Below are positions 1 to 64,000 of a stretch of 64,000 bases of DNA, in pieces. Positions within the stretch are counted from its first letter, which is position 1; every line of letters starts with the position of its first letter. Below the pieces are notes generated by a model. That model was given only the letters and a program-made list of their open reading frames with translations. It searched no databases and was not told the origin of the DNA. A program made the position numbers and the translations under genes. The DNA comes from Leucoraja ocellata (taxonomy: Eukaryota), in the NCBI GenBank assembly GCA_036785375.1, contig JAWMAR010000421.1, positions 1,550,001 to 1,614,000 on the forward strand. The letters run 5' to 3'.

Positions 1-294
1 GATGTTCATGCCCCCGGGGTGCAGACTCCCCAAACGGAATATGAGGTGCTGTTCCTCCAATTTCCGGTGCTGCTCGCTGTGGCCATGGAGGAGACCCAGG
101 ACAGAGAGGTCGGAGGCGGAGTGGGAGGGGGAGTTGAAGTGCTGAGCCACCGGGAGGTCAGCTTGGTTATTGCGGACCGAGCGGAGGTGTTCGGCGAAAC
201 GATCGCCCAACCTCCGCTTGGTCTTACCGATATAGATCTGCTGACATCTAGAGCAGCGGACGCAATAGATGAGGTTGGAAGAGATGCAGGTAAA
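1..294 (-). mobile_element. Penelope-like retroelement GIY-YIG endonuclease fragment
   Basis: Open minus-strand frame FTCISSNLIYCVRCSRCQQIYIGKTKRRLGDRFAEH...QHFN...LEEQHLIFRLGSLHPGGMNI: IY-CxxC-YIG, R/H, E and G-x-N motifs; runs off the window edge. Confidence 0.85.
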
Positions 295-1202
295 TGCTGT
301 ACCTGGAATTGGACTCAACATTGTAACTGTTAGCTAGCCAGCGTTCAGCTTAATCTGCACCAGGTGCACCCAGTCCTTCATTACAAGTTTAAAGGGATTT
401 GGCATGTTCATGAATCACAAAAGAACACTACAGGTTACTGTACTAGTTACATCATGTACTGGTGAGGCATTTCCAAAGTATAGGAATGCAAGACGCTGAA
501 TTCAGCCCAGTAAAATTCTGGGCACAGCTCTCCCTATCATCGAGATTATCTACATAAGATGCTGCCTCTTGAACCGATCTGTACAACCTTAGTCCTCTTA
601 GCAATGGAACACTACAGACTACCTCTTGCTAATTTGCCATGGACTTGTTTTCCATTTATGTTTTGCACTTATATCTTGTTTTTATTTGCACACTTTCCCT
701 TTTCACAGTCTTGTAGGTTACCTATAATATATGTGCGATTTGTGGGCCATTTAAGTATAATTTATGCCATTATGTGTTGTCTGAGTCAATGTGCCTGTGA
801 TGCTGCCTCAAGCAAGATTTCCATTGTGCATGTACCTTTGCGTACTTGGGCATATGACAATATATTCAACTAGACAACGAAAAACCATGAAGAACAGGAG
901 GGGGCATGTACCATTTGGCCTCTCAAGCCTGTTCCGTCTTCCAATACACTTATGACACTACACTCTCTCAGTACCATACTCCTGGGATCCCTCCATACCT
1001 GTTGATACTTTTTGTTGACTTTATATAGTTTTAATGCAGCAATACTTTATAAAGACATATAGGTGTTGAATATTGCCTATCTACCACCATGCTTTTCAAT
1101 GAAACGTCTTAGCCTTTTAGAACCAACTCGCTGCTCGGACTTTGCCAGTTTCCAAGTTATGAACTTATGATTCCGACCCAGTGATGGAGAAGTTCCAGAA
1201 AT

Positions 1203-1935
1203 GTACATCCAAGTTGGGAAAAGGGGAAGTGCAACGGGATCTGGGGGTCTTTGTTCATCAGTATATGAAAGTAAGCATTCAGGTACAGCAGGCAGTGAAG
1301 AAAGCAAATGGCATGTTGGCCTTTATAACAAGAGGCGTTGAGTGTAGGAGCAAAGAGGTCCTTCTGCAGTTGTACAGGGCCCTAGTGAGACCACACCTGG
1401 AGTACTGTATGCAGTTGTTATGGTCCCTTAATTTGTGGAAGGATATTCTTGCTATTGAGGGAGTGCAGCGTAAGTTTACAAGGTTAATTCCTGGGATGGC
1501 AGGACTGTCATATGCTGAGAGAATGGAGCGGCTAGGCTTGTACACTGGAGTTTAGAAGGATGAGAGGGGATCTTATTGAAACATATAAGATTGTTAAAGG
1601 TTTGTACATGCTAGAGGCAGGAAACATGTTCCCGATGTTTGGGGAGTCCAGAACCAGGGGCCACAGTTTAAGAATAAGCCATTTAGAACGGAGACGAGGA
1701 AACACTTTTTCTCTCAGAGAGTTGTCAGTGTGGAATTCTCTGCCTCAGAGGGCGGTCGAGGCCAGTTCTCTGGATACTTTCAAAAGAGAGCTAGATAGGG
1801 CTCTTAAAGATAGCGGACAGGGGATATGGGGAGGGCAGGAACGGATTATTGATTGGAGATGATCAGCCATGATCACATTGAATGGCGGTGCCGGCTCGAA
1901 GGGCCGAATGGCCTACTCCTGCACCTATTGTCTAT
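1203..1935 (+). mobile_element. CR1-clade LINE (HER1-like), 5'-truncated 3' fragment
   Basis: ORF2 C-terminus (LVRPHLEYC, EGVQRKFTRLIPG, RTRGHSL, WNSLP) with frameshifts, plus the family 3' UTR. Confidence 0.9.
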
Positions 1936-1979
1936 TGACCAGCTTTAGCAGCTGTGTGTTGTGTTCCTAATGTTCCATT

Positions 1980-2325
1980 ACATAGAAACATAGAAAATAG
2001 GTGCAGCAGGAGGCCATTGGCCCCCTTCGAGCCAGCACCGCCATTCATTGTGATCATAGCTGATCGTCCCCCATCAATAACCCGTGCCTGCCTTCTCCCC
2101 ATATCCCTTGACTCCACTAGCCCCTAGAGCTCTATCTAACTCTCTTAAATCCATCCAGTGACTTGGCCTCCACTGCCCTCTGTGGCAGGGAATTCCATAA
2201 ATTCACAACTCTCTGGGTGAAAAAGTTTTTTCTCACCTCAGTCTTAAATGACCTCCCCTTTATTCTAAGACCGTGGCCCCTGGTTCTGGACTCGCCCAAC
2301 ATTGGGAACATTTTTCCTGCTTCCA
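1980..2325 (-). mobile_element. CR1-clade LINE 3' fragment
   Basis: RTRGHGLRIKG...[10 protein letters not shown] and (TTTCTATG)n tail. Confidence 0.9.
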
Positions 2326-3404
2326 CATGTGTGAATTTGAATCCCATCCCTCTGCCATTAGTTTGCCCAATGCCCAAGCACATGCTGAAGAAATGCTAAT
2401 TTTCTATTCATTAAATCCCTGTTGTTCAAAATGAAAAAAAAGGGGGGCAGACAATAATCGAGTGATATCCACAGAGACCATTTTTATGTGGTGAACAGAA
2501 TTCATGTTGCTCTAACCTCCCTTCCGTGGAATGAACAGAGGGAGCCCATAGCAGGTGGTTAAACTGGTATCTACTCCACTTTAAATGAAAATCTATGCTA
2601 TGTGCTAACATAACAATTTGCATTTACACAGCAAAATTAGCCAAAATACAAATTCCATGGATAAGATTGTCAGACAAAACCTGATGTCAAGATTTTGATG
2701 GAGGGAATGCACAGATGGTTGGAAGAACATCCTCCAACAAGTGCAGTACAAATAAGGAAGTTCTCTCTCTCTCTCTCTCCCCTCACCCCACCACCCTAAG
2801 AAAGCTTGAACCTGTGGTCAATTGAAATGACTGGGCGAATTCCATTGTCCTGCATGTGCCCAGATCCCTCTTAACCTTTCCTATCTGTGAATCTGTCCAA
2901 TTATCTTGAATTGATTTTATTTGGCAACGGCTTTGAGGAAAACACAAAGACAAGTGGATGGAGGTAAGTCATAGTTCAATCATGATCTCACTAACTAGCA
3001 GTACAGACCTGAAGGGTGAATGGCTCTTGGCCTCATTAAGGTGCGTGACTTGTGTGAAAGTGAGCTTTGAAGTGACAGTGCAAAACTCAGCAGGCAATCC
3101 CCTAGAAACTATCACCCAGTTCCCAGCTTGTGCTTCCCATGCGAGGGGAAATTGTTCAGTTCCTTCTGTCAACAATAATTGCTTCAAGTAATCTGTCTCT
3201 AAGTTTTACAGCAATCATTTCATCACTTTAGGAAAACATGTTACAAAAATGATGAATAAGTTGTCAGCTTGAAAATGCTTATAGGAGTAGTTGGTGTAAT
3301 TTTGGCACAGGCACTGAAGAATGTCTAACCCCATGTTTCTCCTACTGTCAATCTTCCCAACAAACATCTTATTGCAGATTAAACTGATTTCAAGTAAATA
3401 AGTC

Positions 3405-3700
3405 ATCACTCTCCCTCATATCTCTTCCAAGGTACTCTCCTACCTCATCTCTCCCTCCTACCTCACTCTTCCCTGCTTGTTTATTCCCTTTACTCCTCTA
3501 TCATCTTCTCCCTCTTCCCTCTCCCCTTTCTCTCCTCCACCCTCCTCCCTCCTCTGTTGTTCTTCTAATCTCTCTCATCCCTTTTCCCACCTCTAACCTT
3601 ACTTATCCTCTCCCCTCTCCATCCCTCCTCTCCCATTCTTCTTGCAATGCTCTCTTCTCTCTTGCATACTCCCTGTCGTTCCTACCTCCTCTCCCATTGT
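3405..3700. repeat. CT-rich low-complexity tract
   Basis: Almost purely pyrimidine on the + strand. Confidence 0.85.
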
Positions 3701-4110
3701 TTAGTGATGAAGCCCTTGATGCATTCGCTTTCAGAGCACCTCTTCTGCAAACTATTGAAAACGTTGGATACGGATGAAGGTTTATCCTAAACATTTTCTC
3801 CGCTCAATGCTCACTGCCCTCTCCACTGGGTTTATAAAATGCCAACGTTCAATTTCAAAGCAGGTCAGAGGGTTTCCAGGGCCAATATTTCCATCCATCG
3901 CCAATGATAATCATTGTCACATTACAGCATGTAGGATCTCAATGTGTGCAGATGGGCTGTTATGTTCGAACAATGACAACACTTTGAATATACTCTACAG
4001 TTTTTCACTATATCCCAGTGCATGTGACTACATTAAAGCAATATTAATGCTTCATTAACAGTAAAGAACTTTGGGGCAGCCAAACAGTGGGAACAGCCCA
4101 ATAGATATTC

Positions 4111-4435
4111 AAGGAACGGCAGATGCTGGAATCTTGAGCAAACACAAAGTGTTGGAGTAACTCAGTGCGTCAGGCAGCATCTATGGGGAGAATGGATAGG
4201 TGATGTTTTGGGTCAGGACTGACTGAGGGGTGGAAAATTACAACCTTTGCGTGGTCCGCCCTGTTTTGACGAATGGTATCAACCCGGCGTGCACGATCAA
4301 ATAGAACAAGTTGTCCTACAACTTTAGGCTGTGCACGCCATACACAAGAAGAAGGACTGACTGAAATATTGCCTATCCATTTCCTCCATGGATGCTGCTT
4401 GACCCACTGAGTTGCTCCAGCACTTGTGTTTTGCA
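4111..4435. mobile_element. Palindromic short element (gatgctgcc/ctgagt family) interrupted by a nested insertion at 4227-4352
   Basis: Inverted arms similar to the 6133 copy; the insert is flanked by duplicated aggactgactga and ends in an (AAG)n-like tail. Confidence 0.7.
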
Positions 4436-4807
4436 CATCCCTTTATCTTTCATTGATTGCAGGACAATCAGATAACCAGCCTTTCGAGGCCAAGAATTGA
4501 GTTCAAATTAAACCCAGGAAAAAATGTGCAGGGTTTTGGGGGATGAGCAGGGCAGTGGAAGTGATTGGAAAACTTTCGAAGAGCCTCTTTCAGTGCCACA
4601 GCTTGCACTTCAAATCTTTCTCCTCTATCTGTCCTATGGGTGGGAACTGCAACTGGTAGCTGATATGTTGGACAGTAGCTACCTTAAAGGTGACTTGGGC
4701 AGCTAATATAAATCACCTCAATGATCATCTGCCTATCATGCTTCCCATACCCCGCCTCACATTCTTGTAGAAAAAGAGATGATACTGGAGGGTACCTCTA
4801 TACCAAG

Positions 4808-5399
4808 CAGGGCTGTGCAGTCGATACCCAAAACACTTGACTCCGACTCCTTGATTTCTTGTGTATCCAACTCCGACTGACTCCGACTCTGACCCCTAGC
4901 TATAATAATTCTAAATCTGCTATGATGACATTACACAAGATGGCATTTCATAAGAACTACATGAATCATCAGGCTACCTTTTAAACCCATGTCCTTAAAG
5001 TTTTGAGTCTTATGGTTGGAGCTATGCTATTGTGGCTTTTTTTTTGTTTATTCTTGAAAAAAATATATTATTCATTATGCTAAAAGAAAAAAAAACATTG
5101 GACTAAGAAAAAATTTAAAATTCCACTGAATTAAATAAAAATTATAAAAGCTTTACTCCAAAATTTATTAAAAGAAGGCCACAGGTATGAGCTAATTGGC
5201 TAAATTATTACCAAAAAAAAAATTCTCAAGTGCAAAAGAAATTAAAACTAAATGCATAGGTAGTTAAGTGGGATTTTTTCCGGTTTACATTGTCTCCGAT
5301 TTACATAGTCTCTGAAATTTATGTTGGGGACGGAGTCGGGACGTTTTTTACCGACTCTAACTCCAGCGGCACCAAAATGACTCCAACTCCACAGCCCTG
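4808..5399. mobile_element. Non-autonomous hAT-type DNA transposon (MITE)
   Basis: TIRs cagggctgtgcagtcg / caactccacagccctg, perfect 8-bp TSD ataccaag (4800-4807 and 5400-5407), subterminal GACTCC repeats. Confidence 0.88.
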
Positions 5400-6132
5400 A
5401 TACCAAGAGAGAGTGCTCTGATTGATGGCTTTGAGCCTGTTGTCTACTTAGATGGTCCCTCGAGTTTGAGGATGATTTGTTTCCAGTTCCGTGGGTTCCG
5501 AGGTGCCCAGCAATTTCTGCAGTTTCTGCCACAGATGAGACAGGTGGTGCTTGGTGAGAAGAGGGGTGGGTGGTTTGGGATTTGACATGCTCCTTCCATT
5601 ATATGCATATGGCCATGGCAATGGGAGAGACTCAGAAGTGTTGGCGCCTTCCACTCTGAGTGCTCTTAGTCATGGAAATGGCATGAAGTAGTGGGGACAT
5701 TAGGTAGGTTGTAAGAATGTAAGGGAGTGAGGCTAGATGTGTTAACAATTTATTATTGCAGCTGTTAAGTTTCATATTTAAGCATTGAGAGTTAGCATAA
5801 TATAGTGGTTCCACAGGCCAGCGTGTGGGTTTGATGATTCCAGTTCATCCTCAGACCCATTTGCCTCCTTGCTCATCAGGCCCATGTTGGCAAAATCTTA
5901 ACTATTCATTGTGTGTGGTGAATTCAATCACTGGGACCTGGAATGGATGTTGCAATGAAAACTCATCGTGAATCCTGTTTTCCCTATGTGGTGTTAGACA
6001 ACTGCTATCACACAACGCTGGACAGCACCTGGTTTAGATTCCTTGCTGGCGAGCACACAAGATGCAATGCCTGGTGAGTGATTTGGGTAGGGACAGGCCA
6101 AGAATAGCTCAGGAGTTGAAGTTTAATGAACG

Positions 6133-6321
6133 GTGGACAAAAATGCTGGAGAAACTCAGCGGGTGAGGCAGCATCTATGGAGTGAAGGAAATAGGCAATG
6201 TTTCGGGTTGACTCGAAACATTGCCTATTTCCTTCACTCCATTGATGCTGCCTCACCTGCTGAGTTTCTCCAGCATTTTTGTCTACCTTCGATTTTCCAG
6301 CATCTGCAGTTCCTTCTTAAA
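6133..6321. mobile_element. Palindromic short element, probably Penelope-derived
   Basis: About 77-bp inverted arms (6132-6208 / 6211-6287); 15-bp TSD gaagtttaatg(a/g)acg. Confidence 0.8.
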
Positions 6322-6961
6322 GAAGTTTAATGGACGTTACTTGGAGAAAGGAATGTCATTTGACTGGTTCCACATGGAACACTGCCCAGGCTAACTGACA
6401 TTCCCACTCTTGGAATGTGGAAGTACTTTCTATAAAGACATGAAACCCAAATCCCATTTAATCTCGGGTGAACAGAAATAATTCTCTGTATCTCTTGTCT
6501 ACGATCGTTACGACAAAGCATCTGTCAATATCATAGCACAGTTTTTAGGAACCGTTTGTGTGTTGGTTGCTGAGTTTGCCTGACCACAATAGGGACAACA
6601 GCACAAACGAACACTCATTACTTGTGCAATGTATAGGGCTGTCTCGAGGATGTAAAGGTCACTCAATAAATGCACAAGTTTTCAAATGACCCCGTTTCCA
6701 TATTCATGGGAACAACCGCAGCTCGCATCTCCTGTGAGCTTGCGGCTTTTCACACACACACCTCAGCTACATCATTTCTTCAGTAAAAATTGTTTATCAC
6801 TTTAATACTTTGAGCGTTGAGGGGGGGGGGGGGGGGGGTAGAAGTAGAAAGTAAAGAATTTCACTGTTGACAATAAAGTATTCCATTCCATAATGTCTCC
6901 TAATTTGAATTTGCAAAGTTATACCAGAGTAATTTAGGAAATATAAATTTCAAATACTTAA

Positions 6962-7486
6962 TCATAATAATAATAATAATAAATTTTATTTATGGGCGAC
7001 TTTCAAGAGTCTCAAGGACACCTTACAAAAATTTAGCAGGTAGAGGAAAAACATGTAAGGGGAATGAAATAAATAGTAGAGACATGACTAGTACACAAAG
7101 TAAAGACAGAATTCAATTCAAAACACAATATGAGGCAATTAATGCACAGATGAAAAGGGAGGGGGACATGGGGCTAAGGATAGGCAGAGGTGAAGAGATG
7201 GGCCTTGAGGCGGGACTGGAAGATGGTGAGGGACACGGAATTGCGGATCAGTTGGGGGAGGGAGTTCCAGAGCCTGGGAGCTGCCCTGGAGAAGGCTCTG
7301 GCCCCAAAACTGCGGAGGTTGGACTTGTGGATGGAGAGGAGACCGGCTGATGTGGATCTGAGGGACCGTGAGGGTTGGTAGGGGGAGAGGAGGTCAGTGA
7401 GATATGGGGGGGGGCAGATGGTGGAGGGCTTTGTAGGTGAGGATCAGGATTTTGTAGTTGATCCGGTGGGAGATGAGAAGCCAGTG
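6962..7486 (-). mobile_element. L2-clade LINE 3' fragment
   Basis: Minus strand gives HWL...RINYKILILTYKALH...RSLRS...RAFSRAAPRLWNSLP...LKAHLF, ending in an (ATT)n tail. Confidence 0.85.
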
Positions 7487-7489
7487 AAG

Positions 7490-7670
7490 TTGAGAACTTC
7501 AAGTATCTAGGCATAAATATTACCAACAATGTGTCATGGACCAACAACATTAATGCATCAACCAAGAAGGCACATCAATGCCTCTACGTCCCTGGAACAC
7601 TGAGGAAATCTGGCACGTCTCCAATGATTCATACAAACGTATTCAGATGCACCATAGAAAATATACTTGG
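7490..7670 (+). mobile_element. Rex1/Babar-like LINE RT fragment
   Basis: FKYLGINITNNVSWTNNINA...KKAHQCLY...FRCTIENIL. Confidence 0.65.
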
Positions 7671-10343
7671 TTAAGGGGGGGGGGGGGGGGGGGGGGGGGG
7701 GGAAGATGTCACGCCGGCAGTTGCAAATGAAAAGGTCTAAAGAAGGTAGAGGGCCATCCGGGGATGCCAAGGAGGGGGTCCAGTGGAGACGGGAGAAGGG
7801 GTCATCACTCCTTCCCATAGAAAAAGGCACGGAGGCAACGGAAGAAGTGCTCTTATCTGATAATACTTTTGAGAAGAGTATTATCTGATCTGATTGGATA
7901 GCATGAAAAGCAAAGCGTTTCACTCTACCTTGGTTCACGTGACAAAAATAAATCTAAACCTGAAATTTCAAGTCATGCACGTTGATAAATATGAGCTTAG
8001 AAAACAGTTCTAGAAGAACAGGTTACTAAAAGCCTACAGCTGAAGACTGTGTATCTGTTCCCAGAGTTTGTCAGATGGCAGTGTGAACTGGTTCAGAATG
8101 CTTCCCTTTCAATACGCAAAGCAGATATCCAATCCAACTCAGTCTGGCAGAGACTTATTTTCTGCTAAATGGTGTAATCAGTACAATAAGTAGAACTTAT
8201 TACCCTTGATCATTGAGTTAAGTTGCATTCAGGCCCAAATAATGCTGTAGGGTCATCGAATGATAGAGTACAAAAGACAGCCACACAGTCCATGCACCTG
8301 CAATAAAGCTTCTCCTTCTTCATTGGTGTTTCACTCTCCACACTTGCCTATCTGATCCTCACTGATTTAAGAGAAATAAATTTCCCCTTCTACAATCTCT
8401 CCATTTACCCGCAGGTTTTTTTATGTTCAGGACCAATCTGCTAAATCTCTGCACTCACTCCAATGCGTTGATATCTTTTGATATGTAGGCCAAAAGTGGT
8501 GTTAACATTCCAGCTGGGATCCAACCCAGGATTCGAGGAAGTTTAACATGCCTTCCATGCTATTGAAATCTAATCTTTTACGCACAAATACACGGATCCC
8601 TTCAGTTTTGTTTTTAAATGCTCTCCTATCCCTGCAATGAGTCCTCTGTGGCAGTTCCAGCCAATCACATATATGCCAGAGATGCTGCCTGACCCACTGA
8701 GCTATTCCAGTACTTTGTATCCTTTTGTGGAAACCAGCATCTGCAGTTCCATGTCTCTCTACATGCCCATTGTACAGTGGGTAGGATCAGAATAAATCTA
8801 GAGGCTACAATTTTCTGTCAGGGTTAGGTTAAACCACTAAGGCATGCTTCTGCACAGTCAGTGCTTTAAAAACGGATAGGTTCGAGTAAAACAATTGGTG
8901 CCCAGAATTCAGAAATAAAAAACAAAAATTCAGTTTCGCTCTCCACGGATGCTGCCTGACCCACTGAATATTGTCAGCATATTTTCTAATTACTGATGGC
9001 CTCAGGGACGTGGCTACATTAAGATGGGTTTGAACTGGAATCGTGCTGCCTCTTTAAAATCTTTAACATGCCACAAGCTGAAGCTGCAAAGTCTATTTCA
9101 CCGCATAACCTACTATAACAAAAGCTGATTATAATTATTACTCAACTCTGTGTCCATTTGCATTTGGCCTGAGGGGATTATATCAGATGCAATTCCAATC
9201 TCATTCTCATTGAAATTATGCTTTGTTTATTTTTTCAATTTATAGTAGAATGGATATAAACATTGAGTACACAGTGCTGCTGACCCGAGCCCAGTAATCT
9301 CTCCAGAATTCTACAGCAAGACCATCGTTACAACCGTTGAGACGGTTTCAACGTTATCTGCAAATAATATCACACCTCAGCATGGTTTTGAATATTTTTC
9401 CACAAAATATAAGTTTGCTTTAACATATGTGATGGGAATTGAAGTGGGTTTGGTGAGGTTACAACTCTGACAGTGACTGGGGCAATGGGTGTGGGATATG
9501 AAATATTCCAGGAAACATTTAATTTTAATCATCAAATTGATTATTCAAGTGGATGTACGGTTGATATTGGATTATTATTATTGTCATATGTACCTAGATA
9601 TAGTGAAAAACTTTGTTTTGCGTGTTATCCTGGCGAATCATGCCATACATGTATACAATTATATCATATACAGGTAGTGCAAAAAGTGAGAAGGAAAAAG
9701 TGCAGAATATATAGTGTTACAGCTGCAGAGAATGTGCAGATTAAAAAGTGCAAGAGCTGCAACAAGGTACATTGGGAGATGTGGAGTGAGAGGGAAACGT
9801 AAGATCAACATGCCTTGTGGGGCACCACTGCATGGGAAAAGTGGCAGAAGGACTGACTCTTCTATCGCATTAGTGTGAGGAGAGAGAAAGGAGAGAGTGA
9901 AGGTTGGTCTGCAATGCTCGCTCGTGTTCCTTTGATTGAGTGAATGAATTGAGGGTGTATTCCTGCTGGAAGATGTGAAACAGTCAGAATGTAGTCAGCA
10001 TTTGTTTCATTTGGGATGAGTCCACACTGCTCACTGACTGGCCCACCACATCTTGTGTTAAATCTGCAATGGAATATTATCATAGCTAGTGGATTGATTG
10101 TTCCCAATGGTTCCAGTTATGGCAATGGCTCAGTTGGTAACATATTGGCATCTGAGGCTGAAGTTGTGGGCTTCAGTCCTCAACTATCAGTCTTCAGATA
10201 TCAGCACAAAGCTGATATTTTACATTACAACAGTAACCACACGTCTGAAACACCATAAAATTCTAAATCTTTCTTTGTTTTTAATACAGGATAATGATCA
10301 GAAAGAAAGGCATGCCGTTTTCTAATGGAGACATAATAAAGAA

Positions 10344-10665
10344 TGGCGCGGCACAGTGGCACAGCCGGTGGAGCAGCTAGCCTCACAGCAACAGAGACCC
10401 GGGTTCGATCCTGACTACAAGTGTTCTCTGTACAGAGTTTGTACCTTCTCCCTGGGACGGCGTGGGTTCTCTCCAGGTGCTTCAGTTTACTCCCACATTC
10501 TAAAGATGTGCAGGTTAGTAAGATACTTGGTTTCTGTAAAATTGTCCCTTGCGTGTAGGTGGAGAACTAGTATACACAGGTGATCACTGGTCAGCGTGGA
10601 CTCGGTGGGGTGAAGGGCCCGTTTCCACACTGTATTTCTAAAACTAAAACAAAACGAAACTAAAC
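10344..10665 (+). mobile_element. tRNA-derived SINE (HE1-like)
   Basis: Pol III A box TGGCACAGCCGG and B box GGTTCGATCC, LINE-like 3' end, (CTAAA/AAAC)n tail. Confidence 0.82.
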
Positions 10666-11674
10666 TGCAGATGCTGAAATCTTGATCAAAACACTAACTG
10701 TTCGAGGAAATGATCTGCCGAGTTCCTCCAGCACTTTGCATTTTTGTGCCTTTTTCTAATGTCCCTTCACATTTCATCATATGTATAACACTTTACTGCA
10801 CCCCCCCCCCCCTCTCTGATTCTGACCTCTGGTGCCGTCCATGCAGAGTTTGCATGTTCTCCCTATGACTGCATGGATTTTCCCCACATATATGCTCCAG
10901 TTTGCCTGCACATCCTGTCAATTTCTGCAAATGGGTGGTGTGTGAATTGTAAGGGGAAAGAGAGGAGTGCGGTGCAAACAAAGGGCAGTTGAGACAGAAT
11001 AGGTTATTTGGAAATAAAAGGAGGACTGGGACTGTTGGGATATCTCCGAGCCTGTATTCTCGATGGGCTGAATGGCCTCCTTCTCCGTTGGAAAATGTAT
11101 GACAACGTGGTCAGTTGAGCTGTTCACTGTCTGGCCATCCAATAGGAAAAATGAAAAAAATAATGCTGCTGAGATTCTCACTGTACAATCTTTTAAATTA
11201 TTTATATAAATCATTTCCCTTGGAATCTACAATCCTAAATATTCAGCCAACTCATTTTTCAAAGGGCTGTGAAAAAACATCCTCACTGACCTGTAACTTG
11301 GTGCGAAAAGTGTTTGACTCTCATCATTACAGTTAAAATGAATACATACTTTGCTATTAACAATTAGCTCTATTTTACAATAACAGTAATTTCATAATTG
11401 TTCAAAACACTAAAGGCAAAAAATTACACATTTCCAACTAACTGGTTTATTGAATCTCAGATAGTTATTATAACCTGTAATTAACATCCCAATATACAGC
11501 AACAGGGTAGAGAAAGATCATACCATCCATGAAAACAAGCGTAGATCCCACAATGGTCAAAGAATAATGAGCAGACATATCCTTCCTCCTCTCCTTCACT
11601 CATGGTGACCACAAGATTATTAGCAAACCTGTACCATGGGGTTAGCGGGGAGTGCAGTTGCCTCGCAACTCCAT

Positions 11675-11935
11675 AACTTCACAAGTCATTGGAGCATATT
11701 TAGGCCATTCGGCCCATCAGCTTTACTCTTCCATTTCATCATGGCTGATCTATCTTTCCCTCTCAACCCAATTCTCCTGCCTTGTCCCCTTTGACACCTT
11801 TACTAATCAAGAATCTGTCAATCTCCACTGTAAAAATACCCAATAACCTGGCCTCCACAGCTGTCTGTGGCAATGAACTCCTCCGACTAAAGAAATTCCT
11901 CCTCATCTGTCTATAGTTCTGTCCTTTTATTTTGA
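11675..11935 (-). mobile_element. Degraded CR1 3' fragment
   Basis: Resembles the other CR1 3' ends (RRNFF...LPQTAVEA...EIDRFL). Confidence 0.7.
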
Positions 11936-13859
11936 GCTCCAGTGAAGTGAATTTGATTCTGACCTCAGCTGCCATCTGCATGTCGTTTACAGGTCCCCCC
12001 TGTGATTTAGTGGACTTCCATGAGCATTCTGCTTTCCTCACACCCTAAAGGTGTGCCAGTTGGTGGGTTTATGTGGCCATTGTAACTTATCCCTGGTGTA
12101 GTTGGTAGAAAAATTGGAGGTGGGGGTAGTTAGAATATAGAACAGTACAGCACAGGAACAAGCCCTGTGGTCCATAATGTCTATGCCAAGCATGAAGCCA
12201 AGATAAACTAATCTATTTTGCCTGCACATAATATATATCCCTCCATTCTTTGCATATCCATGTGCCTATCCTAAAAACCTCTTAAATGTCACATCCCAAT
12301 CCCAACATGAATGATGACCAGAGTATGAAATGATTAACGTATCATTAAAACAGCCACCTTCCTTGTGCCAGATACAATTTCAGGCATTGGGGACTTTCCC
12401 CTCAATGCACTTTAAGCATCTGTCAAGAAGGCTCCTTGTGGCAGCAACTAGTCAAACACTGCATTAAACATCACTCTCCATATCCATGCCATTGAATTCA
12501 TACAAGGACGAATCTCAGAGTAAGAACATATGTCAAAAACAGAAGATGTTCCGAATAATGACTGAAACAGTGGAAGAGAGCCTGCTCATCTCCTTTCATT
12601 TGTTCCATTGTTCAACAAGCTCATGCCTAATCTATACTTTGCTTAGGTTTACCTTTTGTAATTTCAGAATCATTCAGAATCAAATGTAATCAATCTTGCT
12701 ATTGAAACTTTCCACTGACATTTCCCACTCTGTGCCGGAAGAATTCCTTGGGGAGGCGTTTCCTTTTCAGGATTCCAGACCTCTCCGTGTGAAGCCTTGC
12801 TTTTTCGGAATGGCCCCTCCACCCCCACCCAACTCTGGTTTCCCCAGGCCCAATCAAATCCATTAATTGCCTTGAACACCCCCAGTCAGATTCCCCCTTA
12901 TATAATCTTTACAAATCAAAAATAAGGTGCATGGTTCCTTCTCTCTGTTAGTCCTTCAGTTTGTCAGACATATTTATTAATTTTTTGATGAATCAGAGTA
13001 ACCTTCTACTCGTCACTATTTTCCCCCATCTTTACGGTCTTCCTCTGCCCACCTATTCCACGGCTGATTTATTACCAAGGCACTGCGATGACTTGTGCAG
13101 CCTGCAGTCAGTAATTCAGAGACTCTCTAATCTCCACAATCGGCTGCAGCAAATGTCAATTTGCTTTAACTGGACTTTAATTAATGAAGTAGTGTTTAAT
13201 TTCAGATGTTAAATTGGACATAATAAAAAAGGGAATTAGAGACTGGGGAAAGGCGGTGATTATTCCCTGTGAAGGGAGATGAATTCTAAATTGGTGGCTT
13301 AAAAAGCTCAAACTTGTTGTATAACCCTGAGCTCATGTAATAGTGATCAGCCCACACCTGGGCAAAGCTGCATTACTTGACTAGCAGTCAAGAGCATTGG
13401 GGCTGAACCTGGTTGCAGTCCCACAAAGACAGAGCAGGAATTTAAATAGTTAGTTAAATACAGTTTAAATTAAAAATTAAAAATCCTAATATTGGTAAAA
13501 AATGACCACAAAACCTCGTGGTTATTAAAGCTCATTTGGTTCACCAGTGTACTTTGCCATTCTAGTTCAGTCCAACCACAGGTTCCAGACCCTCAACAAT
13601 GTAGTTTGCCCTGTTTACTGTGCATTGCAGTGGCCCAGCAACTCAGTACAGGGGCAATTAGTGATGGGCTGTGCAGGTGCAGAAACCCTTGTTCCTACAT
13701 TGCACCAGTTAGCTGATCTGCCTTCCATTTACTCTGCTGAGTGAAGTTGCATTATATCCACTTAGATGTAAAGCATGAATTTCTGACGGAATGGTGCTGT
13801 ATCATCTGTCCACTGTGCTACTATTTATATAGAACAAGGCAATCACTGCAGTGTATTCT

Positions 13860-14400
13860 TACCCACTCTCTATCCATCTCCATTCCCTTCTCTATTCCCC
13901 TAGTCCCATCTCACTCTCTGTATATCCTGTTCCTCACACTACCCTCCCATCATTAGCTTATCTCTCACTTACTTGCTCCCATTCTCTCTCCCATTTCCTT
14001 CTCTCCTTTCTTCCTATTTCTCTCTCCCCTTTCTCCTCAATCTTCCCGTGCTCCCAATTCTCCCCATCTCGTCCCTTCTCTAAATATCCCCTTTCTCTTC
14101 TACATTCATCTCTCTGTTGCCCCCTCCCCCCCCCCTCTCTCTCTGTATTCCTTTTCCTCTCCCAATCTATCCCTTTTCTCTTCCCACCCCTCCATCTCCC
14201 AATCCTACCCCCATCCCATTTCCACTTGCCCTCTCTCGCTCTAACCCTCGCTCTATGTGTCCAACACTTCTCCCTAATAACCAATGTCTTGCCCCCTCTC
14301 TCAGTACCCTCGCTTCTTGCATTGCTTGTCTCTTCCCACCCTCACCGCCTCTGTGTGTGTCCCTGTTCTCCCCCACTCACTGTCTCTCTCCCCCCGCCCC
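13860..14400. repeat. CT-rich polypyrimidine tract abutting the promoter
   Basis: About 540 bp of strong pyrimidine strand bias. Confidence 0.85.
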
Positions 14401-14415
14401 GTCCATGGTGCTGAA
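14395..14415 (-). promoter_or_regulatory. RE1/NRSE (REST-binding) site candidate
   Basis: Minus strand TTCAGCACCATGGACGGGGCG versus consensus TTCAGCACCACGGACAGCGCC (17/21; both half-site cores present with the 2-nt spacer). Confidence 0.7.
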
Positions 14416-14654
14416 GTTGTCCCGCAGCGGCGCCACGTGACGCGGTGCCGCCGGTCCCGGGCTGCGAGCAGTCGGAGTTGTGAGCCTGCGAGTCCCCGTT
14501 CAAAGCAGGGGCAGGGGCAGGGGCAGGGAGCGGGCTGCGCAGAGGAAATGATGTCGAGGCACATCTCTGGCGAGAATCTGATCTAATTACAGTTCGGTGG
14601 CTCGGCGAATTGCTCGGGCGGCAATGTGAGGCTTGTACCGGCGGCTGCGGCAAG

Positions 14655-14930
14655 ATGCAGAAGGCAATCCGCCTGAATGACGGGCACCTCTCCTACCTGG
14701 GGCTGCTGGCCAAGAAGGACGGGAGCAGGAAGGGCTACCTGAGCAAGCGGAGCTCGGACAACACCAAATGGCACAACAAGTGGTTCGCCCTGCTCCAGAA
14801 TATGCTGTTTTATTTTGAGAATGATTCCGCCTCGAAAGCCTCGGGTCTCTACTTGCTGGAGGGGTGTGTGTGCGAGCGAGCACCATCTCCCAAACCATCG
14901 CTGTCCGCCAAGGAATCCTTGGAGAAACAG
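14655..14930 (+). CDS. RASGRF1: RASGRF1 exon 1 CDS (PH1 N-terminal part, MQKAIRL...SLEKQ)
   Basis: 276 nt, ATG in caagATGc context, donor CAG|gtagga. Confidence 0.97.
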
Positions 14931-17900
14931 GTAGGAGGCAAGCAGTCTGACTGTCAAAGCCCAACGCGCAATGTCCCCTGTTCAATACCCCATGGCCAAT
15001 GGCCAATACCCAGTGTACAGGGTTTGAAGTCCAGGACCAACTCCTCATTATCCAGCATTCAATATCGAGTACCCACTGGCCACTGTATAACATCCAGTGC
15101 CCGTTCATCACTATCCAATATCCATTGCCCACTAAGTAACATGCAGTGCCCAGTCCCCGCCATCCAATATCCAGTGCCCGGTAACATCCAGTGGCCAGAT
15201 CCCACCGTCCAATATCCAGTACCCACTGAGTAATATGTAGCGCCCGCTCCCAGTGATCAACAGTCCACGCTCTCACTCCCCATATCCAGTGGCTACACTC
15301 CAGTGTTCAATACCCACTGCCCGTGTCCAGCTCGCGGTACCCAGTGCTCAGCCACGGCTCACCTGGATCCCCACATGCTCCAAGCGAGCGTTGCATTGCA
15401 TTGCCTAAAAGGCGCCAGTCTTCACACGAGGGCGGGCTGTTTCAGTTCTCGCAATCCCAGTCTGTGTAAAATCCCTCAACTGGATGACTGGGTTGTTTAT
15501 TTTCCTAATAATCTGAGTGCAATTACCGCAGAGACAATGCAACACACGCACTAGAGGGAAAGGTTGGAAATGTAACAATTTAAATGAGTTTAAATCTATA
15601 ACAGAAATGGGATTTCATATCGCTAACAGCAAGCAACAACCAAAACAGTTTTAATATTATCGTGAAATCAACTTTTATTTTTGCACAAATGACTGCATAT
15701 TTCTAATGTTTTGCCGGGACCTGTAATTTCTAAATAATTAATCGGTAGTTGGCTTTGGCGAGTCTATTTTTACCGGTTAATCAGTCACCACACGTTTGCT
15801 AATGAAGGAAAACGGAGAGCGAGAGGGAGCGCGCCCGGCATCCGCGAATTTTAATTAATCTTTGAAGTGAAGCCTCTTCCTGCTGAGAATCCAATATTAA
15901 GAAGGAGCAAATCAATAAATTATGCAACAGGCCAGATGCGAGGTTTATCAAACTAGACAAAGTTAATTAACTGTTTCTAGGGCAGAGTGGGTGGAGGTGA
16001 GCGGCAGATGAGAGCGTGGTCGGGGTGGGTTTTGTTACCATGTCAGAGGGGGCAAAATCGCGGGCCTCTCCAGCGCCTCCTCGTGTACCGAGAGGGGACT
16101 GCGGCCACTGCAACCCCTCGCTCCAGCGAACACGGTGATGACTCTCATATTTTCCTTCAATATCCAATTACAGTTTTTTATTACTGATGTCAAAACACTT
16201 AAATCAACAGCGGCTGTGTTTTACTGTAGAGGATGAAATCGTGCATTTGCAGGGGGTGACGGGCGGACATTTCCCCATGGAATAGACTTTCACTGTGGGA
16301 ATGTTCTTGATCGATTGTTAAATAAACATCGATACAACCAAACGACTGTCCCCTCTGTCTGTCACTGGTTAAATATCACTGAGCCTCTGCGCTGTGTAAC
16401 CAAGTGTGCAAAAGTATCCCCAAATTAAACATCTCCCGTTGTCCGCAGTCTCACTGTTTATATGTTGTCTTTATTTCAGGCTCCAATATTTATGTCAATG
16501 TCTGACACATTAATGTTCCGCAGTGTCAAGTGAAACACCAAACTGCAGCCAGCTGCCGCTCCGGGATTACCGTTCATTTTTAGAGAAGTCGAAACAAAAT
16601 TAAAATATCCACTGGATTCGCCGCATATAGATTGTACATAAATCAAATCGGGCGCGGATTAATCTGAATGTGACTGATTGTCGGAATCTGGCGGCTGCGG
16701 TGGGAAGTGAAGCGGAGGGTGATTGCAGATCATGGCAGGGGGGGGCAGGACCGAGCCGCAGACGCCTCTGTCAGGGTGGTGAACACAACAAGGCGACGCG
16801 GCCACTGGGGTATATCTTCCTTCTTCAAAGGCTCCAATAGACAGTCACTTATACACACAAACACTGACAGACACATGCGCTCACTTACACTGAAACACAC
16901 ACACACATATGGAGGCAGAGACACAAGCACGTATAGATAAACACATATATAGACATATTGAAGGACACACACACAATATGAGTGATTCAAGTTCTAATTT
17001 CAAATTGAAAGAAACCAACAAACACAAACACGGGATTAGTTCGGACTTTAGTCCACGGGGACCTGGGATCGGTCAGTCAAGTGAAGCAAGGCTGTTCTAT
17101 GGCAGTGAGGACCCAGTCTGTCCCGCTGAGATCAATGTTACTCACAATACCATCTGTGCAAAGGGAGCTTCGCCCTGCCTGGTCCATGTGGATGGGAGAA
17201 ATCTCCCTGGTGAGGGCAAAGTGGTAAGCTCCTTGACTGCCACTAGAGAATGACAAGGTGCCAGATGTGGCAGGATGGAAGGGGAAGGCAGCTGGAGGTG
17301 GGATGGGGCTGATGGGTGCGGCTCAGGGCTGTGATGGAGGCAGTATCAAGAGAAATCTTCAGGCATCCATGAGATGTTGTGAATGTTTACTATGCTTTTG
17401 TTGCCAGTGCACTCCCCTATGCAAGTCTGGTCTGCATCGTAAATGCACATTAACCAGGCAGCTCGGTTCCTATTTCATGGACATTTATTATTGCTCTGAT
17501 TTCTTCCTGCCATTGAGGGAGATTTCACAGGAGATTATGTGAAATAACCTGTGACTGCAGTGCCTTTGTTGATAGTACACTAGCACAAAGCAGCAGTGAC
17601 AGTGGGCTTATTGCATGATTATCAGGGACCCTGTGTCCCTGTTTTCTCCTAGTTCTTCATAAGCTTTCAGCCTCAGCCTTAGTCTGGTATGCATTGGAGG
17701 CTATGCCATGGGACTTGTTAGTTGTGGCTGCAGATGGTGTTCCCTTCAGTCCCGACTCTCTGCCAAGTTGTTCGCAGTTCATTCTGCTGCCCACTGAACA
17801 CAAGCCCTGAATCGTGGGCTTCTTCCACTTGTGCCATTTTGCCCCTAAGACCAGGGTTGCAACATGGATTCCAAAAGGGCTGGATAGTATTGCCAACCTT

Positions 17901-20900
17901 CAGAATACCCAGCAGCTTTAAGAGGAGTGAGATTTTCATTTCTGTTTGAATACTTTTGATAATTAATTACAAACAATGGGACTTGGGGGTGAAGGGCTGT
18001 TTGACTCAAGGCAAGGCTTCAACCAATCACTTAATATTGGGCCGTTACTTTATAATTGGCTGTGGAAAAGCAAGACCACATAAGCATGGGTGTTAGCTGA
18101 CAAAGGGGGAAAAGTTAGGAGGTGATGGGGAAGGATAAATGCAGGATATCGTTCAACTAGAGTCATGTGGAGCAAGCCACCTGACCAACCTTCATGGATA
18201 GAGAAAGTGGGTGAGTCAGGTTCCCGAAGGATCAGAGCCCCTGTCTTTGCGCACATCTAACTCTTGTTTGAGACAGTGGACTGCATATGTGCACACAGAG
18301 CCTTGCACAATCAACTGCCAATGTTACACCATTGGTCTCTGGTAGCAACATATACAGGGGAGTCGCTCTGCAATCCACTTCAATTAAGTTTATTACTGGG
18401 TATATTGGGAACTTGTGTGCAGAATGTACACTTACCTACATGCAACTGAAATGAAATTTTGAAAGCACTTTATTGGTTGTGATGTGTTGGGAGTTCCGAC
18501 AGAGAACACTTTTATGACCACACCCCTCCCTACACAACCCCCTACATCTCTACAGTGCTCTTCCAATTCTGGACTTTTCTTCCCCCAATTTAATGGTTGC
18601 ACCCACCTCTCCTTAAAACTCCCCTCTCTGACCAGGCCTCTACTCCGTTGCTTTTATATCTTCTTCTTAACTGCATCTGCACCAATGTTCGTGTTCTCTT
18701 GACAATCATTTCTGTGAAATGCTTTGGTCCTTGCAAAATAAATGCAAGTTGTCGTTGTTGACAGTGCCTGTCATTGGATGTGACATTTTATCTCAGCCCT
18801 GCCCATTCTTATTAGTTCCTAAATTGGCACCTTGCATCCTGTGAACGCTGTGTTGTGGCTTCAATATCAAAATGACTTAAAGAGCTTTTGAAAAGGCAGA
18901 GAATAAGGAAGTGGTTATCCCGATATATTGGTATTGGTTTATTATTGCCATGTATACAGTGAAAATCTTTATTTTGTGTAGTATCCAGGCAAGCCATACC
19001 ATACATGAGTACACTGGGTCCTGCAAATGAGAAAATAAACACATGCAGAATATAGTGTCACAGCCACAGCGAATGTGCAGATAACACAGGAAGATCAGGA
19101 ATTCATCCTCTTCATACAAACGGCCCGTTCACAAGTCTGATAACAGCAAAGAAGAAGCTGTTCTTGAATCTACTGGCCTGGCTTATAGATTGCTAAATAT
19201 TTATCTTCCATATCGGGATACCTGAGCACAGTTATACAGGGAGCTATCTGTGTGAACAGATCATGGAGCCACAGTGACTGTTAGGGGTAGCAGTCCTGAA
19301 CACCTCTGCACAGAGATGTTTAGATTCTGGTCAATTCTTCATCCCTGCCTCAGAAACCATTCGAGATTTTCCTTTTCACCAAAACTAATCGTATGTCAAA
19401 ATATTATTGCAAAGTAAGGATTGTACATATTCACTTATAAATTTAAACTGTATTTCAGCTGTGTTCTCCTGTCTAGTCAGCCTCTTCACCTGGAGACAAT
19501 GATTGAAAGAATAAAACAGAAGGATTTACATCTACATACAATCACCACTCCAGCACTGTAAGAGGTGCTGTCTTTCAGATGATTAACTGGAGGCCTTATC
19601 TGTCTTCTCAAGTATTTTGAAGACCAAAAGGAAGATTGCCAGGTGCCTGGCAATATTCTTTGTTGGCTACAGTGAAACAGATTATTGAGTCATTTATCAG
19701 TGTCATTTGTCGGAGCTTGTTGTGTGTATATTTGCTTCTGCATTTCCAACATTATAAAGCTTCAAAGATACATCATCGTGAAGCACTTTACATCATCTTG
19801 CGATAAAGGTGCCATAAATATGTAAAACAATGTTTTGTTTCTTGTTGTGTTGTTAGTTATTGAAATATATTCAATGATTTTTGTTTTACTTATGGGAGTA
19901 AAGTCATTTTCAATATTAGCAGCTAAATGCTTCGAACAGACAGTGTTGTCTCTCTGAAATTATCACATCTGACTAGTTTGTTTTTCTTGTTCTGAGTGAA
20001 TCTCGTTGTCAGCAGCATTCGACAAGATGACAACATTCATACAGTGTTGAGTGCACCAAGGCTTGTACATCTATAATCACTGCATAATGTTCAAGATCTG
20101 ATTACTCCAGTCATTTACTATTATTATCATAAATTATGTTTTCTCTTTTTGTAAATAAGTGTGGAGAATCTCTATTGTCAGTGTATAATTCATCACCTGT
20201 TAAGCTGAACAAGATCAGGAATATACAAGCATCGATTCCCTAGCTGTGCTGAGTTCACTGACTTCCCTTTAAAACTCGTTCTTGTGGAGCAGTGGTTGCT
20301 GCCATTTATTGCCCACTTTTAGTTACCCTTGAGCTGGTGGGAATGAGCTTCCCTGGGCCACTGCACTATGCCAACTTTGCTTTGTACAGACTGAGAGGTT
20401 CATTAGGCAGCTATGGAGGGTTTTTGAGGCGTGTGGTATGGGAATTCCATGGTCTAGCAATGATGTCCCTCCATTGGGCAACTCTCCTGGCTTCAGAGGG
20501 TGACTTGGAAGTAATTAGAATTCTGGAGTATTGATCAAAAGACATTAGTTCAAATTCTATTGCACAGATTGGGTGAATTACCCATTAGAACAATGGTGTG
20601 GCCATTTCAGAAGACAGTTACATGTCACGTGATAGATTGGTAGGTCCATAGTCTAAAATGTAGATTTCCTTCCTTGAACCAGACAGGGTTTACAACAATT
20701 CCATTGCTCCATGGTTATTGATATTGATAATACAGCAGGAGAAACAACATTGCAGTAATTAAATAAATCTAAAATGAATAAACTCTTATCATTAAAGGTA
20801 ACCATGAAGCTATGGAATTGTTGTAACCCTGCCTGGTTCAAGGAAAGAAATCTACATTTTGGGCTATAGATCTACCGATCTATCACCCAACATCTAACTG

Positions 20901-23900
20901 GATGTAATTAAAATGCCCACGCCAATATTCTAATGGGCAATTGACTTGATCTGTGCATTTTCATGCTGGTTTGATATCCAAGATCAACACGATTTTGGGA
21001 TCATTTCTCCATTACAAGCTGAGACAAATCCTAGGGCTTTGGACATCCCAGCAGTTGTTGCTAACCAAGCACATGGTTAAAAAAACATCATCAAGAGAGT
21101 TTGCACTGGCACTGCAGAATATGTGATTGCCAGAGGCACTCGGTAGCATGTATGAGGGCAAGAGTGGATGAGTGGGGCTAATTGCAGTGAACTAGCATTG
21201 ACACATGGATGGATGGAATTTTGTTTATGTGTTTTACTCCTCTTACCTTCCCTATTCAAGATCAGAAACTGAGAAATCATGAACTAATCTTTGAAATTCT
21301 GCCCCCACAGCCACTTGAATGTTGTAACTACTGTGCTGGCAGATCAATATTAACCAGGGCTCCGTGGCAAGAATGTTAATCTGACTAGTTTATTTTAATT
21401 ACATCCAGTGCAGTGAAATTCGTGTCATTGCAGTTGTATGGTGAAACACGTACAGGATCTCTGTGCAGCAATAGTTTAATTGAATCTAAAATTGCCTTAT
21501 TCTATTATTCTGCAGCAACTCGGTCAGATTGCTGCAACATCACTTTCTCCCCTGTAGCTGCTGCTGCAAATGGAGGACCACAGTGATGGAAACTCCATCA
21601 GCTCCCAGGTTCCCCAACAAAACTCAGGCGCGTCTCACCGTGGAGTTACATCAGCCATTCCTTCCTCGGTGCTGGGATGGTATCATGGAATATCTTATCC
21701 GTGTCTAAGAGATTCCCTGGAGACACTTGGTGAAGCTCCCACATACAAAGCGCACCAGGTGTAGTGTGGAGGTTCAACTCCGGCAGGAGAGGGCAGCCTT
21801 GTCAGCAACACCCACCCTCGAGAATGAGTTTTAAAGTGAAGTCAATTAACTCGGCACAGTTTGGGAATCAATGCTTGCTCACTCCTGGTACCTGATCTTG
21901 GATAGCCAAAAAGGTGGTGAATTAGTCACTGACTAGTAATGTGCCTTTCAACAGTTATATATAATCAGTATTCTAGGCTTCTGGACACTACTGCATTTAT
22001 CGTAATCAAAAAATGTAAGGCATTTTAAACCAAAGTCCGGCACCTAGTCAGGCAAGTAAATATTAAGACTGGTGACTGAAAATTTGGTCAGTGGACCCTT
22101 GAGAAGGAAGCAATGAGGGAATTAAGAGCCAATGGCCTTGGCTACCAATAGTTGGGGCAGTTAAAATCCAGGATGATCTAGAGGCAATAATTGTAGTAGT
22201 ACAAAAATCCCAGAAGGTTGTTGGACTGGAAAAAATCGCAGTGGTAGGGAGAAGCCAGAGAGGAATTCAAAATTGATAAGAATGTTAAAATTGAGATGTT
22301 GTCAGATCATGCTGCCTGCATTAAGTTACCTCTCTCCAACGCCATCTTTACTATGACTTGATTTTCTAATTTGGTCTTGCATTAACGTCTTGTTTTCTTG
22401 CACCATATGTATAATTCATGCTTTTGTTTGTGTGATGCGGGTGCAAGCAAGATTTTCATTTGACCTCACCTTATTTGTGCATATGACAATGAACAACACT
22501 CAACTTGCCTTGATCGGAAGCTAGAGGAAGCCAGTGAATGAAGTGTGAATAGGGCAGTGTGCAAGGGATGTGCAGCTGAGCTCAGACTGGTGGAGGTGGG
22601 AGGAAGTCAGCAGTTATGGGGCCAGAAGATTATGCTGACATGGGTGTGAGTACCCACAGTGAAAGGGCTAAGCCATGGGAAGACAAGAGCTGGCAAATTA
22701 AATGGTAGAATATACAGATTCTCCTGCACTTTGAAGGAAGATCATTGTCCTTCATTCTCAGCAGATGTCAGGCTTCCAACATATCACAGAGAATCGCAGC
22801 AATTGAACAACCAAGAAAGAGACCAGTCAACTGTCAGTGGTTTGGAAAGGACTGTTAGTTCCGTGTTCTGCAAACTTCCCCCCTTGTTATTTATCCAATT
22901 TCTTTTGGAAATGCCCTGTTAAATCTGCTTCTATCATCCTTTAAGGCGTAGCATTCCAGTTCACAAGAATGTGCGCATAAAACAAATTCTGCTCATCATC
23001 TCCCTGGTATTTTTGCCATTCTGTCCTGACTACGGACCCACACCATGGGCTTGACTTTTAATCACCATCTGAAATCACCCAGCAAGCCACTCGGGTGCAT
23101 TGTAATCACCACACTGAAGCAGAGAAAGAATAAAACCAGACCAACATTGGTCAACATTGAATCAGGCACTGAGTTTGGACACAGCCAAGTTGACTTTACA
23201 AACATCTGGGGACTAGCATGTAAATTGGGGGAGTTGCTTCACAGTCTAGTTAAGCAACAGTCTGACTTGGTTGTACTGAAGGAATCATCTTTATGTAAAA
23301 TGGTGTTGTCAACTAAACTGTTAAGTGTTACCTGCTCACTGAAACTCTTGGGTCCAGACGTCATCACAGCCTTGGTCCAAATGCAGACCAAAGAGCTGAG
23401 TTCCAGAGATGGTGGATGAGTGACAACTTTAGATATCGAGGCAGCAATTAATTGAGTGTGGCTCTCTGACCCCTGATAAAATCGGTTAATGAACAACAAG
23501 GGGAAAGTACTTCAATTCTTGGAGTCATTTCTTGCACAAAAAGGTTAGCTGTGGTGTCCGATATCAATCATCCTATCCCCAGGAGATCTCCGCCATTTAC
23601 AACCTTCCTTCCCTCGTAAGATCACAAGTAGAGATTCTGCTGATGATTGCACCATGGTCAATGCTCAGTAAATGAACCTGTCCCTATCTCTATTCCTGCA
23701 ACATCATCCAGACACAGGCTGACAAGTGATAAGTAAGATTCACACCACATGGGTGCTGGCCAATGACTTGTTTCAACAAGGGAGTGTCTAATTACATACT
23801 TTTGATATTTAAAAGCATTACCATTTCTAAGCCCTGCAACATCCTGAGGTCACCACTGTCCAGATACCCAACCAGATCAGCCATCTACAAACACTAATTA

Positions 23901-26900
23901 CACGAGCAGGTCAGAGACTGGATCCTCTGAGGTGACTCACTCCTGATACCCCCAAAATCTCTACCAACAATATACAATTCAGGAGTGTGGTGGTATACTC
24001 TTAACTTGCTGAGATGAGTGTAGCTCCACAACTCTGAAGAAGCTCTTCAGAGCAAAGCAGCCCATTTGATTGGCATCCCATCCAGCACCATAACTATTCA
24101 TCCCCTCCTCTGCACACTGGCTGCAATTCTATCATCTGCAAAATGCACCTTAGGTACTCTTAAAGCACCTCTCAAACCACGATCTCTACTGTCAAGAAGG
24201 TGAAATGTAGCAGATGCAGGTTCCTCTCCAAATTGCACACCATCCTGATTTGCAAATATCCTTCAATCCATCATCATCTCTGGGTCTAAACCCCACTGCA
24301 CCATGGGGCTACCTTCACAAAGGCAATTAGTTGTTGTGGGCAATAAATGCTGGCAGTGATGCCCATACCCAAATAAAATCTTCAATACGTTGATCCTCCT
24401 GCCAGGAGGAACCTTTTTTTCTCTGAGCAAACCCTTCATGATATTGAACAGAGATAGACAAAAATGCTGGAGAAACTCAGCAGGTGAGGCAGCATGTATG
24501 GAGTGAAGGAATAGGCGACGTTTTGGGTCGAGACCCTTCTTCAGACTTCTTTAGTCCGAAACGTCGCCTATTCCTTCGCTCCATAGATGCTGCCTCACCC
24601 GCTGAGTTACTCCAGTGTTTTTGTCTACCTTCGATTTGTCCAGCATCTGCAGTTCTTTCGTAAACATGATATTGAACACATCTTTCCCAAACCTTCTTTG
24701 CTCTGAAGATAATCCCAGTTTCTCCAGTCTCTACACTGAGCTGAGGTTCGTCACTTCCTCAACCAAACTGGTAAAGCCTCTGCATTTCCCCCTTCCAAGG
24801 TCTTAACACCCATCCACTAAAAATGCAGTGTCAGGGTTAGGTACATTAGTCTAGTTCAGGTCAAAGCACGGTTAATGTGGTTGTGTACTGTTCTCTTATT
24901 TTTGTACTCTGTGCCTCTACAAATAAACCCGTGGATCATTGTTATGTAGACTCCTTAAATCTGTCCTTCAAAGAGTATGTAGACACACTGTATGGTATTT
25001 CTGTTTTCTGCATGCACTGCCATCATTTCACACTTGTCTGTGCTAAATTTCAATGTCTGTTAGTCTGCTCATTTCTCCAGTCTGCCTTAGACCTCCTGAA
25101 GTTTGTTACGTTCTTCATTACCATTCATTATATTTCCTTTCATTGCACTGCAAACATTTAAATATTGCGCTGTGTATCCAAGCCAGATCACAATCAGCAA
25201 CCAGCAAATGCTGTGGTCCAAATTGCAACCACACAGTCATCTTCCCTTGGTCTGAGAAACAACCACTATTCACTGCTTCATGCAGCAAAACTTCACCCGA
25301 TTTATGAAGAATTAGTAGCTTTGCATGATAGAGCTTTTAAAAACACAAAGACTGAACATTTTGTGTAACTGTCAGTTCAAATCTGTGGTAATTACAGAGT
25401 ACGGAAATCTCGCTGCCCTTGTTTCTCCGCCCTCTCTCTCTACCAATCTTTATATAGACCCAGGCGAGCTTCTTCTGCCAAACATGAACATATATGGCAA
25501 GTGTACAGTTTTACAATCAGAGTCACACCATTCGATAGTAGGAGTATCCAGAATATTGTCTCCCAGAATCAACTCCGACGTCACAGTGGGGACTACATTT
25601 CAAAAGCTTTTTGGAATATCCTGAAGCAATGTGACAGGTGCCATAAAAATATATTTTTAACACCTTTTACCAAAGGTCTGGAAATATTCCGGATTCAGGT
25701 CAATGTATGGTTTGTGCAGAATGAAGGAGTCTGGAGCAAAGGCAAGTCAAGATCAAGATCAAGAGAGTTTATTGTCTTGTGTTCCTGATAGGACAATGAA
25801 ATTCTTGCTTGCTTCAGCACACCAGAACATAGTAGGCATGAATACAGAACAGATCAGTGTGTCCTTATACCATTATATGAATATATACACACATGAATAA
25901 ATAAACTGATAAAGTGCAAATAAACAGATAATGGGCTATTAACGTTCAGCGTTTTGTCCGAGACGAGTTTAATAGCAAGTGAGTTTGATTCCAAGTGAAT
26001 GGAAGGAGGAATTCAACTGTATTAGATAGATTGGCAGAACAGGATCAAGGGTCTGAGTGACCTCCTGTTGCCCATGAATACATATTTTGATTAGTTTACA
26101 GTGCCTTTGCTGAGGAATGAAATGTTTGGAAACACCATCTGCTTCCTCATCATAGGTAGCATGGACTGGATTCAGAATACGTCTGTCCTATTCCCTTGAC
26201 AGCTTAGAACACAGGCCCATTCACAGCTTCTCCAGATTCAATTATACTGGCAATAGAAAATCAACTAACTTGATCTGGTGCCACCTAACTTTGCACTGAT
26301 TGATCTTATTTCCTGGAAAATGACCAAATGGAGAAAGGGTAACGTTATAAAACATTAGGCATTAAGTATATAAAATCCCAGCTAAAGGATTCCGCTACAC
26401 CTTATCGTGTCTTTAGATCCTTGTAATTAAAACTAAAGGTTTCTCTCTTCTGGGCTGCATGATGATCCAATTTATATTCAATGACCATATATGCAAACGG
26501 TCCTGAATCCATCACAGAAAGCTGAATTTTTGCTGCACCCACAGCATAGCTGGCCACTGGAAATTACCCCTCGTGTGTAGGTGAGCAGTAGAATTTGGAA
26601 GAGCTGATGAGAACGTGGGCAGAATTAAAATAGGATTGATGTAGAATGTGTGTAACTGGGTTGGTGGACAGCACAGACTGGCTGGGGCAAAGGATTTGTG
26701 TGTAAAATAAAAGCAGAAAATACTGGTAAAATACTCAGCTTGTCTGGTCACATCTATGGGAAGAGAAACAAAGCTAACATTTAAGGTCTGCAATGAAAGG
26801 TGCTGAACGGTCTTTGACCTGAAACATGAACTCGGTTTCTGACCCTCTGTGAATTTCCAGCAACAGAATCACTCTAACCTTGCTTTCAATAAATGGCTGC

Positions 26901-29900
26901 AGTCAATTTGTGCGATCTCTGACCCCAACACTGGGAACTGTGATGTCCCCAGTATCAAGCTCCGCCACCCCCCCCCCCCCCCCCCCCCCCCACCCATCAA
27001 TGCCAGTAAATGTGCGATGTTATGACTAGCATCTGCTCAATATACTGTGGTTCTCCTCATTTCCATGGGCCCAGATTTCCGAAGTGGAATAGAATGCACA
27101 CATAATACTGCAGGGCTGGAGATCCAGCTTTTAGGCAGATGTATTAGGGTTTCCATAAAGCTCCCAATAAATCAGTTATTAATAAGTCCAATGGAAAACA
27201 CAGGAGAAATATATTTGGTCAGAAAGTGGTGCCATGGTTCCACCTTGCAAGTGCAACTCACTCGCAAAGAAAGTGGTTGAGGCAAGTAGCAGAAATGTGT
27301 TACGGCAGAAGTTTAATAGAAAGAATGAGTAGGCCTACTGATGGTGGTGTGAGGTGGGAGCAGTATGCTGTGCAGCATTGGCACTGCACGCTGCACCATA
27401 AATTCCATGGGAAGACATCCAGTGCCATGGAGCCACATGCAAGTGGAATGACTGTGCAGGGTCAGGAGGAGGGGAATCGACAACTGATGGATTACATGCT
27501 CGGTGACAATAGAGCAAGGAGTCTGTCGCCTGCTCAGGATACTCTAAGACTATTCCTGACATTAAGTCCTCCTGAAATATAGTCATTGTTGTTCTGTTGA
27601 CACACAGTAACCGGACTGTACACAGTAAGTTGACACAGATATCATGCCCCAATAAACCAAATGATGAAATAGAAGTAAATATTGTCCAGACTCCAGAGGG
27701 AACTCCCTACTTTAAAAATAAAAGTCCACCTACACAGTGAAAGAGGTCCTCAGATCATCTCAGCTGAAAGACAGCACCTCGCTGGTACTATCTGCATTAG
27801 ATTAGGTTGCCTAGTTCCAGAGCGTGATCTCCCACCCCCCTCCCCCCTCAACTCAGTAGACAGACTGCTAACCAAAGAGCCCGACTGATGCAAAAATCTT
27901 CCAGTCGCATTAGTATTGAATTGTGAACAATCTGTTGCTCTGACCTAACAAACCATGAACAAATATGGGATTAGATATGCCAAAATGATTACATGTAGAT
28001 TTAGTGATAGCCTGCGCATGGGAAACGACTTACAATGGACTTCAGTCCAGCAGGTTTGGTTGAAAAGTATCAAAGGAGTACATCAGTGGAAATGTACCAG
28101 TATCATCTGATTTCTAAAGATGGTCTCTCCTGATATTATTCACTTACAAGGAGCCAGAAGAATACACTCCAGTACATAAAAGTACATTTAGGAAATCTTT
28201 AATTGGTTACCAGGGAAACCATATTCAGTACTATAATTAACTAGAACATCTTGTAACTGAAATAAATAAATTGTTTTTAATCAACTCACTCATTAATATT
28301 TTCTCCATGACAGTAAATAGCACCCATAGTTCAGTATTTGTTAGAACTATTTGAAATGTAGACACATTCCTCTCTTTTCATGAAACAGTGGCTACTATTA
28401 TCGAGTGTTGAATATAGGCTGATGTCAAACTTCAGCTCAGCACAATTGGTGAGGAATGTGTCTAAATTACAGCTGGTCCACGTCAGGATCCGCTCACTGA
28501 CTGCAGAGGAAAGTAACGGAGAAAGTGCAGGTCGCAAGACAATTAATGTTCCCTCACATTTCTCCCTCCCTCTCTCTCACACACACAGAGACACAATTCA
28601 ATCTTAATAGGTAAAAACCACACCTGTGCTGCCAACAAGCAATCCTACAGGAAGCCAAGTGCTTAAATATAATTATACCGATAAAACAGTAAGCTTGATG
28701 GATAAAATGCACCAGCTTTAGATCCTAATCTGTGAGGCAAGATCATTTACGAGAAAGCTGTTGCATTGGGAATAATCCATTTTCTATTAATGTCCATCTG
28801 ATTCCTGCTCTTGATATAAAATGGAAGGACCAGAGGGACATCGATTTGTGTGCACGCTAATGGCAGTGTGAGGAAGGAGGTTCGCTGTGATGAATATTGC
28901 TCATTATTGCTGAAGTGATATAGTTTAAGAATTACATTTCCAACTGCAGATGTAATTGAAGGAAGTTACGTTTAGCATCTTTCCCATCTCAGAAAAGGCC
29001 ACAGCACTTTCTGTCTGTGACCTGGTGCAGTCACTGTGGTAATGTAGGAAAAACAGCATTTTATTTGTGTATATCAAGCCCTCATAAACATCACTGTGTT
29101 TATGACCAGGTTATGTGATGCGAGTGATGTTAGTTGAGGGGTAAGTACAGGGTTAGGACAGGGAAGAGACCTGAAACTACATCTTTCTGACTCCAAATGA
29201 ACTGGCAATACATTTTGAACAATGCCTGGCTCCAAATGGCCTTTGTTGCTTCAAGCAGATTGACTTACACTGCAGCATCACAATTGCTGGTTTACAATTT
29301 TTAGTAAGAGAACTAACTATTAACCAGGTCCTGTGGTTAGTCGGTGGCTTACTGTTGTACTTGTACATAATATCCCTCACTCCTTCCCTGCTCAAGAAAC
29401 TCAATGGGCGTGCAATAGCAATAGTAAAAATTGCTGTTCATATATATCAAATATGGGGTTCCAATTAGTTCACCTTCTCTCATCCATGTGATACAATTAT
29501 GATAGAGTTGTTAATTAATCTCTGTCAACAAGTCTATAACAGTCCCTATGGTAAAGAGACGAGAAAAATGATGTCTGCCGAATTTGCAAAGAGTGTTAAA
29601 GATCTAAAGCTCACTCAGTACGGGTTCTGAGTCTCACGTCGCGGGAGATGGTGAACCCTCGGTTTGCGTGGGCATTACAGGTACCATGCTGTGTCTGTAC
29701 AGAGACAGTGCCCTCTTTGAATCTTACACTCAATTGGGGTTGTAAGATCTGATAACTCCCGGGGTACATGACAGCGCTGCTTGTTGTTGGGTGATGTCAT
29801 CAACCACACGCTGGATAATTTTAAACTCTGTCTCCAGACTCAGTAAACAAGTCAATAAAGTGCATTGTGCCAATTGCTGAAGTGATGCGGTGCTTAGCGC

Positions 29901-32900
29901 AAAATGTTACAGAAATTGCTTGCATAAATTTCTCAACTGGTTTAAATATGTTTGCTATGAGCATAATGATACCATAGGTTCCATGGCAAATCTCATCCTA
30001 AATCCACAGACTCTACATAAATTATAGAAAACATACCAGGACAAACATTGACTGCTGCTGAAAGATCATCCAAGGAGAGATAGTTGAATGGAAAGAAAAT
30101 TAGCTTCATGGAAGGAAGCAGAGAGTGATGGTGGAAGCTTGCATCTCAGACCGGAAGCCTGTGACTAGTGGTGTGCCTCAGGGTTTGGTGGTGGGCCCAT
30201 TACTGTTTGTCATCTATATCAATGGTCTGGATCATTGATGAGGACATACACGGCAAGATTGGCAAGTCTGCAGATGATACAAAAGTGGGTGGTTTTGCAG
30301 ATAGTGAAGATTAGTTGTGAAAAATTGCTGCAAGATCTTGATCGATTAGCCAGGTGGGCTGAGGAATGGTTGATAAAATTTAATGCAGAGAAATGTGAGG
30401 TGTGTGAGGTGTTGCAATTTGGGAAGTCTAACATGGGCAGAACCTACAGAGTGAATGATAGGGCTCTGGGTAGTGTTGTAGAGCAGAGGGATATAGGAAT
30501 GCAGGTGCATGAGGTGGAGCCGCAGGTAGATTGGGTGGTCACAAAGGCTTTTGGCACATTAGCCTTCATCAGCTAGAGTATTGAGTATAGAAGTTGGGAA
30601 GCAGCATTTAGAGTATTGTGTTCAGTCTGGGCACTGTGTTATAGGAAAGATGTTGTCAAGCTACAAAGGGTGCAGAGAAGATTTATGAGGGTGTTGCCAG
30701 GACGAGGGTCTGAGCTATAGACAGAGGTTGAGTAGGCCTGGGACTCTATTCCTTGGAGCGCAGAAGGGGGAGAGGTGATCTTATACAGGTGTATAAGATC
30801 GAGAGGAATAGATCGGGTAGAAGCACAGTCTCGTGACCAGAGTAGGTGACTCGAGAAACAGAAGACATGGGTTTAAGGTGAAGGGAAAAATATTTAATAG
30901 GAATCTGAGGGGTAACTTTTTCACACAAAGGGTGGCGGATGTATGGAATAAACTGCCAGAGGAGGTGGTTGAGGCAGGGACGATCCCATCATTTAAGAAA
31001 CAGATAGACAGGTACATGGATAGGATGGGTTTTGAGGGATATGGATCAAGTGTGAGCAGGTGGGACTAGTGTAGCTGGGACATGTTGGCCAGTGCGGGCA
31101 AGTTGGGCTGAAGGGTTTATTTCCACACTGTATCATTCTATGACTCTGTGAATCTATGACTGAAAGCAGGGATGTCTCCCAAGATCAGTTATCTGCTATT
31201 AACCTCTTCTGCAATTGTTTGAGATCTCCACACTCCTCTTATTATAGACTCCCATTCATTCCTGAATTTAATCATTCTGCCAATGCTGGTCTTGCTTATC
31301 TTGCGACTTTGTTATCCTAAGCTCTGAAATTCTCTTCCTTGATTCTTTCACCTCTGGACTTCTGTAAGGTGAAAGCCTGTCTCATCACATCATCACATTT
31401 CTGAATTTGTCCATATGTGGGTCGGTGTCAGATAATGCTCATCAGAAGCGTTTGGGCATTTTTCTTGTGTTGTACAAATGTCTGGTGTTGTTGTTACTGA
31501 CTAGTAGCCCAACAACCAGAGAGTGATATTGCCATTAGTGATGCACCAAAACTTCAGCTGATGACTATGCCGGCCAATATGTACCACTGTCCATCCACTA
31601 ACTCCTGTGGAAGAAGCAAGTTCTCCAATTGACATCCCTGATATTACCAAAGGACAATTTAACATGTGGTACAAGAGATAGCAACAGAGTGGAGGTATAG
31701 ACTGACCTCTGCTCCCATTCTCTATCTACCTTAGTAAAGTAACATCAAATATTTGCGTTAGCAATGCGTTAAAACCAATGATACCTTTTTTTCCTCTTTT
31801 AATCCTGGTTGTAGTATAATATTCCACAAGAATGCAAATAGATAATAGCTGGAGTAGGCCATCAGGCCTTTCAAGCCTGCCCCTCTACCTGATATGATCA
31901 TGGCTGATCTGCCCTGGTTTCAAAACCTTTTTAGTGCCAGTGCCCCATAGCCTTCAATTCCTTGATCCCTAAAAAAACTATCTACCTTCAAAACTCTAAG
32001 CTCCGCGACTCTCTACTTGCGAATTCCAGACATTCGCCACTCTCTGAGACAAAAATCCCTGCACATCTCAGACATATATCATACAGCTTTAATCAATTCA
32101 TCAAGACTTTCCCTCTGGCATCTACCCCTTAGGATCTTAAATGTTCCAATGAAATTACCTCTCATTCTTCTAATTTCCAAGGAATAATTTTATGATTAGA
32201 AAACTCTCTGATGTGAATCTCTTCTAGACCACCTCCAATGCTGGAATATTATTTATTTGCATAAGGGGATCAAAACTCTCGTCAGGATTATCAGTGCAGC
32301 CTCGCCAATATCTTGTACAATTGTAAGAATATTTTTCTATTTTTAATTTCTAAATCTTTAGCAAAAAAAGGCTAATGTCTGATTTTAGATTAACTCTTCT
32401 TTCCATCCTCTGACATGCACCCAGTAAAATTCCCACTATTATCCCCATCAATTAGGCCATTGTCTACAAAAAGGATTATCTAATAGCTAACACAGTTCAA
32501 TCCCCAGTGCAAACATTGTGCATCACGCTTTCTCATACATATCTTAATCTAGCTTTTTCCAATTAAGGCTATTTACCGAATGGTGTTTGTTCAGTTAATC
32601 AGTACAGCACTAATCTTCCTTTGCAGTGAATGGTTAATTTCATACAATGCCAACTCTCTCTCTCTCTCCCTCTCTCTCTATTTTGCTTTATATGATACTA
32701 CGTTTGTGTGGGAGGGTCCTGCAGTACTGTGTATGCTTGGTATCTGATTATTACAGTGTGATGTTTCATGTCTAAAATTCTGTAGGTGTTATCCTTCTGT
32801 GACAGGGATGAGTCTTATTGAAGATTGAGGGCTGGGACGTGGAACCCTTACTCCATTAGACGGGAAGAGAACCAGTTAAGAGGAGACTGGCGTTTCGTGA

Positions 32901-35900
32901 ATATTTAGGCACCAGTAACCATTGAAACAGCTGTTTAACAATTCCTGCATGAATACTCCATTTCCCTGAGCAATGCCCTTTAAAGTTTTAATACCAATTG
33001 GTAAAGAATTATGAGCAAAACACAGTGCTGGAGGAACTCAGTGGGTCAGGCAACATCTCATATCTGGATTGGACAAGTTACATCTATTTCAAATACTTAC
33101 CTCTCAGTGGAGGCAACCTCCACATCCCCTTTTGAGAGGCTCCAAAACATTAAAGAGCAACAAAACAGGTTTTTAATTATGTATTTACAGTTGCAGTGTA
33201 GGAAACCAAATAGATAATTCGATCACTGCAAGCGCTTCTGCATAATAGTCAAATAATCTGCTCATTCTTCCTAAACTGAGTGAGGGATCATTTTTGGCCA
33301 GGGCAATAAATCTAATTTACCAGCTCTTCCAAGTAGTACTATGGAATTGTTTTACAACTGCGAAGAGATAGAGCCCTGCTTTAAAGCTCCATCCAGAGAA
33401 CTGCGCATTCTAGAGTTGTTTAAGAAGGAACTGCAGATGCTGGAAAATCAAAGGTGGACAAAAATGCTGGAGAAACTCAGCGGGTGAGGCAGCATCTATG
33501 GAGCGAAGATCCAAGCTCTGCGCGTTCTAGAGTGATGCATCCCCTCATTGATCAACCGTGCGGTGGTCCTTCAATACTTTCTCTCCACATTTCGGCACTC
33601 CCTCTGCTCAGCTCCTCCAGCAAAGCAGTACCCCTCAGCCCAGGCCCTCCAACAGTGCCGTGTACCCTCAGTCAGGTCTCACCGACAGTGTGGGACATAC
33701 TCAGAATTGCCCCTCAGTGCAGGACACCCTTAAAGCTTCCTGGCTTTCGATGATCATTTATAGTGAAACTTAACCTCTTTGAGTGCTTCTTATGATTTGC
33801 TGTGGACTTGGTTTTCTCTTCTTTGATTGTTACTGTGATGATTATATTTAGATGTTGCTCATTTTTAATCTCTATAATATCCAAAAAAATGCAGGGGAAA
33901 TAACAAAACTGAGGACTTGTGTTTTTATGGCGCTGAGCATTGTATGGTCATTTATTAATTATAAAATATCTGGTGAAGAAGTTGGGGAGGAGGGGATATA
34001 TGGAGGAGTCAGGATTCCTTGGTCACAGGATGAAGGGCCTCCTGGCTTTTCAATTGGCAATGGGAGGATGGGATTTGGTGATAATGACAAAAGCATTGGG
34101 GTGATTGGCCGTGGGCAGTAATGTGATGAAACATCCTTGAGTACATTTTGAGTATAGAAGCTGGGATGTAATGTTAAAATTGTACAAGGCATTGGTGAGA
34201 CCAAATCTGGAGTATGGTGTACAATTTTGGTCGCCAAATTATAGGAAGGATGTCAACAAAATAGAGAGAGTACAGAGGAGATTTACTAGAATGTTGCCTG
34301 GGTTTCAACAACTAAGTTACAGAGATAGGTTGAATAAGTTAGGTCTTTATTCTCTGGAGCGCAGAAGGTTAAGGGGGGACCTGATAGAGGTCTTTAAAAT
34401 GATGAGAGGGATAGACAGAGTTGATGTGGACAAGCTTTTCCCTTTGAGAATAGGGAAGATTCAAACAAGAGGACATGACTTCAGAATTAAGGGACAGAAG
34501 TTTAGGGGTAATATGAGGGGGAACTTCTTTACGCAGAGAGTGGTGGCGGTGTGGAATGAGCTCCCAGTGGAAGTGGTGGAGGCAGGTTCATTGGTATCAT
34601 TTAAAAATAAATTGGATAGGCATATGGATGAGAAGGGAATGGAGGGTTATGGTACGAGTGCAGGCAGGTGGGACTAAGGGGAAAAAAATTTGTTCGGCAT
34701 GGACTTGTAGGGCCGAGATGGCCTGTTTCCGTGCTGTAATTGTTATATGGTTATTATATGGTTATACATTCTATCTGAGTGTTTGCTCTGAGATGATTGA
34801 GATGGTTTATCCTTTGCTTCCCGCAGTATTACTTCACCATAAACTTTGGCCATGATGCTCAGAAAGCCCTGGAGCTGAGGACGGAGGACATGAAGGATGG
34901 TGATGACTGGGTGACAGCAATCAGCCATGCAAGGTAGGTGATGGATCAGCGCTCCAGCTCACTGGGTCAGCCGCCCGCCTCCCTGACCTCACCCCCACCA
35001 CCCTGCCGCTCCTGTCAACATTTGCACCAAACTCTCACACGTTCTCATTCACCCATCATCTGTTTACTCGCTGACCTTAATCGGCTCCTCCTTCCGCAAA
35101 ACCCTCGTTTTCAAATCCCCCCCCCTCCCTCTCTCTATAATCACCTCAAGCAACTATGATAGTGGTGTTAAAGAGGCTTTTAGATAGCAACATGACACAG
35201 TGGCTTAGCTAGTAAAGCTGCTGCCTCACAGTGCCAGAGACCCGGCTTTGATTATGGCCTCGGGTGCTGACTGTGTGGAGTTTGCAAAATCTCCCTGTGA
35301 CCGCGTGTGTTTCCTCAGGTCTGTAGGTTAATTGACCTCCATATCGGCCTCTGTAAAATTGCCCCTTGTGTGTCGGGAGTGGATGAGAAAGTGGGATAAC
35401 ATAGAAATAGTGTGAACGGGTGACTGATGGTCGCTGTGGAGGCCGAAGGGCCTGTTTCTTTACAGTACCTCTATGCAGGCAATAGAGGGGAATGGAACAG
35501 GTGCAGGCAGAAGAGATTAGATTTGGCTTCATGTTTGACACAGACATCGTTGGCCAAAGAGCCTGTTCCTGTGTTGATTGGTATCTCTGCACCTCTCCAC
35601 TTCCAGACTCATAATCATCTCCAGTTTCCAATGCTCCACTCATGTTGTATTTAGCTGCTCAGACCTGCTCGTTTGGAATTCCCTCCTTTAGTGTCTCTTA
35701 CTCTCCACCATAAATTTTCCTCCTCAAACCTCCCACTTTGACTGAGCTTTGGCCACTCACCCTAATGTTTTCGTACATGGCACGGTGTCTGATTTTGTTT
35801 GGCGATGTTTAAGCAAATTATACTGGACAATATTATAGGTACTCTGTATCCATTAATATAAGCTGCTGCCGTGAAGCCCACCAACATCTTTCCTTCCATC

Positions 35901-38900
35901 TTGTTTCACCATTGAAACCCAGAGTTGCGGCGAGAGACAAAGACTTGGATTTCTATAGCATCTTTCACATCCTTTGGACATCAAAAAGCATTCTGCAGCC
36001 AGTGAAAACTTTTCAAATGTACTTCATTACAGTAACATATCTGCTTGTGCACAGTCTGATCCCAAACATGATGAGAAGCCAATAGCCAGATCATCTCTTT
36101 TTGTGATGTTGGTCAGAAAGCAGATATTGGAAAGTAGATGAGAACATAGTCGCCCCTCAGTACTGACCAGTTGACCATACAGTACAGCCTCGGTACTGAT
36201 CCTGAGACAGCACTTCATTCTCTCAGGACTGGCCCTGTGACAGTGCATCACACCCTGAGTACTGTTCCTGCAGCTTTATGCCAGGTAGCTCACGGGGTCC
36301 TTCAATCCACCACCACGTGGCTCAGATGTGAGAATGTTATATAGTCTCCAGGTCTTCGAAAATACCACCTGAACAGACAAAACAGAGCTCCTAGACTGAG
36401 GTGACACTATTTGACAGTGCAGTACTCCCTCAGTACTGCTCCTTTGCCAGAATAGCACTCCTTCAGTACTGCTCCTTTGACAGTGCAGTGCATTCTCATA
36501 TTGCCCCTCCAACAGTGCAGTGGTCCCTCAGTCTGCCCCTCCCACAGTGATGAACTTCCCCAATATTGCCCCTTCCTTTTGCCTGACTTCCTCAGTACTG
36601 CCCTTCCTACAGAGCAGCATTCTTTCAGTACTATCCCTCTAACAGTGCATCACTCCCTAAATACTGCCACTCTGACAGTGCGGCACTCCCTCTACTGCCC
36701 CTCCTACAGTGATGCACTCCCCCAGTATGGCCCTCCCACACAGCAGTACTCTGACAGTACAGCACTGCCTCAGTACTTGCCCGCAGACTGTCACCTTCTC
36801 TGAAATTCTCTGGAGTTTACTTGCCCAAGCCCATCCAATTTGTTTTGCATGCTTTTGCTAAAGTCTAGTAATCGGCATCAAATGTGCTATTCCTAATACA
36901 CCTCCTTGTTGCCATCTCAAAATATTTCAATGTATCACTTTCCTTAAGTCACACAATCTGCGGAGTCTGCTGGCTCAAGTAGTATCTAGCAAAGATTATA
37001 TAGGATATTTGGTATCTAGTTTACAGACTTGATCTCTGCATGTACCATTCATGGAGAGGTGAAAGACATCCAGAAAAATCCCACAGAGTCTCCAGACAGA
37101 CAAAGATAGCAACTGAATTGCTTCACAGAATCATTGATTTTAAGCTGTTGGTTGTACAAATAGATCCTCTGAGTGTCAGTTCTTATGATAATACTTGAGC
37201 TGGATGTTAATTGACACAAAATACACCATTGGGAGCGATTTCAGGTTAGTAATTTGAGTGAAAGGCTGCAGATTGTGTCAGAAGGTGGCTTGGCATCAAT
37301 CACACTCAAGAGGCTGTCAATGGATTTCCTGTTGTCCTAACAAGACATCTGCTGTTAAGGCAGAGATGTTTAATCTGCCTCAGAAACATGTTTAAAGACA
37401 AAAGGAACTGCAGATGCTGGTTTACAAAAAACACAAAGTGCAGGAGCCTTCAGGGTTCCCACCCCGAACGTCACCTCTCCATGTCCTCCAGAGCTGCTGC
37501 CTGACCTGCTGAATCACTTCGTAACCTTGTGCTGCAGAAAAATATTTTATGGCTCCAGTATAGGAGCAACATTGGATATGGTGGGGGTGTGGTACATTAG
37601 GAGGATCATGCAGTCATAGAGTTACGCAGCATGGAAACAGGTTGGGTCAACTCATCCACGCCGACCAAGATGCCCCATCTAAGCGAGTCCCTTTTGCCCA
37701 TATTCGACGCATATCCCTCTAAACTTTTCCGATCCATGTACCTGTCCAAATGTCTTTTAAATGTGATTGTAACTGCATCAACAACTTCCTCTGGCAGATC
37801 GCCCCTTATGCTCGCCATGCTTTATGTGGTAGGCAAATGGGACCAAGGTTGTTATTAAATCTTTCTCCTCTCAACTTAACCTATGTCCCCGGCTCTTGAT
37901 TCCCCCACCCTAGGGAAATAGATATTGAACGTTAACTCTGTCCATTCCCTTCATGAACTTGTACTCCCCAATAAGATCACCCCTCAGCCTTCTGCGCTCC
38001 AAGGAATTAAGTCCTAGCCTGCCCTACCGCTCCCTATATCCAGGCCCTCAAGTCCTGGCAACATCTGCGTGAATGTTCTCTGCATACTACAAATCAGTGA
38101 GTTTTGTTTTCCATTTCCATTGTCCAGCAGTACTGAGCCTCCTCACATATTGTCTGGATTTGTTGCAGCCACATCAATACGGATTGATCACTGTGTAATT
38201 ACCCAACTACTTACTCCATTATTGTTGCATCTGATCACCATCAGCGTTACTTAGCAAACTGTACAGTTCAGAGGGAGATTATATAGTCCATCATGTCTGT
38301 ACAAACTCTCAAAAGAACTACCAAATAATCCCTGCAGAACATCTTGTGTCCAGCAAGTTTTTGCTTTATATAGCTATTTCCTTTTAGGTTATTTTGAAAC
38401 TATTTCCTTTCAGGAAAAGCAGTCTAGACAGAGGCAGACATTGATCCCTTTGATAAGAGAACATTTATGTAGCATTATATAACAACCAGGATAGAAAAGT
38501 AAAATGATTCAAGAAAGGAGGCCGTTCAGCCCATTGCTCTCATGCTAGTTCATTGGAAGAGTGTCCATCTCGGCTGATAAACGAGAATAAGAGGAACTTT
38601 GAGCTTTTATCATCTAGCGGTTCCCAGGCTGTTTGAGGCCAACAATTACCTTTGTGGCAAGGTACGGAACAACTAGGCACAAATGTGTGGAGCAACACAT
38701 CACCTCATTACAACGCTGCCATCCTCGCCCTCGCATAGAATTTACACCTGATGGCTGCATTTTGAGATCCTCTCAGGCTAGCAATAAAATTCACACAAAT
38801 ATTAATTGTGCTCATTATAAACCTCATACAGGCAGTATCGGCACTTTAACGGTCCATATGCTGCAGTCATCTTTGCCACCTGTCAGATTGCCCTTGCTGA

Positions 38901-41900
38901 TTCTCAAGAAAATCTCTTTGTTATTTCCTCCGTCCTCCTCTCCCGCGGATCTTGCTTTAAGCCCCATGGCTACCCTTCCAACAACTCTCCCAGTCACAGT
39001 GAAAAGAAAGCTGTTATCTTTATGTGGTTCTGAGCCTATGTGTGACTCACATAAAGGCTCACACCAGCATGATTGACTTTTAACTGAACTGGCCAAGCAA
39101 GCTGACGAAAGACAGCAATGCCCACAACTCCAAAACACAGTTCTTTTTTAAAAAGTCATTTGAATCGCGGTTACTTTTTCAACATGTTTCTGTAATCACA
39201 TGACACACAGTAAGGATGAAGGTTTGCAATTGAGATGGAGATTTGATTGATATCCAGGGTAGAATTTATTCCTTAAGGTCACTCTCACTGTCTTCTTCTG
39301 GAATGTACTTTATTTGCCTGAGTGGCCAATTATTGTGACAAACAAGTCCAGAAAGGCTTTTAGTAACCATGGTAACCAAAGGCCATCAAGGACAGGCCCT
39401 GAAAGTGGGCCTGCCATGGTTTCATAAACAAGTCAAGAGCCTTGCTGACTAAACTATTCAAATCCTTACACGGCTGGAGTGTGATTTTTTGTGACATTTG
39501 TTATGTTTATAAAGAGACTGTGTTTGACGTTGAACTATTGAAGCAAGGATTGAAAAGATTTCAATGAAGTACTTGGGGCAAAAGATTTCAACTGTTTATT
39601 TTGTGCTGTTGGATCCAATGTCCAAAATAATTTAATGGGCCCAGGTGTTTCTCAGCCTCAAGAGGCCTGATGCCCTGGGTCAATTAGCGCAGCAACCATA
39701 GCTGGAATGCCAAGAGCTGGAACAGGAGGAGGCCATTCATCCCTTAAGTCTGTTCTACCATTCAACAAAATTACAGCTGATCCTCTGTCTCCTGCACTTT
39801 CCTGCCCGATCCCCATTTTCAATATTTCCTGAGTCTCCATGAATCTTAACACCCTTGTATCCACAATCATTGAACGGTTGAGCAGACACAGACCCAAATA
39901 ACCTATTATATTTCTTATAATCTCCGTGGTTTAGTGGGCACCACCCTTGCTTCTGAGGTGAAAATTGCACGCTCATGCTCCATTCTCATACATAGAACTA
40001 GGCTGATATTCCAGTGTGTAACTGGAAGGTGCCATTATTTTGACATATCATCTGCCCTTTCAAATGCCTGTGAAAAATCCAATTTTTCAATATGTATTCC
40101 TAAATTATTAAAGGTGATTAACTGGACCCAATTCCTTGAAAAAGACAAGATTGTGCAAAAGAAAATACATGACTGCAAAAACACATTAAGACAAAAAAAG
40201 GTTGATGGCTGTGCAAGTGTGGTCCATAGTGTTCTGTTGCCGAGGTAGGATTAGGGTTGTGCGGGTAGGTTCGAGAAGTTGTTAATTGTAGGAAAGTAAC
40301 TTCCTGAACCTGGTAGTGTGCGACCTCTGGTTTCTGTACTTCCTGCCTCATGTAGTTGGTGAGGAGGTCCGTGCCTGTGATAGACTCTCTACATCACTCT
40401 CTGCAGATTTGTGACAACCTGGTATGGGCAACAAATATAAACTAGACCCAATGCAGTGCCAGGAACAGCATCTCGCAGTTATTGGTGCTGTCAACGTTTG
40501 GCGGAGAACTCTGTTTCTGATGAGATCCCTGCATGCCAGAAAGAATTAGTGGGCAGCAGGCATAATTATTGGTCTTGCATTGGAAATAAGTATCTCGATT
40601 CTAGTTTCTTTAAGAAGATTTAACTTATTTAATATTTGAAGATGATTTGCTCCATCAGCACTAACCTCTGATTCACCGCCAATGGAATATTTCAGGTTGA
40701 AGTTGAGATCTGGGCTTACTGAGAGAAACTGACTACTGGGATTAGTCAATAATTCTGTATGTGAGGATCAGGTACACCTTGTCAATGGACAACAGTCATC
40801 GCATCCAAAAATCTCTTTGGTCCAATGCAATTTCCATTCTCATTTCCCCTATTGGAGATTAGCAACTGAAGCTTTGCCTTTCCCTTCACAATTGCATTTT
40901 TGAACAGTTACAGGAACCTTGCAACAGAACACGAGTCCCTGATGCAGAAATACCTCCACCTTCTGCAGATCGTAGAGACTGAGAAAACAGTCGCAAAACG
41001 ATTGCGGCAGCAAATTGAGGATCAAGAGATTGAAGTTGAGCGACTGAAAGCTGAGGTAGGAGACGATCAAGACTGGGTTGTGGTGACTGGTGCGAGGGAT
41101 GTCACCTCTGTAGGATTATTCTGGGTTACAAGTCAAGAAAATGGGTAGAAGTGGAGAAGGTGTGATTCTTACTGAATTCGGGATATATTTCACTCCCAGT
41201 TACACTGCGGAGAATCCTGTTGGAAGCTGGGAATATTGTATGGAAAAACTTGTGGCTCTTGTTTGTGAGCCCTTGGCTGAGTGACTCCAGTGGTAGTGGA
41301 TCAGGTCATTGAATTCACTTAGCTTTCTTTCTCATTTCTTTTAACAGATTGCTTCACTGCTCAAAAACAATGACCGCATCCAACTAACCGAGCCAGTGAT
41401 GCAGAATGATGAAGATGTTGATATAAGGAAAATCAAGAAGGTAAGACAGATACACGACAAGCCACTGACATATCCTGCAGTAAGACATTTTTGATTTTAT
41501 TGTGACCCACTCCCACATAACATATTCTTCGTAAACAAATAATCTTCTTGACCTTAACCTCCAAGATTCCTTTGCTCCCCAGGTGTCCCCTATTTATGAT
41601 ACATTTTCTTGCCTTGTTTGCCTTCCACAAATATATTGCTTCACACATTTCCAAACTGGATTCCATTTGTCACTTTCCCGCCCTTCTAAGCAGTTCATTG
41701 ATATGTAACTTTCTTCCTTGGGGTTGATTGTCTTTGGTTTGAAACTTTGGTTTCACCTGTAAATTCTTAACTGTGGCACCTACCCTCCAAGTTAAAGTCA
41801 TTGCTGTATCCAACAGGTCCAAAGCTTCCTGCGAGGATGGTTGTGCAGAAGGAAGTGGAAGACCATTATCCAGGACTACATCCGCTCCCCACATGCTGAG

Positions 41901-44900
41901 AGCATGAGGAAGAGGAACCAGGTTGTGTTCAGTATGCTGGAGGCTGAGGCTGAGTATGTCCAGCAGCTCCACATCCTTGTGAACTGCTTCCTCCGACCAC
42001 TCCGCATGGCAGCCAGCTCCAAGAAGCCTCCGATCACCCATGATGATGTTAGCAGCGTATTCCTAAACAGGTATCCAGCAAGAGAATCTAATAAAATAGT
42101 ACTTAGGATGCTGGACCAACAATCATGAAGTTGAGTTCCTATCCCATGCTGGCGGGCGGGTAATTTAAATTTAGATAATGAAATAAATCTGGAATTATTG
42201 TATTGATAGTGGATTATGTTAAAAAGTCATTTGGATCACTAATGTTCAGGCATAGAAACCTTTGACCGTTACCCATTGTGACCTGTATGTGACTCTGGAT
42301 CCACTGCAATATTCCCCCTGAAAATGCTCTGAAGACAGTAAGTTGCACCAAACCGTCATGACTGGTTCCACATTCCCACCAGATTCCCAAAGGAGGAATA
42401 AATGCAGTCTTCCTGTGAAAGATTTACAAAAAAAAGTCATTTTAAGAATTCCATACATACCTATCACCATTGAGTTGTCTATGACTTGGAAGGATGTGAT
42501 CAGAAATGATCAGCAGGATTTTATTGTAAATACACATTCCATTCTCTTTCTTTATACTTACCTTGTTCTCTTTTCCAGTGAAACAATTATGTTTTTGCAC
42601 CAAATATTTTACCAGGGACTAAAAGCTCGAGTCTCCAGCTGGCCGACACTAGTACTAGGTAGGTATCGTGAGTACTTATATCATGAGGCTCCCCATTGGT
42701 AACTCAGGTGTCGTGTTCTTTTGTGCAGATGTGAAAATTATAGTGTTCAATCCGCAATATGCTCTGCTCTCAAGACGGAGCCTTGCCTCTTTAACAGAAC
42801 AGACCAGGATTAGCTTCTTGTGAAGTAAACAAAGCACAGTTCAATCAGAGTTCAGTTGCTCTTCTAGTTTAGTTCCTCAACCAGAGTGAAAGATCTGGCT
42901 GTTTAAAAGGAAGGTGATCAATTGGTGAAAAGGCTGACTGTCAGTATAAAATCAAAGAGCATAAGACGAGCTGGCAGAAAACACAGCGGGTCGAGCAGCA
43001 TCTGTGGAGCAAAGGAATTGTCAAGGTTTCTGGTCGAGACCCTATATCAGGATTCCTTCCCCCACATAGATGCTGCTTGACCAGCTGAGTACCGCCAGCA
43101 GTCTGCTTTTCTTTTTGCAGTTTCCAACATCTACAGTCATTTGTCTAAAAAAAATGAAGAATCCAATTAACAGAATGTTTTTCCAAAAAAAAAGGTTCAG
43201 TTAGTAGAATTCCATGAAATGTTATGTTGGGTCTGCTCCCATTTATTACATATAAAACAATTAAGAATAATTTTGGAATTTGATTATTCTACAATTTTGG
43301 AAATGCTGTAACCTGAATTAGTTTAGTTTAGTTTATTGTCACGTGTATTGAATTATCAAGATTATAGGTGGACAGAACTGCATCAGCAGGTGGGTGCCAT
43401 GTGCAGTTGAATATTGGCAAATGCCAATTAATAGCCCTTTAATCTAAGAGCAGAGGAACAAAATACAAGTTTGTTCAATGTTCACACAAAAGTCCAAAGG
43501 TATCATTGTGTAAAAAGCCCACAAATAAAAATAGCTACCATTTTTGTTTTAGTATCAAGGAAAATAAAATGCAAATGTGAAGAGGTAACACTGAGTGTTT
43601 ATCATATTATAATTAAGCCACAGTGGAAATGCTGTTTTTCAGATTTAGGCACCAAGTATAGAAAGGATGTGTAAACGTAAATCACTGGGATGTTACCAAC
43701 AGTTATTGGGATACATGTGCAATGCAGGGTATTCACTAAAATTGGGAACATTTAGAGAACGGTCTAACCTTTAAGATCACCGTATTATTTACACTGCGTT
43801 ATTTCTGATAAAATCAGAAAATGCTGAAAAATCTCAGCAGGTCAGGCCGCATCAGTGGAAAGAGAAACAAATAATGCTTTAGGTCTGGGATGTAGATTGA
43901 CTGACTGAGATTTTGCAAACAAAGAAGAAAACTTTCACCAAAAAAAAATCACAGGTGGTTAGGAAGGGAAGTAATGTTCTAACACTCTATAACCACAGGC
44001 AGTTAAAATTTAGAATTGTTGGCTACTGACTGTTGATGAATAAAAGTTAGCATTTTCTCGGCAGTTAAGAGTACTACATTGTTAAAGCTTTTGGCTTTCC
44101 AGATAAAATGTTAAATTGAGCCCCAGCTTGCCGTCTTGTGTGGATACAAGCCAGAAGAAATGCAAGAGGTTTCTCCAAGAATTATCCCCAATCGATATTA
44201 CCAAAACAGATTATTGGCCTTCATTTAATTTCATTTGTGGGAACATGCAGCTCATATTGCAGTGTGTTTGCAGCAGTGATTGATTTCCAAAAGCTCTTCA
44301 CGGGCTGCCAGGATCATTTGCAGCTCATGGCAGGCAAGCCTTTGCTTCTATATCCACACAATGAATGAATCTTCCCATCTGTGTGCCAAGTCATAACGTG
44401 AGGTCTGACTTTCCACTGCCAGTCCATGTGTAGTCTTGCAGAAATGTTTAGAGTTGCCCACTACACCAAGTTTTTGACCATGCGTATTCTGAACCATCCC
44501 ACAGCTGACCTGTTCGACATTCTCCTTCCAATGCTGAACATCTATCAGGAGTTTGTAAGGAATCACCAGTATAGTCTACAGATCTTGGCCAGCTGCAAGC
44601 AAAACAGGGACTTTGACAAACTTCTGAAACAATATGAAGCAAAGCCGGATTGTGAAGAGAGGACGCTGGAGACATTCCTGACCTATCCAATGTTTCAGGT
44701 GAAACAGCAGAGCATAGGGGAAGGGTTGGGTGCATGTTGCAGTGATAAAGTCTGGGACCAATTATATGTAGTTGGTATATATAAATATAAATAGACCATT
44801 CCTCAACATTTTCAATAACACAATGTCGTTCTTGTGTCCGATCCCACATTCCGTGTGATCATAGGATTATCCAACTATAGATTGTGTATAGAATGTGGAG

Positions 44901-47900
44901 AAAGTAGAGAATATCTATAACATGTGCAAATGAAAAATGAGGGAATGTTGGTTGGGAAGTAGAGGAACACAGAATAAGCAATGGGGACTTAATAGTCATT
45001 GTTGCAGCTCATTTGATTTTCCAGTGAAGTCTAGTGAGGCAACTGATTCAATATTATCCATTTTACATTATCGTCAATTATCCATTTTATTTCTGTAATC
45101 TTTTGCATATAACAACAAAGTCGGTTTGGTGTCCTATAAAAAGCTGCCTGCAAACAGAGCATCTACTTGTTTGTAATTTGTATTTCCTGACTTTGGCTCC
45201 TTAGATCCCCAGATACATCCTGACTCTCCACGAGTTGTTAGCTCACACACCCCACGAGCACGTGGAGAGGAAGAGTCTGGAGTACGCCAAGTCAAAGCTG
45301 GAGGAACTCTCACGGTGAGTGACGCCATCCAGTGGCCATCTCTGGCATGCAGTGGATGGAACATTCCTTCCACTGATCTGGGCAGCATTTAAAGACTGTG
45401 GCTGAATTAAAGTTTCCCCAACTTTTTATTATAGGGCAACAATCCTCTTTTGAAAATTAATGTCAGCTCACATCCAGCTACTCCATCCTCTGCTTTGTAA
45501 ATTAAACTAGTGTATTGGTATTTGAAACTATTTCTTCAAGTTTGTCTCTTCCAATTTTATCCACATCTTCTCCTCTCCTTCTCCGTTCCCTTTCTTCTGG
45601 AGTCAGTTGTTTTCTCGTCCTGATTACCATGTTCTGGTATCTCACTGATGACACAGTGAGGGTTGAAAATCTACCCCACGAATGAACTATTGAAACTGAG
45701 ACCAGTCTCCTTCCATACGCATATCAGTGTGGGTTGGTGGAAAATGTTTACAGTGCGGAAAACCCTCTTTTTCCCCCCTTCCTGGTTTAGAAGTGCTGCA
45801 CTCACCCACATCGCAGACCATGAGAAAACTTGGATCCACTGAACAAAGATGGACAGTTCTTCCACTGTCCTGCCATAAAGCTGCGTTGCCCGTGTGCACG
45901 GCAATGTGAAACTAACACTGTTTGTGTTTGTCACAGGATAATGCACGATGAAGTGAGTGAAACAGAAAACATTCGCAAGAACTTGGCTATCGAGCGGTTG
46001 ATTGTGGAGGGATGCGAGATTCTCTTGGACACCAGCCAGACGTTTGTACGGCAAGGTAATGGGAGATGGTATTGTTCAGGACTACACTGAGAGCACATGG
46101 CACATGTCAATGACATGCATGATCACTGGTCTGGTATTATATTTCAGAGTGAGGCCCAATACCTTTGGTTCAGTGCACTGGGTTGATGGATTGGTCATTG
46201 CAACACTATGAATTCAATTATTCCTTTGCCATTCACTTGCATTTTCATTGGCAAGTGGACTGTCAGTTGATAAGCTGATTTCAGGCTGTGCTGCTTGAAG
46301 ATATTTGCAATTAGGTGAACTCTGCCAACTTGCAGCCAGTGAAATCCCTGTGATGAGTTGCCACGTCTAAAGAAAATGTCCATGGCATGGTTACATAAAC
46401 TTTAATGATGGTTGAGAGAGAAACATTGACTGAGACACTGAGGGGAACTGTACGGCTCGTCTTCAAAGGCAACCTGGGTTTAATGTCTTATACTCCTTCA
46501 ATAAGATTTTGCATCTGACTCTGGGATACATCACTAAGTTTGATATTCTAGGAGTGAAAAGTTAAGCTGAAAATCCATCTACTTTCTTGTATGGATGTAA
46601 AGAACCAATTTGGGTAGTTACTTAGTTTAGTGTTATTGCCTATAAACGATGTATGGAATTAAATTCCTTGTTTATATGAAGCTCATAGAGTAAATAATAC
46701 ATATACTGTAATGATAGATACAATAAGTACAATGAGGAGTGCAAAACAGAGGAATGGTGCAAGATTATGTTGCAATCGGAAGACGTGTAAAAAATTCTTA
46801 TAAAGTACAATAATGGAATTAACAACCAGCGTAGAGTTAAGTGGAAGTGTACTTGTCACCACCTCTGAGAAATAGGTGTGAACGAGGTGATTGGTTCAGG
46901 AGGCAGATAGCAGTGGGGAAGAAGCTGTTTTTAAGTTTGTACGTCCAGGCTCCTAATATCCCAGAAGGAGAAGAAGGAACAGGGAATGGCCAGATTGGCA
47001 GGCATCCTTGACGAGCAAAGAAATCCTGTGGAATGATCTTTACCAATGGAGTGGACTACAAGTGAACAAAGTGTTCAGTGACACACCGAGTCACATGGCA
47101 GACCGTTGTCTATTGTGCTGTACCTTCAGCAGCTTGCAAGTGGAATTTTAGCATTTTATTTACAGCTACTTTAGAAGGCAGTTCGAAGACTCAGAGCAGC
47201 TAAGGTGGCAATTTTCCTTCCCTAATATACATGAGACAGGTCACAAGAATTCAGTAGTATTGTGACTAATTATACTTAATCAACTGGAATTATTTAATGA
47301 ACTGAGTTTAAAATCACTTAAATTTGCCTTCAAACTCTCATTAGCTGGATTACTAATCTAATATCATAACTGCAATTGCATCATGCTCAATACACAACCA
47401 CTGCAGGTTTTGCTGAGTTGGCAGCTCACATGATATTCTGTTGAGAGCGATATGCTTATCTTTGTTTTACGGTCCACCAGTAACCAGCTGATACTCTCTC
47501 TAACCCAGGATCGCTTATCCAAGTACCCATGACTGAGAAAGGGAAGATTACCCGTGGTCGGTTGGGATCGCTCTCAATGAAAAAGGAGGGAGAGAAGCAA
47601 TGTTTTCTGTTCTCCAAACACTTGATAGTTTGTACCCGAGGATCGGGTGGGAAACTCCACCTAACTAAAGTAGGTGACCAATGCTCATCTGTATGTTCTT
47701 TCATTTCAAAAAATGTAATATGTGCAGAAATGCTGCAGCATTAGCACTCAAATAAGTGATGTACACAGAAAATAAATGTCTTTTTGCCCATCCATCAATG
47801 TGCTAGATTTTTGAAAGAGTTCTCTATTCAATGTCTCTTTTTCCCCAAAGTTCTGCAAATATCCCCTTTCATCAAATTTCCCCATCGAAAGTAGCTATCG

Positions 47901-50900
47901 ATTACCCACTATTGGTCACTTTAAAACAGCATGTGTGCAGAAAAATGCTGTGTAAAAATCCCTCATCTTCCCTCTGGTGGCCAGCCTTCTGTGGAAGCAG
48001 CTTCTCCTCATTGACTCTATCAAAACTCTGTGCTTTTGAAGACCGCTTTTGAATTTCCCCTCCATTTTCTCTACTCTCAGAAGCACAATCCCAGCAACTC
48101 ATCACTCCCCCACATAAGATGAAGTTTTTCGTCCTTGGGCTCACATGAATAAATATCCTCTCCGAGGTCATGATCATGGAAACATTGTTCTGAATGGTGT
48201 AGCCAGTGACAAGGTGAAATGTGTTTTTGGCAATATCTTACTCTAATGTTTCAAATGTGATTTTGAGGAATTCCTCACTCGAGGATCAAAGTCTGAACAT
48301 TGGAAGCAGGCTCAACCTGAGAGGCTGGATATCAGGCTGGGAATCCATCCATCCATGCCCAAATGTTGGAGGAGATTTGATAATCTAGTCACAAGTCTAC
48401 AGTTGAGGCTCAGTTTTAGGATGTTCATTTTAAAATTGATTAACAATGGAATTAAGGGAAGTATTAAAGGCCACATTAATGGAATTACATCACATATCAC
48501 TCAAAATTTACAGTAAGGTCGAACAGGCTTGAGAGAATCAATGGGCTCCTCCTCTAGCATGGTCCTTCAATATAATTTTGTGTCACAAATATAGACCATT
48601 CTCCCACCCACTCAGACATTTCTCTGCTTCCTCACCCCCCCCCATGTGATAATCACTGTGGCTGGTTTTGTTTTTCAGATGCTGTTTGACAGTAAACGAG
48701 TAAGTACATCAGAAGTTGCTCAGGGAATTTGACTCTCGCTCAGTGCCAGGCGGGTGGGAACCTTTCTGGAAGTGAAAGGCTGGGGCTTTAGGTTTAGGTT
48801 AAACCTCCCATCATTTGTACAGGGCAGAATGTACAGGGGTTCAATTCAGGGATCTCCCCATTGCTTTTACCAGTGATCTCACAGGTCCTGGAACTCCTTG
48901 GCCCTGACACAGAATCCCTGTTAATTTATGAAAACTACCACCTCTCTGGGGACCACTGAGGGGATTCTGATCACGGGCACAAGACCCATTAATGCTCCCC
49001 TTGTCAGCCAACAACCAACTGCACTGAGTCATGTGTGCGATGCTGCTCCAGACAAGAGCAGTTGCCCATGGGGAGGTGATCCTTCAATTATTTATGTATA
49101 TAACCTCCTGTTCACTTGGTTCTTGCATCTCCTGTATGACCTCACCATTGATTACCTTTCTTCAACGTATTATGAAAATGTGTCATTTCACACCTTTCTG
49201 TTAATTACCACCAGTGTGTGCCTGGCCATTTCACTAACAATATGTATCATTCCAGGGATGAACAGCTGTGAGAAAGAATGTCATTTATGTTTGTCAAATC
49301 TTGTTTGCCTTTTCAAGTGGTTTTAATTGCTTTACAGAATGGTGTTCTCTCACTCATTGACTGCACCTTGCTGGAGGACCCAGAGACCACAGAAGATGAG
49401 AGTATGTAAAAAGAGTTACAATATAGAATTTGTGTGCAAGTGTGAATGGGCGTGAGCACCTATGAGTGTGAATCTGTGAGAGTGTGTGTATGTGTCAGTG
49501 TGTGTTTATGTCTAAGACTGGGCTTGCACACAACACTCAGCACATGCATTTGTGTTTGCGTGTATCTGTGAGAGGTCCTTGTGTGTGTACTTGCTTCTGT
49601 AAGTTGGCAGGTTAAATCAGTATATCAACTCCTGGAACCAAAGCCTGACCAGTCTAATTCTGTCACTGAACCTCTCACTGAACCCTGGCTTGGTACTGCC
49701 TTGGTGAAAAGAGCCTCAGCACTAAAGGTTAAAGTTGATGCTGAATTTATGCTTTCCACCAAGCTGGAAAGGGTACAAAAAAGATTTACGAGGATGTTGT
49801 CAGGACTAGAGAGTCTGAGCTTTGGAGGGAGGTTGAGTAGACTGGGACTATATTCCTTAGAGCGCAGGAGGATGAGGGGTGATCTTATAGATCATGAGAG
49901 GAATAGATCAGGTAGATGCACAGAGTCTCTTGCCCAGAGTAGGTAAATCGAGAACCAGAGGACATAGGTTTAAGGTGAAGGGGAAAAGATGTACCTGTAG
50001 TAGGAATCTGAGTTTTTCACACAAATGGAGATGGATGTATGAAATAAGCTGCCAGAGGAGGTAGTTGAGGTAGGGACTATCCCAACATTTAAGCAGCAAT
50101 GAGGCAGGCACATGGATAGGATAGGTTTGGAGGGATATGGACCAAATGCTGGTAGCTGGGACATGTTGGCCTGTGTGGGCAAGTTGGGCCGAAGGACCTG
50201 TTTCCACACTGTATCAATCTATGACTCTATGACCAAGAAAGCGTCTCAACTGACAGCCTTTTCTATGGCAGCACGTACATTAAACAACTGCACCGCCATG
50301 ATCTTGTCCATCACGTTCTCCTGATTTTGAGCACCACTGTCCTTCTGGTGAACATGCTCCCACGGTGCTGTTGAGCAGGATGTTCCAGGGCTAGACCCAG
50401 TGATGATGAAGGAACAGTAATGTATTCCCACATCAGGATCATGAGTAGCAAGGCTGGGGGGAGGAGGGGGGTTGGGGGGGGGGGGGGGGGGTTGGTGTGC
50501 CACTGTTGCTGTCAATCTTTTATTTTTAAATCTGCCAGCTCGAGGAGCAGGTCAAGACATGGAACACCTTGATTTCAAACTTGTGGTGGAACCGAAAGAT
50601 ACGCCGTCGTTCACTGTGATTCTGGTGGCCTCGTCACGGCAAGAGAAAGCTGCATGGACTAGTGATATTAGCCAGGTGAGTGAATTCTCATAGAATCATG
50701 TAGACAAAGACTGTTTGACCATTGTGCATGTCCCAATGTGAAAGAGCCTCTCCATTTAATCTCACTCCTCTTGTCCTTTTCCTGGGATTTCTCATTGGTT
50801 CTTGCTCTGGTCCTCACTCCTTTCTTCTTCAAAAGGTTCCTAATCTCCTCCCTCTTTGGCAAAAGTTTAATTTTAGTATCTCCTCATGTAGTTGGTAACA

Positions 50901-53900
50901 AACTGTTTGTTGGTGCTCCTGTGAAGTATCTTGGCTGTTCTACTGTGTTAAAAGTGCATTAATTATTGCTGTATGGCCATAGATAGGTGCTGAATTTTCC
51001 GACAGTAATTTCAGTTCTTAGAGAATACAATTCTTGCTGCAAATATTCAGCGGATCAGGGAGCATCAAAGGAGGGAGAAACAGATTCATATTTCAAGCTT
51101 TTAACTTTTCATCCAGTTGTTCAAAACTTTGCAGGGTTTAAAAAAAAAATCAGGTCTGCAGTTTTTTAATTATTATATACCAAATTATTTCTCTCTCTCC
51201 AGTGCATAGATAATATTCGATGCAATGGTCTGATGATGAATGCATTTGAAGAAAACTCCAAAGTCACAGTTCCACAGATGATTAAGTAAGTGATAATCCA
51301 CTGCAAGTCGACTCAACTCACAGAAGCAATTGTGTGCAGAGGAAGTGTCTCTTTAATGCAATCAGAATTTGGTCACATAGTGGCTAAGTTACTGGGCTAG
51401 AAATCTGCAAACATAAAAACATAATGCTGTTCAGGGAAGGAAATCTGTTCATCTTATCTATTATGGCCCCATGACTCCATTGCATTGAATCCATGACAGG
51501 TTCTGGATGCGTCTTAACTACCTTTGACATGCCTTACCAAGCACTCTGCTCTCACATCACCTTCTCATGGCAATTAGGGATGGAGAACGATTGATAGCCT
51601 TGCTAGCAAAACTTACATCCCATTATTGAATTTTTTAAAAACACTCCCAAACAACAAAAAGTAGAACTTGACCTATCTCTGTTATGTAGCTCCATTTCTA
51701 TCTGCTGTGGGATAGACATTATCCTATAATGTACTGGCTAAGAAGTTCCTTTTGTTATTGGGGCTGAAGCTGTCAAATACTGTACGCCTGCTACAGGGAG
51801 CTTGAGACTATACCCTTAACTTATGACAAGTCTGGTCAGTAGTCTGATAAGAGCATTGAAGAAACTGTTCCTTAGTCTGGTGTTACTTGCTTTCAAAGTT
51901 TTGTATCTTCTGCCCGACGGGGGACGAGAGAAGAGGGTGTGTAAAAGGTCCTTGATTTTGTTGGCTGCTTTCCCGAGGCAATGTGAAGTGCAGATGGAGT
52001 TTGCTTTGTAGGATGGACTGGGCCTCATCTACAACTTTCTTCAATTTCATGCTGACTTGTGAAATTCTGTTTCAAAACCAAGTTGCGATGCATCCCAATA
52101 GGATGCTGTCTGCCGAGCATCCATAGAGGTTGGTAAGAAACGTTGGAAACATGCAAAACTTCCTTAGTCTTCTAAGAATATAGAGGCATTGCGGTGCTTT
52201 CTTGGCTGTAGCTTCAATGTAGTTGGTTCAGGACAAATTGTTGGTGATTCATACCACTAGGAACTTGAATCTGTTGACCATATACATTTCAGCACCATTG
52301 ATGATGATTAGGACTTGTAAATTACTCTGTTTTTTTTAAAACAATAACTAACCTTAATTTTTCTGACATTGAGAGGGGTTGGCTTGACACCATGTTACTA
52401 TGCTCTCTTTCTTCTCTTGTTCTCCGTTTTTGCCATGGTTTGAAATCTGGCCAACTATGGTGGTGTCATCTGCAAACTCGTAAATGGAGTTAGAGCAAAA
52501 TTTGGCCACACAATTGTGAGTGTATAGGGAGTGTAGCAGGGGCTGAGAACAAATCCTTGCAGAGCACCAGTAAAATTACCAACAAGGTTGTTTTGTAGCC
52601 GATCTTCCCTGATCGTAGTCTATCGGTCAGGAATCGAAGATCCAGTGGTAGAGGGTTGTACTAACTCCTAGATCTATGTGTTTGGTACTACAATCTTCTG
52701 CCACTAAATATTAGGAAAGGTGAGTGTTTGCATCCTCTTGAGCTGTTAAGCCAATTGATGATATTATGATTGTTCTATTACACCTTACCTGCAGAATTTC
52801 TACCTTTCACCTATATCGCACCAACGTTGATTATCTATCAGTCTCAGACTTAAAATTAACAATTGATCTGGCATCAATTGCCATTTACAATCTGCATCTT
52901 AACTGTCTCAGCTCGATATCCATTGAAATCACATACTGTACTGTATGTACAAAATCTGCCAAACATTATCTGGAAATTTACCAGAAACGACATTGTCTGC
53001 ATTCCAAATGACAGTCCACCTTTTCCTGATTGTGATTCTCATTGTTGTCATTGTAACTGGCAGGTCTGACACCAGCCTTTACTGTGATGATGTGGATATA
53101 AGATTCAGCAAAACCCTCAACTCCTGCAAAGTTCTCCAGATTCGCTATGCAACCGTGGAGCGTCTATTGGAGCGCCTGACTGACCTGCGCTTCTTAAGTA
53201 TAGACTTCCTCAACACGTTCCTGCATTCATATCGGGTTTTCACCACAGCCGAAGTGGTGCTGGACAAGCTCATCACCATTTACAAGAAGCCAATAAGTGC
53301 GATACCTGCAAGGTGATGTCTCTCTGTGTCCATGTTTTGGTGTGATACATTTAAACCTACTGTACAAGCATATGTCATGTGGAAAGAATGAGTCCAATCA
53401 TATGCATAATGATGTCAGTAATATGTTCATACAAAATTCTTCACATTGTTTACAGAATTGAAATCATTGAGTTCTTGTTCTAATGAGAGCGTTTCCACAA
53501 TTAATTTTGAATGAGGCAGATTTGCAACACTGTCAATAATTCAATAATTCCTTCCAACATTTTCTCCCAAAAACACATAAAAATCAATAACCATAGTGTG
53601 TTTAGATTGCCTGAAAGGGATAATAATGAAGAGAGTAACTCTCAGCAAAGTGTGTTTGATTTCACAGTCTGCCCTAATCGTTTAATGATGCTTATAGTTA
53701 AATAAATGGAGCAATTATACATCAATCATCCTATTAACACTAGATTTCCTCTCAAATGTAGGTCACTTGAACTCTTTCTTGCAAGCAGCCAAAATAATAA
53801 ACTTATGTACAGGGAGCCCCCAAAATCCCCACGAGCGAGTCGGAAATTTTCCTCCCCACCGCCCCTTTCTATTTCTAAGACGTCGTCACCAATTCGGAGG

Positions 53901-56900
53901 AGGAAGCTTTCCCTGAATATTCCCATTATCACGGGGGGAAAGGCCCTGGACCTTGCCACCATGACTTGCTCATCCAATGGCTATGCAAGCATGTACTCCT
54001 CGCCGTCCCCCTTCAGCAAGACCAGCCTGGATATCAACAAGCTGTACGTGTCCAGCACCTATTCCAACAAACTCTCCGATGAGCAAGAAGCCAAATCAGA
54101 CAAAGCCGAAGATTCTGGTCCCAGTAAAGGAGGTGAGTTGCGAGAACACTTCAAAAGCCAGTAGAGTTAAATGGTGAATGGTCAGGAAAAGAATCATTCT
54201 ACAACTCATGTCTTGGTGCCAGGGTTCTCAAGATGAAGCTGCTGTTGGTTTGGACAACACTTAGTGCTTGTCCCTAATTATGTTTGAGAATATGAAAGTG
54301 CTTCTCCCTGAACCTTGCAGTCTGTACTGTTCAAGGGAAGACACTACCCTCCTACTTAATGACAATGCGTAAATGGCAGCAATGGTGAGAGGGTGCGTGA
54401 GTTTTCCTTTGCACTTAACGTACAATGATAGGAAATATTTAATTGATATTAGTCATTGTGTACATCAGTTACTATTGAAAAATGGGCACTTCGCACTTTA
54501 CCTGGGAGCTTGGGGCTTTGACATATATATGTCCGGTATCTTGATTAGTTGATCCACTACTAGTAAAGGTGATGGCGTTTATGTGAGTAAGGCTAGTGTG
54601 GACAAAAAGGCTTATTTACTGTAGGCTGACTGCTTCTCATGTCAGCTATTGTAGTCAGGCCCCTTTCAGGCCAAGAAACACAGTCCTTCACTGAAATCGA
54701 CACTGAGAGGCCAATTATTTCATGCAGCCCCCCATTGAAAGAGAAAGTATTCCAGGTGACGATATGCATGGATTGAACGCACTCCAGACATATAATGAAT
54801 TTCTCATTTTGCAAGTAGGTGCAGCCAGGACAGTCAAGGAGGATTCCGAGATTGAGCAAGGCTTCAGTGATGAGGCTGAGACAGAAACATCACCGACAAA
54901 ATCTCCAACGTCTCCAAAAAAACTAAAATCAAAGAACTCCTCAGGTACGTAGTAAAGAACCAGGTGTCAACTCACGATAAGATCAAACAATCTCCTTCAA
55001 CCGGGGAACTTTGCGTCTCTGTTACCTTTTCCCGACTCTGTAACTTGTTTCGGATTCCTGTCTCTGTAATCTCTTTAGTCCCAACAGTCCTTGGAAAACT
55101 GTAACCACCTCTAACCTCTGCAACTCTCCAACACAGCATGGCCACCTCCATCCACAACAATCATATCATTTACACCACCTTCAGCCCTGACACTCTGAGA
55201 CCACTGCATTCTTCCATGTCTAGCTTTTTGTATTTATTCATTAATAGCCCCCTAGGTCCCAATATCTGGAATTCTCAAGCTTTTCCTCCTTTTAAAAGCA
55301 ACCATTGTGTTACCTGCCCCACTATCACCTTATGCAAGTGTCTAATTTTGTTTGATAATATTACAATAAATGTGTTCAGATGCACTTTCTCCAACTCAAA
55401 GATTTGTTACAATACATTTTCAGAAGGTTGTATTTCTTGTCTGACTAGTCTGCTCTACAGACATACATTTTAGGTAGAATCTTTCATGTCTTTTGTTTGT
55501 TTCTTTTTTGAAAATTCTACTCTTACTTTAATTGTCTCATTATTCTGTTTTATCAAGAATAATATAACTCATCATTATATAGCGGTTGTATTTCATACAG
55601 AAAAATAAAACTATTAATGCAGAGAATTTGGGGATATTGAAGGAATCAAGGGATATAGATGATTGCAAGAAAGTGTACACTGGAACAACTGCTATTAGCT
55701 TGTTGAATGGTGAAAGGCACGAGGGGCTAAATGGCTTTCTTCTGCTTTTAGCTTTTATATTCCCATTTTCTCACAAATGGCTTTCTAGAGAATGATATAC
55801 ACTATAGTATACATAAGTTGGCACAGCCAGTATAAGTTGAAATATATAACAAGCTAGTGATTGAAATAGCCAGGAGTTGTGGATTACCTGTGACCTTCTT
55901 TGACTCTGCAGAGTTCCCCTTGTTTTCCTACAATAACGGAGTGGTAGTCACCTCCAGTCGGGAGATGGAGAACAATCGTAGTGCACTGTCAGCGACCTCA
56001 GCATTTGCCATTGCGACGGCTGGTGCCAACGAGGGCACTCCCACCAAGGAGAAGTTCAGGAGAATGTCCCTGGCCAGCGCAGGTACCCTTTATTTTGGCA
56101 CGTGGGATCGGATTTCTTAATGAATCTTTATTAATAAAGTCCCCTGTTAATTGATTCTAGTCATAATAGTTACTCTAATAATCAGCAGAAGGCAGTTTCA
56201 AAGATTAATCAATGATGAAATTGTATTTCTGCCTGTTTTTACTATTAATGTAGTTAATGTATTTTCAGTGAAATCATGCTTTATTGGTGCTAGATTCGTA
56301 TGAAATATCAAAAAGGAGGCATGAGGTCCCTTGTGTCTGCCTCAGCTCTTTTAAAGAGCATTATATTGGGATCAGATCAATAAATAGCTAAACGTTCTTG
56401 ATTGTAAGTGAGGAATATAAATGACGCATTACATTCTCTTATGAACAATATTCTAAATTAGCGCAGATGATGATGAGTTGGCAGTGGTAACAGAGTGATA
56501 GTTGATGGTTAGCGAGGATCCACATAACACCACAATAGAGAACAGAGTTGAATTGATTTATGTCACAATGTAAGGTGGCCAGTAGCGAGACTGAGAGCCA
56601 ATAGAAATAAAAAAACTGGNNNNNNNNNNNNNNNNNNNNNNNNNNNNNNNNNNNNNNNNNNNNNNNNNNNNNNNNNNNNNNNNNNNNNNNNNNNNNNNNN
56701 NNNNNNNNNNNNNNNNNNNNNNNNNNNNNNNNNNNNNNNNNNNNNNNNNNNNNNNNNNNNNNNNNNNNNNNNNNNNNNNNNNNNNNNNNNNNNNNNNNNN
56801 NNNNNNNNNNNNNNNNNNNNNNNNNNNNNNNNNNNNNNNNNNNNNNNCTTAAAGGGGCAGGAACCAAAGCTGGAAATAGTTTTCGTATTTAATGTGAGAG

Positions 56901-59900
56901 AAATACATTTGTGCAGAATCACATGTTCCAAATGCACATTACAGCATGGTTGTACACTGCTGCTGAAATTCAGTTCCACTTATTTCACTGGTGAATTTTG
57001 AAAGTAGCTGCTGGTGTATGCATGTGGAGCACATATGAATGAGGACCTATTTCGACCCACTTGCTTAACTTTAACGGACCCTAGATAGACAGTGAAGGAA
57101 TCAAAGGATATGGAGTTAGTGACACAGAAGTAAAAAAACAGCCATGATCTTACTGAATGATAGGGAATCATGATTGTGATTATTATATTCTTATCTCGCT
57201 GAAATTTGGTGCGAGATAGTGAACCTGTTTGGGCACAAAATTGCAAATGTGATTTGTTCTTGGCATAATTTTCTGACTGTTGGCATAATTAAACAAGCTC
57301 AAACATGCTAGGTTTCGGATTCCTGTGTTAAGTTCACAGCTTGCATCTACCAGACACAACAGGGCAGAGCCTCACGATGGGCCCCAACTTTAAAAGTTCC
57401 TCTTTCACTCAAACGTCACTACAGCTGTTCACTTCAGAAACCCCCCAAACCCAAACCAGCTCTCTCTTCCTCTTTCGGCATGCTGGGGCTGAAACACTAT
57501 CGTTGTGAGCAAACCTTCTCCCAACAGAAACCACTGCACATGGCCTACGTGGTGAAAGATAGCTCAGCACAGATTACTCGAGGGTGGCACAGTGGCACTG
57601 CAGTGGATTTACTTCCTACTTCGCCAGAGACCTGGGTTTAAACCTGACTACAGGTGCTGTCTGTGCGGAGTTTGCATGTTCTCGCTGTGACCTCATGAGT
57701 TTTCTGCAGTTGCTCTGGCTTTCTCCCACATTCCAAAGATGTGCAGGTTTGTAGGTTAATTAGCTTCTGTAAATTATACCTAGTGTGTAGGATAGAACTA
57801 GTGTATGAGGGATCATTGATTGTGTGGACTCGGGGGGCTGAAGGGCCTGTTTTCCACGCTGTATCTCCCAACTAAACTAAACAGTGTAAATTGTTGCATG
57901 TGGCCTAGCACTGCAACCCGAGCTAAGCTACAGTTGCATTATCATTTTCATAACTAAGACAAGTCTAACATAGATAGTCAGGTTCTGTCAGACTCAAGTT
58001 GGTAGGCCAAGCTCCAGTGTGAGAGAGGGAGAGATATAATCAAATGCTTAGTCGTCAGCTCCCAATAGATGATGTGCCGAGGTGGTGTCTGATGTTCACT
58101 ATTATTTCTGAATACATTTTTGCATTGATTCCAGGCTTTCCTGCTGATCAGAGAATTTGTGACAAAGAATTTGTCATTCGAAGAGCAGCTACAAATCGTG
58201 TGCTCAACGTGTTGAGGCATTGGGTCTCAAAGCATTCCCAGGTAGTGCTTAGCTTCAATGTTCGTATCCAATGGAACTTGATGTGCGTAAAAGAGGGTCG
58301 TGTCCTCCTGGTTTGATTCAAATGTGGTTCATATATTACCGAGTAGGTCCACTACAGGTATTATTTCCATAAACCTTGTGATCGGTTCTTTGGAATGTTA
58401 TTATTCCACTGTTCCATGCTGTTAAACAAGGTGTATCAGAGGATTATCTCATACTGTGGTTTCATTGATCCGAGGTACAATCTTGGCTTGCCTTACAAGC
58501 TGCATTGGATCAGATAAGATGCAATCACTGAACAGATGACAGAGGTTCCCCTTCTCTGCTGTGGCCACTGTCAGGAACCAGTCAAGAGCATTTGATTTAA
58601 GTGTTTGGGAAATGATAAAGGCAGAAGAGTTTAATTGCACGCCTGGTATCCTGGTGTGCGATCGTCCAACTGCACAGGAGTATAACATTCCAATGTGGGT
58701 ACCACGGGACAAGGGAAGCCATTCACAGTCTCTGCTCCTCCTCTGCAAAGCGCTGCAGTAGGATATTTCTCATTCACAGACAATGAAATACTTTTAAAGT
58801 CTAGATACTGTCGCAGTATGAGAAATAAACTCACCAATTTGCATATGTTACAATAGGTATACTTCATAATATGCACAGTTTTCTTGTTTTCCTTACATTC
58901 ATTTTACCATCAATCCTATACGCTCTCTTACAATGTGTCCATGCCAGTCATGTTTCTTCCTTAAACAGTGTAGCTGTGGAGCCTTTGAAAGGCTGTTACA
59001 CAAACACAGCACCCCAGTGGCAGCTGGGCCCTCCACAGAGCCTTCATGGTGTCTGCATGGAGGCTCAGCACATACCCTTGCACCCTGGTATGTACCAGTT
59101 AGCAGAATCTGCTTATGGACATTTCACCCTGGAAGTTCAATCGGTTTCAAGCAGACCAAAGTGTGTCTTTCACCAAGTTAATTATTTTCCAGAGGCGATT
59201 TATGTTATCTCATTGTGCATTCCTGCAGACAACCCATGGATCACAAAGTCCTCTGGTACACAGCTGATCACGGCAAACCTCAGCAGGAAACACTACAGCA
59301 TATCCCAGACTTTCTCTCGGAAGAAACAGTACAGGAATGGCAGCGTATTTCTCAAAATTGTTTTCCTTGGCATCAATAACCATGTTAGATGCAGGAAGAT
59401 TGTTCCCGATGTTGGGGAAGTCCAGGACAAGGGGTCACAGCTTAAGGATAAAGGGGAAATCCTTTAAAACCGAGATGAGAAGAACTTTTTTCACGCAGAG
59501 TGGTGAATCTCTGGAACTCTCTGCCACAGAGGGTAGTTGAGGCCAGTTCATTGGCTATATTTAAGAGGGAGTTAGATGTGGCCCTTGTGGCTAAGTGGAT
59601 CAGGGGGTATGGAGAGAAGGCAGGTACGGGATACTGAGTTGGATGATCAGCCATGATCATATTGAATGGCGGTGCAGGCTCGAAGGGCCGAATGGCCTAC
59701 TCCTGCACCTAATTTCTATGTTTCTATGTTTCTAATAACCATGTAGGACTCACAGCCACCCGTTTGGGTTAAAGTATCCCGGACACAAATTGTAAAATAT
59801 CCCACTGCGGCAGAAATTAATTCATCAATCTACCACAAAAAATAGATTGACATAATTTGCTTCATTTATACATAGAAACATAGAAAATAGGTGCCATTCG

Positions 59901-62900
59901 GCCCTTCGAGCCTGCACCGCCATTCAATATGATCATGGCTGATCATCCAACTCAGTATCCTGTACCTGCCTTCTCTCCATACCCCCTGATCCCTTTAGCC
60001 ACAAGGGCCACATCTAACTCCCTCTTAAATATAGCCAATGAACTGGCCTCAACTACCTTCTGTGGCAGAGAATTCCAGAGATTCACCACTCTCTGTGTGA
60101 AAAATGTTTTCCTCATCTCGGTCCTAAACGATTTCCCCCTTATCCTTAAACTGTGACCCCTTGTTCTGGACTTCCCCAACATCGGGAACAATCTTCCTGC
60201 ATCTAGCCTGTCCAACCCCTTAAGAATTTTGTAAGTTTCTATAAGATCCCCCCTCAATCTTCTAAATTCTAGCGAGTACAAACCGAGTCTATCCAGTGTT
60301 TCTTCATATGAAAGTCCTGACATCCCAGGAATCAGTCTGGTGAACCTTCTCTGTACTCCCTCTATGGCAAGAATGTCTTTCCTCAGATTAGAAGACCAAA
60401 ACTGAACGCAATACTCTAGGTGTGGGCTCACCAAGACCCTGTACAACTGCAGTAGAACCTCCCTGCTCCTATACTCAAATCCTTTTGCTATGAATGCTAA
60501 CATACCATTCGCCTTCTTCACTGCCTGCTGCACCTGCATGCCTACTTTTAATGACTGGTGTACCATGACACCCAGGTCTTGTTGCATCTCCCCCTTTCCT
60601 AATCGGCCACCATTCAGATAATAGTCTACTTTCCTGTTTTTGCCACCAAAGTGGATAACCTCACATTTATCCACATTATACTGCATCTGCCATGCATTTG
60701 CCCACTCGCCCAGCCTATCCAAGTCACCTTGCAGCCTCCTAGCATCCTCCACACAGCTAACACTGCCCCCCAGCTTTGTGTCATCCGCAAACTTGGAGAT
60801 GTTGCCTTCAATTCCCTCGTCCAAATCATTAATATATATTGTAAATAGCTGGGGTCCCAGCACTGAGCCTTGCGGTACCCCGCAGAGATATATGAGATCT
60901 TTGTTCATCCAGTTAGACTATTAGGATTGTCACACAATAAAAACAGTGACTACATTTTAAAGAATGGCTGAAGTCCATTTGGGTCATTCCTGAAATGTGA
61001 AAGGTGCTTTATAATGTCAGCCATCCCTCCATACGATGCATATGGTACATGATGGGAAATTTAGCCACAGTTTTTGTAATTGGAGTCCCAGAAATATTAA
61101 ATGTTAATTGTTCTTCATCTATAGGATTTTGAAGCAAACATCGAGTTAAAAACCAAAGTGATTGTTTTTCTGGAGGAAGTTATTCATGACCCTGAATTGC
61201 TAACTCAAGAGAGGAAAGCAGCAGCTAACATCATCAGGCAAGTTCTCCTAAGCAGGATTTTACTCCAACAAAACGATGAAATCGTAATGCGGATTACTTA
61301 ATGGAAGGGATACTTCTTCAGGGTGAACCAGGTGATATTCCACAGAACCTGCAATTTGGAAACTGACCATTTGGCATCTGGTTCCTGCAGGTGTTCCTGT
61401 TCCTCCTTAAACACCCCCTGCCAATCCTTGTCTCTTTCCCCACCACCATACCCTTTATTTTATTGGTAATTTGTTTACCTAGATTCCTCTTAAATCCATT
61501 TTGATTATTGATTTCAACCATTGTGGAAATGGGTGGCTTGTCGTGATTGTGTCTGACTCCACCACCCAAGCTGCCACAACTCCAGCAAGTACAAGTTGGT
61601 GGAGCTGAGCATCATTGGTGTGAGTACAGGTATCAGGTCAATGGACGTCTATCCATAGGGGAAATAAATGTGTTTTAATGAAGCTCTTGCTGGATTTTGT
61701 ACTTGTATCTCTGTGCTAAATGTACTTCCTCGTCCACCCACTCAGTATTTTAAAGACTTGCCATCTTCCTGTGTTTAATAACACAGCATTTCCAATTTCT
61801 AGGACACTGAATGAAGGCGACCCAGGATATTACCAAATCCCTATGGAAGAGATTATGAGCACGGTTGGTATCATTGTTTCTCTCCGCTTTGAGGGTTTCT
61901 GTGCTTTACAACCTTTATATTAAAATTCCATCTTTTTTTCCTCCTCTTTGAAAAGACGGAAGCAGAGACTTTTGAGAATCTTTCTGCCCTGGAGATAGCT
62001 GAAGAGTTGACTTTGTTGGACCACCTGGTCTTTGGGTGCATTCCATATGAGTAAGTCACTTCCTTCTTTTTAGACTTCCTTCATGTCAGTACAGAGGTGG
62101 CTGATGAGGCTTCTGTGGGATCTGCAGATTATGCTTCAGGTGTTTGACAGGGCAGTTGGTTGGGTAGTATGGGAGATGTGTACTCCTTCATTGGTGTGTT
62201 TGGCTTCCCTTTGCGCCCTACAAAGAGACACCGAGTGCTCAGTGCCTTCCTGAATGCTCCTTCAACATGCATATCAGTCATGAGACAAGGATTCCCAGGA
62301 GTCAGTGTGGATGTTGTATTTTTCCAAGAACATCCTTGAAGCATTTTTGTAGTCTAGTTACTCTCTTACTGTGATAGAATATGAGGTAGAGGGCATGTTC
62401 TGAGTACGTAAACAAAATGACTTGGTGATGAAACTTCCAAACCTTGATGTTGGGATCATTGCACTGGGGGAAGTTCAGAATCGGCTTGCCTATCATCTAA
62501 TGGACTAAGAAGATTTTGCAGAGGTAGAGCTGGAGGTACCTCTCCAGTGCTTTGTGGTCAGATGTACTAGGCATAAAGGAGGGTGGAGGCCAATGCTGCA
62601 CTGTGGATCATGAACATGGTGGTATGTTTGTGGGTGTTGATCTTCAAACACTCTTTTCTTCGGATGACCTAAAGCTTGTTGGTATACTAGCGAGCTGAAG
62701 ACTAATTCATGTAGTTTATTGGTCCTTTTGGCCCATCTGGATTATACTCTTGATCGGGCTCTAGAGATGGCCTTTAATTTCTCTTTTCTCTTAACAGCTA
62801 CAAGCACCTTCTCTGCTCCATCCTAAAAATGGTGTTTGCAATTTAAATATCTCTATTGATTTATCTCTCAATCTCCCCTTATCTAAAGAGACATTTCCAC

Positions 62901-63059
62901 ATTACAAGGTGCAGGAAAACGTTAATCAGAAAATATCACAGAATAAAATGTTCACTTATTTGTTTTCTATGCAGGGAATTTTTTGGTCAAGGTTGGATGA
63001 AACCTGAGAAGAACGAGAGAGCACCCTACATTATGAAAACCACCAAACATTTCAATGAT
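14655..63059 (+). CDS. RASGRF1: Ras-specific guanine nucleotide-releasing factor 1, spliced gene model (exons 1-22, 3' end outside the window)
   Basis: 22 exons with compatible phases join to 1068 codons with no stop. The N-terminus [11 protein letters not shown] matches RASGRF1 rather than RASGRF2 (MQKSVRYNEGH, recalled). Domain order is PH-CC-IQ-DH-PH-REM-CDC25. Confidence 0.97.
14975..15345. repeat. Degenerate minisatellite (core ccaatatccagtgccc) at the start of intron 1
   Basis: Recurring ccagt/caatatc units spaced roughly 20-30 bp apart. Confidence 0.7.
20561..20957. repeat. Long imperfect inverted repeat (foldback)
   Basis: Arms of about 175 bp (roughly 20561-20735 and 20785-20957), e.g. 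aaaatgtagatttccttccttgaaccag versus ctggttcaaggaaagaaatctacatttt. Confidence 0.85.
23100..24360 (+). mobile_element. Old, heavily degraded LINE (APE endonuclease to RT remnants)
   Basis: TNIWGL...KLGELLH...DLVVLKES resembles an APE N-terminus; RT-like remnants follow. Confidence 0.55.
24451..24664. mobile_element. Palindromic short element with hammerhead-like core
   Basis: Inverted arms; perfect 14-bp TSD catgatattgaaca (24437-24450 and 24665-24678); minus strand CTGAAGAAGGGTCTCGACCCAAAACGTC. Confidence 0.82.
25748..25974 (-). mobile_element. Non-LTR retroelement 3' end
   Basis: (TCTTGA)n tail and AATAAA on the minus strand; flanking gcaagt 6-bp duplication. Confidence 0.6.
30110..31160 (+). 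mobile_element. CR1-clade LINE RT/3' fragment, degraded
   Basis: SGVPQG..GP, degenerate [24 protein letters not shown]...WNKLP; tctatgac tail. Confidence 0.9.
31830..32350 (-). mobile_element. Degraded CR1 3' fragment
   Basis: Similar to the CR1 3' UTR (gagtaggccatc...gatcatggctgatc). Confidence 0.6.
33417..33517. mobile_element. Single-arm copy of the palindromic short element
   Basis: tgtttaagaaggaactgcagatgctgg terminus; 16-bp TSD ctgcgc(a/g)ttctagagt. Confidence 0.78.
34148..34764 (+). mobile_element. CR1-clade LINE 3' fragment with intact ORF2 C-terminus
   Basis: 168-aa open frame (LVRPNLEY...RGHDFRIKG...WNELP); (TTATATGG)n tail; possible tacatt TSD. Confidence 0.92.
34827..34933 (+). 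CDS. RASGRF1: RASGRF1 exon 2 ([36 protein letters not shown])
   Basis: 107 nt, ccgcag| acceptor, AG|gtaggt donor; PH1 C-terminal W helix; not captured in the ORF track. Confidence 0.95.
35195..35465 (+). mobile_element. HE1-like SINE
   Basis: A-box-like tggcttagctag, ccagagacccgg; body similar to the 10344 copy. Confidence 0.75.
36140..36790. repeat. 32-33 bp degenerate tandem repeat (ccctcagtactgcccctccgacagtgcagcact-like)
   Basis: Core recurs at 36431, 36464, 36497, 36529 and 36561; related units at 33530-33730. Confidence 0.8.
37606..38085 (-). mobile_element. CR1 3' fragment
   Basis: [18 protein letters not shown] and the family 3' UTR. Confidence 0.8.
40908..41055 (+). CDS. RASGRF1: RASGRF1 exon 3 (coiled coil, YRNLATEHE...RLKAE)
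   Basis: 148 nt, aacag| acceptor, |gtagga donor. Confidence 0.96.
41348..41440 (+). CDS. RASGRF1: RASGRF1 exon 4 ([12 protein letters not shown]...RKIKK)
   Basis: 93 nt, polypyrimidine tract then aacag| acceptor, |gtaaga donor. Confidence 0.95.
41817..42070 (+). CDS. RASGRF1: RASGRF1 exon 5 (IQ motif [13 protein letters not shown] and start of DH)
   Basis: 254 nt, caacag| acceptor, AG|gtatcc donor. Confidence 0.96.
42579..42658 (+). CDS. RASGRF1: RASGRF1 exon 6 ([10 protein letters not shown]...PTLVL)
   Basis: 80 nt, ttccag| acceptor, G|gtaggt donor. Confidence 0.96.
42970..43135. mobile_element. Diverged palindromic short element
   Basis: Inverted arms; degraded core ctgatatagggtctcgaccagaaacc on the minus strand. 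Confidence 0.65.
44505..44698 (+). CDS. RASGRF1: RASGRF1 exon 7 ([10 protein letters not shown]...YPMFQ)
   Basis: 194 nt, cacag| acceptor, CAG|gtgaaa donor. Confidence 0.96.
45205..45314 (+). CDS. RASGRF1: RASGRF1 exon 8 ([12 protein letters not shown]...LEELS-R)
   Basis: 110 nt, ccttag| acceptor, |gtgagt donor. Confidence 0.96.
45937..46055 (+). CDS. RASGRF1: RASGRF1 exon 9 (IMHDEVSE...TFVRQ-G)
   Basis: 119 nt, tcacag| acceptor, |gtaatg donor. Confidence 0.96.
47509..47669 (+). CDS. RASGRF1: RASGRF1 exon 10 (PH2, [10 protein letters not shown]...LHLTK)
   Basis: 161 nt, acccag| acceptor, AAA|gtaggt donor; ends in phase 0. Confidence 0.96.
48679..48699 (+). CDS. RASGRF1: Candidate alternative 21-nt microexon (MLFDSKR) in intron 10
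   Basis: ttttgtttttcag|ATGCTGTTTGACAGTAAACGA|gtaagt; phase 0/0 matches the intron, no stop codon; no expression evidence. Confidence 0.5.
49338..49401 (+). CDS. RASGRF1: RASGRF1 exon 11 ([22 protein letters not shown])
   Basis: 64 nt, ttacag| acceptor, A|gtatgt donor. Confidence 0.95.
49757..50232 (+). mobile_element. CR1 3' fragment
   Basis: [13 protein letters not shown]...[13 protein letters not shown]; tctatgac tail. Confidence 0.88.
50539..50675 (+). CDS. RASGRF1: RASGRF1 exon 12 ([12 protein letters not shown]...WTSDISQ)
   Basis: 137 nt, tgccag| acceptor, CAG|gtgagt donor. Confidence 0.95.
51203..51285 (+). CDS. RASGRF1: RASGRF1 exon 13 ([28 protein letters not shown])
   Basis: 83 nt, ctccag| acceptor, AA|gtaagt donor. 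Confidence 0.96.
51820..52675 (-). mobile_element. Rex1/Babar-like LINE fragment, degraded
   Basis: Minus-strand [10 protein letters not shown](K/R)FL and PSGRRY...TRLRNSFF motifs. Confidence 0.7.
53064..53312 (+). CDS. RASGRF1: RASGRF1 exon 14 ([14 protein letters not shown]...AIPA-R)
   Basis: 249 nt, tggcag| acceptor, AG|gtgatg donor. Confidence 0.96.
53762..54132 (+). CDS. RASGRF1: RASGRF1 exon 15 (SLELFLASS...RRRKLSL...GPSKG)
   Basis: 371 nt, atgtag| acceptor, G|gtgagt donor; a second in-frame AG lies 18 nt upstream. Confidence 0.93.
54819..54944 (+). CDS. RASGRF1: RASGRF1 exon 16 ([11 protein letters not shown]...TSPTKSP...KNSS)
   Basis: 126 nt, donor CAG|gtacgt; acceptor is ambiguous among three in-frame AGs (exon start 54816, 54819 or 54825). 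Confidence 0.88.
55912..56082 (+). CDS. RASGRF1: RASGRF1 exon 17 ([10 protein letters not shown]...[10 protein letters not shown])
   Basis: 171 nt, ctgcag| acceptor, G|gtaccc donor; retains the RRMS PKA-type phosphorylation motif. Confidence 0.96.
56620..56847. other. Assembly gap (228 N)
   Basis: Run of N; no expected RASGRF1 exon is missing across it, since exons 17 and 18 join in frame. Confidence 0.99.
57581..57881 (+). mobile_element. HE1-like SINE
   Basis: Same body as the 10344 copy; (CTAAA)n tail. Confidence 0.8.
58135..58241 (+). CDS. RASGRF1: RASGRF1 exon 18 ([12 protein letters not shown]...WVSKHSQ)
   Basis: 107 nt, ttccag| acceptor, CAG|gtagtg donor. Confidence 0.96.
59386..59733 (+). 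mobile_element. Young CR1 3' fragment with 11-bp TSD
   Basis: aataaccatgt at 59375-59385 and 59734-59744; (TTTCTATG)n tail. Confidence 0.92.
59870..60881 (-). mobile_element. Young CR1 LINE, 5'-truncated, with uninterrupted RT C-terminal ORF
   Basis: [10 protein letters not shown]...YINDL...SKFADDTK...LQGDLDRL through to the stop with no disablements; (TTTCTATG)n tail. Confidence 0.95.
61125..61237 (+). CDS. RASGRF1: RASGRF1 exon 19 ([11 protein letters not shown]...AAANII-R), GC donor
   Basis: 113 nt, ctatag| acceptor, AG|gcaagt donor (non-canonical GC). Confidence 0.93.
61803..61863 (+). CDS. RASGRF1: RASGRF1 exon 20 ([20 protein letters not shown])
   Basis: 61 nt, ttctag| acceptor, ACG|gttggt donor. 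Confidence 0.88.
61956..62050 (+). CDS. RASGRF1: RASGRF1 exon 21 ([32 protein letters not shown]), start of CDC25 domain
   Basis: 95 nt, polypyrimidine tract then gaaaag| acceptor, GA|gtaagt donor; 5' boundary less certain. Confidence 0.87.
62230..62750 (-). mobile_element. Degraded RTE-like LINE fragment
   Basis: Minus-strand [15 protein letters not shown] resembles the RTE H.K.LE.FHQRCLRKI motif. Confidence 0.5.
62975..63059 (+). CDS. RASGRF1: RASGRF1 exon 22 ([28 protein letters not shown])
   Basis: 85 nt, atgcag| acceptor, GAT|gtgagt donor. Confidence 0.96.
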
Positions 63060-63517
63060 GTGAGTGCAGCCATTGAACAAACTGTATACATTGCGTTTCT
63101 TCACTGAAGTGTCCTTTGTCTCGAGTGCAAGGCTCAATGAAGTTGAGAGGAATTTAGCTTCTTTGGGTAAATGAGATCTGACGTGATGTGATGGAATAGT
63201 AGTGTCGACAAGCTTGAGAGTGTCGGTCATGCTCCGAGCATTAGAACATTGCATAAAGGAATTGTCAACTGGCATAAAAACCTCTTGAGAATCAAGTACT
63301 TATTTTAAAATCCCCCAGCTAATACAGATCTATTCCCAAGACAATGAGTGACACTCTGCATGTTGTAAGAGAGCTATCTTCTTGCTAAACTCATCAATTT
63401 GACATTATTTTTACATGCCAGCCCATCCTGATTCCCAGCATGGAGTAATCTTAAACTTCCTTTACCCTACTTCTAACAGAGAGTTCTCCTCCACCTGACT
63501 TGCTTCATATCTTCCTT

Positions 63518-63906
63518 CATAGAAACATAGAAATTAGGTGCAGGAGTAGGCCATTCGGCCCTTCGAGCCTGCACTGCCATTCAATATGATCATGGCTGAT
63601 CATCCAACTCAGTATCCCGTAGCTGCCTTCTCTCCATACCCCCTGATCCCTTTAGCCACAAGGGCCACATCTAACTCCCTGTTAAATATCGCCAATGAAC
63701 TGGCCTCAACTACCCTCTGTGGCAGAGAGTTCCACAGATTCACCACTCTCTGCGTGAAAAAAGTTCTTCTCATCTCGGTTTTAAAGGATTTCCCCCTTAT
63801 CCTTAAGCTGTGACCCCTTGTCCTGGACTTCCCTAACATTGGGAACAATCTTCCTGCATCTAGCCTGTCCAACCCCTTAAGAATTTTGTAAGTTTCTATA
63901 AGATCC
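63518..63906 (-). mobile_element. Young CR1 3' fragment
   Basis: Near-identical, in inverted orientation, to 59386-59733. Confidence 0.92.
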
Positions 63907-64000
63907 TTTCATCTCATTATTTCAGAAAGGTTTGTATCTCAAACAGTTTTCCATTAAATTTTAAGCAAATTGGGAAAATAATACCATTATACTACAAAAA

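Follow-up and report, generated by a model that had tools for sequence, protein, structure and literature searches.

The RASGRF1 gene of the skate Leucoraja ocellata contains a microexon of 21 nt, encoding the heptapeptide MLFDSKR, that is spliced into the mRNA. It was found in a stretch of 64,000 nt from the genome assembly (positions 1,550,001 to 1,614,000 of contig JAWMAR010000421.1), which I will call the window and from whose first letter all positions are counted. On the evidence laid out below, I consider it rather probable that the exon originated in an ancestor of the chondrichthyans, is of the neural type, enters most transcripts of the gene, and splits strand beta4 of the second PH domain (PH2) around a new surface loop, which would tune the DH-PH2 region of the protein.

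The exon was proposed in an initial annotation made from the letters alone, which called, within 48640..48705, an AG, 21 nt encoding MLFDSKR and the donor GTAAGT, seven codons in phase 0/0. The sequence is exactly as described there: the acceptor AG lies at 48677-48678, GTAAGT begins at 48700, and the 21 nt between them are free of stop codons. The reading frame is kept, since exon 10 ends in phase 0, the next exon starts at 49338, and the insert is 21 nt long. Table 1 collects the features of the region, as placed by an exon model of the window that was built against a skate protein of the database.

Table 1. Features of the RASGRF1 microexon and its surroundings in the window.
Feature	Positions	Strand	Basis
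RASGRF1 coding region in the window, 23 exons including the microexon; the gene continues beyond the window end	14655..63086	+	tblastn, exon model
Coding exon 10, 5' of the microexon (encodes PH2 strands 1-3 and the first part of strand 4)	47509..47669	+	exon model; read depth, junction
Intron 5' of the microexon, 1009 nt, GT..AG	47670..48678	+	RNA junction reads
Distal pyrimidine tract; within it the sole TGC 5' of the exon (48625-48627) and, at 48634, the A of the best yUnAy candidate for a branch point	48619..48643	+	sequence; roles putative
3' splice site (CAG) with the T-rich tract before it	48666..48678	+	used in junction 47669>48679
Microexon, 21 nt, MLFDSKR, phase 0/0, 11th coding exon of RASGRF1	48679..48699	+	sequence; junction reads on both sides; identical peptide in 15 chondrichthyan proteins (7 species)
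5' splice site GTAAGT	48700..48705	+	used in junction 48699>49338
Intron 3' of the microexon, 638 nt, GT..AG	48700..49337	+	RNA junction reads
Next coding exon (number 11 in bony vertebrates)	49338..49401	+	exon model; junction, loose read ends

The motif alone could not have carried the claim. A strict scan for AG..GTRAGW on both strands of the 64 kb returned 10 candidates of 3-51 nt, of which three are no longer than 27 nt: the MLFDSKR exon is the one on the + strand, and neither of the two on the - strand is a multiple of three. A looser scan of the RASGRF1 span returned six in-frame, stop-free candidates of 27 nt or less. Comparable pairs of motifs are thus not very rare, so that the motif for a 21-nt exon is suggestive rather than decisive, and it is RNA that decides. 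By the (small) leave-one-out matrices made from the gene itself, the acceptor scores 5.1, in the middle ranks of the gene's own 22 acceptors, and the donor scores 7.5, rank 11 of 22 donors, with the consensus GTAAGT on the intronic side and an A at the exonic position -1.

Four of 12 raw RNA runs, their tissues not indicated, were mapped to the region 47400-49500, and two of them (X12 and X15) gave real coverage. The other two are uninformative as to inclusion, X6 having no reads on RASGRF1 exons and X8 a depth of about 1 on exon 10. Both junctions that the initial annotation had put forward for an RNA-seq check appear at precisely the predicted positions: 47669>48679 in nine reads of X12 and four of X15, and 48699>49338 in 12 and six reads, respectively. 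Both are of the GT..AG type, and their strand fits a transcript from the + strand if the libraries were stranded in the usual way. Run X15 also contains reads with loose ends, three carrying the letters of exon 10 before 48679 and four carrying those of the microexon before 49338. The 21 nt between AG and GT are therefore spliced at both ends with the frame preserved, as is expected of a microexon. The junction that would skip it, 47669>49338, is not listed in X12 or X15 (threshold of three reads, low depth, four runs mapped). Since junctions are listed only from three reads upwards, as many as two skipping reads per run could be hidden, and inclusion therefore amounts to at least about 84% in X12 and about 71% in X15.

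Other sources of the seven residues were considered. An insert produced by a shift of donor or acceptor, taking in 21 nt from either end of the intron, was rejected, no such junction being listed at the locus. A scan of the whole window against Rfam gave no matches. As to an origin from a repeat, a region of 201 bp around the exon matched only the two copies of the gene in the assembly (C421 and C79), in a search that skips very common words.

The identity of the host gene is clear. The protein modelled from the window shares 1044 of its 1046 residues with Leucoraja erinacea XP_055517338.1, 1038 with the protein of Amblyraja radiata and 972 with that of Scyliorhinus canicula, which by itself marks the animal as a skate, either the little skate or a species very close to it. 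Pfam recognizes PH, RhoGEF, RasGEF_N and RasGEF domains in XP_055517338.1, and the order of domains is PH1, DH, PH2, REM, CDC25, with the closest match to RASGRF1 rather than RASGRF2. A separate RASGRF2-like locus is found on contig C10, with 70% identity in exon 10.

The assembly contains a second copy of RASGRF1, on contig C79, collinear with that of the window (C421) at 97-99% over the approximately 43 kb sampled and with an identical microexon. I rejected the idea that it is a paralogue, as collinearity at this level resembles a second haplotype. RASGRF2 likewise occurs twice (C10:4731894-4732052 and C10:4784143-4784301, 52 kb apart on one contig, with about 97-99% identity), which makes the two copies of RASGRF1 look like haplotypes in one assembly. 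The duplicates of both genes, compared by sequence, are thus probably uncollapsed haplotypes. The C421 and C79 copies show no differences at 48636-48715, a stretch too short to count as evidence of conservation. Some peculiarities of the locus were seen in passing. The exon at 61125-61237 has a GC donor in the exon model (GCAAGT, 61238-61243). Near 54816-54819, RefSeq isoforms of skates and Narcine differ by one residue at an exon junction, suggesting a shift of the acceptor by 3 nt. Finally, repeated elements of about 190-360 bp at 59386-60046 and 63518-63906 in C421 are missing from C79 or lie elsewhere in it, which suggests recent polymorphic insertions.

The distribution of the peptide is narrow. 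MLFDSKR occurs exactly in 15 of the 42 proteins spanning the junction that are labelled as chondrichthyan RASGRF1, and in none of 171 other RASGRF1 proteins, in keeping with the initial annotation, to which no such insert was known from mammalian RASGRF1. The exon is conserved in other chondrichthyans, protein models from chimaera to skates carrying the identical peptide. The species are seven of the 18 chondrichthyans represented: Callorhinchus milii, Scyliorhinus canicula, S. torazame, Leucoraja erinacea, Amblyraja radiata, Rhinoraja longicauda and Narcine bancroftii. The heptapeptide is identical even though the exons of the window match the whole proteins of chimaera and catshark at only about 85-90%. 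No model bearing the insert was found for the other 11 species (five carpet sharks, two Mobula, Hypanus, Mustelus, Heptranchias and Pristiophorus). The main cluster of shark and ray proteins was examined in 15 of its 23 members, and representatives of clusters can hide isoforms. All three models of Leucoraja, all four of Narcine and both of S. canicula include the insert. C. milii has two models with it and eight without, and because one species holds both kinds of model, absence from a model can be a matter of annotation.

Searches by sequence gave the same picture. With the 41 residues around the insert as query, 974 proteins were matched, and among the best 120 of them only five reach 70 bits or more, all chondrichthyan; the next below, at 51 bits, is an armadillo protein with an unrelated insert of eight residues. 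Ten search matches were inspected for shorter proteins with the insert, and none has it, P0243 and P0244 being read-throughs of an intron. In three read-through proteins of the bird type, the whole intron amounts to about 37 codons, too short to accommodate a microexon plus two introns. The insert is absent from all three models of coelacanth RASGRF1 and from all three hagfish RasGRF proteins. The homologous RASGRF2 intron of the same genome, 3.2 kb long, contains no candidate, its best match being 18/35, within the range of shuffled sequence (17-21).

Since the 171 other RASGRF1 proteins, the hagfish RasGRF and the RASGRF2 intron offer no counterpart, a gain on the chondrichthyan stem is the simplest reading. 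Judged from these sequences, the microexon is most likely a chondrichthyan gain, its time of origin being inferred from a comparison in which no gar, bichir, sturgeon or lungfish sequence was identified. Where the initial annotation had left the choice between a lineage-specific and an ancestral exon, the former fits better.

Three sets of protein models deserve separate mention. All the models seen from carpet sharks (five species) and myliobatiform rays (three species) are without the insert (P0121, P0063, P0072, P0070, P0081, P0060 and P0139; P0122, P0129, P0130 and P0131), as would follow either from loss throughout these clades or from annotation poor in brain RNA. Models X1 of Mustelus asterias (P0138) and Heptranchias perlo (P0142) have, at the same junction, a different insert of seven residues that ends in Q. 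It resembles a translation of the last 21 nt of the intron (49317-49337) and may represent an extension at the acceptor or a model compensating for a microexon it could not place. Two proteins labelled as RASGRF1 of Lampetra planeri (P0098 and P0253) cluster at 90% with teleost proteins. The label or the source is therefore doubtful, and they were excluded as evidence from a lamprey.

To see where the insert might lie in the folded protein, AlphaFold2 models, from alignments of 38 rows, were compared for the little skate protein P0124, which includes the heptapeptide (inclusion form), and the Hypanus protein P0130, which lacks it (skip form); the two proteins come from different species and are 94% identical. 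In the skip form, a strand of PH2 (442-451) runs without interruption over the junction between the exons. The inclusion form has two strands (510-512 and 524-526) flanking the insert, which occupies a loop (515-521, pLDDT about 71), and the other strands of PH2 are in place. The insert is thus predicted to split strand beta4 of PH2 in its middle. The strands are named as is usual for PH domains, and a profile alignment to SOS1 supports the region as beta3-beta4/beta4. The initial annotation was right in placing the exon in PH2, but the predicted site is inside a strand and not in a loop already present. Searches of the PDB by sequence and by fold found no solved RasGRF DH-PH2 structure and no close match to this unit, only distant DH-PH structures (SOS1, p115-RhoGEF, Ephexin4 and P-Rex1), and they provided no residue-level map of the insert onto a GTPase interface; no contact is therefore asserted.

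By these models, the exon would add to PH2 a short surface loop, hydrophobic in its first part (MLF) and continuing with DSKR. Such a loop would most likely alter contacts of PH2 with the DH domain or with partners. Through the changed packing of PH2, it might then affect Rac exchange or the degree to which Ras exchange is autoinhibited, with Ras catalysis itself a less plausible target. In PMC12227644, removal of PH1 plus DH is reported to raise Ras activation, and an N-terminal restraint on Ras exchange is reported for RASGRF1, where autoinhibition is a matter of debate.

Neural control of the exon has been approached through what is described for its class. According to 10.1101/2024.09.17.613571, microexons dependent on SRRM3/4 are 3-27 nt long, with strong donors and with a branch point and pyrimidine tract some way upstream of the AG; in 74-79% of them UGC lies between branch point and AG, though it is not strictly required. 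The upstream pyrimidine stretch with TGC (tctctgcttc) that the initial annotation pointed to does exist. Its TGC (position -54 from the exon) is the only one within 120 nt upstream, and a long pyrimidine tract extends from -60 to -36. The sole yUnAy branch candidate, however, has its A at -45, leaving the TGC upstream of it, outside the stretch that runs from there to the AG. The argument from UGC is therefore weak, although a branch point lying further upstream, if used, would bring the TGC inside that stretch. The assembly contains genes with the SRRM_C domain (PF15230; three matches over the cut-off, two of them nearly identical).

In several respects the skate exon looks like an SRRM3/4 neural microexon: its length of 21 nt, a multiple of three, its GTAAGT donor, a long pyrimidine tract at some distance from the AG, deep conservation, and a neuronal host gene. 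It departs from that class in having no UGC in the interval from the best branch point to the AG, in not extending from shark to mammal but being confined to chondrichthyans, and in having been seen only included, in runs of unindicated tissue. RasGRFs are described as mainly neuronal, with GEF activity towards both Ras and Rac (PMC4388020). By analogy with the class and given the host gene, I lean towards neural inclusion assisted by SRRM3/4, which would be the probable mode of regulation as it is for most conserved vertebrate exons of 3-27 nt.

The exon may instead be constitutive wherever it is present, a fixed extension of PH2 by seven residues in chondrichthyans that happens to be encoded in a very small exon, one that neither undergoes regulated skipping nor depends on SRRM3/4. 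I regard this as a real if lesser possibility. It would account for RNA in which only inclusion junctions appear, for the models of Leucoraja, Narcine and S. canicula, every one of which includes the exon, for a canonical interval devoid of UGC, and for splice sites that score in the middle of the range for RASGRF1. The eight insert-free models of C. milii beside two with the insert speak against it, allowing that the eight may be annotation misses, as does the skip form, which is predicted to fold with its strand intact. Also to be set against it is the largely neuronal character of RASGRF1 itself (PMC4388020), and for the same reason neural-specific and constitutive inclusion look alike in the present RNA data. 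Since no skipped transcript appeared in the RNA, it is the database models without the insert that alone give the exon its alternative status.

It is improbable that the exon was already present in the ancestor of jawed vertebrates and has been lost, or has gone unannotated, in bony vertebrates. Annotation often misses microexons, and a cluster shown by one representative could conceal members with the insert. Models of a spider and an annelid have inserts at the same junction (considered below), consistent with a position that is old and tolerant; those inserts, however, bear no evident likeness to MLFDSKR. None of the 171 other RASGRF1 proteins, three coelacanth models included, has the exon, nor do hagfish RasGRF and skate RASGRF2. 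The least credible reading is that of a cryptic or noisy splice product, free of selected function, from a chance pair of AG and GTAAGT. Chance pairs of such motifs do arise about once per 64-kb strand, but inclusion is the only class of junction seen, and no residue of the peptide varies between chimaera and skates. Dominant inclusion and identity of the peptide across orders refute it. The preferred reading is still that of a spliced neural-type microexon of chondrichthyan origin.

The inserts in invertebrates come from a set of distant RasGRF representatives, 28 of 142 of which cover the junction region of PH2. In the spider Oedothorax gibbosus (P0287, P0423 and P0424), 14 extra residues stand at the junction in two of three annotated isoforms and are absent from the third, and in the annelid Dimorphilus gyrociliatus (P0378 and P0425) there are about 17 at the same junction. 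That neural exons are gained repeatedly in the same genes has been reported (10.64898/2026.09.05.749416). A broader reading, which I consider distinctly doubtful, would make the phase-0 junction in beta4 of PH2 a hotspot of exon gain, with independent additions of seven residues in chondrichthyans, 14 in the spider and about 17 in the annelid. The chondrichthyan exon would then have been lost in carpet sharks and the relatives of stingrays, and would act, without need of UGC, as a neural microexon by which the DH-PH2 autoinhibition or the Rac exchange of a synaptic activator of Ras and Rac is reset. If this were true, it would provide a natural on/off series for testing the control of RasGRF1 by PH2.

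The exon is already annotated in automated RefSeq models from several chondrichthyans: L. erinacea XP_055517338.1, S. canicula XP_038669379.1 and C. milii XP_042199039.1 have the same heptapeptide at the same junction of the same gene. No publication describing the exon, how it is regulated or what it does was found; the supplements of 10.64898/2026.09.05.749416 and of 10.1101/2024.09.17.613571, comparative studies that both include elephant shark, may list it, as may VastDB. Two systems invite comparison. The diglycine/triglycine microexon of cytohesins (PMC10586773) also lies inside the PH domain of a GEF, but it adds a single glycine, switches the preference between PIP3 and PIP2 and is documented in both forms, whereas the RASGRF1 exon adds seven residues, predicted to lie in beta4. 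TRIO GEF2 (PMC12309612) offers a precedent in which the beta3-beta4 region of a DH-linked PH domain controls exchange, by autoinhibition. The TRIO loop, however, is constitutive and precedes beta4, whereas the RASGRF1 insert is predicted to come a few residues later, within beta4, so the likeness is one of analogy only.

The importance of the exon is limited in that its class is well known, it is already present in RefSeq, and its function is putative. It is nonetheless a lineage-restricted microexon in a well-studied protein of synaptic signalling, and it adds a case to the less-studied vertebrate microexons that are not shared with mammals. Chimaeras and elasmobranchs separated roughly 400 million years ago. 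Perfect conservation of the peptide across that split points to selection, so that the pair of forms with and without the seven residues is a ready natural variant for probing PH2.
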